A stretch of DNA of 32,000 nucleotides. Source: Candidatus Electronema halotolerans. Its GTDB lineage: Bacteria > Desulfobacterota > Desulfobulbia > Desulfobulbales > Desulfobulbaceae. Below the pieces are notes generated by a model. That model ran no database searches. It saw only the letters and a program-made list of their open reading frames with translations, and had not been told where the DNA came from. Position 1 is the first letter of the stretch; every line of letters begins with the position of its first letter. The stretch spans positions 1,140,001-1,172,000 of the forward strand of contig OW818675.1 in NCBI GenBank assembly GCA_942493095.1, given 5' to 3'. Below are positions 1-32,000 of the stretch, piece by piece. The position numbers and the translations under genes are program-made.

Positions 1-3000
1 AGTGCGCGAGCCGACAGGCCTGCTCATCAAGCTGCTGATAGGTGAGCTGCTCGTCTTTGTGAATGAGGGCCACATTGTCCGGCGATGCCGCAGCCTGCCG
101 CTCGAACAGGTCAAGCAGGGTGCAGTCAGGCGCAGGCCCAGTCTCCGGCGCGCTCCACTGCTCCAGCTGCTCCAGCTCGGCCGCAGTGAGCATGGGCAGC
201 CGACTGACCGACTGACGCGGATCTGCGGCTATGCCTTGCAGCAAAATTTCAAAGCGTTCAGCAATGCGGGCCACTGTCTCTTTTTCAAACAGGTCAGCAG
301 CATACTCCCAGCGGCAGAGGAGCTGATCACCTTTGCCCTCCACGCTTAAAGTCAGATCAAATTTCGCCGCCGAGTTGCCAGTTTCCAAAAAATTGACCTT
401 CAGCTCCGGCAGGGCCAAGTCTGGAACTTCGTTGTTTTGCAGGACAAACATGACCTGAAAGAGCGGGCTGTGACTCATGCTCCTGACAGGCTGCAGCTCC
501 TCCACCAGTATTTCAAAGGGAATGTCCTGATGGGCATAGGCGGAGAGACAGGAGCGGCGGACCGCCCTGAGCAGCTCATTGAAGGACTGCTCAGGTGCTG
601 TTTGGGCGCGCAGCACCAAGGTGTTGACAAAGAAGCCGATCAAATCCTCGGTCTGACTGTGCCGCCGTCCGGCAATCGGGCTGCCCACGCAGATGTCGTT
701 CTGACCGCTGTGCCGGGCCAGCAGGACATTGAAGGCGGCGAGCAGCACCATGAACAGTGTTGAACTTTGCTCCCTGCTTAGGTCGGCAAGGCTTTGGCTC
801 AGTGCCGGCGGCAGCGGACGGATGTGCTGGCCGCCCTGAGAGCTGCGTCTGGAAGGGCGGGGCTTGTCGGTCGGCAGTTCGAGCAGCTCCGGCACTCCGG
901 CCAGCTCCCTGCGCCAGTAATCGACCTGCTGCTCCAGAATCGGACCATGCAGCCAGCTCCGCTGCCAAGCCGCATAGTCAGGGTATTCAATGGTGAGTTC
1001 CGGCAGAGCGGACTCTTTATTTTGGCTGAGGGCGGTGTAGGTCTCCTGCCAGTCCCGGAGAAAAATGGCCATGGACCAGCCGTCGCTGACAACATGGTGC
1101 ATGTTGAGGAGCAATACCGACCGCTGCTCATCCAGCAGCAGACAGGCGGTTCTGAAGACCGGCCCCTGCGCCAGATCAAACTGCGCGGCAGCATGAGCGT
1201 CTGTCTGTCTGATGACTTCCGCCGCCTGCATGTCCTGATTCAGGCTCCGCAGGTCATGCAGCTCCAAGGCAAACATCTCTTCAACCTGTTTGATCGTGGT
1301 GTATGGCCTGCCATCCTGCATGACAAAGCAGGTGCGGAGGCTGGCATGACGCTCCACCATCAAGCGCAGGCTCTGCTCCAGCAGACGCAGGTCGAGCCTG
1401 CCCTGCATTTCCAAGGCAATAGGGATGTTGTAGGCAGGGTTGCTCTGCTCGTCAAACTGATCCAAGAACCAGAGCCGCTGCTGGGCAAAAGAGAGCTGCT
1501 CAAGGTCTTGCGCCGATTTTTTGCTGATCGGCGGCAGGCAGGGCGTTCCTGCGGCCTGCTCAATGGCGGCGGCCAAGTCTTTGAGCTGCGGATTGCTGAA
1601 CACGGCCCGGAGCGGCAGCTCGACCTGAAAGCTTTCCCGGATGCGGGAAACTAACCGCATGGCGAGCAGCGAATTGCCGCCCAGATCAAAAAAATTGTCA
1701 CTGCGGCCCACAGCACCGCATCGCAATAAATCAGCCCACAACTCAGCCAAAAGCTCTTCTTCCGGGCCGAGAGGATGTTCCTCGCTGCTCTTGCTGCTGA
1801 GTTCCGGCTCAGGCAGGGCCTTGCGGTCAATTTTGCCGTTCGGAGTCAGCGGCATGGCCTCCATGAGAATGAATGCCGCCGGAACCATGTAGTCCGGCAG
1901 GGTCTTCTTGATGAAAGCGCGCAGCTCCGCAGGCAGCTGCAGCCTGTCCGCGTCCTCCTGATACGGGGTGTTGGCATAGCTGGGCCAAAGTCTTGGCGCG
2001 GTGCAGTCTTGGGCGGCAAAGCGCGGCAGGGAACCGGAGGGCTGGAAAACCGCAGCATAGGTTGTGCAAGAGCCGCTCAAGACAAGATGGCATCTGTATG
2101 GCGAGCCATGCGCGGCTTGGCGCAGTGCTTCCGGCTCAATGCCTTGCGCAAGGCCCGCTGTCCGCTCCCGCAGATACTGCACAGTGCCCTCTGGCTGCGC
2201 AAAACTGGCGGCCAGCTGCTCCTCAAGGGCGAGGCGGGCATTGGGAATATTTGTCAGAACAATAGGTTGATTCGCATAATTTTCTTGAAGAAGCTGACTT
2301 GTCCGCTCCAGATTAAATTTTTCCTGCTGCCAGTCCAAGGCAAGCGGCGCAGCTTCTTCTTGCGCCTCGTCATCCAAATGCAGGGTCACGTCATAACGGA
2401 ACTTGTTCATTTCGTTTTGAGCAGTTCCGGCCTTAACATGCAGGCGCACCTGTTTGATGCGCGGAGAAATATGTTTCAGCGCGGCAAAAAAATCAGGATC
2501 AATGAGCAGCTCCCGCTCTTTTTGCAGGGACTGCGCTGTCCGCTGTTTCAGCTCGGCAACAGGAAGCGTGTCGTCAGCCTGATGAAACTGCACTGAGGCA
2601 TGAAAGGCTTCAAGAAGCTGAAAATTGCGGACATCGCCGATAAACACCGCTCCGCCGGGCGCAGTGGCGGCGATGGCTTTGGTCAGCACGGTGATCAAAT
2701 ATTGAACTGAAGGAAAATACTGAATAACCGAGTTGATGACCACTGTGTCGGCGGAGCCGGGGGCAATGCTGTCAAGATTGTCAGCCGCGCTTTGGATCAA
2801 GGTGATTTTTGCCGCCGCTTCCCAGTCACTGATCTGCTCTTCAATGGAATGCAGGGCCTTCTGAGAGATGTCAATGCCTGTGTAGTGCTGGCAATTCGGC
2901 GCAATGCGGAAGAGCAGCATGCCGGTGCCGCAGCCAATTTCCAGCACCCGCTTGGGAGCGAGCGACATGATCTGGGCAACAGTTCCATCCAGCCATTCCT

Positions 3001-4642
3001 TCATTTCCGCCGCTGCAATCGGCAGGCCGGTGTAGGAGCTGTTCCAGCCGACAATGTTGAAGCCCCGGCCTGCACCGGCGGCAGATTCGCTGTAAGTTTC
3101 ATCAAAAATCTCCTGCCACTGCTCAATCAACTCTTCAGCACCTTGCTCTTGGTTCTCCTTGCTCTTCTCTTTGATCTGCGCAGTGAAATAGGCGGCCAAC
3201 GACTTGTTGTCTCCAGTGCCGAAGACTTTGACCGCCGCCGCTCCCACCGCAGAATGCCGCTGGAGCGCAGCCTCAATTTCTCCCAGCTCCACACGGAAGC
3301 CGCGTATTTTCACCTGCGTGTCTTCACGGCCAATAAACTCGATATTGCCGTCCGGGAGATAGACACCCAAATCACCGGTTCGGTAGAGCCGCTCGCCAGT
3401 CTGCGGATGGGTGATGAAACTGGCCGCAGTCCGCTCCGCATCCTGCCAGTAGCCCATGGCCACGCCGATGCCGCCGATATAAAGATGACCCGGAACAGAC
3501 GGCGGACAGATATTCATCTGTTCATCAAGAACATCGACGGCCTGATTGCGGAGTGCCCTGCCATAAGGAATGCTTTTCCAGCTTGGATTCACCTCTCCAA
3601 TCTGATAACATATAGACCAAATCGAAGCCTCTGTGGCTCCGCCCAGACTCATCACGCAGGCATTTGGCCATAGCTCCCGGATGCGTTCGGGCAGACTGAG
3701 CGGAATCCAGTCGCCGCTCATCATGACTAAGCGCAGCGAGGCTGGCGCCGCTTCCGGCTGGAAGGCCAAATAATCAGTCAGCAGGCCCATCAGGGCCGGG
3801 ACCGTGTTCCAGAGCGTCACTTGATGCTGCTGCATCAGCTCGACCCAATAGGCCGGATCTTTGTCTGATTCCGGTTCTGGAATAACCACAGCCCCGCCGC
3901 TGCTGAGAATGCCGAAGATGTCATAAACCGAAAGATCAAAACTCAGCGAGGACAGAGCCAGCACCCGATCCTGCTCTGTGACATGGAACCGCTCGTTGAT
4001 GTCCTGAACTGTGTTGACCGCGCCCAGATGGTTGATCATCACGCCTTTGGGCTGTCCGGTGGAGCCGGAGGTGAAAATGACATAAGCCAGTTCGTCTGCG
4101 CTGCAAGGCACGGATGGATTTTCAGCAGATGAGGAGGAAAGATCAATTGCATCAAGACAGACGGCTTGGCAGTCCGGCACTGTCTCGGACAGGGAAAGGC
4201 GGGACAGCAACGGGCTGCGGGTCAGGAGAAAAGCGGCTCCGCTGCTGGCTAATATCTGCCGCACCCGCTCAGGCGGATAATTGGGATCAACAGGGACATA
4301 AGCCTTTCCTGTCTTGAGCGTGGCTAAAACGGCAATGACCATTTCCGGCGAACGCTCCAGCAGGATTGCAGCCAAAGGGCTGTCATGTCTTTCCGCAGAC
4401 GGCTCGGCATCAAGCAGGTGATTGGCGAGCAGATTTGCCTGCCTGTTGACTTCTTGATAGCTGAGGGTGCGGTCAGCAAAAATGAGGGCAATATTCTCTG
4501 GCGTTTCCGCCGCCTGCTGTTCAAACAGCTCAAACAGCACCTGAGAGGGATGTTTTGATGTGTTTTCAGTGATCACAACAGACTGCTTCGCCTTTGGCCT
4601 GTTGATTTTTTCTGATTTGCCAACATTCCTCTTGACACCCAT
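1..4642 (-). CDS. Non-ribosomal peptide synthetase, 5' part: A domain interrupted by a methyltransferase, then PCP, C and the start of a second A domain. The 3' end runs off the window.
   Basis: I translated the minus strand by hand from ATG 4642 (GAGG 6 nt upstream). The frame stays open to position 1, which explains its absence from the complete-ORF track. Motifs read directly: A3 AYVIFTSGSTGQPKGV (about 4043-4090); LVMMSGDWIPL...VMSLGGATEASIWS (about 3615-3727); A8 GREDTQVKIRGFRVELGEIE; SAM-binding VLEIGCGTGML (about 2917-2949); A9 LPDYMVP; A10 NGKIDRKAL; PCP DNFFDLGGNSLLA (about 1650-1700); C-domain HHVVSDGWS (about 1079-1105); then a new A-domain N-terminus (LFERQAAASPDNVALI). Confidence 0.9.
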   Translation of the reverse strand, partial: MGVKRNVGKSEKINRPKAKQSVVITENTSKHPSQVLFELFEQQAAETPENIALIFADRTLSYQEVNRQANLLANHLLDAEPSAERHDSPLAAILLERSPEMVIAVLATLKTGKAYVPVDPNYPPERVRQILASSGAAFLLTRSPLLSRLSLSETVPDCQAVCLDAIDLSSSSAENPSVPCSADELAYVIFTSGSTGQPKGVMINHLGAVNTVQDINERFHVTEQDRVLALSSLSFDLSVYDIFGILSSGGAVVIPEPESDKDPAYWVELMQQHQVTLWNTVPALMGLLTDYLAFQPEAAPASLRLVMMSGDWIPLSLPERIRELWPNACVMSLGGATEASIWSICYQIGEVNPSWKSIPYGRALRNQAVDVLDEQMNICPPSVPGHLYIGGIGVAMGYWQDAERTAASFITHPQTGERLYRTGDLGVYLPDGNIEFIGREDTQVKIRGFRVELGEIEAALQRHSAVGAAAVKVFGTGDNKSLAAYFTAQIKEKSKENQEQGAEELIEQWQEIFDETYSESAAGAGRGFNIVGWNSSYTGLPIAAAEMKEWLDGTVAQIMSLAPKRVLEIGCGTGMLLFRIAPNCQHYTGIDISQKALHSIEEQISDWEAAAKITLIQSAADNLDSIAPGSADTVVINSVIQYFPSVQYLITVLTKAIAATAPGGAVFIGDVRNFQLLEAFHASVQFHQADDTLPVAELKQRTAQSLQKERELLIDPDFFAALKHISPRIKQVRLHVKAGTAQNEMNKFRYDVTLHLDDEAQEEAAPLALDWQQEKFNLERTSQLLQENYANQPIVLTNIPNARLALEEQLAASFAQPEGTVQYLRERTAGLAQGIEPEALRQAAHGSPYRCHLVLSGSCTTYAAVFQPSGSLPRFAAQDCTAPRLWPSYANTPYQEDADRLQLPAELRAFIKKTLPDYMVPAAFILMEAMPLTPNGKIDRKALPEPELSSKSSEEHPLGPEEELLAELWADLLRCGAVGRSDNFFDLGGNSLLAMRLVSRIRESFQVELPLRAVFSNPQLKDLAAAIEQAAGTPCLPPISKKSAQDLEQLSFAQQRLWFLDQFDEQSNPAYNIPIALEMQGRLDLRLLEQSLRLMVERHASLRTCFVMQDGRPYTTIKQVEEMFALELHDLRSLNQDMQAAEVIRQTDAHAAAQFDLAQGPVFRTACLLLDEQRSVLLLNMHHVVSDGWSMAIFLRDWQETYTALSQNKESALPELTIEYPDYAAWQRSWLHGPILEQQVDYWRRELAGVPELLELPTDKPRPSRRSSQGGQHIRPLPPALSQSLADLSREQSSTLFMVLLAAFNVLLARHSGQNDICVGSPIAGRRHSQTEDLIGFFVNTLVLRAQTAPEQSFNELLRAVRRSCLSAYAHQDIPFEILVEELQPVRSMSHSPLFQVMFVLQNNEVPDLALPELKVNFLETGNSAAKFDLTLSVEGKGDQLLCRWEYAADLFEKETVARIAERFEILLQGIAADPRQSVSRLPMLTAAELEQLEQWSAPETGPAPDCTLLDLFERQAAASPDNVALIHKDEQLTYQQLDEQACRLAH

Positions 4643-4659
4643 TGCCGCCTCGTTCAATC

Positions 4660-4684
4660 TGAGAATTGAGAATTGAGAATTGAG
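4660..4684. repeat. Heptanucleotide tandem repeat (TGAGAAT)x3 plus a partial copy, in the 5' leader of the NRPS gene
   Basis: Direct reading gives tgagaat tgagaat tgagaat tgag at 4660-4684. This lies 18-42 nt upstream of the minus-strand NRPS start codon (4642), where it reads ATTCTCA on the minus strand. Confidence 0.9.
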
Positions 4685-4786
4685 CTGAATGCCGCCTTGT
4701 CATAAAGACGGGTATTGTTTTAAAAATTCTGACCCTTTGCATTTGCCAGCCTTTGCAGGCCATGCGAACTTTTCCAGAGAAACTGC

Positions 4787-4815
4787 TTGCAGCAGCTTTC
4801 TGTAGAGAGTATAAT
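4787..4815 (+). promoter_or_regulatory. Sigma70-like promoter candidate for the DUF697 / precursor-peptide transcription unit
   Basis: TTGCAG (4787-4792), 17 nt spacer, TATAAT (4810-4815), about 60 nt upstream of the GTG start at 4877. It sits in the divergent intergenic region between the NRPS gene and the plus-strand genes. Confidence 0.45.
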
Positions 4816-4876
4816 CGATCATATATAGGAATGCAACATTGTTTTTTGCTGATCAATAAACACAAGGGAGGCAGTC

Positions 4877-5440
4877 GTGGTTGAGGAACAGGCCGTTAAC
4901 GTTGAGAAAAACTCTGCGGATTTTAAAGAGCAGGATGACAGGGCGGACAAATGCGTCATGCGCTACACCTATGGCAGCATGGGCATAGGTCTCATGCCCT
5001 TTCCGCTGGTTGATCTGGCCGCTTTGTCCGCCTTGCAGCTGAAAATGCTCCACAGCTTGGCTGATCTGTATGAGGTCAAGTTCATGGACAACTTGGGCAA
5101 GGCTTCCATCAGCAGTCTTGCTGGCGGCTATCTGCCGGTGGCCAGCACATCAGGCTTGGCCGCAAGTCTGGCAAAATTTGTGCCTGGTGTCGGCTCGTTC
5201 ATGGCATACGGAAGCGCGGTGATGCTGAACGGCGCGGCAACATACGCCATCGGCAAAGTTTTTGCCCAGCATTTCGCTTCCGGCGGCACGTTCCTGACCT
5301 TTGATCCAGAGGCGGTTCGTGAGTACTTTGCCAAGCAGTACGAAAAAGGCAAGGAAGTCGTTTCTTCGTTGAAGAACGATAAAGAAAAAACCGCATCAAC
5401 AGCGGCCAGTTCGACTTCAGCAGCGTCTGCGGCAAAATAA
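4877..5440 (+). CDS. DUF697 (YcjF-like) family membrane-associated protein
   Basis: GTG start preceded by AAGGGAGG. The segment YGSMGIGLMPFPLVDLAALSALQLKMLHSLADLYEV...SLAGGYLP...GSAVMLNGAATYAIGKVF resembles the hydrophobic Gly/Ala-rich DUF697 core as I remember it. The C-terminal tail is Ser/Ala-rich. Confidence 0.5.
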   Translation: MVEEQAVNVEKNSADFKEQDDRADKCVMRYTYGSMGIGLMPFPLVDLAALSALQLKMLHSLADLYEVKFMDNLGKASISSLAGGYLPVASTSGLAASLAKFVPGVGSFMAYGSAVMLNGAATYAIGKVFAQHFASGGTFLTFDPEAVREYFAKQYEKGKEVVSSLKNDKEKTASTAASSTSAASAAK

Positions 5441-5470
5441 CGCGGCAAAAATCAAAACAACGGACAAGAC

Positions 5471-5674
5471 ATGAAGAAAATGCACGAAAACACTGCCGCG
5501 AAAAACACGGCAGGAAAAAAGGGTCTGCCGGTCAAAAGCAATGTCAAGGCTGGGGACTTCTGGGACAGCCTGCGGTCAATGTCTTCATCCACCTACAACA
5601 CCTTGACTGGAGCGTTGAACGGTGGCTCGTCAGACACTTCCAGTGCTGCCGCGTCCGGAGCATCTGGCAAATAG
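5471..5674 (+). CDS. Small peptide P1 (67 aa), candidate RiPP precursor
   Basis: MKKMHENTAAKNTAGKKGLPVKSNVKAGDFWDSLRSMSSSTYNTLTGALNGGSSDTSSAAASGASGK. It is a paralogue of P2 and P3, with a basic N-terminus, the conserved LPVKSNVKAGDFWD block, an internal GG and a Ser/Ala/Gly-rich tail. Confidence 0.6.
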   Translation: MKKMHENTAAKNTAGKKGLPVKSNVKAGDFWDSLRSMSSSTYNTLTGALNGGSSDTSSAAASGASGK

Positions 5675-5766
5675 CAAGTGTTTTTTACAGCAGCAGCAGA
5701 GTGATCTGAGCTTGACAAAGGATGCTTTGCTGTATCTGCAAATCTCTATTTTTTCAGGAGGACAGC

Positions 5767-5973
5767 ATGAAGAAGATGCAAGCAAAAGGTGCGGCCCGCA
5801 AAGGCGGACTGCCAGTCCGGTCAAACATCAAGGCAGGTGATTTCTGGGATGACATGCGGTCAATGTATTCATCGGCGTACAATAAAGTGGCTGGCCTGAT
5901 GGGCGGAGGTTCATCTGCTTCTGCCGACACAGGCGCAGGCGCAGCCGCTTCCGGCACTCCTGCTGGCAGCTGA
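5767..5973 (+). CDS. Small peptide P2 (68 aa), candidate RiPP precursor
   Basis: ATG at 5767 is preceded by AGGAGG; the track ORF start at 5722 is probably an over-extension. MKKMQAKGAARKGGLPVRSNIKAGDFWDDMRSMYSSAYNKVAGLMGGGSSASADTGAGAAASGTPAGS aligns with P1 along its whole length. Confidence 0.65.
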   Translation: MKKMQAKGAARKGGLPVRSNIKAGDFWDDMRSMYSSAYNKVAGLMGGGSSASADTGAGAAASGTPAGS

Positions 5974-5984
5974 TAAACTGTTTT

Positions 5985-6011
5985 GACAGCAGGTGGTTTC
6001 CGCCTGCTGTC
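5985..6011 (+). terminator. Hairpin after P2 (possible partial terminator or attenuator between precursor genes)
   Basis: gacagcagg (5985-5993) pairs with cctgctgtc (6003-6011) across a 9-nt loop and is followed by AGTTT. The 9-bp stem is perfect but the U-tract is weak. Confidence 0.35.
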
Positions 6012-6054
6012 AGTTTAGCAACTCAATTTCACTTCAATTCCACGGAGGAAAAGC

Positions 6055-6165
6055 ATGAAGAAGGCAGCTAAGGCTCAGAAACCCGTGCAGGACAAAAAGG
6101 TCATGAAAAAAAATGCCTTGATTGTCAAATCAAATGTCAAGGCCGGACGTATCAGGTGGTCATAG
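6055..6165 (+). CDS. Small peptide P3 (36 aa), third and truncated paralogue of P1/P2; not in the ORF track
   Basis: ATG 6055 is preceded by GGAGG (cacGGAGGaaaagcATG). Translation: MKKAAKAQKPVQDKKVMKKNALIVKSNVKAGRIRWS, stop TAG at 6163-6165. It shares the IVKSNVKAG block with P1/P2 and ends 5 residues after it. Confidence 0.55.
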   Translation: MKKAAKAQKPVQDKKVMKKNALIVKSNVKAGRIRWS

Positions 6166-6172
6166 ACACCCC

Positions 6173-6250
6173 CTCCGCCCTAACAGGCGGAGATGCAGTG
6201 TAGAAAAGGAAAGAGAAGTTTTTCTTGTCCCGCTGTTTGCAGCGGGACAA
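6173..6250 (+). promoter_or_regulatory. Two GC-rich hairpins between P3 and the radical SAM gene
   Basis: ctccgcc/ggcggag (6173-6192; 7-bp stem, 6-nt loop) and ttgtcccgctg/cagcgggacaa (6225-6250; 11-bp perfect stem, 4-nt loop). Neither has a clean U-tract. They could act as processing, stability or attenuation elements. Confidence 0.3.
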
Positions 6251-6293
6251 TAGCCCGCTAAAAAAGTCTTTGCAATAAAAAAGATACAAGAGG

Positions 6294-7883
6294 ATGATTA
6301 TGTCTGATGTTATTTATGTCAATTGGGCTAATGAATGTGAATCTAATCATGATGCTTTAGATTTATGTGATTCTACTTGGTACAATAATGATATTGATAG
6401 ATTATTAGAATTGCTAAGTGCAAATGTAGGTGCTGAAACAGAGATATATTTTGGCCCAGAATTTCACAGGGACATTGAAAAACTTGAAAAAGCTGTCTCT
6501 TGGTGCAATGAAAGGAAAAAAATTCCGGCTCTCTTTACATACGGTTTATGGTTTTATGATGATGAACTGTGTGCGCGCACTATCGAGCAAATAAAAAAGA
6601 ATGGTAATTTTAGAATAATAGTTTTGATAGATCGAGATCACGAGCGTTTTTTTTCAGCAAAAAATCTGTCAAATTTTATATGTGAAGCTAAGAAAAAAAA
6701 TATCACTCCAGAAGTGATGTATGTAGCTGATGATGCATCTTTTCCTGTGTATATTTATGAATCAGAGGAAGTCAAAAAAATGATGTCTGTGTATTTCAAC
6801 CGTGCAAGTTCTGGAAGAAAATTTCTTGATAATTTTGCACGAATTGAATCTAAAAGTAAAAATGTAACGAAGCATGATGAGAATATTTCTTCCTCAGATG
6901 CTGCTTCGGAGATAAATTCTGCCAGAAAAAATAATAATATTTACTTTAACAATATTGTTCTTGAGATAACTTACCTTTGCAATTCACAATGTGATCACTG
7001 CTACACAAGTTGTGGTCCTCAAGCTGATCGCACATTAATGCCGCTTGATAAAATTGAACGCACGTTGCTGGAAGCAGCATCCATAGACAGTATAAATAAA
7101 CGATTGCATGTTGCTGGAGGGGAACCAACTCTCTTTTGGAAAGAGATGGAAACTATCCTGTGCGTAGCTCGTGATCTTGGATATAAAAATTCTATTGTTA
7201 CTAACGGTTTTTGGGGGAAAGACCGAGAAAAAGCTAAGAAACTTGTAAAACGGTTAAAAGAGGCCGGGGTAATTGAAATTGAATTAAGTATAGATGCAAT
7301 GCATCAGCAATACACAGGTAATAAATCAATTCATCATATATTAGAGGCTGTCGAAATGTATGGTGGAATAGATATGATACTTAGCTTATGCACTGCTCGA
7401 CATGATAATACTTCAGAAATTCTGCGGCAAATCGACTGCGCACTGTTGAACAATGTCAATATAACTACAAGACAAGTTGTTTCTGTAGGCCGTGCAAAAC
7501 AAACTTTTTCGGAGAGTGATCTTTACTTGGAAGAAGGGATACCGACCGGTTCATGTAACCAATGGCTAAACTTAACAATTACCCCAAATGGAGATGTCTA
7601 TCCTTGTTGTGGAGGAAGTGAATTATGTCCATCTTTACGAATGGGCAATTGTTTTTCTGATAATTTACAGTTTGTATTAGAACAAAGTAAATTTAATTAT
7701 ATGTTACGTGTACTGATCCATGCAGGGCCAGCATATTTTGCAAACATGCTGTTGGATAATGGTTATGGGCATTTGTTACGTCCAACCTATGGAAATTTCT
7801 GCCACCTGTGCAATGATATTTTTTCTGATGAAGAAAAAATGCATATAGTGCAAAAATTATTTAGCAAAAGATTTGACAAATAA
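6294..7883 (+). CDS. Radical SAM / SPASM-domain enzyme with an uncharacterised N-terminal extension of about 215 aa
   Basis: CX3CX2C motif CNSQCDHC at 6978-7001 (Cys229). GGEP-type motif HVAGGEPTLF. The C-terminal Cys-rich auxiliary-cluster region (GSCNQW...NGDVYPCCGGSELC...GNC...FCHLCNDIF, about 7549-7825) is typical of SPASM/twitch domains. An alternative start is ATG 6300, with AAGAGGA 5 nt upstream. The gene is strongly AT-rich. Confidence 0.85.
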   Translation: MIMSDVIYVNWANECESNHDALDLCDSTWYNNDIDRLLELLSANVGAETEIYFGPEFHRDIEKLEKAVSWCNERKKIPALFTYGLWFYDDELCARTIEQIKKNGNFRIIVLIDRDHERFFSAKNLSNFICEAKKKNITPEVMYVADDASFPVYIYESEEVKKMMSVYFNRASSGRKFLDNFARIESKSKNVTKHDENISSSDAASEINSARKNNNIYFNNIVLEITYLCNSQCDHCYTSCGPQADRTLMPLDKIERTLLEAASIDSINKRLHVAGGEPTLFWKEMETILCVARDLGYKNSIVTNGFWGKDREKAKKLVKRLKEAGVIEIELSIDAMHQQYTGNKSIHHILEAVEMYGGIDMILSLCTARHDNTSEILRQIDCALLNNVNITTRQVVSVGRAKQTFSESDLYLEEGIPTGSCNQWLNLTITPNGDVYPCCGGSELCPSLRMGNCFSDNLQFVLEQSKFNYMLRVLIHAGPAYFANMLLDNGYGHLLRPTYGNFCHLCNDIFSDEEKMHIVQKLFSKRFDK

Positions 7884-7908
7884 CATATTTTTGTGCAATA
7901 ATCATATT

Positions 7909-9234
7909 ATGCGATGTCACATAAAGATTATTCTGCTCGCGCATTGTTTTCTTTTAGTTCTTCTGGCTGTGTTAATTTTTTATATCCAGCATGAAAAACA
8001 ACAAGAGAAAGAACCAAATACTATTTATATAGGAATTGCTTGGGCAGACTATGACAGTTTTATTGATGGGGCCGAATTAGCTGTTTCTGAAGCAACCAAG
8101 GCTGGAGGTGTGCTGGATAAAAAAATTCAATTGGTGATCAATACGGATGAATCTGAGGCCGTAGCCATGCTGAAAAAAGAATCGTCCATTCTGATCGGCG
8201 ACCGCATTAAAGAACCATCACGAAAAGTTGCCCGTTATTTTGCCGACTACTCTCCAAAAATTACAGCAGTCATTGGTCATGGATACTCATTCATGGCAGT
8301 GTCGGCAGCAAGTCTGTATCAGCAAAAAAAAATAGTTTTTATTACTCCCAGCGCGACGAATGGTATCCTGACGAGCATGGGTTTTACTTATGTTTTTAGA
8401 ATGATGCCGAAAAACAGCGCGCAGGGTTACCAGCTTGGCAAGTACAGTGTTGCAAAGAAAATTAAAAGAGCTGTAGTGTTTTATGAGCGTACTGAATATG
8501 CTTTTGAGCTTGGGCAGGCTTTCCGGCAATTTGCTGCACGCCATGGCATAGATGTAGTTCTTCAATTTCCATTCCTGCAAATGAAAAACGAATTCACCGA
8601 ACTGCCCGGATGTGTTGCTGAAACAAAGAAAATACATAAAGAAAGTCCTGTTGATGCAGTATTTATATTTACAGGAGGATCTCTGGCAAAAAAAATAATT
8701 CATGAATTTTACAAGAGAAATGTTAACGATGTGCAGTTCATAGCTGGAGAAAGTGCTAATGATGAAGAGTTCTGGGATGAAGTCAAACTACTACAGGGCG
8801 AATCAGGAAAACCTGCTGCAGCAAGCACGCCAAGTATATTTAACAGTAATAATACAGATACTCTTGTGCAAAATTTCAAGAAAAACTTTACAGAAACATA
8901 CAGTCAGGAGCCAGATTATGTTGCCGCGCTCGGGTATGATTCAATTAACGTTATTATCAACGCAATCAAAAATGCAGGCAGCAGTGACTCTGCTGATGTT
9001 GCAAATGAAATTAGATACATGTATCCATGCCGGGGCGTGACAGGAAGAATTGCCTTTGATGAAAACGGCGACCCAGATGATAAATTGTATCTGATCAGAA
9101 GCACTGCCGGAAACGATTTTGAATATCATGATTTAAACGGCAATATTATTGAACGGTTTGATGCTGAAACAGAAGGCCTGCCTGAATGCACAGCCATATT
9201 TAAAGCAATCAGCACGTCCTCTTCATCTGACTGA
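7909..9234 (+). CDS. Membrane-anchored type-I periplasmic-binding-fold protein (Leu/Ile/Val-binding, Peripla_BP_6-like)
   Basis: ATG 7909 gives an N-terminal anchor MRCHIKIILLAHCFLLVLLAVLIFYI. The body (IYIGIAWADYDSFIDGAELAVSEA...LVINTDES...VIGHGYSFMAVSAASLYQQKKIVFITPSATN...FRMMPKNSAQGYQLGKY...AVVFYERTEYAFELGQAF) follows the pattern of branched-chain amino-acid ABC substrate-binding proteins. The TTG 7873 start in the track overlaps the rSAM gene and is less likely. Confidence 0.65.
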   Translation: MRCHIKIILLAHCFLLVLLAVLIFYIQHEKQQEKEPNTIYIGIAWADYDSFIDGAELAVSEATKAGGVLDKKIQLVINTDESEAVAMLKKESSILIGDRIKEPSRKVARYFADYSPKITAVIGHGYSFMAVSAASLYQQKKIVFITPSATNGILTSMGFTYVFRMMPKNSAQGYQLGKYSVAKKIKRAVVFYERTEYAFELGQAFRQFAARHGIDVVLQFPFLQMKNEFTELPGCVAETKKIHKESPVDAVFIFTGGSLAKKIIHEFYKRNVNDVQFIAGESANDEEFWDEVKLLQGESGKPAAASTPSIFNSNNTDTLVQNFKKNFTETYSQEPDYVAALGYDSINVIINAIKNAGSSDSADVANEIRYMYPCRGVTGRIAFDENGDPDDKLYLIRSTAGNDFEYHDLNGNIIERFDAETEGLPECTAIFKAISTSSSSD

Positions 9235-9393
9235 CGCTATAGCTAGCGGTTGCACGCTAAGTGAATATCAAATGGACTTATTCTATCTACTCAAACCTGA
9301 AGCCGCTATATATCACCCTGAAAAGCAGCTTCAAACACAGCACTCCTGTGGAGCGTCCCACAGGGTAATCATCAATCAAAAAAGAGAGAAATT

Positions 9394-9999
9394 ATGAAAA
9401 AGTTTGCTTTGAAACTCTCAGCAGCGGCACTATGCTTTTTAGCAACTGCTAATTTGGCAGCAGCGGCATCCTCTGGACACAAGGAAACTCGCCAGCTTGA
9501 TCCTGTCCTTCTGAAGACTGTTGGTCAGGCTTTACTCGAAAGGCAGCAGGTAGAGATCGAAAAAAGATACCCTGCCATGCTGTTTAAGCCAGAAATGATG
9601 AACAAAATGATGGGCGAGCTGGCCTTGCAGACTTCCATGCAGAATGCTGTCCAGCCAGTCATCATGAATATGGTTATGGGAATACTTACGAACAACGGTC
9701 AAGGACAGCAAGATGCTGTGAGTAACTTTGCTAACCTGCGTGAACAGATTGTTAAAACACAGCAGGAAGCCATGATGAATATGCATGCACAGGCTCCAAT
9801 GCAAAGTCAGATGCGGGAGAAGATGGTAAATGCAATAGCCCCAACAGGATATTTGCAGGATATATTCATGCCGAGACAGAAGGCTATGACACAAGGGGAG
9901 TTCCATGCTGGCTTTTTTCTACAAGAGCAGATGAAGACAAACCCGGTGCCTCTGCCGGGAATAGAACCGGTGCCTCCACAGTATCCACCGAAAAAATAA
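9394..9999 (+). CDS. Secreted Met/Gln-rich protein of unknown function
   Basis: Signal peptide MKKFALKLSAAALCFLATANLAAAA. The mature part is unusually rich in Met and Gln (MMNKMMGELALQTSMQNAVQPVIMNMVMG...QQEAMMNMHAQAPMQSQMREKM). I recognise no family. Confidence 0.6.
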   Translation: MKKFALKLSAAALCFLATANLAAAASSGHKETRQLDPVLLKTVGQALLERQQVEIEKRYPAMLFKPEMMNKMMGELALQTSMQNAVQPVIMNMVMGILTNNGQGQQDAVSNFANLREQIVKTQQEAMMNMHAQAPMQSQMREKMVNAIAPTGYLQDIFMPRQKAMTQGEFHAGFFLQEQMKTNPVPLPGIEPVPPQYPPKK

Positions 10000-10089
10000 T
10001 TAGGTGGATTCAGGGCAGTTTCGGATTGAGCAGACCCAGATGTATGTAATAATTTGGCATTTGCTCAACCAGAAACTGCTGCATGGCAA

Positions 10090-10118
10090 CTCCCTCAGAA
10101 AAGCCGAGGGAGATTTTT
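10090..10118 (+). terminator. Rho-independent terminator candidate downstream of the Met-rich protein gene
   Basis: ctccctc (10090-10096) pairs with gagggag (10106-10112), followed by ATTTTT (10113-10118). Confidence 0.5.
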
Positions 10119-10128
10119 GAACTGTTTT

Positions 10129-10150
10129 AACATCTTCAATTGAAGATGTT
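10129..10150. promoter_or_regulatory. Perfect 22-bp palindrome (operator-like, or a second hairpin terminator)
   Basis: aacatcttcaa|ttgaagatgtt is perfectly self-complementary, flanked by T-runs, and lies 66 nt upstream of the ATG at 10216. Confidence 0.4.
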
Positions 10151-10215
10151 TTAAGCATAGATTACTTGCCGCTGTTGTTGCGGTTTGAATTCAACTTAAC
10201 AGAGATGATCTTGTC

Positions 10216-10647
10216 ATGAAAATATATTCTACAGCAATAATCCTGTTTTCTTTGTTAGTCAGTAGCACTGCCGTTTTTTCTGCCCCGATTTTTTCTCCTC
10301 ATGTCTGTAGTGGATATAACCAAAAAGGTGGCTCTTGTGTCGCCTCTTGCAAAGCTGGTGAAATTTCAGTATGTCGTGATGCTTCTGATGCAAACGATCC
10401 GCAATGCTATTGCAAAGCAGGAAATAGTGATCGTTCGTTTAATGGTTTTTTGGATAGCCTGAAAATTGAAGCAATCAAAGACAATAACCATTCGCTAGCT
10501 GTTGTTGCAGATATCATTTTACAGGCAGACAGAGACCTTTTTCCTGAAGGAGAAAGGCTGGTGGCCGCTACAGCTCTATGCGATGCCCGACCACCAGAAC
10601 CTCTATACTGCTCAATAAGACTTCCCGATGTGCTGCCATTGCCATAG
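10216..10647 (+). CDS. Secreted Cys-rich protein of unknown function
   Basis: Signal peptide MKIYSTAIILFSLLVSSTAVFSA. The N-terminal module has 7 Cys in about 40 aa (HVCSGYNQKGGSCVASCKAGEISVCRDASDANDPQCYCKAGN). I recognise no family. Confidence 0.55.
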   Translation: MKIYSTAIILFSLLVSSTAVFSAPIFSPHVCSGYNQKGGSCVASCKAGEISVCRDASDANDPQCYCKAGNSDRSFNGFLDSLKIEAIKDNNHSLAVVADIILQADRDLFPEGERLVAATALCDARPPEPLYCSIRLPDVLPLP

Positions 10648-10814
10648 TTCAGCAACGTGATTGTGCTCTGCGCATAAATCATGATGTGTCATATTTCTTG
10701 ACAGTGTGCAGTGCATATTAGTTTAGAGCAGAGAGCTTTTATGATTTTTCATCTTGAAAACTCTCTGTTTTCTATACGCTGCTTCATTTTTTCTGAAACA
10801 GGTTCTTCTTTGCC

Positions 10815-11336
10815 ATGCCAACGCCTTTCTCGCAGACTGCCCAAGCCCTGCAAGCAGATCAGGGACGTTTCAGTTTGCTGAGTTTAAGTGTCGCTGTTGT
10901 GATTCTCCTGCTCTGGTGCTGGTGGCTGTTTTATGCGCCTGTCTATCTTTCTGTCAGCAGCACCCAGCTGCACGTGACCTCAGTCGAGCAGCCGACATGG
11001 AAGCTGTCTGAGGGCAGTGGACGGCCAGCAGCGTACCAACAGTATGAAGTGCAGGCGCAGTTCACTCCGGCAGATGCGGCCAACATTAAGGTCGGGCAAG
11101 CGGCAAAGCTGTTTCTGCGCAGCTCAGACACCCTGCCACGACGGCCTCTGCCAGCAATTGTGGCGCAGGTGCAGGCGGACAAGGGGCTTGTCTCTCTCAG
11201 GCTGGAGCTGCCGCAGGAAACCTCAGCCAAGACCTTGGCAGGGACAACCGTTGAGCGGGCCGAAATAGCGATTGCCAAGACATCGCCGGTGAATTTTCTG
11301 CTCCACACTTCATTCGGCATCAAGGCAGTTGACTGA
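10815..11336 (+). CDS. Miniature HlyD-family membrane fusion / secretion accessory protein (173 aa)
   Basis: The N-terminus FSQTAQALQADQGRFSLLSL plus one TM helix (VAVVILLLWCWWLFYAPV) matches the HlyD-type start. The C-terminus (GQAAKLFLRS...AIVAQVQAD...VSLRLELP...VERAEIAIAKTSPVNFLL) matches the HlyD beta-barrel end. The central coiled-coil/lipoyl region seems absent. The stop is 3 nt before the PCAT start. Confidence 0.55.
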   Translation: MPTPFSQTAQALQADQGRFSLLSLSVAVVILLLWCWWLFYAPVYLSVSSTQLHVTSVEQPTWKLSEGSGRPAAYQQYEVQAQFTPADAANIKVGQAAKLFLRSSDTLPRRPLPAIVAQVQADKGLVSLRLELPQETSAKTLAGTTVERAEIAIAKTSPVNFLLHTSFGIKAVD

Positions 11337-11339
11337 CCG

Positions 11340-14054
11340 ATGACAAAAATTGCCTCTTTTCTGGGAATGCGGCAGGATGGCCGCCGTTTTCTCATCCCGG
11401 AAGTGGTGCAAAGCTCGATGATGGACTGCGGGCCTGCGGCCTTGAAAGCCCTGCTGGCCGGATTCAACATTCAGGTCCATTACGACCGGCTCCGGGAAGC
11501 CTGCCAGACTGACGTGGATGGCACCTCCATCGACACTTTGGAGGATTTGGCAGTCCAGCTCGGTCTTGATGCCGTGCAGGTGATGCTGCCTGCGGATCAT
11601 CTCTTTCTCGCCTCAGCAGAAGCCCTGCCCGCGCTGGTGGTGGTGCGGCAGCCGAACGGCTTCACTCATTTCATTGTCTTATGGCGGCTGCATGGCCGCT
11701 GGGCGCAGATTCTTGATCCGGGCACAGGCCGTCATTGGCTCCGCATCGAACAGCTCAAGCAGCGGCTCTACCTGCACCAGCAGAACATTGCGACAGAAGA
11801 CTGGCAGGAATGGTTAAAAAGTCCGGCCTTCTGCGAACCGCTTCAGGAACGGCTGGTCCTGCTCTGCGGCGATCCGGCTTGGTCTGAAGACATTGTCGAA
11901 GAGGCCCGGGCCGCTCAGGGCTGGCAGGAGCTGGCCGCTTTGGATGCAGCGGTGCGGATGACCCAGTCCTTGGTCCGGGCCAAAGGCGTGGGCCGGGGCA
12001 GCAAGGCCGGTCTGCTGGCCCAGCAGCTCGCCTGGCAGCCGGAGAAAATTCCCCTGTTGTACTGGTCAGCCCGGAAAGTGCCTGAAGACAGCAGTTCCGT
12101 GATTATTCAAGGGGCGGTGCTCATTCATGTGGCTGGCCTGCTGGAGCCGGAAGAGGACTTGGAAGAAGAAAGCGGCTCTGATTTCACCCCTGATCAGGAG
12201 AGCGGGCCGTCATCCGCCGCCTTGCGGGCCGCTCTCAGCGAGCCGCCGCCGCCCAGCCCGGAGCAGCATATAGCAAGTGCCCTGCGCGAGGATGGTCTGC
12301 TTGTTCCCCTGCTGATGCTCGCTGGCGTGGTGCTGGCCGGGTTCAGCATCTGCATGGAAATTGTCATGCTGCGCAGTCTGATGGAGGTCTGTCAGCAGAC
12401 GCAGCTCATCAACCAGCAGACAGAGACCTTTGCCGCAGTGACCCTGTTTCTCTGCTGCCTGCTCCTGCTGGAATGGCCTTTGGGACTTGTCGCTTTAGGA
12501 CTGGGCCGCCGTTTTGAAGTCCGGCTGCGGCAGCGTTTTTTGGCAAAACTGCCCAAGCTGGAAGACCGCTATTTTCACAGCCGTCTCACTTCAGACATGA
12601 TTCAGCGGGCCTACGAGCTACAGCAGCTTCAGTTCATTCCCCTGCTGGGCATGAATTTCCTTAAAATGCTTGTTCATGCCCTCTGCATCACCGCTGGCCT
12701 GATTGCGCTCTACCCGGAAGGAGCTTTTCTGATTCTGCTGACCAGTGCGGCCAACATCGCCTTTGCCCTGCTCAGTCAGCCGCTGATGCAGGAGCAGGAC
12801 ATGCGCTTCCGCACCCATACGGCCAGCCTCAGCCGATTCTATTTGGATTCGCTGCAAGGCTTGCTGCCGATCCGCAGTCACGGAGCGGAAAAAGCCCTGC
12901 GCAGCGAGCATGAGCGGCTCTTGGTTGACTGGGCGCGGGCTGGGGGCGAATTTTTCCGCACCTTTGAATGGCTGACGCTCTTCGGTTCCCTGTTGAGCAC
13001 CGGCATGGCCATCTGGTTATTTTTCGACTACATGCACTCCGGCGGCGGCAGCAGCAACACCCTGATCCTGCTTTACTGGATGCTGATGCTGCCCAATCTT
13101 GGCCGTTCCTTGGCCGAGCTGGCCCAGCAGTATCCCTCGCTGCGCAACCGCCTCCTGCGCCTGCTTGAGCCGCTCAACGCCCCGGATGCCAGTCGGCATT
13201 GGTATCCGGCAGAGCAGGAGGAAAATCAGGAGGAGCAGCGCGCAGGCGCGGCAGTGCGGTTTGAGGATGTCAGCGTGGTGCTTTCCGGCCAGACAGTCCT
13301 GAACAATTTGCAGGCCGAGCTGCGTGCAGGAGAACACGTGGCAGTGGTCGGCGCATCTGGGGCGGGCAAATCCACTCTTGTCGGCCTGCTGCTCGGCTGG
13401 CACCGGCCTGCTCAAGGCGGCGCGGTGCGGATCGATGGCAGGCTGCTCCAAGGCGATTTCCTTCAGCAGCTCCGCCGAGAGCTGGTCTGGGTTGACCCCG
13501 AAGTGCAGCTCTGGAATCGTTCGTTCCGCGACAATCTCAGCTATGGCAATGACAGCGGCGACGAGCTGCCGCTGGATATCCTCAGTCAGGCTGACTTGAT
13601 AGACGTGCTGGCCCGCCTGCCAGAGGGCGAGGAAACCCTGCTGGGCGAAAACGGCGGTCTGCTCTCCGGCGGCGAGGGACAACGGGTCAGGCTGGGCCGG
13701 GGCATGAACCGCAGCAGTCCTCGCTTGGTGATTCTTGATGAGCCGTTTCGCGGCTTGACACGCGGCCAACGGCGGGAGCTGTTGACCAAGGCCCGCCGCT
13801 GCTGGCAGACCGCCACCTTGATTTTCATCTCTCATGATGTCAGCGACAGCTTGGGATTTGACCGGGTCTGGATGATGGCGGACGGCGAGCTGATTGAGGA
13901 TGATCACCCGGAAACGCTGGCCGGCCAGCCGGATTCCGCCTATGCCCGCCTGCTGAAACAGGAACGGGCGGTCCGCGAGCAGGTCTGGGAGAGCACTGAC
14001 TGGGTCCGGCTCCGCATTGACAACGGCAGGCTGCACGGCCATGCTGCGGATTGA
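11340..14054 (+). CDS. Peptidase-C39-domain ABC transporter (PCAT, bacteriocin/RiPP-type exporter), elongated form (904 aa)
   Basis: C39 triad context: MMDCGPAAL (Cys30, 11427-11429), GFTHFIVLW, ILDPGTG. A transmembrane domain follows. NBD motifs: Walker A GASGAGKST, signature LSGGEGQRVRLGR, Walker B LVILDEPF. An extra segment of about 170 aa containing an acidic stretch (EPEEDLEEESGSDFTPDQESG) lies between the peptidase and the TMD. Confidence 0.85.
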   Translation: MTKIASFLGMRQDGRRFLIPEVVQSSMMDCGPAALKALLAGFNIQVHYDRLREACQTDVDGTSIDTLEDLAVQLGLDAVQVMLPADHLFLASAEALPALVVVRQPNGFTHFIVLWRLHGRWAQILDPGTGRHWLRIEQLKQRLYLHQQNIATEDWQEWLKSPAFCEPLQERLVLLCGDPAWSEDIVEEARAAQGWQELAALDAAVRMTQSLVRAKGVGRGSKAGLLAQQLAWQPEKIPLLYWSARKVPEDSSSVIIQGAVLIHVAGLLEPEEDLEEESGSDFTPDQESGPSSAALRAALSEPPPPSPEQHIASALREDGLLVPLLMLAGVVLAGFSICMEIVMLRSLMEVCQQTQLINQQTETFAAVTLFLCCLLLLEWPLGLVALGLGRRFEVRLRQRFLAKLPKLEDRYFHSRLTSDMIQRAYELQQLQFIPLLGMNFLKMLVHALCITAGLIALYPEGAFLILLTSAANIAFALLSQPLMQEQDMRFRTHTASLSRFYLDSLQGLLPIRSHGAEKALRSEHERLLVDWARAGGEFFRTFEWLTLFGSLLSTGMAIWLFFDYMHSGGGSSNTLILLYWMLMLPNLGRSLAELAQQYPSLRNRLLRLLEPLNAPDASRHWYPAEQEENQEEQRAGAAVRFEDVSVVLSGQTVLNNLQAELRAGEHVAVVGASGAGKSTLVGLLLGWHRPAQGGAVRIDGRLLQGDFLQQLRRELVWVDPEVQLWNRSFRDNLSYGNDSGDELPLDILSQADLIDVLARLPEGEETLLGENGGLLSGGEGQRVRLGRGMNRSSPRLVILDEPFRGLTRGQRRELLTKARRCWQTATLIFISHDVSDSLGFDRVWMMADGELIEDDHPETLAGQPDSAYARLLKQERAVREQVWESTDWVRLRIDNGRLHGHAAD

Positions 14055-14077
14055 ACCTCTGCTCATGAAGCGCAATT

Positions 14078-16174
14078 ATGATTTTTGAGCTTGTCCTGTT
14101 TGGCGGAGCCGCTGCGGTGTTCTTGGACAATCGGCGCAGCAGGCCAAGTGCGCCGTCCTGCCAGCGACTGACAAAAGGGTGTCAGTCCTGCCCAAAGCCG
14201 TGCCGCCGAAAAAAAGGCAGGCAGATGCGTGATCTGGTCACAGACCGGCACCGGCAGCAGCTCAAGCTGGAGCTTGAGCCGACCCAGGCGGCAGCCTTGG
14301 CAAAAGTGCGGCAGGAGAATCAGCAGACCATGCTGCTCTCGCTGACAGCGTTCAGCTTTTCCCTGCTTGGCAAGCTCATCCTGCCCTTGGTTTCGGTCAG
14401 CATTGCCATCATGCTCTATCTGCTGACCAAGAATATCGCGGACATTAAAAAGGATTTCCAGCGAGGGCAATATGTCAGCACCCATCTGCTCGGCCTGGTC
14501 ATGATCCTTGGCCTGATTGTCACGGACAACGTGGTCTTTGCCGCCATTTCAGTTCTGTCAAGCAGCTTCTTCTCCATGCTTGTCAGGCTGATCAACGAGA
14601 ATTCACAGCAGAAGCTGATCAGCGTCTTCAGCGAACACCCAGCCCAAGTTTGGCTCCTGCAAGATGGAGTTGAGATGCAAACAGATTTTTCCAGCCTTCA
14701 GCGTGGTGATCTTATCGTTGTCAATGCCGGGGAGATGATTCCGGCAGACGGCAGCATCACGGACGGAGAAGGGCTGGTGGATCAGCATCTGCTCACCGGA
14801 GAAAGCCTGCCTGCGGAAAAATCCAGCGGAGATGCGGTTGCCGCCGCAACTCTGCTTCTCAGCGGGCGGCTGGTGATCGCCGTGGCAGGCAGCGGCGAGG
14901 CGGCGATGGCTGCCGAGGTCAACGAAGCACTTGACCGGACGCAGCAGTACAAAGACACCTTGGTACTCCGAGGCCGCCGCATCTATGAGCAGTTTGCTCC
15001 GGTCACACTTGGCCTCAGCGCAGTGACGCTGCCAGTGCTGGGCGCGGATGCAGCCTTGGCCGTGCTGTGGTCTGACATGGGCAGCATTGCTGCGGATGCA
15101 GGCGCAGGCGCGCTGTTCAACTCTCTCCAGCTGTTGGCGCAGGAAGGCATCTTGGTCAAAGACGGCAGAGTCTTTGAGACCTTGCAGGATGTTGACACGG
15201 TTGTTTTTGACAAAACCGGCATCCTGACCTTGCCGCAGCCGACTGTGGGCAAAATTCACCTCTTTGCCGCTGCGGACGAAAAAACAGTGCTTTGCCATGC
15301 CGCTGCCGCAGAATACCGGCAGCAGCATCCGATTGCGCAGGCCATTCTTGCCCACGCCGCTGCCGAGCAGCTTGCTGTGCCGCTGCCGGAAAAAACAATT
15401 TCTGTGGCGGGCGGTGGAGTCAAAGTCTCTGCTGACGGCCAGACAATTGTTGTCGGCAGTGCCCGCTTTTTAGAACAAGAAGGGGTTGTTCTCCCGGAAG
15501 AGGCGTTGCTGGTGCAGCAGGCTGCCAGCAGCGGCCACACGCTCATTTATGTCAGTGCTGACAGCAGGCTGGTCGGCATTTTGGAACTGGAGCCAGCCCT
15601 GCGGCCAGAGGCGGCCAGCATCATCCGGCAATTGCAGAAACGGAATATCAGATGCTGCATCCTCTCTGGCGATCAGGAAAGTGCTGTCAGGCATGCGGCG
15701 GAACAGCTTGGCATCGAAGAATACTGCACTGCCGCGCTGCCTGTTGATAAATATAATTACATAAACGAGCTGCAAAAACAAGGAAGATCAGTCTGCTTTG
15801 TCGGCGATGGTCTCAACGATGTCATGGCCTTGAAAAATGCCCATATTTCGGTGTCTATGAAAGGCGCGGCAGATGCGGCGGTGAATACGGCCCAGATTAT
15901 CTTCACAGATGGAAACTTGGAAAAGCTGCTCAGATTTTTTGACAGATCAAATGAGTTTCAGGAACTGATGAAACGCAATTATTTCATCAGTGTTGCGCCG
16001 AGCGTATTCACCATTGCCGGGGTTTATCTGCTTCATTTCAGAATCACTGCTTCCTTTGCCATCTTCAGCGCAAGCTGCGTAGCTGCTTTTTGCAACACAG
16101 CATGGCCGCTGCTGGAAAAATGCGGAGATAAAGTGAAAATACTTCCTCATGCTGAGGACAAAAATTTAAAATAA
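14078..16174 (+). CDS. P-type ATPase paralogue 1, P1B-like but lacking CPx and HMA domains, with a degenerate DKTGILT motif
   Basis: LTGESLPAEK (TGES), DKTGILT (15209-15229), QQHPIAQAI (P1B-type HP motif), SGD, GDGLNDVMALK. There is no Cys-Pro-x motif and no proline in the helix preceding GILVKDGRV. A Cys cluster, CQRLTKGCQSCPKPC, lies at 14159-14203. The start is supported by the N-terminal helix MIFELVLFGGAAA, which is conserved in the two paralogues. Confidence 0.8.
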   Translation: MIFELVLFGGAAAVFLDNRRSRPSAPSCQRLTKGCQSCPKPCRRKKGRQMRDLVTDRHRQQLKLELEPTQAAALAKVRQENQQTMLLSLTAFSFSLLGKLILPLVSVSIAIMLYLLTKNIADIKKDFQRGQYVSTHLLGLVMILGLIVTDNVVFAAISVLSSSFFSMLVRLINENSQQKLISVFSEHPAQVWLLQDGVEMQTDFSSLQRGDLIVVNAGEMIPADGSITDGEGLVDQHLLTGESLPAEKSSGDAVAAATLLLSGRLVIAVAGSGEAAMAAEVNEALDRTQQYKDTLVLRGRRIYEQFAPVTLGLSAVTLPVLGADAALAVLWSDMGSIAADAGAGALFNSLQLLAQEGILVKDGRVFETLQDVDTVVFDKTGILTLPQPTVGKIHLFAAADEKTVLCHAAAAEYRQQHPIAQAILAHAAAEQLAVPLPEKTISVAGGGVKVSADGQTIVVGSARFLEQEGVVLPEEALLVQQAASSGHTLIYVSADSRLVGILELEPALRPEAASIIRQLQKRNIRCCILSGDQESAVRHAAEQLGIEEYCTAALPVDKYNYINELQKQGRSVCFVGDGLNDVMALKNAHISVSMKGAADAAVNTAQIIFTDGNLEKLLRFFDRSNEFQELMKRNYFISVAPSVFTIAGVYLLHFRITASFAIFSASCVAAFCNTAWPLLEKCGDKVKILPHAEDKNLK

Positions 16175-16184
16175 TGGTTGCAAG

Positions 16185-18290
16185 ATGATCCTTGAACTTA
16201 TCCTTATCGGTTCCGCCACTGCGCATTGGCGGAAGCAAAGATATAAAGAAACTGATCTGGCAGAGATGCCAAAAAAGAAGACAGTATCTATTCAAGAGAA
16301 ATTCAATCCGAAAAAATTGGTTGAGCATATTAAATATGTTTTTACAAACGATGAATGTCAGCCTGTTGTTGCAAAACAAGCGGATACAGACAAAGCAATT
16401 GTCTCTGAAAATCCGTTTTTACAGAGTAATACATTGGTTGCTGCTGGAAATTTTGTCATGGCCCTGCTGGGAGGAATATCTCCACTGTTTATCCTGATGG
16501 CCGTTGTAGGAATTCTCTATGTCTCAAGGAGCATGCTTCTTCTTGCATTGCAAGACCTGAAGAATAGACGATATATGAGCATATTTGTCGTTGAATCCGT
16601 GCTTTTTATAGGCATGATTCTTACAGGTCATCTGATATTGGCAACCTTTTCTTCCCTTTTTGGTGATTCTATTGTTAAACTTATCAATAAAACTGAAGAA
16701 AGCGCCAACAAACAACTCGTCAATGTTTTTGGCAAGCATCCTGAAAAGGTCTGGCTGAAGAAAGATGGATTGGAAATTCAAGTTGATTTTGACAGCATCC
16801 AAGCTGGTGACACGGTTGTTGTCAGTGCCGGAGAGATGATCCCTGTTGACGGTCAAGTCATGGAGGGCTTGGCTACTGTTGATCAGCATATTTTGACCGG
16901 TGAAAGCCAGCCGGTGGAAAAAATGAATGGCGACAAAGTTTTTGCCGCAACGCTGGTCATTTCAGGCCGAATTCATATCTTGGTGGAAACAGCCGGCCAG
17001 AATACTGTGGCGGCGAAAATTGGCGATATCCTCAACAACACCAAGCAGTATAAAGACAAGCTCATGGCTCGCGGCCAAGAGATCACTGAAAGCCTGTTGC
17101 CGCTCCAGTTGAGCGTTTTTGCCTTCACTCTGCTACTGCTGGGCAAAACGTCGGCTCTTACTGTGCTCTGGACTGGACTGGGAACGACCATGGTGATGCT
17201 TGGACCGATAACAGTTTTAAATTATTTACGAGTATTTTCCAGAAACGGGATTTTAATCAAGGATGGACGGGTGCTGGAATCCCTGCATCAAGTTGACACG
17301 ATAGTTTTTGATAAAACAGGAACTTTGACAATGGAACAGCCGGAAGTGGGGGCAATTCACTGCCTGTCCGGCTGGGAGGAAGAGGAAGTTCTGCTCTGCG
17401 CTGCCGCTGCGGAGCGGCGGCAGAGCCATCCTGTGGCCAAGGCCATTTTGTCAAAGGCAGCCGCCTTTGACATAGGTCTGCCTGATTTGGACAGCGCGCA
17501 CTATGAAATGGGATACGGCATCAAAGTTCTTGTCAAAGGGAAGCGTGTCCAAGTCGGCAGCGCTCGTTTCATGCAGCGCGAAAACATTGCTCTGCCGGAA
17601 CAGGTGCTGGATATTCAAGAACAGGCTGAGGATGAAGGCTATTCTCTGATTTATGTGGGAATTGATGGTGAGCTGGCCGGAATTTTGGAAATGCGTCCCT
17701 GCATCCGTCCGGAGGCGGCGACTGTCGTGCGGCATCTGAAAGAGCGCGGCATGAAACTCTATATCATCTCAGGAGATCATGAGCATCCGACAAAAAAAAT
17801 GGCCGAACAGCTCGGCATGGATCATTATTTTGCCGAAGTTCTGCCGGAGCGCAAGGCAGAACTGGTGAAAACCCTTGCTGAAAAAGGACGTTTTGTCTGT
17901 TTCATTGGCGACGGCATCAATGATTCTATTGCTCTGAAATCAGCCCAAGTGTCTGTATCCATTCAAGGCGCGTCAACAGCAGCGACCAACACCGCTCAAA
18001 TTATTTTCATGGATGGAACGCTCAATCATCTACAGCAGCTCTTCCTCTTCTCTGATGAATTTGAAAAGACCATGAAGGTGAATTTCTACACCTCAGTGGT
18101 ACCAGGTGTGCTTTGCTTTGGCGGAGTGTATTTTCTCCATATCGGCCTGACAGCAGGAATGGGCTTGTTCTATGCAGGAACTGCGGCTGGTCTTTTCAAC
18201 ACTTTTGTGCCTGTTTTAAAATATAAAGACAAGGAGCTGGCTGGAAAATGCGGCAGAACTCTCTTGGAAGATCAAACAGCAACCAACTGA
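16185..18290 (+). CDS. P-type ATPase paralogue 2, P1B-like, lacking CPx and HMA domains
   Basis: LTGESQPVEK, DKTGTLT, QSHPVAKAI, ISGDHEHP, GDGINDSIALK. The N-terminal helix is MILELILIGSATA. It starts 10 nt after paralogue 1 and has visibly lower GC. Confidence 0.85.
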   Translation: MILELILIGSATAHWRKQRYKETDLAEMPKKKTVSIQEKFNPKKLVEHIKYVFTNDECQPVVAKQADTDKAIVSENPFLQSNTLVAAGNFVMALLGGISPLFILMAVVGILYVSRSMLLLALQDLKNRRYMSIFVVESVLFIGMILTGHLILATFSSLFGDSIVKLINKTEESANKQLVNVFGKHPEKVWLKKDGLEIQVDFDSIQAGDTVVVSAGEMIPVDGQVMEGLATVDQHILTGESQPVEKMNGDKVFAATLVISGRIHILVETAGQNTVAAKIGDILNNTKQYKDKLMARGQEITESLLPLQLSVFAFTLLLLGKTSALTVLWTGLGTTMVMLGPITVLNYLRVFSRNGILIKDGRVLESLHQVDTIVFDKTGTLTMEQPEVGAIHCLSGWEEEEVLLCAAAAERRQSHPVAKAILSKAAAFDIGLPDLDSAHYEMGYGIKVLVKGKRVQVGSARFMQRENIALPEQVLDIQEQAEDEGYSLIYVGIDGELAGILEMRPCIRPEAATVVRHLKERGMKLYIISGDHEHPTKKMAEQLGMDHYFAEVLPERKAELVKTLAEKGRFVCFIGDGINDSIALKSAQVSVSIQGASTAATNTAQIIFMDGTLNHLQQLFLFSDEFEKTMKVNFYTSVVPGVLCFGGVYFLHIGLTAGMGLFYAGTAAGLFNTFVPVLKYKDKELAGKCGRTLLEDQTATN

Positions 18291-18308
18291 AAACAAGGGG
18301 AGAAGAAG

Positions 18309-19268
18309 ATGAAAAGGCATGTTTCGTATGGAGTATTGGCTGTGCTGTGTGCAATGTCCTTCAATGCGGCGGCATTTGCAGAAGAGATGAAGCAGGAGGC
18401 GCAAACAGCGTCGGCTGATGAGGGCTGGCTTTCCAACGGGGCGGCACTTGGTGTTCCTTGGTGGACAAAGAATCCGAAAAAGCTGGCCTTTATTCCAGAG
18501 CCGCTTCTGTATCATGTTGAACTCAGTTATTCCTACTCCAAAACATCCGGCAATACAGATGTTGAGGATCAGTCTGGCTCAGGAACGCTTTACCTGCGGA
18601 AAAATATAGTCAGCAGCGAGACCTATTTCGATGTCAGCAAAAACGAAACCACGGACAATTTTTCCAGTGCTGACGCAGCCCCTTTTGTGGTGGAAAGTCA
18701 GACCTTCGGACAGGAACTCATCTGGTCCGTAACCGATGTCATCTCTTTGCTGGGCGGTGGTCTCTGGCGGGAGAACGATTCGCAGCGGTATATTGACAGC
18801 AGTCAGACGTACTATGCTGGCGCCCGCACTCGAGTGCTGGACACACCGCAATTCAACCTGAGCCTGACAGCCGCTTACGGCTATATGGACTCATCCTATC
18901 AAAACGACAGAATCACCGCTGTCTATAGTGATTTTCAGCCGGTTGACGACTACGACTCCGGGGTGCTCAATTTCAATGTTGATTTCCGCTGGATGATTAC
19001 GGACAAGATCACCTTTTCAGAGAGTGCGACCTATCTGCATGACATAGACAACACTGACTACTACTGGCTGAATTCAACCAGCAAGCTGGACTTTAAAATT
19101 ACTGACAATCTTTCTTTCTTCACGGAATACAACTGCATTGCCTACCAAAGTCCGCTGATTGAACAAGCGCAGGATTTCCTTGATGCCAAACGGGCGCAAG
19201 GAATCGCGGCTGGCGACATGGAGACAGTGACATCCAAAATCTCCGCAGGAATAACTGTCAGCTTCTGA
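18309..19268 (+). CDS. Outer-membrane beta-barrel protein, DUF481 (YdiY-like) candidate
   Basis: Signal peptide MKRHVSYGVLAVLCAMSFNAAAFA. It shows an alternating-hydrophobic beta-strand pattern. The SYSYSKTSGNTDVEDQSG block resembles the DUF481 SGNT motif. The C-terminus ISAGITVSF ends in Phe, as is typical of OM barrels. Confidence 0.55.
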   Translation: MKRHVSYGVLAVLCAMSFNAAAFAEEMKQEAQTASADEGWLSNGAALGVPWWTKNPKKLAFIPEPLLYHVELSYSYSKTSGNTDVEDQSGSGTLYLRKNIVSSETYFDVSKNETTDNFSSADAAPFVVESQTFGQELIWSVTDVISLLGGGLWRENDSQRYIDSSQTYYAGARTRVLDTPQFNLSLTAAYGYMDSSYQNDRITAVYSDFQPVDDYDSGVLNFNVDFRWMITDKITFSESATYLHDIDNTDYYWLNSTSKLDFKITDNLSFFTEYNCIAYQSPLIEQAQDFLDAKRAQGIAAGDMETVTSKISAGITVSF

Positions 19269-19283
19269 TCATTGTCATCTTCA

Positions 19284-19308
19284 GCGGCATTCTTTGCAAG
19301 AATGCCGC
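19284..19308 (+). terminator. Hairpin terminator candidate after the OM-barrel gene
   Basis: gcggcattctt (19284-19294) pairs perfectly with aagaatgccgc (19298-19308) across a 3-nt loop. A second small hairpin (aagcgg...ccgctt) and T-rich tracts (tattttttcttttttt) follow. Confidence 0.5.
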
Positions 19309-19366
19309 AAGCGGCTCTCCTGATCCGCTTTAAAATCGGCGGATATTTTTTCTTTTTTTGCCAATC

Positions 19367-20212
19367 ATGGACAATTCATTGTATGCGTTTGAAAATGTCG
19401 CGCAAAGGTATCAGCAGCTGCGGGCTGCTTACGGGGAACGTGACAGTGACATCTACATCAGCAGTTACACGCGCTCCGGCACAACATGGACACAGATGAT
19501 CCTCTATCAGCTGACAACTGATGGCAATATGGATTTCAAGCATATTTTTGATGTGTCGCCGTGGCTGTTTTATAATGCGCTTAGAGGAACAGAGCCTGTG
19601 CCGAGACCAGAGCCGCGCATTCTGAAAACGCATGATGACTACAGCTCATATTCAAAAGATACAAAAGGCCGTTTCATCTATGTGGTCAGGCATGGAATGG
19701 ATGTGATGGCTTCTTTTTATCACCATAGGGTGAACGTGAAAGGATTCACAGGAACATTTACTGACCACTTCAATGAGTTCATTTATGGCATGGAGTATAA
19801 TGGCCAGCCTTACAACTGGTTTGAGCATGTCAGAGACTGGCTGGAGAATAACAACAATCTCTTTGTCCTGCCGGTGAAATACGAGTCGCTGAAACATGAT
19901 TTTGATGATGCGATTCAGCGGATAATCCAGTTCTGCCGCATTCCGGCAACGGATGAAATACTTAGGCGCACCAAAGAACGGACCACCTTCGCCTTTCTCA
20001 AGCAGCATGAATTGCAGCTTGGCCCTGTCCCAAGCCAGTTCCGCAGGACAGGAGATGCGCCTTATAAAGTGAAAAACCAGCATCAATTCATCCGCAAAGG
20101 GCTGGTCGGCGAAGGTCGTTCCATGCTGACTCCGCGCCAGCAGGAAATATATTCGGCGAAATTTCAAGATACGCTTGGACATCTTGATTTTATTGCCGAA
20201 TATTGCGAATAG
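19367..20212 (+). CDS. PAPS-dependent sulfotransferase, cytosolic (Sulfotransfer_1) type
   Basis: 5'-PSB loop YTRSGTTW; catalytic-His context RILKTHDDY; 3'-PB segment YVVRHGMDVMASFYHH; C-terminal FIRKGLVGEGRSMLT (RKGxxGxW-like). ATG 19367 is preferred over TTG 19358. Confidence 0.8.
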   Translation: MDNSLYAFENVAQRYQQLRAAYGERDSDIYISSYTRSGTTWTQMILYQLTTDGNMDFKHIFDVSPWLFYNALRGTEPVPRPEPRILKTHDDYSSYSKDTKGRFIYVVRHGMDVMASFYHHRVNVKGFTGTFTDHFNEFIYGMEYNGQPYNWFEHVRDWLENNNNLFVLPVKYESLKHDFDDAIQRIIQFCRIPATDEILRRTKERTTFAFLKQHELQLGPVPSQFRRTGDAPYKVKNQHQFIRKGLVGEGRSMLTPRQQEIYSAKFQDTLGHLDFIAEYCE

Positions 20213-20320
20213 CTGTCTCTGTCCATCCAGCTCGGCATCACGGTCAGATGTCGGCATCTTCGCAACATTTTTTATTTGCGCATTGCCTCCTGAAGACAGG
20301 AGGCAGGAGATTTTTTTGCA

Positions 20321-22387
20321 ATGCTGATTGAAACCTTGCTTCTTTGCGGCGCGCTGTACGCATTCAGAAAAAAAGATGCGCCAGCATCATCTGACAAAGC
20401 AAAACAAACTGACAGTGCCGCTGCCACAGCGGCTGAACTGGAACTGGAAGAAACAGCGCCGCTGCCGCATGAGGATGACAAGTCATTTGTCGAGCAGGAC
20501 AGGAAGGTGGTTGCGCCAGAGCAGGAGATCAACCGAAAATTGATCATCTCCGGCATGTCAACAGCCCTTTGCGCCGGAGGAGCACTTTTTTCCTCTCCTC
20601 CTCTTGCTGTTCTCAGCCTTCCCGGCCTGTTCTACAGCAGCGCGGACATCTTCAAAAGCGCGTATCAGACTTTCCGCAAAGAGAGAAAACTGAATGTTGA
20701 CAGCACAATTGCGGTTGTCACTGTTGTCAGTGTCGCCAATGGCTTTCTCTTTGTCTGCAATCTGAACACCCTGCTTGCCATGACCAGCCGGAAGCTGCTG
20801 CTCAAGGTGAAAAATGACTCGCAGGACAGTGTCATTGATGTCTTCCGGCAGCAGCCGCAGACGGCATGGGTGCTGACTGACGGGATTGAGATTGAACGGC
20901 CTGTCGAGACACTGAAAGCGGAAGATGTGGTGGTGGTCAAGGCTGGCGAAACCATTCCAGTGGATGGATTGATCATTTTCGGCACAGCCTCGATTGATCA
21001 GCATATTCTGACCGGAGAATCGCAGCCTGCGGAAAAAGGCCCGAATGAGAAGGTCTTCGCCTTGACCCATGTCCTCTCTGGAACTATCCACATTTTAGTG
21101 GAACATGCCGGGCAGAAAACCACTGCCGCGCAGATCTGCCGCATTTTGAACCGGACCACCAATCTGAAAACTGACATGCAGTTATGGGCTGAAGAAGCAG
21201 GCAATAAAGCTGTTCCCGCCGCCATGCTGGTCAGCGGCGTGTGCCTGCCAGTCTTGGGCAGCGGCAGCGCATTGGCGGTGCTCAACTCGCACCCCAAGTA
21301 CAAGACCACAATAACAAGCTGCATTGGCCTGCTCAATTATCTCAAAATTGCCTCCAAAAAAGGCATCTTGATTAAAGACGGACGTGTTTTTGAACGGTTG
21401 AACCGAGTTGACACCATAGTTTTTGACAAGACAGGCACCTTGACAGAAAACAAGATGCGGGTTGATGCAATACATGTCTATGATGGATACACGGAAAATG
21501 GTGTTTTAACCTTGGCCGCCCTTGCCGAACAACGGCAGATGCACCCGATTGCCAAAGCTGTTCTTCAAGAAGCTGAGGCACGGAACTTGAATTTCTATGA
21601 AGCGGATGAGCGCGCCTATAAAATAGGCTACGGCCTTGTTGTCAAAAGAAAAAACAAGACCATTCGTGTCGGCAGTGTCCGCTTTATTGAATCGGAAGAA
21701 CTGGCAATTCCCGCGCAAGTTCATGCGGATCATGAACGATGCCGTGACTATGGCCATTCGCTCATTCTGGTGGCAGTCAATGACAGAGTTGTCGGCGGGA
21801 TAGAACTCCAAGCAGTGGTGCGGCAGGAGGTTGGCGAGGTGATCAAGGGTCTGCGGCAGCGCGGCATCAGCTCCATCTATATTATTTCTGGAGACAATGC
21901 CAGCTCCACTAAGCAGCTCTCGGCAGTTTTGGAAACCAACCAATGCTTTGCTGAAGTGCTGCCGGAAGATAAAGCTGACCTGATTGAACAGTTTCAGCAG
22001 GAAGGCCGGACGGTCTGTTTCATTGGCGACGGCATCAATGATTCCATTGCCTTGAAAAAGGCTGATGTCTCTATTTCGCTGCGCGGCGCGTCAACTGTGG
22101 CCACAGACACCGCGCAGATCATTCTGATGGATGAGGGCCTCAATCATCTCTGCGCTCTTTTTGATCTGGCAAAAGAATACGATGCAAATATGCGGATGAC
22201 ATTCAAAACAGTGCTCATTCCCCATCTGCTTGGTCTTGGCGGCGCATTGTTCCTCCATTTCAATCTCTTGCATTCTGTGATCTTGAATCAAATCGGCTTG
22301 GCTCTTGGAGCAGGCAATGCCATGCTGCCGCGCTTCAAGCATCAGGACAGAGGCGGTCACAAGGTGCCGCTCATGCAGGATGAGTAA
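20321..22387 (+). CDS. P-type ATPase paralogue 3, P1B-like, lacking CPx and HMA domains
   Basis: LTGESQPAEK, DKTGTLT, QMHPIAKAV, ISGDNASS, GDGINDSIALK. The N-terminal helix MLIETLLLCGALYA is followed by an acidic linker (ELELEETAPLPHEDDKSFVEQD). Confidence 0.85.
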   Translation: MLIETLLLCGALYAFRKKDAPASSDKAKQTDSAAATAAELELEETAPLPHEDDKSFVEQDRKVVAPEQEINRKLIISGMSTALCAGGALFSSPPLAVLSLPGLFYSSADIFKSAYQTFRKERKLNVDSTIAVVTVVSVANGFLFVCNLNTLLAMTSRKLLLKVKNDSQDSVIDVFRQQPQTAWVLTDGIEIERPVETLKAEDVVVVKAGETIPVDGLIIFGTASIDQHILTGESQPAEKGPNEKVFALTHVLSGTIHILVEHAGQKTTAAQICRILNRTTNLKTDMQLWAEEAGNKAVPAAMLVSGVCLPVLGSGSALAVLNSHPKYKTTITSCIGLLNYLKIASKKGILIKDGRVFERLNRVDTIVFDKTGTLTENKMRVDAIHVYDGYTENGVLTLAALAEQRQMHPIAKAVLQEAEARNLNFYEADERAYKIGYGLVVKRKNKTIRVGSVRFIESEELAIPAQVHADHERCRDYGHSLILVAVNDRVVGGIELQAVVRQEVGEVIKGLRQRGISSIYIISGDNASSTKQLSAVLETNQCFAEVLPEDKADLIEQFQQEGRTVCFIGDGINDSIALKKADVSISLRGASTVATDTAQIILMDEGLNHLCALFDLAKEYDANMRMTFKTVLIPHLLGLGGALFLHFNLLHSVILNQIGLALGAGNAMLPRFKHQDRGGHKVPLMQDE

Positions 22388-22517
22388 CCTATCTTGACAT
22401 TGCTTTGTAATGCTTCAGTTTTTCTTGTCGGTGTGAAAAAACAGCACTGGGCGAGGGCGGCAGGGATTCACGATGCGACGATCATGGGGTCAGATACCTT
22501 GCCCGGTGAGCAGTGGC

Positions 22518-23480
22518 TCAACTCGCTTGTTTTTTCAGGCCCTGCCGCTGTATGAGCAGCCTGCGGGCTGTGCTGATCAGAAAACGGAAGGGATTGAAAC
22601 GGACTTGGTTGAGCTGGTCTGGGACAAGAAAGCCGTCAGCAGAAAACGCATCTGGCTGTTCTAAGGGAAAGCAGAGCTGGTTCAATTCTGCTCCGGGCAT
22701 TTGGTTTCGGCGGCAGGCAGCCAGCACTGGGCTGCGCTCCGGGGCCACGCCAAGGGTTTGATGCAGGGCCGCATCCAAGGCCACAGGATTGACAGATGCC
22801 GCCACCAGCCCCAGCGGGTATGGTTCTCCGTCAAGCGGGCCGCTCTTGTGCATGGCTGTTATGCCGTCCGCAAGACTGACAATTGGCGGCAGCAAAGCAG
22901 GAATCTGCACTATCTGGTTGAAGAAATCCTCCCCTGTAGCACCGCCATAGCGCATGTGCCACCATGCTTTCCGGGTGCCGATCACGCAGCCGAAGCAATT
23001 TTTCACTGCCAAGGTGAGCCGGGCTTGGGCATGAGCCTTGACTTTGGGCAGATTGAGCAGCAGGTCGCAGTCCAAGGCCGCCTCGGCCAGCACGGCCCAG
23101 CAGCCGCCCGGCAGGCGCACTTTTCTTCCTTGGCGGAAATTCCTGATCTCCACTCCAAGCGCAGTCAGCTGGTCAGCAATGCCCAGCGTCTGCAAGACCA
23201 TTCCAGCGGTGCCAAAGGCAGGCGAATCGCCAAGACTGACCTGCGCCCCGTGCTCAAGCAGCCAGCGGGCCGCTGCCAGCATGAAGACCGCCTCTGTGCA
23301 GGGCAAGGCACCGTGTTTGGCGGAAATCAGATTCGGCTTGAGCAGGACTTTGACGGAACGCAGGTTCGGCAGCTCCACAGCCGAAAGCACCCGTGCCACA
23401 GCTTGGTCAAGCTCTGGCCGGGCATAGCTGGGACAGCGGCTCAGGGCGACTGGGAATGGAGCGGTGGATTGCATTGGCAC
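22518..23480 (-). CDS. DUF362 domain protein
   Basis: VKVLLKPNLISAKHG...AQVSLGDSPAFG...LLNLPKVKAHAQARLTLAVKNCFGCV fits the DUF362 pattern (KPN...GDxP...K.H) as I remember it. Its start abuts the stop codon of the upstream TauE-like gene. Confidence 0.55.
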   Translation of the reverse strand: MPMQSTAPFPVALSRCPSYARPELDQAVARVLSAVELPNLRSVKVLLKPNLISAKHGALPCTEAVFMLAAARWLLEHGAQVSLGDSPAFGTAGMVLQTLGIADQLTALGVEIRNFRQGRKVRLPGGCWAVLAEAALDCDLLLNLPKVKAHAQARLTLAVKNCFGCVIGTRKAWWHMRYGGATGEDFFNQIVQIPALLPPIVSLADGITAMHKSGPLDGEPYPLGLVAASVNPVALDAALHQTLGVAPERSPVLAACRRNQMPGAELNQLCFPLEQPDAFSADGFLVPDQLNQVRFNPFRFLISTARRLLIQRQGLKKQAS

Positions 23481-23852
23481 TTATTCCCTGCTGAAAAAAA
23501 GATACACCGCCAATGTAGCAAGAATGCTGGCAAAAATCTTTTTGAAATGGGCGGTGGAGATATGCTGGACCAAGGATGCGTCGAGCTGCGCGCCTGCAAG
23601 ACCGCCAAGACCCAGCACGGCACCGGTCTTGTAATCTAACTGGGCAAACTTATGATGAGCGAACAGGGCTGAGGCGGAAATGATCAAAATGGCGACAAAA
23701 GAGGTGCCAACAGCTTCCTGCGCCGCATAGCCCATGAAGAGCAGGAGCGGCACCATGAGAAAGCCGCCGCCCAGTCCCAGAAACGAACCGCAGATGCCCA
23801 CACCAGTGCCGGTGAGCAGCAGCAGCAAAGCTGTTGTTGTGTTCATTTCCAT
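23481..23852 (-). CDS. TauE/SafE (DUF81) family membrane protein, half-size (123 aa, about 4 TM)
   Basis: LLLLLTGTGVGICGSFLGLGGGFLMVPLLLFMG...AVGTSFVAILI is the characteristic TauE/SafE N-terminal repeat. It is only about half the usual length. Confidence 0.65.
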   Translation of the reverse strand: MEMNTTTALLLLLTGTGVGICGSFLGLGGGFLMVPLLLFMGYAAQEAVGTSFVAILIISASALFAHHKFAQLDYKTGAVLGLGGLAGAQLDASLVQHISTAHFKKIFASILATLAVYLFFSRE

Positions 23853-23910
23853 GTTCGGCCTGCCAGACGGCGGCTTGTCAGAAGAATGCCGCCGCCTGGC
23901 CAGGAAAAGT

Positions 23911-24582
23911 TCAGACTGTCAAATCCTCGCGCACCCGCTTTCTTGGCCCGCCGTGCCCGGCGGTTGACCAGTCGCGGATCGGGGCGGACGCAGTCAGTTC
24001 CTGCTGCCGTTTCAGCCGTCCCATGCGGTCATAGATGAGCTGCCAGACGCAGTCGGTATCAGGGTTGATCTCGCAGCGGCCATTGACCGAACCGCCACAG
24101 GGGCCGTTCATCAGGTTCTTGGCGCAGCGGGCCACCGGGCAGAGGCCGCCGGTCAGATGGAGAACGCAGTCGCCGCAGCCTGCGCACATTTCCTGCCATA
24201 CGCCCTGCTCGGCGGAGCCGCCGTAGAACGTGGTGTTCAGGGCCGGATAGACCGGCTCGTCAGGCCGCAGGTTGGCGATGAAGTTCACGCCCACGCCGCA
24301 GGCCGTCGAAAGAATGGCATCGTACTGACCTTTGTACTGATCAAGGCTGTCGATGTATTCCTTGTCGCACTGGCGGACTAACGAGCCGGTCAGCACCTCG
24401 GCATCTTTTTTGCCGATTTTTTGCAAGCCAAGACGGACTAACGAGGCCAAGATTTCCGCCTCGCGCTCCCCGCCTGCGGAACAGACCGTGACGCAGCCTT
24501 TGCAGGCCAGCACCAATATTCTGCCGCAGTCCTGCACCATGCTGATGATTTCATCCAGCGGCTTTCGTTCAGCAACTATCAT
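23911..24582 (-). CDS. Methylene-tetrahydrofolate reductase C-terminal-domain-like (MetV-like) Cys-rich protein
   Basis: MIVAERKPLDEII...ILVLACKGCVTVCSAGGEREAE...CAGCGDCVLHLTGGLCPVARCAKNLMNGPCGGS...C is the MetV/MTHFR_C signature, including NGPCGG. Confidence 0.7.
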   Translation of the reverse strand: MIVAERKPLDEIISMVQDCGRILVLACKGCVTVCSAGGEREAEILASLVRLGLQKIGKKDAEVLTGSLVRQCDKEYIDSLDQYKGQYDAILSTACGVGVNFIANLRPDEPVYPALNTTFYGGSAEQGVWQEMCAGCGDCVLHLTGGLCPVARCAKNLMNGPCGGSVNGRCEINPDTDCVWQLIYDRMGRLKRQQELTASAPIRDWSTAGHGGPRKRVREDLTV

Positions 24583-24607
24583 CTCAATATCTCTCCGAAA
24601 TAGGTGA

Positions 24608-25030
24608 TCAAGCCGCCTTGCGGCAGAAAGGACTCGGCCCCAGCCTGCGGATCAGCGCATCCATCTCCTCGCCTGCGGCAATGAACTCAGGATGCAGGCC
24701 GCGCTCAACATGGTACATGCGCAGACGGTCAGGCTCCACGCCCAGCTCGCTCAGGGCCTTGCGCACGGACGCAACCCGCTTGGCCGCCCGCTGGCTGCCT
24801 TTGACATTGTGGCAGCTGTGCGCCGGACAGCCGACCACATAAACTCCGTCAGCTCCGTCCTCAAAGGCGCGAAGCAGGTCTTTCTCCTCCAGCCTGCCGG
24901 TGCAGACCAGCCGGGTCAGAGTGATGCTGGCGGGAAAGTTCAAATCCCGCAGGACTGTGCCGCCCTCAGTGCAGCTCTGCTGCGAGGCGTAATGGCAGGT
25001 GAACAGACGTATGTCTGGTGTGAAACTCAT
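24608..25030 (-). CDS. mvhD: MvhD/FlpD-like iron-sulfur protein (methyl-viologen-reducing hydrogenase delta-subunit family)
   Basis: IRLFTCHYAS...LTRLVCTGRLEEKDLLRAFEDGADGVYVVGCPAHSCHNVKGSQRAAKRV...LGVEPDRLRMYHV matches the FlpD/MvhD pattern. Confidence 0.75.
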   Translation of the reverse strand: MSFTPDIRLFTCHYASQQSCTEGGTVLRDLNFPASITLTRLVCTGRLEEKDLLRAFEDGADGVYVVGCPAHSCHNVKGSQRAAKRVASVRKALSELGVEPDRLRMYHVERGLHPEFIAAGEEMDALIRRLGPSPFCRKAA

Positions 25031-25047
25031 GAAATTGCTCCGCAGAT

Positions 25048-25611
25048 TTAGTTTGCGCCGCAGGCGGCAATCAGCCGCTCGTCTTCAGCCTGATTAAGGA
25101 GAATGGCCTGCGCCGGGCATTCACTTGCGCAGATGCCGCAGGCATGGCAGGCCGCCGGATCAATGTGCGCCACGCCGCTTTGATCAATCTGGGGAATCTC
25201 CCACGGGCAGACCCGGACGCAGGTCAGGCAGGAGACGCAGAGGTCGGGCTGCACTTGGGCGGCCTTGCCCTTATCCACCAGCTGGGCCTCTGTGACATAG
25301 CCTTTTTTCAGGGCCAACTGGCGCAGCACGGTCATGATGTCGGCAAAACCGACATTTTGCGGACAAACCGGCACGCAGCTCCGGCAGCCGGAGCAGTACC
25401 AGATCAGGTCGGAGGACAGCAATTGCTCCTCCATGCCCAGCCTGATTGTATGAATGATTTTACGGGGATCATAGGCAGGAACAGCCATGCTCACCGGGCA
25501 TGCGCCGGAACAGGCACCGCAGGCAAAGCAGGAATTCAGATGCCCGCCGCCGGGTTCAGCCGCCACCTCGGCACTGAAACCGGGGCTGGCTGCAAAGACG
25601 TGAAGAGACAT
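25048..25611 (-). CDS. HdrC-like protein with four [4Fe-4S] motifs
   Basis: Four CxxCxxCxxxCP motifs: CFACGACSGACP, CSGCRSCVPVCP, CVSCLTCVRVCP, CHACGICASECP. The first pair has HdrC-like spacing and the second is a classical 2x[4Fe-4S] ferredoxin. Confidence 0.7.
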   Translation of the reverse strand: MSLHVFAASPGFSAEVAAEPGGGHLNSCFACGACSGACPVSMAVPAYDPRKIIHTIRLGMEEQLLSSDLIWYCSGCRSCVPVCPQNVGFADIMTVLRQLALKKGYVTEAQLVDKGKAAQVQPDLCVSCLTCVRVCPWEIPQIDQSGVAHIDPAACHACGICASECPAQAILLNQAEDERLIAACGAN

Positions 25612-25780
25612 GCCGCCACCTTAAACAGTTATGGGTTTCTTTTGCAATATGGGAAGATCGGAAGTACGCATAAATACTCTATTGACCCGCTTTTGTCAAC
25701 AAGCAACCCTGTCAGGCCGCCGCCTTTGACTTCGCTCAGTCAGCTTGACAGGTTGCATCCGCAGTCAGAAGGCGGAAACA

Positions 25781-25803
25781 GGTGAGGGGTGAAGGGTGAA
25801 GGG
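25781..25803. repeat. Heptanucleotide tandem repeat (GGTGAGG GGTGAAG GGTGAAG GG)
   Basis: Direct reading. It is intergenic, between the terminator of the carbonic-anhydrase-like gene and the promoter region of the HdrC-like operon. The unit is the same as at 29516-29550. Confidence 0.9.
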
Positions 25804-25805
25804 AT

Positions 25806-25848
25806 AAAAAAAACAGGCTGGAGCGGCGGGGAAGACCGCTTCAGCCTG
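25806..25848 (-). terminator. Rho-independent terminator of the carbonic-anhydrase-like gene
   Basis: caggctggagcgg (25814-25826) pairs with ccgcttcagcctg (25836-25848), with one G-U pair. The plus-strand A-run at 25806-25813 is a U-tract on the minus strand. It lies 29 nt downstream of the stop at 25877. Confidence 0.7.
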
Positions 25849-25876
25849 CACGGAGGGGGCTTGGTTGGGACTGGAC

Positions 25877-26716
25877 TTACTTCATTTCAGACAGCAGCTT
25901 GGGGTCTGTGACTAATTTCCTCACGCCGTGCGCGTGATTTTCCTTGAACACGTTGCCTTCACACCATTTGCCAAGGCTGTTGATGTCAACTTTGGCGCAC
26001 TCAGGCCGGACGCTCCATGTGACCTGGAAAGGCGAGCACTGCTGGTTGTTGTATTTCGGGCCAGTGGTTGAGCCGAGGAATTCAACCGGATTGCCAGTGC
26101 CGCTTGGCAGGGTCTTGGCCTGATGCAGGCCATTGACCATGTTGCCGTCATAGACAAAGTCATTGAAGTTCAGAGCGGACGAGTCATTGACCACCAGAAA
26201 AACCTGTGACTCCACGCGCAGATTGGGGTTGGAGCAGCTTTCTGACAGGCAGGAGCCAAGGCCTTCGCCCGGCTTGACATCACAGGAACTGTACACCCAA
26301 TGCACCTCAATGGTGTCGCCCGGTTTCAGCCCATGACAGACCTCGCCTTTGGGCGGCTCCAGCTCCTTCTTGGTCAGCAGCGAGGTGGTGGTGCATTGGT
26401 AGCCGCCGCCGTGCCCTTCATGGCCTTCACCGGCATAGATGGCGAAATCTTTAGCTTTGTGCTCCGCATTGACATGAAAGTGAATGTTGCAGAGATTCAT
26501 GTCATTGTAACCGGGGGCGACAGAGAATACCCGCTTGTTTTCTCCAGCCTTGCTGTCAATGTCTCTTGGGGTCTGCGGTCCAAAGCCTTCGCATACGCCT
26601 TCTTCAGCAACTGGCGGTGCTTCCTTGTGAACAGGCTGCTCCTTTGCTGTGACCCAAGCGGAGAGGCCGAGGGAAAGGAAAATCGTCAGGATGCTGATGG
26701 ATTTTGTTGAATTCAT
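25877..26716 (-). CDS. Secreted carbonic-anhydrase-like protein (alpha/delta-type motif arrangement)
   Basis: Start ATG 26716 with AAGGAGGAA upstream and signal peptide MNSTKSISILTIFLSLGLSAWVTA. Alpha-CA-like landmarks occur in order: GPQTPRDID (QSPIDI-like), CNIHFHVNAEHK (HFH...EH), TIEVHWVY (ELHLVHW-like), VFLVVND, FLGSTTGP...CSPFQVTWSV (GSLTTPPC..V.W-like). The track ORF extends to 26911, but that N-terminus lacks an RBS and a signal peptide. Confidence 0.5.
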   Translation of the reverse strand: MNSTKSISILTIFLSLGLSAWVTAKEQPVHKEAPPVAEEGVCEGFGPQTPRDIDSKAGENKRVFSVAPGYNDMNLCNIHFHVNAEHKAKDFAIYAGEGHEGHGGGYQCTTTSLLTKKELEPPKGEVCHGLKPGDTIEVHWVYSSCDVKPGEGLGSCLSESCSNPNLRVESQVFLVVNDSSALNFNDFVYDGNMVNGLHQAKTLPSGTGNPVEFLGSTTGPKYNNQQCSPFQVTWSVRPECAKVDINSLGKWCEGNVFKENHAHGVRKLVTDPKLLSEMK

Positions 26717-26904
26717 GGGTGGTTCCTCCTTATTTTTCATTGCAGGTTGCGTGTCAGTTTTCAGCTTAGTGAGTTCATTGTACGGGTTCAGAATCGGAAA
26801 AGTCAATGCCCGCCCTTTTATTTTTTTGCAGGAGCTGTTTCGGAGTTCCTGCATCGGATTCATCACCCCAAGGCAACACTTTGGCTGTTTTGCAGAAATT
26901 ATGC

Positions 26905-26932
26905 TTGACAAACGGCCCGTTCGTTTTAATAT
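26905..26932 (+). promoter_or_regulatory. Near-consensus sigma70 promoter candidate
   Basis: TTGACA (26905-26910), 16 nt spacer, TAATAT (26927-26932), about 175 nt upstream of the ATG at 27109. Confidence 0.4.
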
Positions 26933-27108
26933 GATTCATAGTCAGTTGCGCTTTTAGTGAAAACAGCAGGTGTTCTATGAGCATGAGATACCTGAGAGAA
27001 ATCGAAGACAGCAGCAAAGTCGGCTCCGTTCAGCCTGACGCAATGCAGAAGAAATAGCCATCAGCGTCAATTTGACGTTGCAGGAATACTAAATCATCGG
27101 AGGATACA

Positions 27109-27522
27109 ATGGCAAGCGACGCAGAGAAAAAACATCTGAGTGATTTTATCTCGCTATCATCTTATGATGACAAGTATATTGACAGAGAAGAAGAAAGACG
27201 TATCCTTGAAGAAGGTATCAAGACAGGCGTGGATGTTGAAGAAGGAATAGCAATTCTACGTCAAGCTACACAAAACAAGGGCATAACTTTAGAGCGTGAC
27301 ATTGAAGAGGATACAATGGATATGTTGCAAACATTTGCCGAAGATGGGAAAATAGACAAAAAAGAATTTTTTGATGCTGTGGCAACGTATAAAAGAAAGT
27401 GTCAAAATCGAATTCCAGAGCCGGAAATCATAAGACGTGTCAAAAAAATGGTGCAGAATCAAGGATGGAAGGCCAAGGAAGGCGGGCTTTTTGGCTCTAA
27501 ATGGTTTTCTGAGATACAATAA
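27109..27522 (+). CDS. Hypothetical acidic cytoplasmic protein (137 aa), AT-rich
   Basis: ORF with GGAGGA 7 nt upstream (tcGGAGGatacaATG). Highly charged (DREEERRILEEGIKTGVDVEEG). I recognise no motif. Confidence 0.5.
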   Translation: MASDAEKKHLSDFISLSSYDDKYIDREEERRILEEGIKTGVDVEEGIAILRQATQNKGITLERDIEEDTMDMLQTFAEDGKIDKKEFFDAVATYKRKCQNRIPEPEIIRRVKKMVQNQGWKAKEGGLFGSKWFSEIQ

Positions 27523-27625
27523 ACGCAATCATTTACTTCATTGCCGATCACAAATCCAAGTTCTGTATCCTTGAAGGACAGCACAGAGATTGGACTGTAC
27601 ATCCAGTTTGAAATATAAAATCCAG

Positions 27626-27715
27626 ATGACTCCTGTCAGCAGCCTTCTCCTTCTTTCTCTTCTGCTTCCCCGACTGCGCAGCAGTGCCGGGGCTGAAGGA
27701 GGCATTTTGTTCTGA
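27626..27715 (+). CDS. Leucine-rich leader peptide (29 aa) of a leuA attenuator
   Basis: MTPVSSLLLLSLLLPRLRSSAGAEGGILF. Seven Leu codons fall in eight consecutive positions (ctt ctc ctt ctt tct ctt ctg ctt at 27644-27667). It is followed by a terminator hairpin and then leuA. Confidence 0.6.
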   Translation: MTPVSSLLLLSLLLPRLRSSAGAEGGILF

Positions 27716-27743
27716 CAGGACAGTAAACAAAAGCAATTCCAGC

Positions 27744-27778
27744 AGCCACGGTTCAGTGCATGAGCCGTGGCTTTTTTT
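27744..27778 (+). terminator. Attenuator / rho-independent terminator immediately upstream of leuA
   Basis: agccacgg (27744-27751) pairs perfectly with ccgtggct (27765-27772), followed by a 7-T run (27772-27778). It lies 30 nt before the leuA start. Confidence 0.7.
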
Positions 27779-27807
27779 ATGCACTATCTTGATATATGAG
27801 GAGAGCC

Positions 27808-29508
27808 ATGCAGGCTGAAAAATTACGCAAATACCGTCCCTGTTCAAGCGTGTCCCTGTCTGACCGGACGTGGCCGGACAAGCGCATCACCAGCGCGCCG
27901 GTCTGGTGTTCGGTTGATCTGCGCGACGGCAATCAAGCCCTGCCCCAGCCCATGAACATTGCCCAGAAGCTGCAGATGTTTGACATGCTTGTGGCGGTCG
28001 GGTTCAAGGAGATCGAGGTTGGCTTTCCAGCAGCCTCCAAGATTGAGCACGACTTCCTCCGCCTGCTGATCGACGAGGGCCGCATTCCCGATGATGTGAC
28101 TGTCCAAGTGCTGACTCAGGCCCGCGAGCCGCTGATCCGCAAGACCTTTGCCGCCCTGCGCGGGGCAAAGAAGGCCATTGTCCATCTTTACAACTCGACC
28201 TCGACCTTGCAGCGGCAGGTGGTCTTCAAGATGAGCCGCAAGGATATCATGGCTCTGGGCGTGGAAGGGGCGCAAGTCATCCGTGAGGAAGCGGAACGCT
28301 TTGCCGGTGATATTCGCTATGAATACTCGCCAGAGAGCTTCACCGGCACAGAGTTGGACTTTGCCTTGGAAATCTGCGAGGCTGTGGCCGCAGTCTGGGA
28401 GCCGACCCCGGAACGGCCTGTGATCCTCAATCTGCCCGCAACGGTGGAAATGTCAACTCCCAACATCTATGCGGATCAGATAGAGTGGTTCATCCGCAAC
28501 ATGAAGCAGCGTGACTGCGCCTTGATCAGTCTTCATGCCCATAATGACCGGGGCTGCGCTGTGGCCGCCACTGAGCTGGCCCTGATGGCCGGAGCCGACC
28601 GGGTTGAAGGCACCCTGTTCGGCAATGGCGAGCGCACCGGCAATGTTGACCTGCTCACCGTGGCCTTGAACCTGTTCAGCCAAGGGGTTGATCCAAATCT
28701 GGATTTCTCGGACATCAACAAGGTGGCTGACATTTATAAACGCTGCACCGGCCTGCCCGTGCATCCCCGCCATCCTTATGTCGGCGAGCTGGTTTACACT
28801 GCTTTTTCCGGCTCGCATCAGGACGCGATCAGCAAAGGCATGGAAGCGGCAGAGGCGGACAAGTCCGGTCTCTGGGCTGTGCCCTATTTGCCTATTGATC
28901 CGCAGGATGTGGGCCGCACCTACGAAAAAATCATCTGCATCAACAGCCAGTCCGGCAAGGGCGGGGCCGCCTACATCATGAGCCGCGAGTTTGGCTACAC
29001 GCTGCCCAAGAAGATGCAGCCCGGTTTTGGCCGGGTGGTGCAGGAAGAAACCGAACGGGTCGGCAGCGAACTGCCCGTCGGGGCGGTTTTTGCCGTCTTT
29101 GAGGGGGAATACCTGCTCCAGCAGAAAGGCGGTTGCTGGCTCAAACAGTTTCATGTCCGCAAGCGGCATATTGATGAGCAGGAGGAAGATTCTATGGCGG
29201 AGATAGAAGCCTTGCTCACGATTGACGGGCAGGAGCTGCATTTGCAGGCCACAGGCAACGGGCCGCTGGATGCCTTCTGCGCGGCCCTGAAAAAGGATGC
29301 GGGCTTGGATTTTGACCTGATCTCCTATCATGAGCACGCCCTGACCGAAAGCTCGTCCGCCAAGGCTGTCACCTATATCGAGGTCATGGACAAGCGGCCT
29401 GACGGCACTGGCGAGGGCTGGTGGGGCGCAGGCGTGGATACGGACATCATCATCTCTTCGATCAAGGCGCTCCTCAGCGCTGTCAACCGGATGCGGGCGG
29501 GACGGTGA
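27808..29508 (+). CDS. leuA: 2-isopropylmalate synthase, long form
   Basis: ATG 27808 is preceded by GAGGAG. APVWCSVDLRDGNQALPQPM...EIEVGFPAAS...SLHAHNDRGCAVAATELALMAGADRVEGTLFGNGERTGN plus the C-terminal regulatory domain are the LeuA hallmark motifs. Confidence 0.9.
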   Translation: MQAEKLRKYRPCSSVSLSDRTWPDKRITSAPVWCSVDLRDGNQALPQPMNIAQKLQMFDMLVAVGFKEIEVGFPAASKIEHDFLRLLIDEGRIPDDVTVQVLTQAREPLIRKTFAALRGAKKAIVHLYNSTSTLQRQVVFKMSRKDIMALGVEGAQVIREEAERFAGDIRYEYSPESFTGTELDFALEICEAVAAVWEPTPERPVILNLPATVEMSTPNIYADQIEWFIRNMKQRDCALISLHAHNDRGCAVAATELALMAGADRVEGTLFGNGERTGNVDLLTVALNLFSQGVDPNLDFSDINKVADIYKRCTGLPVHPRHPYVGELVYTAFSGSHQDAISKGMEAAEADKSGLWAVPYLPIDPQDVGRTYEKIICINSQSGKGGAAYIMSREFGYTLPKKMQPGFGRVVQEETERVGSELPVGAVFAVFEGEYLLQQKGGCWLKQFHVRKRHIDEQEEDSMAEIEALLTIDGQELHLQATGNGPLDAFCAALKKDAGLDFDLISYHEHALTESSSAKAVTYIEVMDKRPDGTGEGWWGAGVDTDIIISSIKALLSAVNRMRAGR

Positions 29509-29515
29509 ACGAAGA

Positions 29516-29550
29516 GTGAAGGGTGAAGGTCGAAGGGTGAAGGGTGAAGA
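29516..29550. repeat. Heptanucleotide tandem repeat, five copies (GTGAAGG GTGAAGG TCGAAGG GTGAAGG GTGAAGA)
   Basis: Direct reading. It starts 8 nt after the leuA stop codon, and degenerate copies (ggtgaac gaag) overlap the stop at 29504-29515. Confidence 0.9.
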
Positions 29551-29663
29551 AATTGCCCGGCCTCTGGGTGTTTCTCCTTAGAAAATGAGGCGAACGCCTT
29601 ATTGTCCGGGCAAGGGCATATCAAGTATAGTGGCAGAAAAAATTTTTCTGATTCTGAGAGCTG

Positions 29664-30290
29664 ATGCAAACCATCTGGGAAATCATTCAGAGCGGCGGCC
29701 CGGTCATGTGGCCGCTGCTGGCCTGTTCGGTCATTGTTCTGACCATCATCATTGAGCGCACCCTGTTCTGGCTCGGCCTTGCCTGGCGGCGCAACCGGCC
29801 CTTGCGGGACGAAATCCTGCGCTTGGCCCAGCGCGGCGACTGGGAGCAGATCGAGGAGAAAATCGACGGCTGCCCTGACCCGGTGGTGCGGGTGCTCCAG
29901 GTCGGCATTCTTCATCGTGACTACGACATGGGCAAGGCGATGGAGGATGAGGCCCAGCAGATCGTCAAGAAGATGTCGCAGTTCATGCCAGTGCTGGACA
30001 CCATGATCACGGTCGCGCCCATGCTCGGCATTCTCGGCACAGTCACCGGCATCATCTCGGCCTTCAGGATGCTGGGCATGAGCAGCGCGCCAGACCCGCG
30101 TTTGGTCACCGGCGGCATTGCCGAGGCCCTGCTCACCACGGCTGCCGGGCTGATCATCTCGATCACCACGGTTTTTCCCTACAACTACTTCAAAAGCCGA
30201 ATTGAGCATGCCATCCATTTCATGGAGAAGTACGCGACCCGCCTTGAGGTCGGCTGCCGGAAAAATCAGGCTCAGGAGCAGATGCGATGA
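29664..30290 (+). CDS. exbB: MotA/TolQ/ExbB family proton-channel protein
   Basis: MQTIWEIIQSGGPVMWPLLACSVIVLTIIIER...APMLGILGTVTGIISAF...GGIAEALLTTAAGLII is the ExbB/TolQ signature. Its stop overlaps the exbD start (ATGA). Confidence 0.85.
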   Translation: MQTIWEIIQSGGPVMWPLLACSVIVLTIIIERTLFWLGLAWRRNRPLRDEILRLAQRGDWEQIEEKIDGCPDPVVRVLQVGILHRDYDMGKAMEDEAQQIVKKMSQFMPVLDTMITVAPMLGILGTVTGIISAFRMLGMSSAPDPRLVTGGIAEALLTTAAGLIISITTVFPYNYFKSRIEHAIHFMEKYATRLEVGCRKNQAQEQMR

Positions 30291-30721
30291 AGCTGTCGAA
30301 AAAGCGCATTCCCCCGGTGCGGATGGAGATGACTCCGCTCATGGACTGTGTTTTTCTTCTCCTTGTCTTTTTTGTCTATGCCATGCTGTCCATGGCCGTG
30401 CATCACGGCAAGCAGGTCGATTTGCCGCAGTCGGGCAGCGCCGCCTTGGAGATGCAGGAGGCGGTCAGCATCACGATTGAGAACGCCAAGGACGGGCTGA
30501 AGATTACTGTGGATGACGGCAAGCCGTGCAGCTTGGCTGAACTGGAGCAGCTCCTGCGGGAGAAGAAGGACAAGGCTAAGGCGGGCAAGGAGCCTGATCT
30601 GCAAATTTTTGCCGACAAGACTGTGCCCTACCAGAATCTCTACAATGTGCTGGACAGCATCACCAAGGCTGGTCTGTCCCGCATCTCCCTCCAAGCCAAA
30701 TTAGAGCGGAGCGGGCCGTGA
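30287..30721 (+). CDS. exbD: ExbD/TolR family biopolymer transport protein
   Basis: MEMTPLMDCVFLLLVFF plus the periplasmic domain (ITIENAKDG...IFADKTVPYQNLYNVLDSITKAG). Start and stop codons overlap its neighbours, suggesting translational coupling. Confidence 0.85.
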   Translation: MKLSKKRIPPVRMEMTPLMDCVFLLLVFFVYAMLSMAVHHGKQVDLPQSGSAALEMQEAVSITIENAKDGLKITVDDGKPCSLAELEQLLREKKDKAKAGKEPDLQIFADKTVPYQNLYNVLDSITKAGLSRISLQAKLERSGP

Positions 30722-31881
30722 ACGAGGCAATGCAGCGGCTGCTGCCCGCCTGGCTGCTGACCTTGGCCGTGCATGGCCTGTTTCTGAACTGGCGGCTGGA
30801 ATACAAACCGATCAAACTGCCAGAGCCGGAGAAAATCTCCGTGACCCTGCGGCAGCCTCCTCCTCCCCCGCCGCCGCAGCAGAAAATCACCAAGAAGCTG
30901 CCGCCGCCGCCGGAGTTGCAGCCGGTCGAACGGCAGCCGCTGGAGACCCTGCCGCCGCCGCAGCAAAAAATTCTCAAACCGGTTCGCAAGATACCGGCAG
31001 TCAGGCCAGTGCAGCGCAAGCCTTTGGCCAAGCTGCCGCCGCCGCAACGACGGATTGCCCGCCGCCTGCCGCCGCCGATGGCGGCTCCTGCTGCGCCGAA
31101 CTTGCAGCCTTTAGCGACCCTGCCGCCAGCGCAGCGAAAAATCTCCCGCCAACTGCCTAAACTGCCTGTTGAAGCTCTGGCGACGCAACCGCTGCCCATG
31201 CCGTTGCCAACCCTGCCCCCGGGACCGGAGCCTGTCTGGGAGGAGGTTGTGGAAGAGGCTGTGCCGGAAGAGGTTGTTGAGGAACAGTTGTACGAGGAGG
31301 TCATTCCAGAGAATGTGATTGTTGAGGAAATTCAGCCGCAGCAGGAAGTCTTTGAAGAGGTTGTCTGGGAAGAGCCGGTTGCGCCGCCGACCAGACAGCG
31401 GCGTGCGCGGCAGATTGTTGAGGAAATTCAGCCGCAGCGGCAAGTCTGGGAGGAGCCGGTCAGGCAGGTCAGACGGCAGCCGACCCAGATGCCGCGCCGC
31501 GCCAGAACGCGGTCGGCAAATTATGCGCCGCAGCCGAGCCGGTCAAGCAGCAGCAGAAATTATGAGCAGCGGGCGGCATCCTCTTCCTCTTCTTACGGCT
31601 CAGGCGACAGGGAGGCTGCGCCGCGCTATGACATCAACCCGCGCCCGTCATATCCGATTCAGGCCCGGCGGCGCGGCTTGCAGGGCACGGTCATGCTTAA
31701 AGTGTTAGTTGATGCCAGCGGCAGTGTGGCTGATGTCCGCCTCGCAGGCAGCAGCGGCCACGGCATTCTTGACCGGGCGGCAATGAACTCGGTGCGCAGC
31801 TGGAGTTTCACGCCTGGCACGTCCGGCGGACGGCCACAGCAGATGTGGGTCATGGTGCCGGTGCGCTTTGCCCTGAATTGA
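30718..31881 (+). CDS. tonB: TonB family energy transducer with a long repetitive Pro-rich/acidic linker
   Basis: N-terminal TM helix LLPAWLLTLAVHGLFL. Pro-rich repeats (QQKITKKLPPPPELQP, QQKILKPVRKIP, QRKPLAKLPPPQRRIARRLPPP). C-terminal TonB domain PRPSYPIQARRRGLQGTVMLKVLVDASGSVADVRLAGSSGHGILDRAAMNSVRSWSFTPG. The GTG 30718 start overlaps the exbD stop; ATG 30730 is an alternative. Confidence 0.85.
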   Translation: MNEAMQRLLPAWLLTLAVHGLFLNWRLEYKPIKLPEPEKISVTLRQPPPPPPPQQKITKKLPPPPELQPVERQPLETLPPPQQKILKPVRKIPAVRPVQRKPLAKLPPPQRRIARRLPPPMAAPAAPNLQPLATLPPAQRKISRQLPKLPVEALATQPLPMPLPTLPPGPEPVWEEVVEEAVPEEVVEEQLYEEVIPENVIVEEIQPQQEVFEEVVWEEPVAPPTRQRRARQIVEEIQPQRQVWEEPVRQVRRQPTQMPRRARTRSANYAPQPSRSSSSRNYEQRAASSSSSYGSGDREAAPRYDINPRPSYPIQARRRGLQGTVMLKVLVDASGSVADVRLAGSSGHGILDRAAMNSVRSWSFTPGTSGGRPQQMWVMVPVRFALN

Positions 31882-32000
31882 ATCCGGCTCTCCTCCCCTT
31901 CTCCGCCTTCCTGTTTTTTTGGACGGAATGCGTTCCCGCCGCCGCCGCAAAAATCCCTCTGGAATCAGGCCGCAGTTTGCGCCTGGCAGGCCCGGTTGCG

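What the first reader, a model, noticed from the sequence alone, without database searches (positions are those of the whole stretch)
5471..7883. Three paralogous short peptides sharing a KSNVKAG motif next to a radical SAM/SPASM enzyme: candidate uncharacterised RiPP family
P1, P2 and P3 are tandem paralogues.
- P1: MKKMHENTAAKNTAGKKGLPVKSNVKAGDFWDSLRSMSSSTYNTLTGALNGGSSDTSSAAASGASGK
- P2: MKKMQAKGAARKGGLPVRSNIKAGDFWDDMRSMYSSAYNKVAGLMGGGSSASADTGAGAAASGTPAGS
- P3: MKKAAKAQKPVQDKKVMKKNALIVKSNVKAGRIRWS

They lie directly upstream of a CX3CX2C radical SAM enzyme with a Cys-rich SPASM-like C-terminus. A C39-peptidase ABC exporter follows further downstream on the same strand. Multiple precursor paralogues plus an rSAM-SPASM enzyme plus a PCAT is the canonical grammar of rSAM-modified RiPPs. 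However, I cannot match the (L/I)-x-V-(K/R)-S-N-(V/I)-K-A-G block to any named leader family.

Where the core lies is ambiguous, and there are two competing models:
- (a) The KAG block ends the leader. The aromatic segments DFWD(S/D)(L/M)R and RIRWS are then the modified cores, for example by Trp/Phe cyclophane or Lys/Arg-Trp crosslinks.
- (b) The GG in P1/P2 is the cleavage site. The Cys-free Ser/Thr/Ala/Gly tails are then the cores.

The absence of Cys in all three peptides argues against sactipeptide or ranthipeptide chemistry.
Basis: partly seen in the sequence, partly recalled or inferred. Interest (0 to 1): 0.85.

Follow-up and report, generated by a model that had tools for sequence, protein, structure and literature searches.

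The report
Exported-peptide family beside accessory radical-SAM epimerase
The three small peptides are real members of an unnamed family that always sits beside a peptide-cutting exporter, whereas the neighbouring radical SAM enzyme is an optional, EpeE-type epimerase that most relatives lack.

Summary
P1 (5471-5674), P2 (5767-5973) and P3 (6055-6165) are genuine genes under purifying selection in Candidatus Electronema halotolerans. They are followed by a radical SAM gene and, further on, a C39-peptidase ABC exporter.

- The peptide family, an 11-residue block GLxV(K/R)(S/T)N(V/I)KAG followed by variable sequence, has no Pfam or NCBIfam model.
- In Electrothrix, Magnetococcales and Mariprofundales its constant neighbours are a DUF697 protein and a periplasmic binding protein. 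Every locus that reaches far enough also has a HlyD-like stub and the exporter. None of these loci has a radical SAM enzyme.
- The enzyme is an EpeE/YydG-type Cα-epimerase with an extra N-terminal domain. It is not a cyclophane or crosslink former.
- Its distant homologues sit directly downstream of NHLP-clan precursors.
- In the window it occurs together with Met-rich and Cys-rich periplasmic proteins.
- A close relative has none of these three genes. Another keeps only a decayed enzyme remnant while P1-P3 stay intact.

Most likely the peptides are leader-bearing substrates of the exporter, cut at or near KAG. Modification by the enzyme is unproven (about 0.25).

Tandem-cassette relatives of the KAG block in metagenomes are the most novel lead.

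The parts
2..4642 (-). Large NRPS gene (A-MT-T-C...), divergent from the peptide cluster and running off the left end of the window. It is context only. The + strand ORFs at 794-3673 are shadow frames of this gene.
   Evidence: 75% identity over 436 aa to the L002 minus-strand gene. Pfam AMP-binding, Methyltransf, PP-binding and Condensation domains.
4877..5440 (+). DUF697 membrane protein, the constant upstream partner of the peptides.
   Evidence: Pfam DUF697, E = 2e-9. 637 homologues. It lies directly upstream of a family peptide in L002, L005, L014, L016, L017, L018 and L007, and overlaps the peptide gene in L018.
5471..5674 (+). P1, 67 aa: basic N-terminus, then GLPVKSNVKAG, then DFWDSLRSM..., then a Ser/Thr/Ala/Gly tail.
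   Evidence: dN/dS is 0.31 against L005.
5767..5973 (+). P2, 68 aa, with the same architecture as P1. It is the paralogue kept in the single-peptide relative L014.
   Evidence: dN/dS is 0.05-0.19.
5983..6012 (+). Stable stem-loop just after P2.
   Evidence: -25 kcal/mol, z = -5.0, with 0 of 200 shuffles folding as well. The scan did not score it as an intrinsic terminator.
6055..6165 (+). P3, 36 aa: Lys-rich N-terminus, then LIVKSNVKAG, then RIRWS.
   Evidence: The orthologue in L002 has an identical GRIRWS end. dN/dS is 0.075.
6225..6250 (+). Perfect 11-bp stem-loop between P3 and the enzyme gene.
   Evidence: -20.2 kcal/mol, z = -4.7.
6294..7883 (+). Radical SAM enzyme. Residues 1 to about 215 form a beta/alpha domain that has lost the second CX3CX2C seen in distant homologues. 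Residues 215-525 form an EpeE/YydG-type epimerase domain (C229/C233/C236; PCC at 437-439).
7909..9234 (+). Periplasmic binding protein (ANF_receptor / Peripla_BP_6), a constant member of the module. The ORF opens at 7873, but the conserved Met is at 7909.
   Evidence: Orthologues follow the peptide(s) in L002, L014, L016, L017, L018 and L007.
9394..9999 (+). Met-rich protein with a signal peptide; occurs with the enzyme in the window and in L001.
   Evidence: Homologues (39-41% identity) lie next to the enzyme homologue in L001. Absent from L014.
10216..10647 (+). Cys-rich protein with a signal peptide; occurs with the enzyme in the window and in L001.
   Evidence: L001 has two copies, one directly upstream of its enzyme gene. 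Absent from L014.
10815..11336 (+). 173-aa single-pass membrane protein (HlyD-like stub), a constant member of the module.
   Evidence: Orthologues lie directly upstream of the exporter in L014, L016, L017 and L007. No Pfam or NCBIfam hit. The 'HlyD-like' label is my reading of the sequence.
11340..14054 (+). Peptidase-containing ABC exporter with an intact C39 catalytic triad.
   Evidence: 95% identity in L014, 63% in Electrothrix and 54-55% in Magnetococcales.
14078..22387 (+). Extended neighbourhood: three atypical P1B-like ATPases (14078-16174, 16185-18290, 20321-22387), a DUF481 protein (18309-19268) and a sulfotransferase (19358-20212).
   Evidence: ATPase homologues also flank the module in L014 and L007, and lie next to DUF697 in L019.

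Best explanation
P1, P2 and P3 are genuine small genes of an unnamed peptide family. Its hallmark is the block G-L-x-V-(K/R)-(S/T)-N-(V/I)-K-A-G, which closes a basic N-terminal extension.

Everything after the block is the variable, functional part:
- in P1/P2, an amphipathic (D/G)FW(D/E)x(M/L)R(S)(M/L)(Y) segment, with or without a Ser/Thr/Ala/Gly tail;
- in P3, only RIRWS.

Shown: the family's constant genomic partners are as follows.
- A DUF697 membrane protein lies immediately upstream.
- A periplasmic binding protein lies downstream, and is fused to OmpA in Electrothrix.
- Every locus that reaches far enough (L014, L016, L017, L007) also has a 170-aa HlyD-like stub and a C39-peptidase ABC exporter.
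- A second ABC protein and an SPFH protein often accompany them.

Inferred: the peptides are translated, cut at or next to KAG and exported by this machinery, with no obligatory modification. The binding protein and DUF697 are candidate receptor, immunity or chaperone partners.

The radical SAM gene is an EpeE/YydG-type peptide Cα-epimerase carrying an extra N-terminal domain. It is an accessory.
- It lay between P3 and the binding-protein gene in the three-peptide Electronema lineage.
- It has decayed in one relative.
- It is absent from all other lineages examined.
- It occurs together with Met-rich and Cys-rich periplasmic proteins.

Its substrate in this genome is unresolved.
For: Peptide family and its boundary:
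- Homologues are confined to this architecture.
- Across 90 motif instances, conservation falls abruptly after the G of KAG.
- The genes are under purifying selection.

Conserved module without the enzyme:
- L014/L015: exporter 95% identical to the window's.
- Electrothrix communis, L016.
- E. aarhusensis, L017.
- Mariprofundales, L018.
- Magnetococcales, L007.
- tblastn presence/absence matrix.

Exporter competence: the C39 Cys, His and Asp align to PCAT1.

Enzyme identity:
- TIGR04078 scores 152 bits over 302 of 309 model positions.
- EpeE crystal chains match at E = 3e-29, with the PCC motif holding the Cys223 equivalent.
- The AlphaFold model matches EpeE with TM 0.84-0.87.

The enzyme family's usual partner: an NHLP-clan precursor of 143-148 aa lies directly upstream in 4 of 4 distant loci.
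- No such precursor occurs in the window or in L001.
- The KAG peptides are unrelated to it (hhalign probability 1.3%).

Accessory status:
- The enzyme, Met-rich and Cys-rich genes are all present in the window and L001 and all absent in L014.
- L002 keeps P1-P3 intact but only a degraded piece of the enzyme's twitch region. It scores 47 and 54, against 0 of 1000 shuffles reaching those scores.
- In L005, homology to the window stops inside the end of P3.
Against: - Cleavage and export were not observed.
- The motif is Ala/Ser/Val-Gly rather than the canonical Gly-(Gly/Ala/Ser). It lacks Leu-12, Glu-8 and Leu-7 (PMC6363468).
- Its alternating L-x-V-x-(S/T)-x-(V/I)-x-A pattern looks like an amphipathic beta-strand. 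C39 domains are known to bind helical leaders.
- The exporter could serve another cargo.
- In this enzyme family the precursor gene is always the gene immediately upstream, and in the window that gene is P3.
- The enzyme and its L002 remnant occur only in loci that carry all three peptides. The single-peptide relative L014 has no enzyme.
Confidence: 0.55

Rival explanations
1. The reader's pairing is right for this lineage, but with different chemistry. The EpeE-type enzyme was recruited to the module and epimerises Val/Ile (or other) residues of P3 and/or P1/P2 before the exporter removes the leader. The product would be D-amino-acid-containing peptides in a Gram-negative cable bacterium.
For: - The enzyme gene starts 129 bp after P3, on the same strand.
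- In 4 of 4 distant family members the substrate gene is the one directly upstream.
- The L002 remnant shows the enzyme occupied the same slot in another three-peptide lineage.
- The enzyme keeps every residue that is invariant across its family, including the H-donor Cys.
- The block contains V-K-S, as does the epimerised FVKS site of EpeX. This is recalled from the EpeX sequence and is a weak lead only.
Against: - The peptides stay intact and under purifying selection where the enzyme has decayed or is absent.
- The closest enzyme homologue, in L001, has no KAG peptide within 3 kb upstream.
- The VKS residues are just as conserved in genomes that lack the enzyme.
- A strong hairpin separates P3 from the enzyme gene.
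- GC3 is 0.26 for the enzyme against 0.54-0.63 for the peptides.
Confidence: 0.25
2. The enzyme belongs functionally with the Met-rich and Cys-rich signal-peptide proteins found beside it. It modifies one of them before export, as other radical SAM maturases do for periplasmic proteins. Its position next to P3 is incidental.
For: - The three genes are all present in the window and L001 and all absent in L014.
- In L001 a Cys-rich copy is the gene directly upstream of the enzyme, and it is about 150 aa long, like the NHLP-type partners.
- This enzyme clade has lost the N-domain Cys triad that the NHLP-linked relatives keep, which suggests a change of substrate.
Against: - Only two loci support the co-occurrence.
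- Both proteins carry Sec-type signal peptides, by my reading of the sequence.
- Neither resembles any known radical SAM substrate: no Pfam, NCBIfam or PDB hit.
- In the window they are separated from the enzyme gene by the binding-protein gene.
Confidence: 0.25
3. The peptides are not secreted at all. They are small basic proteins that work with the DUF697 membrane protein on the cytoplasmic side. The KAG block would then be a structural beta-strand or binding repeat rather than a leader.
For: - The peptide gene is tightly coupled to DUF697: the gap is 20-90 bp, and there is a 4-nt overlap in L018.
- The block has amphipathic beta-strand periodicity and is repeated in tandem in other small proteins.
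- The motif is not a canonical double-glycine site (PMC6363468).
- DUF697 occurs with the atypical ATPase and no peptide in L019.
Against: - Synteny with an exporter that has an intact C39 triad is conserved across the loci that extend far enough.
- The sequence following KAG is hypervariable in length and composition, including Cys-pair cassettes. That is typical of exported or processed cores and not of structural repeats.
Confidence: 0.2

Closest known systems
Epipeptide system EpeX/EpeE (YydF/YydG) of Bacillus subtilis
   Same: - The enzyme's residues 215-525 align end to end with EpeE (E = 3e-29).
- The fold matches with TM 0.84-0.87.
- CX3CX2C, the twitch-type cysteines and the PCC motif with the Cys223 H-donor equivalent are all present.
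- A small peptide gene lies upstream and an ABC transporter lies in the cluster.
   Different: - Identity is only 22-23%.
- The score is 152 bits against the curated cut-off of 300 for TIGR04078.
- There is an extra N-terminal domain of about 215 aa.
- No EpeP- or EpeAB-type genes are among the scanned neighbours.
- The host is a Desulfobulbaceae cable bacterium, whereas epipeptides are described as restricted to Bacillota (PMC13012085).
- The peptides are not EpeX-like.
Proteusin / NHLP-leader RiPPs (PoyA-PoyD, OspA-OspD)
   Same: Distant full-length homologues of this enzyme sit directly downstream of NHLP-clan precursors with hydrophobic Ala/Gly/Val-rich C-termini. That is the kind of substrate proteusin epimerases act on.
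   Different: [quoted passage not shown]
- No NHLP-clan precursor is in the window or in L001.
- The KAG peptides are unrelated to NHLP leaders.
Double-glycine leader peptides and their peptidase-containing ABC exporters (PCAT1, LahT, ComA; class II bacteriocins and quorum peptides)
   Same: - The C39 domain has an aligned Cys/His/Asp triad.
- An ABC exporter is paired with an adaptor-like stub.
- Small peptide genes lie in conserved synteny.
- The N-terminal extension ends in small residues, with a hydrophobic residue at -4.
   Different: - The site is (A/S/V)-G rather than G-(G/A/S).
- Positions -7 and -8 are K/R and V rather than Leu and Glu, and -12 is variable (PMC6363468).
- The leader is strongly basic.
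- The extra module members (DUF697, an OmpA-linked binding protein, SPFH, atypical P-type ATPases) are not part of known systems.
NHLP/Nif11 bacteriocin export set (TIGR03796 ABC1 + TIGR03797 ABC2 + HlyD)
   Same: The best NCBIfam hit of the exporter is NHLM_micro_ABC1. In Electrothrix a second ABC protein without a peptidase domain follows, and it hits NHLM_micro_ABC2.
   Different: - Scores are far below the curated cut-offs: 163 against 853, and 112 against 709.
- The adaptor is a 170-aa stub with no family hit.
Multi-cassette RiPP precursors such as cyanobactin E-peptides (comparison recalled from general knowledge)
   Same: Metagenomic relatives carry 2-4 tandem units of the conserved block followed by a hypervariable cassette of about 3-15 aa and then NHNQT. 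P3 looks like a single-cassette version (KAG-RIRW against KAG-GIRW, GFKW and GYKW in P0192).
   Different: - No processing enzymes are known for them.
- Their gene neighbourhoods could not be fetched.
- The flanking motifs are unlike cyanobactin recognition sequences.

Membership tests
Epipeptide system (EpeE/YydG + EpeX) | Radical SAM CX3CX2C cluster motif | tested here: met
   C229, C233 and C236 are invariant in the family alignment. Pfam Radical_SAM scores 55.9 bits.
Epipeptide system (EpeE/YydG + EpeX) | EpeE fold, with the twitch-type auxiliary-cluster domain | tested here: met
   phmmer to 8ai1 gives E = 3e-29 over chain residues 25-336. Foldseek gives TM 0.84-0.87 and E about 1e-20, while the next radical SAM fold is at 5e-7.
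Epipeptide system (EpeE/YydG + EpeX) | H-atom donor cysteine (EpeE Cys223) | tested here: met
   YPCC of the query aligns to YPCC of EpeE. C438 and C439 are invariant in 15 homologues. The role of Cys223 is taken from PMC13012085 and PMC8326336.
Epipeptide system (EpeE/YydG + EpeX) | Reaches the curated score of NCBIfam TIGR04078 | tested here: not met
   151.8 bits against a cut-off of 300.
Epipeptide system (EpeE/YydG + EpeX) | EpeX-type precursor, with the EpeP protease and EpeAB transporter as neighbours | tested here: not met
   The family scans of the neighbours gave a binding protein, the C39 exporter and P-type ATPases. The Met-rich and Cys-rich proteins gave no significant hit. P1-P3 hit no family.
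Epipeptide system (EpeE/YydG + EpeX) | Epimerase activity on the peptide | not testable with these tools
   Needs D2O labelling or chiral amino-acid analysis.
Two-domain EpeE-like enzyme + NHLP-clan precursor (the enzyme's own wider family) | Full-length homology, including the N-terminal domain | tested here: met
   33-36% identity over 88-96% of the query to P0003-P0015.
Two-domain EpeE-like enzyme + NHLP-clan precursor (the enzyme's own wider family) | NHLP-clan precursor gene directly upstream | tested here: not met
   Present in L008, L009, L010/L011 and L020. A profile of these precursors finds nothing in the six frames of the window or of L001.
Two-domain EpeE-like enzyme + NHLP-clan precursor (the enzyme's own wider family) | Second CX3CX2C in the N-terminal domain | tested here: not met
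   Most distant homologues have C-x3-C-x2-C near residue 15. The window protein and P0002 have lost it.
Radical-SAM-modified RiPP with these peptides as cognate precursors | Enzyme and precursor co-occur across genomes | tested here: not met
   Peptides occur without the enzyme in L014/15, L016, L017, L018 and L007, and with a remnant only in L002. The enzyme occurs without peptides in L001, L008-L011 and L020.
Double-glycine leader peptide / PCAT substrate | Exporter with a catalytic C39 Cys/His/Asp triad | tested here: met
   Aligned to PCAT1 4ry2: DCG, HF(I/V)V and DPG.
Double-glycine leader peptide / PCAT substrate | Peptide gene in conserved synteny with the exporter | tested here: met
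   Window, L014, L016, L017 and L007.
Double-glycine leader peptide / PCAT substrate | Leader ends in Gly(-2)-Gly/Ala/Ser(-1), with Leu-12, Glu-8, Leu-7 and a hydrophobic residue at -4 | tested here: not met
   Observed: A/S/V(-2), G(-1), V/I(-4), K/R(-7), V(-8), and -12 variable. The canonical motif is taken from PMC6363468. Only the -4 and small-residue features fit.
Double-glycine leader peptide / PCAT substrate | Cleavage and export of the peptide | not testable with these tools
   Needs a protease assay or peptidomics.
Sactipeptide / ranthipeptide | Cys residues in the core for thioether formation | tested here: not met
   There is no Cys in P1, P2 or P3.
Cyclophane or Lys-Trp crosslinked RiPPs (streptide, WGK, triceptides, dynobactin) | Maturase belongs to those enzyme families | tested here: not met
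   WgkB scores 34.6 bits against a cut-off of 650, and DynA 29 against 450. The YydG model scores 151.8 bits.

The most novel reading that the evidence does not exclude
The GLxV(K/R)(S/T)N(V/I)KAG block is the recognition strand of a new, widely distributed class of processed peptides.
- The class ranges from single-cassette forms in cable bacteria, Magnetococcales and Zetaproteobacteria to multi-cassette precursors in soil bacteria (block, then hypervariable cassette, then NHNQT, repeated 2-4 times).
- In the gradient-dwelling bacteria, the single-cassette forms would be the secreted ligand of an uncharacterised envelope module: DUF697, an OmpA-anchored binding protein, an SPFH protein, and atypical P-type ATPases that lack the metal-binding CPC motif.
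- In the Electronema lineage, an EpeE-type epimerase was grafted onto this system. That would give the first epipeptide-like D-amino-acid peptides outside Bacillota.
Probability: 0.2. Interest if true: 0.8.

Novelty: new variant of a known kind. Interest (0 to 1): 0.55.

Why it matters
- If the peptides are cargo of the C39 exporter, this defines an unnamed leader motif for peptide export in Gram-negative bacteria. It also ties a conserved but unstudied envelope module in cable bacteria, magnetotactic cocci and iron-oxidising Zetaproteobacteria to a specific secreted peptide.
- The tandem-cassette relatives would be a fresh source of hypervariable small peptides for genome mining.
- The enzyme family fuses an EpeE-type epimerase to a second radical-SAM-like domain and pairs with NHLP-type precursors. 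That bridges the two known, supposedly unrelated routes to D-amino acids in ribosomal peptides.

Tried and rejected
- Model (b), cleavage at the GG in P1/P2. Rejected because the GG is missing in close P1 orthologues (P0054, P0056, P0058, P0059). It is also missing in the Electrothrix, Magnetococcales and Mariprofundales peptides and in P3.
- Cyclophane or Lys-Trp chemistry. Rejected on enzyme family and fold.
- KAG peptides as degenerate NHLP leaders, suggested by the shared 'FW.D'. hhalign probability is 1.3% with only 5 aligned columns.
- Defining an insertion boundary from the DNA downstream of P3. The P3-proximal intergenic DNA of the window and L002 does not align informatively. The protein-level remnant search did work. 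The KLFSKRF / QLFTKRF match at the very 3' end is not significant alone (86 of 1000 shuffles).
- Low GC as proof of recent transfer of the enzyme. This is weak, because the core binding-protein gene is also low in GC3, both here and in L014.
- Genome and metagenome scans with the peptide profile gave only 1 and 2 loci.
- Searches for the repeat-type peptides:
  - a tblastn against plasmids found nothing;
  - a viral-contig scan gave one out-of-frame hit inside a prolyl-tRNA synthetase gene;
- Literature:
  - motif strings returned only unrelated papers;
  - DUF697 with cable bacteria returned nothing;
  - cable-bacteria terms combined with radical SAM or P-type ATPase returned nothing relevant.
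- No Rfam family is present in the window.
- PDB sequence searches for the Cys-rich and DUF697 proteins found nothing.
- Tyr sulfation by the cluster's sulfotransferase (a RaxX-like idea, recalled from general knowledge). Not pursued, because the sulfotransferase is absent from the other peptide loci and occurs with DUF697 and the ATPase without a peptide in L019.

Full report
**Observation**

The window comes from Candidatus Electronema halotolerans, a cable bacterium. The three peptides are deposited there as hypothetical proteins GCAAIG_05175, 05180 and 05185.

- They have ribosome-binding sites.
- They share 13 invariant columns.
- They contain no Cys.
- dN/dS against orthologues is 0.05-0.31, which indicates coding sequence under purifying selection.
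- Strong stem-loops follow P2 (-25 kcal/mol) and P3 (-20 kcal/mol); no shuffle folds as well as either.

The enzyme ORF (6294-7883) has CX3CX2C and conserved C-terminal cysteines. The ABC exporter at 11340-14054 has a C39 domain whose Cys, His and Asp align to PCAT1.

**What the enzyme is**

Its best family match is the YydG/EpeE peptide epimerase model. It scores 152 bits over nearly the whole model but falls below the curated cut-off of 300. Crosslink-forming maturases score about 30 bits.

- Residues 215-525 align to the EpeE crystal chains at E = 3e-29. The alignment includes the YPCC motif whose second Cys is the H-atom donor Cys223 (role from PMC13012085 and PMC8326336).
- An AlphaFold model (pLDDT 80) matches EpeE structures with TM 0.84-0.87. 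The next radical SAM fold is fourteen orders of magnitude weaker in E-value.
- Residues 1 to about 215 form an added beta/alpha domain. In most distant homologues this domain carries a second CX3CX2C; the window protein and its 63%-identical relative P0002 have lost it.

The predicted chemistry is therefore Cα epimerisation, which is mass-neutral. It is not a cyclophane or a Lys-Trp crosslink.

**What the enzyme family normally acts on**

Full-length homologues at 33-36% identity occur in Streptomyces, Paenibacillus sophorae, a Nitrosocaldaceae archaeon and metagenomes.

- In all four such loci examined, a 143-148-aa gene lies directly upstream, often overlapping the enzyme's start codon.
- These upstream genes are NHLP-clan RiPP precursors with hydrophobic Ala/Gly/Val-rich C-termini. 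One exceeds the TIGR04509 cut-off (36.9 bits against 34), and all hit NF038399 (own profile).
- No such precursor is encoded anywhere in the window or in L001.
- The KAG peptides are not detectably related to them (hhalign probability 1.3%).

**What the peptides travel with**

Every peptide homologue whose context could be read follows a DUF697 gene. I used that gene to reach longer contigs, with these results.

| Locus | Source | Gene order or content |
|---|---|---|
| L014/L015 | close relative (exporter 95%, ATPase 85% identical) | DUF697, one P2-like peptide, binding protein, 173-aa stub, exporter, ATPase; no enzyme, no Met-rich or Cys-rich gene |
| L016 | Electrothrix communis | DUF697, peptide of 46-49 aa, OmpA-linked binding protein, stub, exporter, second ABC protein, SPFH protein |
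| L017 | E. aarhusensis | same order as L016 |
| L018 | Mariprofundales | ABC, SPFH, DUF697 overlapping a 44-aa peptide, binding protein |
| L007 | Magnetococcales | DUF697, 54-aa peptide, binding protein, stub, exporter (54-55% identical), ABC, SPFH |

None of these loci contains a homologue of the enzyme. Conversely, the 63%-identical enzyme in L001 is flanked by homologues of the window's Met-rich and Cys-rich genes and not by KAG peptides.

**History within the Electronema group**

- In L002, DUF697, P1, P2 and P3 are followed about 250 bp later by the start of the binding-protein gene.
- That short spacer encodes SGCVHACCLFS..PFLQLDSFYSDSLE..TLIHTG. This aligns to residues 431-478 of the enzyme with score 47, and to the L001 enzyme with score 54. 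None of 1000 shuffles exceeded 40.
- The enzyme therefore once occupied the same slot in that lineage. It has decayed there, while P1-P3 stayed intact.
- In L005, homology to the window ends inside the 3' end of P3, and P3 ends ...KAGK.
- The enzyme is therefore dispensable for the peptides. Its association with the three-peptide lineage is nevertheless older than a single recent insertion, which keeps the pairing hypothesis alive at modest probability.

**The peptide family itself**

A profile search of 1.84 billion representative proteins found 30 members at E of 1e-3 or better. They fall into three groups.

- Short forms resembling the Electrothrix and Magnetococcales peptides, for example P0187, P0190 and P0199.
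- Forms shaped like P1/P2: GGLPVRTNLRAG, then LAWDDLDDQ..LW, then a Ser/Thr-rich tail.
- Proteins of 55-168 aa that carry 2-4 tandem units of the form [NHNQTVxR]-GL(K/R)V(K/R)(S/T)N(V/I)KAG-[cassette of about 3-15 aa].
  - The cassettes are hypervariable, for example GIRW, GFKW and GYKW in P0192 and Cys-pair cassettes in P0197 and P0207.
  - P3 (KAG-RIRW-S) looks like a one-cassette version.

Across 90 unique instances, information content is 2.1-4.3 bits from -11 to -1 and at most 1.2 bits from +1 onward. Positions -11, -10 and -8 were not used to select the instances, yet they score 3.2-3.6 bits. It argues against model (b), because the GG of P1/P2 is not conserved. No Pfam or NCBIfam model covers any of these peptides.

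**Mechanism**

Shown:
- conserved synteny of the peptide with DUF697 and the binding protein, and with the stub and a catalytically intact C39 exporter in every locus that extends far enough;
- a sharp conservation boundary after KAG.

Inferred:
- the exporter removes the basic N-terminal part at or next to KAG and exports the remainder.

Caveats:
- The site is Ala/Ser/Val-Gly, not the canonical Gly-(Gly/Ala/Ser).
- It lacks Leu-12, Glu-8 and Leu-7 (PMC6363468).
- The block has the alternating pattern of an amphipathic beta-strand, whereas C39 domains bind helical leaders.

A non-secreted role alongside DUF697 therefore remains possible.

The enzyme's substrate in this genome is unresolved. 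Candidates are P3, P1 or P2 (by adjacency and family gene order), the Cys-rich or Met-rich proteins found beside it in both loci that carry it, or a precursor elsewhere in the genome.

**Verdict**

- The sequence observation is correct.
- The interpretation as a radical-SAM RiPP family is only partly supported.
- What stands is an unnamed, conserved family of leader-bearing peptides tied to a peptidase-containing exporter module. An EpeE-type epimerase is an optional passenger.
- I class this as a new variant of a known kind, of moderate interest. The tandem-cassette relatives and the unusual module composition are the most promising leads.

Noticed in passing
L008 5526-7605; L009 5456-7500; L010 5570-7596; L020 4564-6593: A family of two-domain radical SAM enzymes: an EpeE-type epimerase domain plus an N-terminal beta/alpha domain that carries a second CX3CX2C. 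Each sits directly downstream of a 143-148-aa NHLP-clan precursor with a hydrophobic Ala/Gly/Val-rich C-terminus. Members occur in Streptomyces, Paenibacillus sophorae and metagenomes; an archaeal homologue is P0007. The family appears to link the epipeptide and proteusin routes to D-amino acids.
   Followed up: partly
proteins P0182-P0210: Small proteins carry 2-4 tandem copies of the KSNVKAG block. Each copy is followed by a hypervariable cassette of about 3-15 aa and then NHNQT. One is from a Blastocatellia MAG. There is no Pfam or NCBIfam model. Their neighbourhoods could not be fetched.
   Followed up: partly
L002 2734-2875: A degraded remnant of the enzyme's twitch/SPASM region lies between an intact P3 and the binding-protein gene. 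It scores 47-54, and 0 of 1000 shuffles reach that.
   Followed up: yes
window 14078-16174, 16185-18290, 20321-22387: Three paralogous P-type ATPases pass the heavy-metal P1B model cut-off. However, they have no CPC/CPH/SPC motif before DKTG and gave no metal-binding (HMA) domain hit in the Pfam scan. Homologues flank the same module in L014 and L007 and sit next to DUF697 in Thiohalocapsa (L019). Their substrate is unknown.
   Followed up: partly
window 9394-9999 and 10216-10647; L001 70-2931: Met-rich and Cys-rich proteins with signal peptides occur with the enzyme in both loci that carry it. L001 also has an FGE-sulfatase-domain gene among them. They have no family or PDB match.
   Followed up: partly
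window 2-4642 (- strand): A large NRPS gene (adenylation domain with embedded methyltransferase, carrier and condensation domains) runs off the left end of the window, divergent from DUF697. It is shared with L002 at 75% identity. The + strand ORFs at 794-3673 are its shadow frames.
   Followed up: partly
window 7909-9234; L014 10411-11721: The binding-protein gene has unusually low GC3 (0.34 here, 0.32 in L014) against about 0.6-0.7 in its neighbours. It is also more diverged (70% aa) than the flanking genes (82-95%). This suggests a recombination-prone or independently evolving segment.
   Followed up: partly
L014 17100-17146 vs window 22304-22350: After its single ATPase gene, L014 matches the 3' end of the window's third ATPase at 91% over 47 nt. 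The 6-kb stretch with ATPase 2, DUF481, the sulfotransferase and ATPase 3 therefore seems to differ through recombination between paralogues.
   Followed up: no
L012 1145-1396 vs window 13691-13936: This 1.4-kb metagenome contig joins P2 directly to the 3' part of the exporter gene (92% identity). It is either a large deletion or a chimeric assembly.
   Followed up: no
L005 1870-1940: The P3 orthologue ends ...KSNVKAGK, without RIRWS, and its start is in another frame. Homology to the window stops at window position 6146.
   Followed up: no
window 7873-7902: A near-consensus sigma-70-type promoter (TTGACA, 18 nt, AATAAT, with TG; 11 of 12 matches) lies inside the last codons of the enzyme gene, just upstream of the binding-protein start. 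That gene may therefore be transcribed independently.
   Followed up: no
L019 7080-12690: In Thiohalocapsa a close DUF697 homologue is followed directly by an atypical P-type ATPase, with a sulfotransferase and methyltransferases nearby but no peptide, binding protein or exporter. DUF697 may therefore belong primarily with the ATPase.
   Followed up: no

What the first reader, a model, noticed from the sequence alone, without database searches (positions are those of the whole stretch)
10815..19268. Operon-like fusion of a peptide exporter with two P-type ATPases and a DUF481 outer-membrane barrel
The gaps between consecutive genes are very short:
- HlyD to PCAT: 3 nt
- PCAT to ATPase-1: 23 nt
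- ATPase-1 to ATPase-2: 10 nt
- ATPase-2 to OM barrel: 18 nt

The first convincing terminator comes only after the barrel gene (19284-19308). This implies co-transcription of an ABC peptide exporter with ATP-driven P-type pumps and an outer-membrane protein that is not TolC-like.

I know of no described system that combines these parts. Possibilities include:
- a multi-component envelope machine in which the ATPases move a counter-ion or metal needed for the peptide product (a metallophore-like peptide);
- self-protection pumps;
- lipid or other non-cation substrates.
Basis: partly seen in the sequence, partly recalled or inferred. Interest (0 to 1): 0.75.

Follow-up and report, generated by a model that had tools for sequence, protein, structure and literature searches.

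The report
Peptide-export operon carrying metal-site-less P-type ATPases
In a cable bacterium, a conserved peptide-export gene cassette has had its usual second transporter swapped for two P-type ATPase pumps that lack any metal-binding site and that, in other bacteria, sit inside non-ribosomal peptide synthetase clusters, which hints at an unrecognised non-metal job for this pump family.

Summary
Five same-strand genes (10815-19268) lie 3/23/10/18 nt apart, and the first hairpins come after the DUF481 gene. The window is from Candidatus Electronema halotolerans.

The "HlyD" is a 173-aa mini-adaptor with a membrane anchor and a beta-barrel but no hairpin. The 904-aa PCAT has intact catalytic motifs.

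Upstream I found its probable substrates: three small ORFs with a basic leader ending SN(V/I)KAG. This peptide family accompanies every related PCAT locus I could inspect.

Relatives show a conserved cassette: DUF697, peptide, binding protein, mini-HlyD, PCAT, ABC2, Band-7. One locus (L098) ends with a DUF481 barrel. Here, and in a contig 89% identical in DNA, PCAT is followed by ATPase-1 where ABC2/Band-7 normally sit.

The ATPases have a P1B fold and full catalytic motifs. None of 92 family members has a CPx motif. In 82 ATPase-anchored loci none has a PCAT or DUF481, but 30 carry NRPS genes, often directly upstream on the same strand.

The window also holds an NRPS, a sulfotransferase and a third ATPase.

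The ATPase cargo is unknown, probably organic.

The parts
2..4699 (-). 5' part of an NRPS gene (A, N-methyltransferase, PCP, C), transcribed away from the cassette and running off the window. The + strand ORFs at 794-3673 are antisense artefacts.
   Evidence: Open frame of 1566 codons. Pfam AMP-binding, Methyltransf, PP-binding and Condensation. 53% identical over 474 aa to the L097 NRPS that follows a DUF481 homologue.
4877..5440 (+). DUF697 membrane protein, the first gene of the conserved cassette
   Evidence: PF05128 E 2.1e-9. Orthologues sit at the same position in L010, L011, L014 and L016. DUF697 also lies directly next to family ATPases in L036, L086 and L093.
5471..5674 (+). Precursor-like peptide A: basic leader ...LPVKSNVKAG, then DFWDSLRSM...
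   Evidence: No Pfam or NCBIfam family.
5767..5973 (+). Precursor-like peptide B: ...LPVRSNIKAG, then DFWDDMRSMY.... Good SD (caggagga).
   Evidence: Orthologue at L016:982.
6055..6165 (+). Precursor-like peptide C: ...LIVKSNVKAG, then RIRWS
6294..7883 (+). Radical-SAM/SPASM enzyme, YydG-like peptide epimerase. Low-GC gene (0.35), absent from the close relative L016.
   Evidence: Pfam Radical_SAM and SPASM. TIGR04078 E 2.9e-44, below its cut-off. GC. L016 gene order.
7873..9234 (+). Periplasmic binding protein (Peripla_BP_6 / ANF_receptor), a cassette member
   Evidence: Orthologues in L010, L011, L014, L016 and L098.
9394..10647 (+). Two secreted proteins of unknown function: a Met/Gln-rich 201-aa protein (9394-9999) and an 8-Cys 143-aa protein (10216-10647). 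They are inserted between the binding protein and the adaptor; in L016 those two genes are 8 nt apart.
10815..11336 (+). Mini-HlyD: N-terminal tail, one TM helix and a beta-barrel domain. No lipoyl domain and no alpha-hairpin.
   Evidence: No direct Pfam hit. Conserved upstream of PCAT in 7 loci. 116 representative relatives, mostly 150-200 aa. The 380-400-aa relatives are true HlyD-family adaptors whose N-terminus and HlyD_3 barrel match residues 1-60 and 76-164. The AF2 model shows a TM helix plus a small beta domain, at low confidence.
11340..14054 (+). PCAT (C39 peptidase, about 180-aa insert, ABC exporter) with intact catalytic motifs
   Evidence: MMDCGPAAL catalytic Cys context, Walker A GASGAGKS, signature LSGGE, Walker B ILDEP, H-loop SHD. 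Aligns to PCAT1 4ry2, E 6.4e-43. About 900-aa homologues are widespread.
14078..16174 (+). ATPase-1: divergent family member with DKTGI instead of DKTGT and no proline in TM4
   Evidence: The N-terminus is 80% identical in L016, directly after its PCAT.
16185..18290 (+). ATPase-2: typical member of the main 'WSGLG' clade. P1B fold, no CPx, no HMA domain.
   Evidence: AF2 mean pLDDT 72; Foldseek top hits are CopA 4bbj (E 3.9e-39) and ZntA.
18309..19268 (+). DUF481 outer-membrane beta-barrel with a signal peptide; good SD (aaggggag)
   Evidence: PF04338 E 1.3e-18. TC 1.B.75, putative 12-strand barrel (PMC4827864). Best homologue is the last gene of the L098 cassette, 47% identity over the full length. 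Other homologues sit in sulfatase/NRPS loci L096 and L097.
19284..19359 (+). Two hairpins (19284-19308, 11-bp perfect stem; 19323-19344), then a U-tract. Likely terminator of the five-gene unit.
19358..20212 (+). Sulfotransferase (Sulfotransfer_1), followed by a strong terminator at 20283-20306
   Evidence: Sulfotransferases of other Pfam families neighbour family ATPases in L002 (Sulfotransfer_5) and L015 (Sulfotransfer_3). ORFs in the same similarity cluster as the L002 gene occur in L036, L041 and L043.
20321..22387 (+). ATPase-3: member of the second clade of the family (TM4 reads NSHPKY)

Best explanation
**What the unit is.** The five genes are real and are most likely one transcript. 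They are a lineage-specific variant of a widespread, unnamed peptide-export cassette.

**The cassette.** Its core is:
- one or more small precursor peptides with a basic leader ending (S/T)(N/Q)(V/I)(K/R)AG;
- a periplasmic binding protein;
- a truncated HlyD-type adaptor (anchor plus beta-barrel only);
- a roughly 900-residue PCAT, which would cut off the leader and pump out the short amphipathic core (D/GFW(E/D)D..R..Y).

In other genomes the PCAT is followed by a second ABC half-transporter with a degenerate signature motif and by a Band-7 protein. In one genome a DUF481 outer-membrane barrel then closes the cassette.

**What is different here.** In Electronema halotolerans the ABC2/Band-7 block has been replaced by two P-type ATPases, while the DUF481 barrel stays at the end. 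A close relative (L016) keeps at least the PCAT-to-ATPase-1 junction.

**The ATPases.** They belong to a large family with a P1B fold and complete phosphorylation machinery, but without any membrane metal site. Elsewhere the family sits at the ends of NRPS operons or beside other small-molecule biosynthesis genes. I therefore read them as ATP-driven pumps for an organic, non-metal cargo. They would have been recruited into an island that also holds an NRPS, a sulfotransferase and a third copy.

**Shown:** gene identities, cassette conservation, the block replacement, absence of a metal site, and the NRPS linkage.

**Inferred:** co-transcription, the peptides as PCAT substrates, the barrel as the outer-membrane exit, the nature of the ATPase cargo, and any functional substitution for ABC2.
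For: **Genes, gaps, terminator.**

**Source organism.**

**Cassette conservation.** DUF697, peptide, binding protein, mini-HlyD, PCAT, ABC2 and Band-7 occur in this order in L010, L014 and L011. L098 shows the part from the binding protein (cut by the contig end) through Band-7 and ends in DUF481, 47% identical to the window protein.

**Junction conservation.** L016 aligns to window 10814-14215 at 89% DNA identity, running across the PCAT/ATPase-1 junction. No ABC2 or Band-7 remnant is left in the window.

**A second case.** In Electrothrix aestuarii L015 a PCAT paralogue without ABC2 lies next to two family ATPases, a sulfotransferase and two KAG-leader peptides.

**Precursor family.** It is present in every PCAT locus whose upstream region is on the contig, and in no ATPase-only locus.

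**Mini-HlyD homology.**

**PCAT and ABC2 motifs.** PCAT motifs are intact; the ABC2 signature is degenerate, LSHGE.

**ATPase family.**
- TIGR01525 above cut-off.
- AF2 and Foldseek best matches are CopA and ZntA.
- 0 of 92 members have CPx; TGES, DKTGT and GDGxND are conserved; few membrane residues are conserved and none is charged.

**NRPS linkage.**
- 30 of 82 ATPase-anchored loci hold an NRPS/adenylation ORF.
- In 15 it is the immediate neighbour; 14 adjacencies are on the same strand, and gaps range from -53 to 208 nt.
- The L037 and L049 NRPSs end in a TE domain directly before the ATPase.

**DUF481 ties to the same clusters.** Genes next to the L096/L097 DUF481 homologues are 55-75% identical to genes next to family ATPases.
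Against: - The ATPases occur without any PCAT or DUF481 in all 84 ATPase-anchored loci. Their presence here could be neighbourhood only.
- DUF481 at the end of the cassette is seen in only one other locus.
- Electrothrix and Magnetococcales cassettes lack DUF481.
- The 'ABC2 absent, ATPases present' pattern rests on two or three cases. L011 has both ABC2 and one ATPase nearby.
- I could not check whether ABC2/Band-7 are encoded elsewhere in this genome.
- ATPase-2, DUF481, the sulfotransferase and ATPase-3 have lower GC (0.46-0.51) than the PCAT (0.61) and the flanks (0.57). This suggests separate origins.
- Many metagenome loci come from a few samples, so they are not independent.
- No experiment links any P1B-like ATPase to an organic cargo.
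- SD sequences before the mini-HlyD gene, ATPase-1 and ATPase-2 are weak.
Confidence: 0.55

Rival explanations
1. Pure juxtaposition. The two ATPases, together with the sulfotransferase and ATPase-3, are accessory genes of the neighbouring NRPS cluster. They landed inside the PCAT operon by recombination and deleted ABC2/Band-7. They are co-transcribed but take no part in peptide export.
For: - The family is NRPS-linked elsewhere and never PCAT-linked outside cable bacteria and one Magnetococcales MAG.
- An NRPS lies 5' of the cassette.
- Composition is mosaic.
- The precursor peptides track the PCAT, not the ATPases.
Against: - The junction is maintained in a diverged relative at 89% nucleotide identity.
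- A second, differently arranged ATPase-plus-PCAT neighbourhood exists in Electrothrix aestuarii, and a third in Magnetococcales.
- The replaced block is exactly the second energising subunit.
- DUF697, the first cassette gene, is also found next to ATPases in three PCAT-free loci.
Confidence: 0.3
2. The ATPases pump a metal or counter-ion that the exported peptide or NRPS product needs, as in a metallophore system.
For: - The family has P1B ancestry.
- P-type ATPases are annotated in metallophore clusters such as lusichelin (PMC12210259).
- Met-rich and Cys-rich secreted proteins lie in the locus.
Against: - No CPx, SPC, HMA or His-rich domain in any of 92 members.
- No conserved acidic, Cys, His or Met residue in TM4-TM6.
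- The cable-bacteria nickel-homeostasis survey lists no P-type exporter (PMC11247825).
Confidence: 0.1
3. The ATPases are non-transporting, degenerate or regulatory P-type ATPases. Their ATP cycle would serve signalling or assembly rather than translocation.
For: - Membrane residues are poorly conserved, whereas cytoplasmic domains are highly conserved.
- ATPase-1 has DKTGI and lacks the TM4 proline.
- Some neighbourhoods hold histidine kinases and response regulators, for example L001.
Against: - All membrane helices and the P1B architecture are retained across distant lineages.
- The glycine- and proline-rich TM4 is kept.
- Operon position after NRPS TE modules is typical of a transport or immunity gene.
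Confidence: 0.05

Closest known systems
PCAT-type bacteriocin/NHLP exporters (PCAT1; TIGR03796 ABC1 + TIGR03797 ABC2 + TIGR03794 HlyD)
   Same: - A C39 peptidase fused to an ABC exporter.
- A second, peptidase-less ABC partner in most relatives.
- A HlyD-family partner.
- Small precursors with a Gly-type cleavage motif encoded nearby.
   Different: - Scores are far below the equivalog cut-offs: 162.6 against 853 bits.
- There is an insert of about 180 aa between C39 and the membrane domain.
- The adaptor is reduced to anchor plus barrel.
- The leader is basic and ends in KAG, and matches no NCBIfam or Pfam model, including the NHLP/Nif11 leader models.
- Band-7, DUF697, a binding protein and DUF481 are additional partners.
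- Here ABC2 is replaced by P-type ATPases.
P1B heavy-metal P-type ATPases (CopA, ZntA, CadA)
   Same: - Fold and topology.
- TGES, DKTGT, HP and GDGxND motifs.
- TIGR01525 above cut-off.
   Different: - No CPx or equivalent motif in TM4.
- No TM5/TM6 metal ligands.
- No HMA domain.
- A conserved N-terminal MLIEL helix.
- Genomic context of NRPS and small-molecule biosynthesis rather than metal resistance.
TCDB 'functionally uncharacterised P-type ATPase' (FUPA) families
   Same: Prokaryotic P-type ATPases with intact catalytic motifs and unknown substrate. The concept is cited in PMC3573892.
   Different: I could not test which FUPA family, if any, this one corresponds to. The primary paper is not held. 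Any assignment would rest on memory only.
orf16 / orf23 of the miuraenamide A cluster (Paraliomyxa miuraensis)
   Same: Two 686- and 728-aa 'heavy metal translocating P-type ATPases' lie between PKS/NRPS core genes. Their size and placement match this family (PMC10051162).
   Different: - Homology to this family is not tested, because no sequence was available.
- Deleting the regions that contain them did not abolish heterologous production; one deletion raised the yield.
Type I secretion (HlyB-HlyD-TolC)
   Same: An ABC exporter plus a HlyD-family adaptor in one operon.
   Different: - No TolC/OEP gene among the window ORFs that were scanned.
- The adaptor lacks the alpha-hairpin that contacts TolC.
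- A DUF481 barrel occupies the outer-membrane position.

Membership tests
PCAT (peptidase-containing ABC transporter) | N-terminal C39 peptidase domain with a catalytic Cys | tested here: met
   PF03412 E 2.8e-18 at residues 22-141. The MMDCGPAAL Cys context is conserved in all 8 homologues compared.
PCAT (peptidase-containing ABC transporter) | Type I ABC exporter membrane domain plus a canonical NBD | tested here: met
   Aligns to PCAT1 4ry2 over residues 368-873, E 6.4e-43. Walker A, signature, Walker B and H-loop are present. Pfam ABC_membrane is only weak, E 0.003.
PCAT (peptidase-containing ABC transporter) | Cognate substrate with a double-glycine-type leader | tested here: inconclusive
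   Conserved small ORFs with ...(V/I)(K/R)AG followed by a conserved core accompany every PCAT locus examined. Cleavage is not testable with these tools.
NHLP bacteriocin export system (TIGR03796 equivalog) | Score above the equivalog cut-off | tested here: not met
   162.6 bits against a cut-off of 853.3.
HlyD / membrane-fusion (periplasmic adaptor) family | N-terminal membrane anchor plus a beta-barrel (HlyD_3) domain | tested here: met
   Met by transitive homology only. There is one TM helix. Residues 1-60 and 76-164 match the N-terminus and the HlyD_3 region of 380-400-aa proteins that are bona fide HlyD-family members. The direct Pfam hit is marginal: 1 of 7 members, E 0.018. Foldseek was non-significant, with ZneB, EmrA and BesA among the weak hits.
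HlyD / membrane-fusion (periplasmic adaptor) family | Lipoyl domain and alpha-helical hairpin | tested here: not met
   The protein has only 173 aa. The AF2 model shows one long helix and a small beta domain. About 210 residues are missing relative to the full-length relatives.
P1B-type heavy-metal ATPase | P-type catalytic motifs (TGES, DKTGT, GDGxND) and the P1B HP motif | tested here: met
   Conserved in at least 98% of 92 members. ATPase-1 deviates with DKTGI.
P1B-type heavy-metal ATPase | P1B fold and topology | tested here: met
   TIGR01525 scores of 363-389 bits against a cut-off of 346. Foldseek top hits are CopA 4bbj (E 3.9e-39) and ZntA 4umw. Hydropathy is consistent.
P1B-type heavy-metal ATPase | TM4 CPx/xPC metal-binding motif | tested here: not met
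   CPC aligns to L-G-T in ATPase-2. 0 of 92 family members carry CPx at this position.
P1B-type heavy-metal ATPase | N-terminal metal-binding domain (HMA or His-rich) | tested here: not met
   No HMA hit in Pfam for any of the three copies. The N-terminus is instead a conserved MLIEL helix and a variable linker.
DUF481 outer-membrane barrel (TC 1.B.75) | PF04338 above the gathering score, and a signal peptide | tested here: met
   68.3 bits against 21.1. N-terminal hydrophobic segment ending ...AAAFA. Barrel strand number was not tested.
Type I secretion system | TolC-family outer-membrane factor encoded with, or used by, the system | tested here: not met
   No OEP/TolC domain in any window ORF that was scanned. 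Use of a distant tolC cannot be excluded.

The most novel reading that the evidence does not exclude
The CPx-less P1B-like ATPases are ATP-driven translocators of organic cargo: non-ribosomal or ribosomal peptides, or sulfated small molecules. That would be a new substrate class for type-I P-type ATPases, comparable to the lipid flippases among P4 and the helix or polyamine pumps among P5. They would be interchangeable with the ABC2/Band-7 half of a PCAT exporter, so that in cable bacteria a P-type pump works together with a PCAT, a hairpin-less adaptor and a DUF481 barrel as one envelope-spanning export route.
Probability: 0.2. Interest if true: 0.85.

Novelty: new variant of a known kind. 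Interest (0 to 1): 0.6.

Why it matters
P-type ATPases related to CopA and ZntA are routinely annotated as "heavy metal translocating". This family is annotated that way in cable bacteria, Thioploca, Parabeggiatoa and Methylobacter, and Methylomonas, Magnetococcales and Chloroflexota MAGs also carry members. Yet it has no metal site and sits inside NRPS operons. If it moves organic cargo, that changes how such genes should be read in biosynthetic clusters and adds a substrate class to the P1 branch.

Separately, the analysis uncovers a conserved but unnamed peptide-export cassette. It comprises a KAG-leader peptide, a binding protein, a hairpin-less HlyD, a roughly 900-aa PCAT, and then either ABC2/Band-7 or the ATPases, with or without DUF481. 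It occurs in filamentous and gradient-dwelling bacteria, and its peptide core (GFWEDMRxLY) is strongly conserved. That level of conservation looks more like a signal or structural peptide than a bacteriocin.

Both points are directly testable with heterologous expression.

Tried and rejected
**Searches that gave little or nothing**
- Exact-sequence look-up of ATPase-2 returned nothing.
- The single-protein scan of genome contigs found only three true relatives, plus CPx-less Clostridioides/Lachnospiraceae ATPases at 33% identity.
- For the mini-HlyD, a profile search of solved structures found nothing. Direct Pfam gave one marginal HlyD_3 hit. The single-sequence AF2 model had pLDDT 60.7 and Foldseek gave no significant match. 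Homology was only settled through the exhaustive representative search and its full-length intermediates.
- The precursor peptides match no NCBIfam or Pfam model.
- Literature searches for FUPA, for cable bacteria plus P-type ATPase, and for Beggiatoa/NRPS found no description of this family or cassette. The nickel-homeostasis survey of cable bacteria does not mention these genes. Chan et al. 2010 could not be read.

**Ideas considered and rejected**
- Nickel export for the conductive fibres. The family is common in non-cable bacteria and has no metal ligands.
- + strand ORFs at 794-3673 as genes. They are antisense to an NRPS.
- A self-resistant copy of a drug-targeted pump. There is no housekeeping counterpart with the same membrane site.
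- Remnants of ABC2/Band-7 in the window. None were found.
- NBD degeneracy in the PCAT that might explain loss of ABC2. The motifs are canonical whether or not ABC2 is present.
Full report
**1. The observation**

The window comes from Candidatus Electronema halotolerans, a cable bacterium: ATPase-2 is 100% identical to a protein of that genome.

| Gene | Coordinates | Length | Gap to next |
|---|---|---|---|
| mini-HlyD | 10815-11336 | 173 aa | 3 nt |
| PCAT | 11340-14054 | 904 aa | 23 nt |
| ATPase-1 | 14078-16174 | 698 aa | 10 nt |
| ATPase-2 | 16185-18290 | 701 aa | 18 nt |
| DUF481 | 18309-19268 | 319 aa | - |

- Pfam and NCBIfam confirm a C39-ABC transporter, two P-type ATPases above the TIGR01525 (P1B) cut-off, and a DUF481 protein.
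- No hairpin folds in the short gaps.
- After DUF481 there is an 11-bp perfect hairpin at 19284-19308, then a second hairpin at 19323-19344 followed by a U-tract.
A sulfotransferase (19358-20212) is closed by a strong terminator (20283-20306), and a third ATPase of the same family follows (20321-22387).

**2. The exporter half belongs to a conserved cassette with its own peptide substrates**

Homologues of the roughly 900-aa PCAT are numerous. They occur in cable bacteria, Magnetococcales, Mariprofundaceae, Parabeggiatoa/Thiomargarita, Desulfobacterales and Chloroflexota.

Neighbourhoods in Electrothrix (L010, L014) and Magnetococcales (L011), plus the close relative L016 up to its contig end, share one order:

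DUF697, small ORF, periplasmic binding protein, a protein of about 171 aa, PCAT, a second ABC protein of about 720 aa, Band-7.

The small ORF is a conserved precursor-like peptide. It has a basic leader ending (S/T)(N/Q)(V/I)(K/R)AG, followed by (G/D)FW(E/D)D(M/L)(R/K)..Y.

- The window has three copies, at 5471-5674, 5767-5973 and 6055-6165.
- L010, L011, L012/13, L014, L015 and L016 each have one or two.
- No ATPase-only locus has a convincing one.
- No Pfam or NCBIfam model matches these peptides.

The PCAT keeps its catalytic Cys context and canonical NBD motifs. ABC2 has a degenerate signature, LSHGE. From general knowledge of heterodimeric ABC exporters, this suggests a PCAT/ABC2 heterodimer in the standard cassette.

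**3. The 'HlyD'**

The 173-aa protein has no direct family hit. A profile search of solved structures also found nothing. An exhaustive search found 116 representative relatives, mostly 150-200 aa.

Several relatives of 380-400 aa align to it in two pieces. Query residues 1-60 match their N-terminus. Query residues 76-164 match their residues around 283-374. Those longer proteins are bona fide HlyD-family adaptors carrying HlyD_3, Biotin_lipoyl_2, HlyD_D23 and TIGR01843.

The protein is therefore a HlyD-family adaptor reduced to membrane anchor plus beta-barrel, without a lipoyl domain or alpha-hairpin. The low-confidence AF2 model agrees. In canonical systems the missing hairpin is the part that reaches TolC (general knowledge).

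**4. DUF481 is part of the cassette in another genome, and the ATPases replace ABC2/Band-7**

L098 carries a PCAT 65% identical to the window's. Its gene order is:

binding protein, mini-HlyD, PCAT, ABC2, Band-7, a 56-aa membrane protein, DUF481.

That DUF481 protein is the closest homologue of the window's that I found: 47% identity over the full length, 308 bits.

In the window the same frame (mini-HlyD, PCAT..., DUF481) encloses ATPase-1 and ATPase-2 instead of ABC2/Band-7. No remnant of the lost genes is left.

L016 aligns to window 10814-14215 at 89% DNA identity, straight across the PCAT/ATPase-1 junction, up to the end of its contig. The replacement therefore predates that divergence.

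Two looser associations exist:
- In Electrothrix aestuarii L015 the order is NRPS, FGE-sulfatase, ATPase, ATPase, sulfotransferase, DnaJ/TPR, two KAG-leader peptides, mini-HlyD, and a PCAT paralogue with no ABC2 after it.
- In Magnetococcales L011 one family ATPase lies three genes upstream of an otherwise complete cassette.

**5. The ATPase family**

All three window copies have TGES, GDGxND and the P1B HP motif. ATPase-2 and ATPase-3 have DKTGT; ATPase-1 has DKTGI.

The AF2 model of ATPase-2 (mean pLDDT 72) matches CopA and ZntA best, at E 1e-37 to 1e-39 over 627-681 alignment columns.

The membrane metal site is absent:
- CopA's CPC aligns to L-G-T.
- The CopA YN position in TM5 reads PG.
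- No HMA domain is present.

In an alignment of 92 family members from 86 loci, none has CPx. Cytoplasmic motifs are conserved in at least 98% of members. Only a few membrane positions reach 85% conservation (Y112, G148, G320, A324, P341, P640, G647, N672, P676), and none of them is charged.

There are two main clades:
- a 'LWSGLG' clade that includes ATPase-2;
- an 'LN(A/S)HFGY' clade that includes ATPase-3.

ATPase-1 is a divergent offshoot. Tandem arrays of 2-5 copies occur in L004, L015, L036, L063, L070, L087 and L091.

**6. What the ATPases keep company with**

I examined 79 metagenome loci and 5 genome loci anchored on the ATPase. No PCAT or DUF481 homologue lies in the up to 10 kb of flanking sequence held on each side.

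De novo clustering of neighbouring ORFs gave NRPS/adenylation proteins as the largest neighbour family:
- 30 of the 82 ATPase-anchored loci with a near-full-length ATPase ORF hold such an ORF.
- In 15 loci it is the immediate neighbour.
- 14 adjacencies are on the same strand, and gaps range from -53 to 208 nt.

The L037 and L049 NRPSs end in thioesterase domains directly before the ATPase. L015 and L001 show NRPS or PKS by precomputed Pfam.

Other recurrent neighbours are:
- an FAD-oxidoreductase / stand-alone adenylation enzyme / carrier-protein trio;
- an AlaX-like protein;
- sulfotransferases;
- a PALP enzyme;
- GNATs;
- carbamoyl- and methyl-transferases.

The DUF481 subfamily touches the same clusters. 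Its two other homologues lie beside sulfatases and NRPS genes (L096, L097). Their neighbours are 55-75% identical to genes that flank family ATPases in L002, L022, L024, L026, L038 and L059. The L097 NRPS is 53% identical to the window's NRPS.

The window itself carries the start of an NRPS on the minus strand at 2-4699.

Many of the metagenome loci come from a few samples, so the counts are not independent events. The operon-like adjacency nevertheless recurs in many different gene arrangements.

**7. Interpretation**

*Shown:*
- the five-gene unit;
- the cassette and its peptides;
- the hairpin-less adaptor;
- the conserved PCAT-to-DUF481 frame;
- the in-place replacement of ABC2/Band-7 by two ATPases;
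- the lack of a metal site;
- the NRPS linkage of the family.

*Inferred:*
- The PCAT cleaves after KAG and exports the short amphipathic core.
- The binding protein handles it in the periplasm.
- DUF481 provides the outer-membrane passage in place of TolC.
- The ATPases move an organic rather than a metal cargo.

Whether the ATPases take over the role of ABC2/Band-7 or merely ride in the operon is open. I give the integrated reading about one chance in three.

The metal reading is disfavoured by the sequence evidence. A purely regulatory role is unlikely given the retention of the whole membrane architecture.

**8. Relation to what is known**

- The exporter works like a PCAT/NHLP-type system but fails the equivalog thresholds.
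- The ATPases are P1B by fold but fail the defining metal-site features.
- TCDB recognises 'functionally uncharacterised' P-type ATPase families (PMC3573892). I could not establish which, if any, this one is.
- The only literature parallel I found is the miuraenamide cluster. There, two 686- and 728-aa 'heavy metal translocating P-type ATPases' interrupt the PKS/NRPS genes and are dispensable for heterologous production (PMC10051162). Homology to this family is untested.
- Lusichelin authors list such an ATPase among metallophore transporters (PMC12210259).
- No paper on cable bacteria mentions these genes.

**9. Verdict**

This is a new variant of known kinds: a PCAT exporter and a P1B-like ATPase. 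It has two features worth following up: the metal-site-less, NRPS-linked ATPase family, and the unnamed KAG-leader peptide cassette. Interest 0.6.

Noticed in passing
window 5471-5674, 5767-5973, 6055-6165; also L010:6871, L011:6750, L012:8840, L014:5002, L015:15965 and 16244, L016:982: A conserved, unannotated family of small peptides. They have a basic leader ending (S/T)(N/Q)(V/I)(K/R)AG and then a conserved core, (G/D)FW(E/D)D(M/L)R..Y. They are found only next to the roughly 900-aa PCATs. The core is nearly identical between Electrothrix and a Magnetococcales MAG, which is unusual for a bacteriocin.
   Followed up: partly
window 6294-7883: A YydG-like radical-SAM/SPASM peptide epimerase (TIGR04078 E 2.9e-44, below its cut-off). 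Its GC is 0.35 in a 0.57 background. It sits right after the three peptides and is absent from the 89%-identical relative L016. It looks like a recent insertion that may modify the peptides.
   Followed up: partly
window 9394-9999 and 10216-10647: Two secreted proteins without family hits, one Met/Gln-rich (201 aa) and one with 8 Cys (143 aa). They are inserted between the binding protein and the mini-HlyD, which are 8 nt apart in L016.
   Followed up: no
window 2-4699 (minus strand): An NRPS start module (A with embedded methyltransferase, PCP, C) runs off the window. The three + strand ORFs of 273-293 aa at 794-3673 are antisense artefacts of it.
   Followed up: yes
window 14078-16174: ATPase-1 carries DKTGI instead of DKTGT and has no proline in TM4 (WSDMGSIAADAGAGALFNS). 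It is the most divergent member of the family seen.
   Followed up: partly
L010:7127-9454, L014:5153-7654: In Electrothrix the cassette's binding protein is extended by TSP_3 repeats and an OmpA domain. That predicts anchoring to peptidoglycan.
   Followed up: no
L098:10612-10713: A 33-aa ORF that is all leader (...RRKRLRTGVKAG, then stop) lies downstream of the DUF481 gene. It may be a decayed or core-less precursor.
   Followed up: no
L004, L036, L087 (also L063, L070, L091): Arrays of two to five paralogous CPx-less ATPases lie in tandem, usually mixing the two main clades. DUF697 lies directly beside family ATPases in L036, L086 and L093.
   Followed up: partly
L006-L009: Clostridioides difficile and Lachnospiraceae ATPases about 33% identical to ATPase-2 also lack CPC in TM4 (MVDFSCALKL). 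They may be a separate metal-site-less group in Firmicutes.
   Followed up: no
window 1-32000: Strong compositional mosaic from gene to gene, GC 0.35-0.61 inside the island (rSAM 0.35, binding protein 0.40, PCAT 0.61, ATPase-2 0.46). The low-GC binding protein is equally low in L016, so part of the heterogeneity is old.
   Followed up: partly
window 25877-26911 (minus strand): An ORF with a strong match to the delta-type carbonic anhydrase family (PF10563, E 2.4e-76), next to MTHFR-C-terminal, DUF362 and Fe-S genes.
   Followed up: no

Follow-up and report, generated by a model that had tools for sequence, protein, structure and literature searches.

The closest described systems are the P1B-1 and P1B-2 heavy-metal pumps, with AfCopA (3j08/7r0g), LpCopA (3rfu/4bbj) and ZntA (4umv/4umw) giving the best sequence and fold matches to the three P-type ATPases described here (sequence E-values of about 1e-60 to 1e-55). 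Two further groups, P1B-6 (SCA) and P1B-7 (CSC), carry a proline-free tripeptide in the fourth transmembrane helix (TM4), and their substrates are poorly known (PMC13460109, PMC7558416); P1B-6 is also marked by N-x18-H-N-x-(S/T) between TM5 and TM6. KdpB (P1A), the second-best structural class, is a short P1-type pump without metal-binding domains that operates with KdpA, KdpC and KdpF. P-type scaffolds that move organic cargo are familiar from P5B (the polyamine pump ATP13A2) and P4 (lipid flippases); PMC10654040 also bears on this. The miuraenamide cluster contains two "heavy metal P-type ATPase" ORFs of comparable length, which leaves no room for an HMA domain; their function is unknown, and they are embedded between core PKS/NRPS genes (PMC10051162).

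The window, a stretch of 32,000 nucleotides from the cable bacterium Candidatus Electronema halotolerans, encodes three ATPases (A1–A3) that share with P1B-1 and P1B-2 pumps the catalytic motifs (the P1B-type HP motif among them), two extra helices ahead of M1, only M5–M6 after the P domain and, in models, a TM4 unwound at the same place. They differ from these pumps in having LGT, MGS or PKY in place of CPC, an invariant PG where CopA has the TM5 residues YN, no HMA or His-rich domain, an extra N-terminal hydrophobic helix of 15 residues, and a genomic context that is biosynthetic rather than related to metal resistance. P1B-6 and P1B-7 are likewise P1B pumps with a proline-free tripeptide, but retain a cysteine in it, whereas this clade has none. 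In contrast to KdpB, A1–A3 have no such partner genes, and their TIGR01497 scores (124–142 bits) fall far under the cutoff of 528. The P5B and P4 pumps belong to other subfamilies with other helix numbers and TM4 motifs and show no specific sequence relationship to A1–A3 (TIGR01657 about 95 bits, cutoff 618); they serve only as a precedent by analogy for how such a pump may work.

Three intact pump genes

The three genes are encoded as follows.

14078–16174, plus strand: ATPase-1 (A1), 698 aa; divergent and lineage-specific, carrying DKTGILT, TM4 LWSDMGSIAADAGAG and a Cys patch (residues 28–42)
16185–18290, plus strand: ATPase-2 (A2), 701 aa; typical of the LWSGLG...GP.SVLNYLQ subfamily
20321–22387, plus strand: ATPase-3 (A3), 688 aa; LNSHPKYKTTI subfamily, basic TM4

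Regular expressions on the translations located TGES, DKTG(I/T)LT, HP(I/V)A and GDGxND at residues 240, 378, 417 and 576 of A1 (DKTGILT, HPIA, GDGLND), 238, 376, 415 and 575 of A2 (DKTGTLT, HPVA, GDGIND) and 231, 369, 408 and 569 of A3 (DKTGTLT, HPIA, GDGIND). The ATP-driven E1/E2 machinery is thus retained, comprising the TGES phosphatase loop, the DKTG phospho-aspartate, the HP nucleotide motif and the GDGxND hinge. A1–A3 are intact P-type ATPases and, in the absence of experimental evidence for any member, apparently catalytically competent. All three exceeded the 346-bit cutoff of the NCBIfam heavy-metal P-type ATPase model TIGR01525 (363, 389 and 373 bits for A1, A2 and A3, respectively) and scored below cutoff with the Cu (IB1) and Cd (IB2) subfamily models.

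Pfam detected only the E1-E2_ATPase and HAD hydrolase domains in A1–A3, with no HMA domain; no His-rich domain was present, and the patterns [CST]P[CHS] and GMxCxxC had no match anywhere in the three translations. In place of the metal-binding domains, the N terminus has a short hydrophobic helix, M-(I/L)-x-E-(L/T)-..., and a basic disordered linker. This helix is found in all three proteins, and its M1, E4 and G9 are conserved in 92%, 68% and 71% of 384 family sequences. The linker of A1 additionally contains a small Cys patch (C28, C35, C38 and C42, including CQSC) that is common only to close Electronema orthologues. A1 orthologues at 85–99% identity retain DKTGILT and AGAG, and the next relatives (49–51% identity) have DKTGTLT and LGG(I/T)MAPAGS instead.

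A2 matches a Candidatus Electronema halotolerans protein in NCBI at 100% identity. A1 and A2 share 42% identity, and A3 is 33–39% identical to either; GC content is 0.549, 0.463 and 0.513, and GC3 is 0.625, 0.473 and 0.573, for A1, A2 and A3, respectively. We consider the three to be old paralogues because each belongs to a separate orthologous subfamily with its own conserved TM4 motif and A3 is nearer to a Caldilinea protein (69% identity) than to A1 or A2. A sequence-only reading of this region had described three P1B-like ATPases of these lengths that carry all four catalytic motifs, lack CPx and HMA (GMxCxxC) domains, share an N-terminal hydrophobic helix and are old paralogues rather than recent duplicates; each of these claims held, and the TM4 strings that it quoted translate exactly.

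The cargo site across a cysteine-free clade

The TM4 segments below are exact translations.

15059–15109, plus strand: A1 TM4 segment AVLWSDMGSIAADAGAG, standing where CPx would be
17160–17207, plus strand: A2 TM4 segment TVLWTGLGTTMVMLGP, with LGT opposite the CopA CPC
21275–21322, plus strand: A3 TM4 segment AVLNSHPKYKTTITSC

A phmmer alignment places the CPC of AfCopA opposite LGT of A2, which corresponds in the paralogue alignment to MGS in A1 and PKY in A3. The HPK of A3, with a proline one residue N-terminal of the CPC proline position, is not a CPx, SPC or APC motif; a canonical motif mis-aligned by eye, which would have refuted the earlier reading, was not found on alignment. The CopA TM5 ligands YN align with the family-invariant P640-G641. 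Gly, Pro, Ser, Asn and aromatic residues specific to the family thus take the place of the TM4 and TM5 metal ligands. TM4, TM5 and the predicted TM6, the last of which could not be aligned to solved P1B structures, show no conserved Cys, His, Met, Asp or Glu; the conserved transmembrane residues of the family are Ser, Asn and Tyr, and the TM4 core varies across the family.

The P1B helix layout is retained in the clade. The best fold matches, at E-values between 1e-39 and 1e-37, were LpCopA, ZntA and AfCopA (4bbj, 4umw and 7r0g in the Foldseek search with A2). In the AlphaFold (AF2) models, TM4 is broken at residues 330–335 (GLGTTM) of A2 (pLDDT 75) and 323–327 (SHPKY) of A3 (pLDDT 82, pTM 0.75). 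The unwinding of TM4 at the canonical cargo site is therefore predicted by these two models to be retained, exactly on the family motif.

Three protein searches returned 318 homologues; in 317 of them the TM4 core contains no [CST]P[CHSG], and the remaining one was left uninspected. The pattern was also absent from every readable TM4 among 110 family ORFs, including a few fragments without TM4, in the approximately 90 loci fetched. A further 145 representatives comprised 117 without the pattern, five with xPG and 23 fragments. It is very likely, given the single uninspected homologue, that the hallmark of P1B-1 to P1B-7, a cysteine-containing TM4 tripeptide, has been lost across the clade. A1–A3 are members of this distinct, conserved, cysteine-free clade, which descends from P1B heavy-metal pumps. 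The clade comprises about 500 clusters at 50% identity, often occurs in tandem copies, and is hosted by large sulfur bacteria, cable bacteria, Chloroflexota, Entotheonella and SAR324; the catalytic motifs are invariant across hundreds of homologues. The earlier suggestion that these pumps are functionally uncharacterised also held, since no dedicated NCBIfam model exists for the clade and neither a paper devoted to it nor an experiment on any member was found in the literature searched. That reading had missed the large conserved clade, its biosynthetic cluster setting and the minus-strand NRPS at 2–4657.

Gene neighbourhoods

The other features of the window are listed below.

2–4657, minus strand: NRPS fragment, at least 1552 aa; A domain with embedded methyltransferase, PCP and C; runs off the window start
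6294–7883, plus strand: radical SAM/SPASM enzyme; very low GC (0.35; GC3 0.26)
7873–9234, plus strand: periplasmic binding protein (Pfam Peripla_BP_6/ANF_receptor)
10815–11336, plus strand: 173-aa membrane protein, conserved partner of the C39-ABC exporter gene; no Pfam family
11340–14054, plus strand: C39 peptidase-domain ABC exporter, 904 aa (Pfam Peptidase_C39, ABC_membrane, ABC_tran)
18309–19268, plus strand: DUF481 protein with signal peptide, between ATPase-2 and the sulfotransferase (PF04338, E=1.3e-18)
19358–20212, plus strand: PAPS-type sulfotransferase (Sulfotransfer_1, E=3e-37)
20283–20306, plus strand: terminator-like hairpin between the sulfotransferase and ATPase-3; 10-bp stem, six G-C pairs, T-run; consensus match only

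The pump block runs from the 173-aa protein through the C39-ABC exporter, ATPase-1, ATPase-2, the DUF481 protein and the sulfotransferase to ATPase-3, and adjoins the NRPS and radical SAM genes. The NRPS ORF was identified by our own ORF caller and matched Condensation (1.8e-109), AMP-binding (1.2e-94), PP-binding and Methyltransf_12; plus-strand ORFs at 794–3673 had no Pfam match. The exporter gene ends 24 bp before ATPase-1, its product weakly matches NHLM_micro_ABC1, and its homologues adjoin family ATPases in Electrothrix (L002) and Entotheonella (L076). The 173-aa protein clusters with one encoded in the Entotheonella locus (L076:9014–9583), and similar genes, for 190-aa and 185-aa proteins, lie upstream of the exporter gene in L002 and in L091, a contig from a related Electronema. 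Eight genes of this region recur in L091 with a different downstream flank, including the DUF481 gene in the matching position; its product is probably an outer membrane protein. Among the cluster genes, GC3 spans 0.26 (radical SAM) to 0.73 (ABC exporter), and we infer that the block was horizontally acquired. The sulfotransferase is 69% identical to one directly upstream of a 69%-identical ATPase in Caldilinea sp. CFX5 (L087), and the two genes form a conserved module common to Electronema and Caldilinea. In Electrothrix AU1_5, an A3-type pump lies beside an arylsulfotransferase, a sulfatase and a type III PKS.

NRPS/AMP-binding (adenylation) genes lie within 10 kb of the pump in 29 of 83 loci, spanning Gammaproteobacteria, Desulfobacterota, Chloroflexota, Entotheonella and SAR324, and are the immediate same-strand neighbour of 16/93 ATPase genes versus 20/637 of the remaining genes in these loci (odds ratio 6.4, p=1e-6). 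The pumps also neighbour sulfotransferases, EgtD-like methyltransferases, amino-acid and arginine decarboxylases, amidinotransferases, a carbamoyltransferase and sulfatases. The TM4 class NSG(V/F)GST(L/M)(Y/F)FSGP has an EgtD-like methyltransferase, Sulfotransfer_1 or their fusion at most four genes away in 5/5 loci, and an acidic TM4 core is present in all six ATPases adjoining an amidinotransferase or arginine decarboxylase versus 19/88 others (p=2e-4). TM4 motif class thus probably co-varies with the neighbouring enzymes, the acidic-core association being post hoc and uncorrected for phylogeny. NRPS genes are absent within 10 kb in about two thirds of loci, and in some (e.g., L003, L013, L086) none of the neighbours is obviously biosynthetic. 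These statistics rest on our crude ORF calling and single-linkage clustering, which wrongly placed one sulfotransferase in the NRPS cluster; biosynthetic clusters abound in many of the host genomes, and the counts lack a genome-wide background.

Candidate functions

Our best explanation is that the pumps use ATP to export cluster products or to confer immunity to them, an inference without experimental support that we hold as likely to be wrong as right. It rests on a TM4 pocket that differs by subfamily and tracks the biosynthetic neighbours, and on NRPS genes that are often directly adjacent on the same strand. The loss of metal-binding residues across the clade, together with adjacent natural-product biosynthesis genes, leads us to infer that the cargo is probably organic rather than a heavy metal. 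To our knowledge, no P1-type ATPase carries organic cargo, which counts against this explanation.

Alternatively, the pumps may still be metal-related, handling metal on non-canonical ligands or as a metallophore complex from adjacent NRPS or opine-like genes. P1B ancestry, the HP motif and the TIGR01525 score favour this, as do Chloroflexota loci in which ATPase genes are interleaved with those for SBP_bac_5-type binding proteins and ABC permeases (L052, L060, L046, L081), a TonB-dependent receptor near the pump in L031 and L036, EgtD-like and FGE-sulfatase (EgtB-like) genes suggestive of histidine- or thiol-derived chelators, and a heavy-metal P-type ATPase listed in a cyanobacterial metallophore cluster (PMC12210259). 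However, the variable TM4 core, the missing HMA and His-rich domains and the lack of conserved Cys, His, Met, Asp or Glu in TM4, TM5 and the unalignable TM6 make it unlikely, and a metal-chelate cargo would still be organic and therefore overlap with our best explanation. We judge a pump for H+, Na+ or K+ that counters ionophoric or channel-forming products, or balances export charge, to be very unlikely. Hosts such as Entotheonella make channel-forming peptides, genes for Na+/H+ exchangers are found repeatedly close to the pump (L010, L062, L068), and the conserved Ser, Asn and Tyr can line ion sites; yet no acidic residue is conserved in TM4, TM5 or predicted TM6, pocket diversity that tracks the neighbours is hard to square with a single common ion, and tandem arrays of two or three divergent paralogues better suit several cargos.

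Similarly improbable is that the pumps have no cargo of their own and act as sensors, or use ATP to energise or regulate a partner protein in the way that KdpB serves KdpA. After the P1B pumps, KdpB gives the best structural match, the loss of all classical ligands is compatible with such a role, and pumps lie beside a C39-ABC export system in three taxa. Against it, the neighbours in 83 loci include no partner gene that is conserved throughout, and the predicted TM4 unwinding with a conserved, subfamily-specific pocket favours a binding site. That these are decaying, non-functional copies of heavy-metal pumps is suggested only by the unusual DKTGILT of A1 and its lack of the GP downstream in TM4. 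Conservation effectively refutes decay and all but excludes it: none of the three ORFs is truncated, hundreds of homologues keep the catalytic motifs unchanged, the peculiarities of A1 persist in its 85–99%-identical orthologues, and gene order is conserved in a related genome.

Under the export or immunity reading, ATPase-3 would be coupled to the cytoplasmic sulfotransferase, with the basic HPKYK pocket of the pump as a possible binding site for a sulfated, anionic cargo. A further point against this reading is that when regions containing both miuraenamide ORFs, whose clade membership is unverified, were deleted, production persisted in the heterologous host Myxococcus xanthus (PMC10051162). 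What is new here is the location of cysteine-free pumps in biosynthetic clusters, where each pump would export the small molecule made by its own cluster or shield the producer from it.

Catalytic core and TM4 cargo site

The three P1B-like P-type ATPases of the window are as follows:

14078-16174, + strand: ATPase-1 (A1), 698 aa
16185-18290, + strand: ATPase-2 (A2), 701 aa
20321-22387, + strand: ATPase-3 (A3), 688 aa

The sequence-only reading had proposed these three ORFs, which are present exactly as it described. Its claims of TGES, DKTG(T/I)LT, HP and GDGxND motifs were upheld by regular-expression scans of the translations. These located TGES at residues 240, 238 and 231 of A1, A2 and A3, respectively, the phospho-aspartate motif at 378 (DKTGILT), 376 and 369 (both DKTGTLT), the HP dipeptide of the nucleotide-binding domain at 417 (HPIA), 415 (HPVA) and 408 (HPIA), and the GDG(L/I)ND hinge at 576, 575 and 569. 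The H and P of the HP motif are invariant across the family, by which we mean A1, A2, A3 and their homologues. The sole Pfam matches in the three proteins are the E1-E2_ATPase and HAD hydrolase domains. The criteria of the P-type ATPase superfamily (the DKTG aspartate, TGES, GDGxND and the two domains) are met, with A1 deviating in carrying DKTGILT rather than DKTGTLT, and motif conservation shows the E1/E2 catalytic apparatus to be intact. A1 and A2 share 42% identity, A3 is 33–39% identical to either, and the GC contents are 0.549, 0.463 and 0.513 for A1, A2 and A3. An NCBI protein of the cable bacterium Candidatus Electronema halotolerans matches A2 at 100% identity.

A cytoplasmic HMA or His-rich metal-binding domain is common in P1B ATPases, though not obligatory. 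The HMA domain is absent from all three proteins by Pfam, and the GMxCxxC motif by regular expression. The TM4 strings quoted in the earlier reading were recovered unchanged (encoded by 15059-15109, 17160-17207 and 21275-21322), and its claim that the proteins lack both CPx and HMA was supported by regular expressions, Pfam and the CopA alignment. In the phmmer alignment, the A2 segment “vlwtgLGTtmvmlgP” lies opposite “vlvvaCPCafglatP” of AfCopA. Based on this and on the alignment of the paralogues, the position of the CPC tripeptide is occupied by MGS in A1, LGT in A2 and PKY in A3; the proline of A3 (HPK) sits one residue before that of CPC. No [CST]P[CHS] motif occurs anywhere in the three whole proteins, and the alignment and scans together rule out a canonical motif overlooked by eye.

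The TM5 ligands of CopA, YN, lie opposite P640-G641, which is invariant in the family. Conserved TM residues of the family are Gly, Pro, Ser, Asn and Tyr, and no conserved Cys, His, Met, Asp or Glu was seen among them. Against solved structures, TM5-TM6 could be aligned over the GDGIND region alone; no statement on TM6 ligands follows from it.

AlphaFold models were obtained for A2 (pLDDT 75) and A3 (pLDDT 82, pTM 0.75). Foldseek ranked LpCopA, ZntA and AfCopA at the top (E ~1e-39 to 1e-37), followed by KdpB. Both models show the P1B layout, in agreement with hydropathy, with MA and MB preceding M1-M2 and only M5-M6 following the P domain. TM4 is modelled as helix-break-helix, the break falling at 330-335 (GLGTTM) in A2 and 323-327 (SHPKY) in A3. 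Because this break coincides exactly with the family motif, the canonical cargo site is predicted to be structurally retained.

One additional N-terminal helix extends the P1B type I topology. It is hydrophobic, spans 15 residues (M1 in 92%, E4 in 68% and G9 in 71% of sequences, with an aromatic at 14-15) and leads into a disordered linker of ~50 residues that is basic in character. That the three proteins share such a helix had been noted from sequence alone; this held, and the helix is a family-wide feature. Within its cytoplasmic N-terminal linker, A1 also carries a cysteine patch (C28, C35, C38 and C42; C-x6-C-x2-C-x3-C, including CQSC; window 14159-14203). The full patch or three of its four cysteines are found in close Electronema orthologues only, and the rest of the family lacks it.

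Classification and extent of the family

The general P1B criteria are met: the HP motif, the type I topology and the generic heavy-metal model TIGR01525 (NCBIfam), which is passed marginally (363, 389 and 373 bits for A1, A2 and A3, cutoff 346). The seven P1B classes all have a cysteine in the TM4 tripeptide, which reads CPC, CPH, SPC, PCP, SCA or CSC (PMC13460109). A check against the P1B-1 to P1B-7 signatures, suggested by the sequence-only reading, was run and matched no subfamily; the clade fits none of these TM4 classes. P1B-1 (CopA) pumps have YN in TM5 and MxxSS in TM6, whereas the clade has PG in place of YN, and the corresponding model TIGR01511 is not met (253–282 bits, cutoff 397). 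P1B-2 pumps (ZntA/CadA) combine CPC with a TM5 Lys and a TM6 Asp, whereas A1, A2 and A3 lack CPC; neither P1B-2 model is met (TIGR01512, 260–290 bits, cutoff 313.5; NF033775, ~200–216 bits, cutoff 1240). The KdpB (P1A) model TIGR01497 also fails (124–142 bits, cutoff 528), and the window contains no kdpA, kdpC or kdpF partner gene. The three proteins score below the cutoffs of the Cu and Cd models, and far below those of the specific NCBIfam equivalogs (CopA, ZntA, KdpB, MgtA and others), which are ruled out. The clade descends from P1B pumps and works like them, yet it does not have the TM4 and TM5 ligands that define each P1B subclass described so far.

CPx is absent from all 120 best A2 homologues (50–67% identity), whose TM4 consensus reads A-L-(A/T)-V-L-W-S-x-L-G-x-x-M-x-x-x-G-P-x-S-V-L-x-Y-L-Q-I-L-S-R. 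The A3 subfamily has a different, strongly conserved TM4, LNSHPKYKTTI(A/T)(T/S)YIG(V/I)LNFL. Three Electronema orthologues (85–99% identity) share the peculiarities of A1, namely DKTGILT and an AGAG that replaces GP; the next relatives of A1 (49–51% identity) have LGG(I/T)MAPAGS with DKTGTLT. A1, A2 and A3 each belong to their own subfamily.

The TM4 core is free of [CST]P[CHSG] in 317 of 318 retrieved homologues. When one genome per species was scanned, at least 566 loci were confirmed and the best 80 of them retained; no CPx was found in the readable TM4 of 110 family ORFs from these and earlier loci, a few being fragments without TM4. Searching 1.84 billion representative proteins with a 60-column TM3-TM4 profile matched 507 clusters at E<=1e-3, 171 of them at E<=1e-10. 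Of 145 new sequences, 117 had no CPx, 5 had an xPG variant and 23 were fragments. Hosts include Thiomargarita, Parabeggiatoa, Thioploca, Marithrix, Thiothrix, Thioflexithrix and Methylococcaceae, together with Electrothrix/Electronema, Entotheonella, many Chloroflexota, SAR324, Saprospiraceae and Holophagales. Genomes often carry several copies, and tandem arrays are frequent as well (three copies each at loci L052, L022 and L080; also L040, L078 and L002). Some representatives reach 830–1040 aa through extra N- or C-terminal sequence (P0325, P0338, P0346, P0391, P0417, P0438, P0452 and P0459).

Public databases label family members “heavy metal translocating” or “Cu2+-exporting” ATPases, which is likely wrong for this clade. 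The literature searched (cable-bacteria P-type ATPases, P1B ATPases in biosynthetic clusters, FUPA27-32) contained no paper on it, and a Methylococcus genome paper describes canonical CopA-type pumps only. Two unassigned ORFs of similar size in the miuraenamide cluster, deletion of whose regions left heterologous production intact (PMC10051162), might be its only trace in the literature; their sequences were not compared. The functionally uncharacterised P-type ATPase families of TCDB are 3.A.3.23-32, defined by Chan et al. in 2010. The clade is probably an undescribed P1B-derived variant, with the reservation that no comparison with those families was made.

Gene neighbourhoods in the window and across the family

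The remaining genes around the pumps in the window are listed here:

2-4657, - strand: NRPS fragment (A domain with embedded methyltransferase, PCP, C), running past the window start
4877-5440: DUF697
6294-7883: radical SAM/SPASM enzyme
7873-9234: periplasmic binding protein
9394-9999: predicted secreted protein with signal peptide, no family match
10216-10647: predicted secreted protein with signal peptide, no family match
10815-11336: membrane protein, 173 aa
11340-14054: C39-peptidase ABC exporter
18309-19268: DUF481 protein
19358-20212: Sulfotransfer_1 enzyme

The NRPS ORF was missing from the ORF listing because the gene extends beyond the window start; plus-strand ORFs without Pfam match at 794-3673 are probably its shadows. 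A1, A2, the DUF481 gene, the Sulfotransfer_1 gene and A3 follow the ABC exporter in this order, with gaps of 11–24 bp from the ABC gene through DUF481 and terminator-like hairpins at 19323-19344 and 20283-20306. GC3 differs strongly from gene to gene, at 0.26 in the radical SAM gene, 0.34 in the binding-protein gene and 0.73 in the ABC exporter gene, which suggests that 6294-14054 is a mosaic of separately acquired genes. One of the two secreted proteins is Met- and Gln-rich (201 aa) and the other Cys-rich (143 aa); either might be a substrate or accessory of the export genes. No GG-leader precursor peptide for the C39-ABC exporter was evident among small ORFs in 9200-10850, and the window gave no Rfam match at gathering score, hence no riboswitch or RNA clue to a ligand, and no tRNA genes. 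Further downstream, 25877-26911 (- strand) strongly matches delta-class carbonic anhydrase (PF10563, E=2.4e-76), here in a cable bacterium; this class is best known from diatoms. A 123-aa ORF at 23481-23852 (- strand) covers only positions 1-111 of 237 in the TauE/SafE sulfite-exporter profile and may be truncated or frameshifted.

The same eight-gene block, from a 141-aa ORF to A3, recurs on a related Electronema contig (L091) with the ABC-to-A3 order of the window; there ClpS/ClpA lie downstream of it, as opposed to a DUF362 gene in the window. The Electrothrix aestuarii locus combines radical SAM, NRPS, FGE-sulfatase, two ATPases, a sulfotransferase, a 190-aa protein and a C39-ABC exporter. 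From these arrangements, the block looks like a mobile, mosaic biosynthetic island. A Pfam-less membrane protein of 173–190 aa always lies 5′ of the ~900-aa C39-peptidase ABC exporter beside family ATPases, in Electronema, Electrothrix and Entotheonella (window 10815-14054; L002 16491-19843; L076 2805-9583; L091 741-4037). At a Caldilinea sp. CFX5 locus, Sulfotransfer_1 is directly upstream of an A3-type ATPase, and both proteins are 69% identical to their window counterparts; this equal identity suggests a laterally shared module of sulfotransferase and A3-type ATPase. The A3-type gene of Electrothrix AU1_5 is flanked by arylsulfotransferase, sulfatase, type III PKS and LysE genes, and two other A3-type loci have no sulfotransferase.

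For the wider survey, ORFs were called in 87 sources and grouped by BLASTP. Apart from the ATPases, no neighbour family is commoner than NRPS/AMP-binding proteins, which occur within 10 kb at 29 of 83 non-duplicate loci from five phylum-level groups. An immediate same-strand NRPS/AMP neighbour was found for 16 of 93 ATPase genes, compared with 20 of 637 other genes at the same loci (odds ratio 6.4, p=1e-6). By Pfam, sulfotransferases neighbour nine loci, the window included, and EgtD-like histidine methyltransferases recur, two of them fused to sulfotransferases. Other recurrent Pfam neighbours are FGE-sulfatase (EgtB-like), aromatic amino-acid and arginine decarboxylases, amidinotransferases, one carbamoyltransferase, sulfatases, FMO, biopterin hydroxylase and SDRs. 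Recurring sets comprise FAD-oxidoreductase with AMP-ligase and carrier protein and, in Chloroflexota, SBP_bac_5 with ABC permeases. Neighbour clustering revealed no universally conserved partner gene.

The TM4 motif class probably tracks the neighbour set. All five loci of the NSG(V/F)GST(L/M)(Y/F)FSGP class lie <=4 genes from an EgtD-like methyltransferase, Sulfotransfer_1 or a fusion of the two, and the WYYPGxRMM class adjoins SBP_bac_5 genes. The TM4 core is acidic in all six ATPases whose neighbour is an amidinotransferase or arginine decarboxylase, compared with 19 of the other 88 (Fisher p=2e-4); this test was post hoc and not corrected for phylogeny.

In four Chloroflexota loci (L052, L060, L046 and L081), family ATPases alternate with SBP_bac_5 genes, followed by ABC permeases (ATPase-SBP5-ATPase-SBP5-ATPase-permease in L052), which hints at a possible coupled uptake and export system. 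Two Thiothrix loci encode Sulfotransfer_1/EgtD-like methyltransferase fusions of 641–648 aa (L062 5834-7759; L068 4807-6753) near sulfatase, amino-acid decarboxylase, biopterin hydroxylase, FMO, Na+/H+ exchanger and family ATPase genes; this gene set looks like a route to an aromatic amine or betaine that is sulfated and N-methylated.

Proposed function and rival explanations

The models predict a P1B-like fold with TM4 unwound where the cargo site lies. The pumps lack metal ligands in the helices that could be aligned, TM6 not being among them; their pocket is subfamily-specific and their genes are linked with biosynthetic genes. We infer, with the evidence poised evenly for and against, that each pump moves the small-molecule product of its own cluster or protects the cell from it. 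ATP would drive this removal or protection, and in each cluster the chemistry of the product would have shaped the TM4 pocket: an acidic pocket may accept guanidino or amine cations, and a basic one (HPKYK) sulfated anions. A bolder reading, which we hold with rather less conviction, is that the clade is the first P1-type ATPase lineage to pump organic secondary metabolites, with TM4 retuned per cluster; peptides and sulfated, guanidino or quaternary-ammonium compounds are conceivable cargoes.

A non-canonical pump for metals or metal chelates would accord with the SBP_bac_5, TonB-receptor and EgtD/EgtB-like neighbours, but the absence of ligands counts against it and we consider it unlikely. 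Bacterial P-type ATPases are known as inorganic-ion pumps; that the clade moves an inorganic ion for self-protection or charge balance appears very unlikely. We give as little credence to a KdpB-like energiser or regulator of a partner, against which stands the failure of neighbour clustering to find a conserved partner gene. Decay of heavy-metal pumps is all but excluded; family-wide conservation rules out pseudogenes.

Reviews hold the TM4 site to be a universal cargo saddle and the P1B family to be defined by its cysteine motif. To our knowledge, no organic cargo is known outside the eukaryotic P4 and P5 P-type ATPases, and if this clade were shown to transport one, that would notably widen P-type ATPase biology. 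The clade would correct a systematic annotation error affecting hundreds of genes named “Cu2+-exporting” or “heavy metal translocating” ATPase. If our preferred reading of product export or protection is true, a widespread P1B-derived clade with a kept engine and a rebuilt cargo site, travelling with NRPS, sulfotransferase and amine or guanidine biosynthesis genes, extends the substrate range of P1 pumps. Natural-product research would gain a new marker of export or resistance. On the bolder reading, the clade would be a transporter class of its own, new to science and serving natural-product export or self-resistance, and genome mining could use it to flag unusual clusters among uncultured filamentous bacteria.
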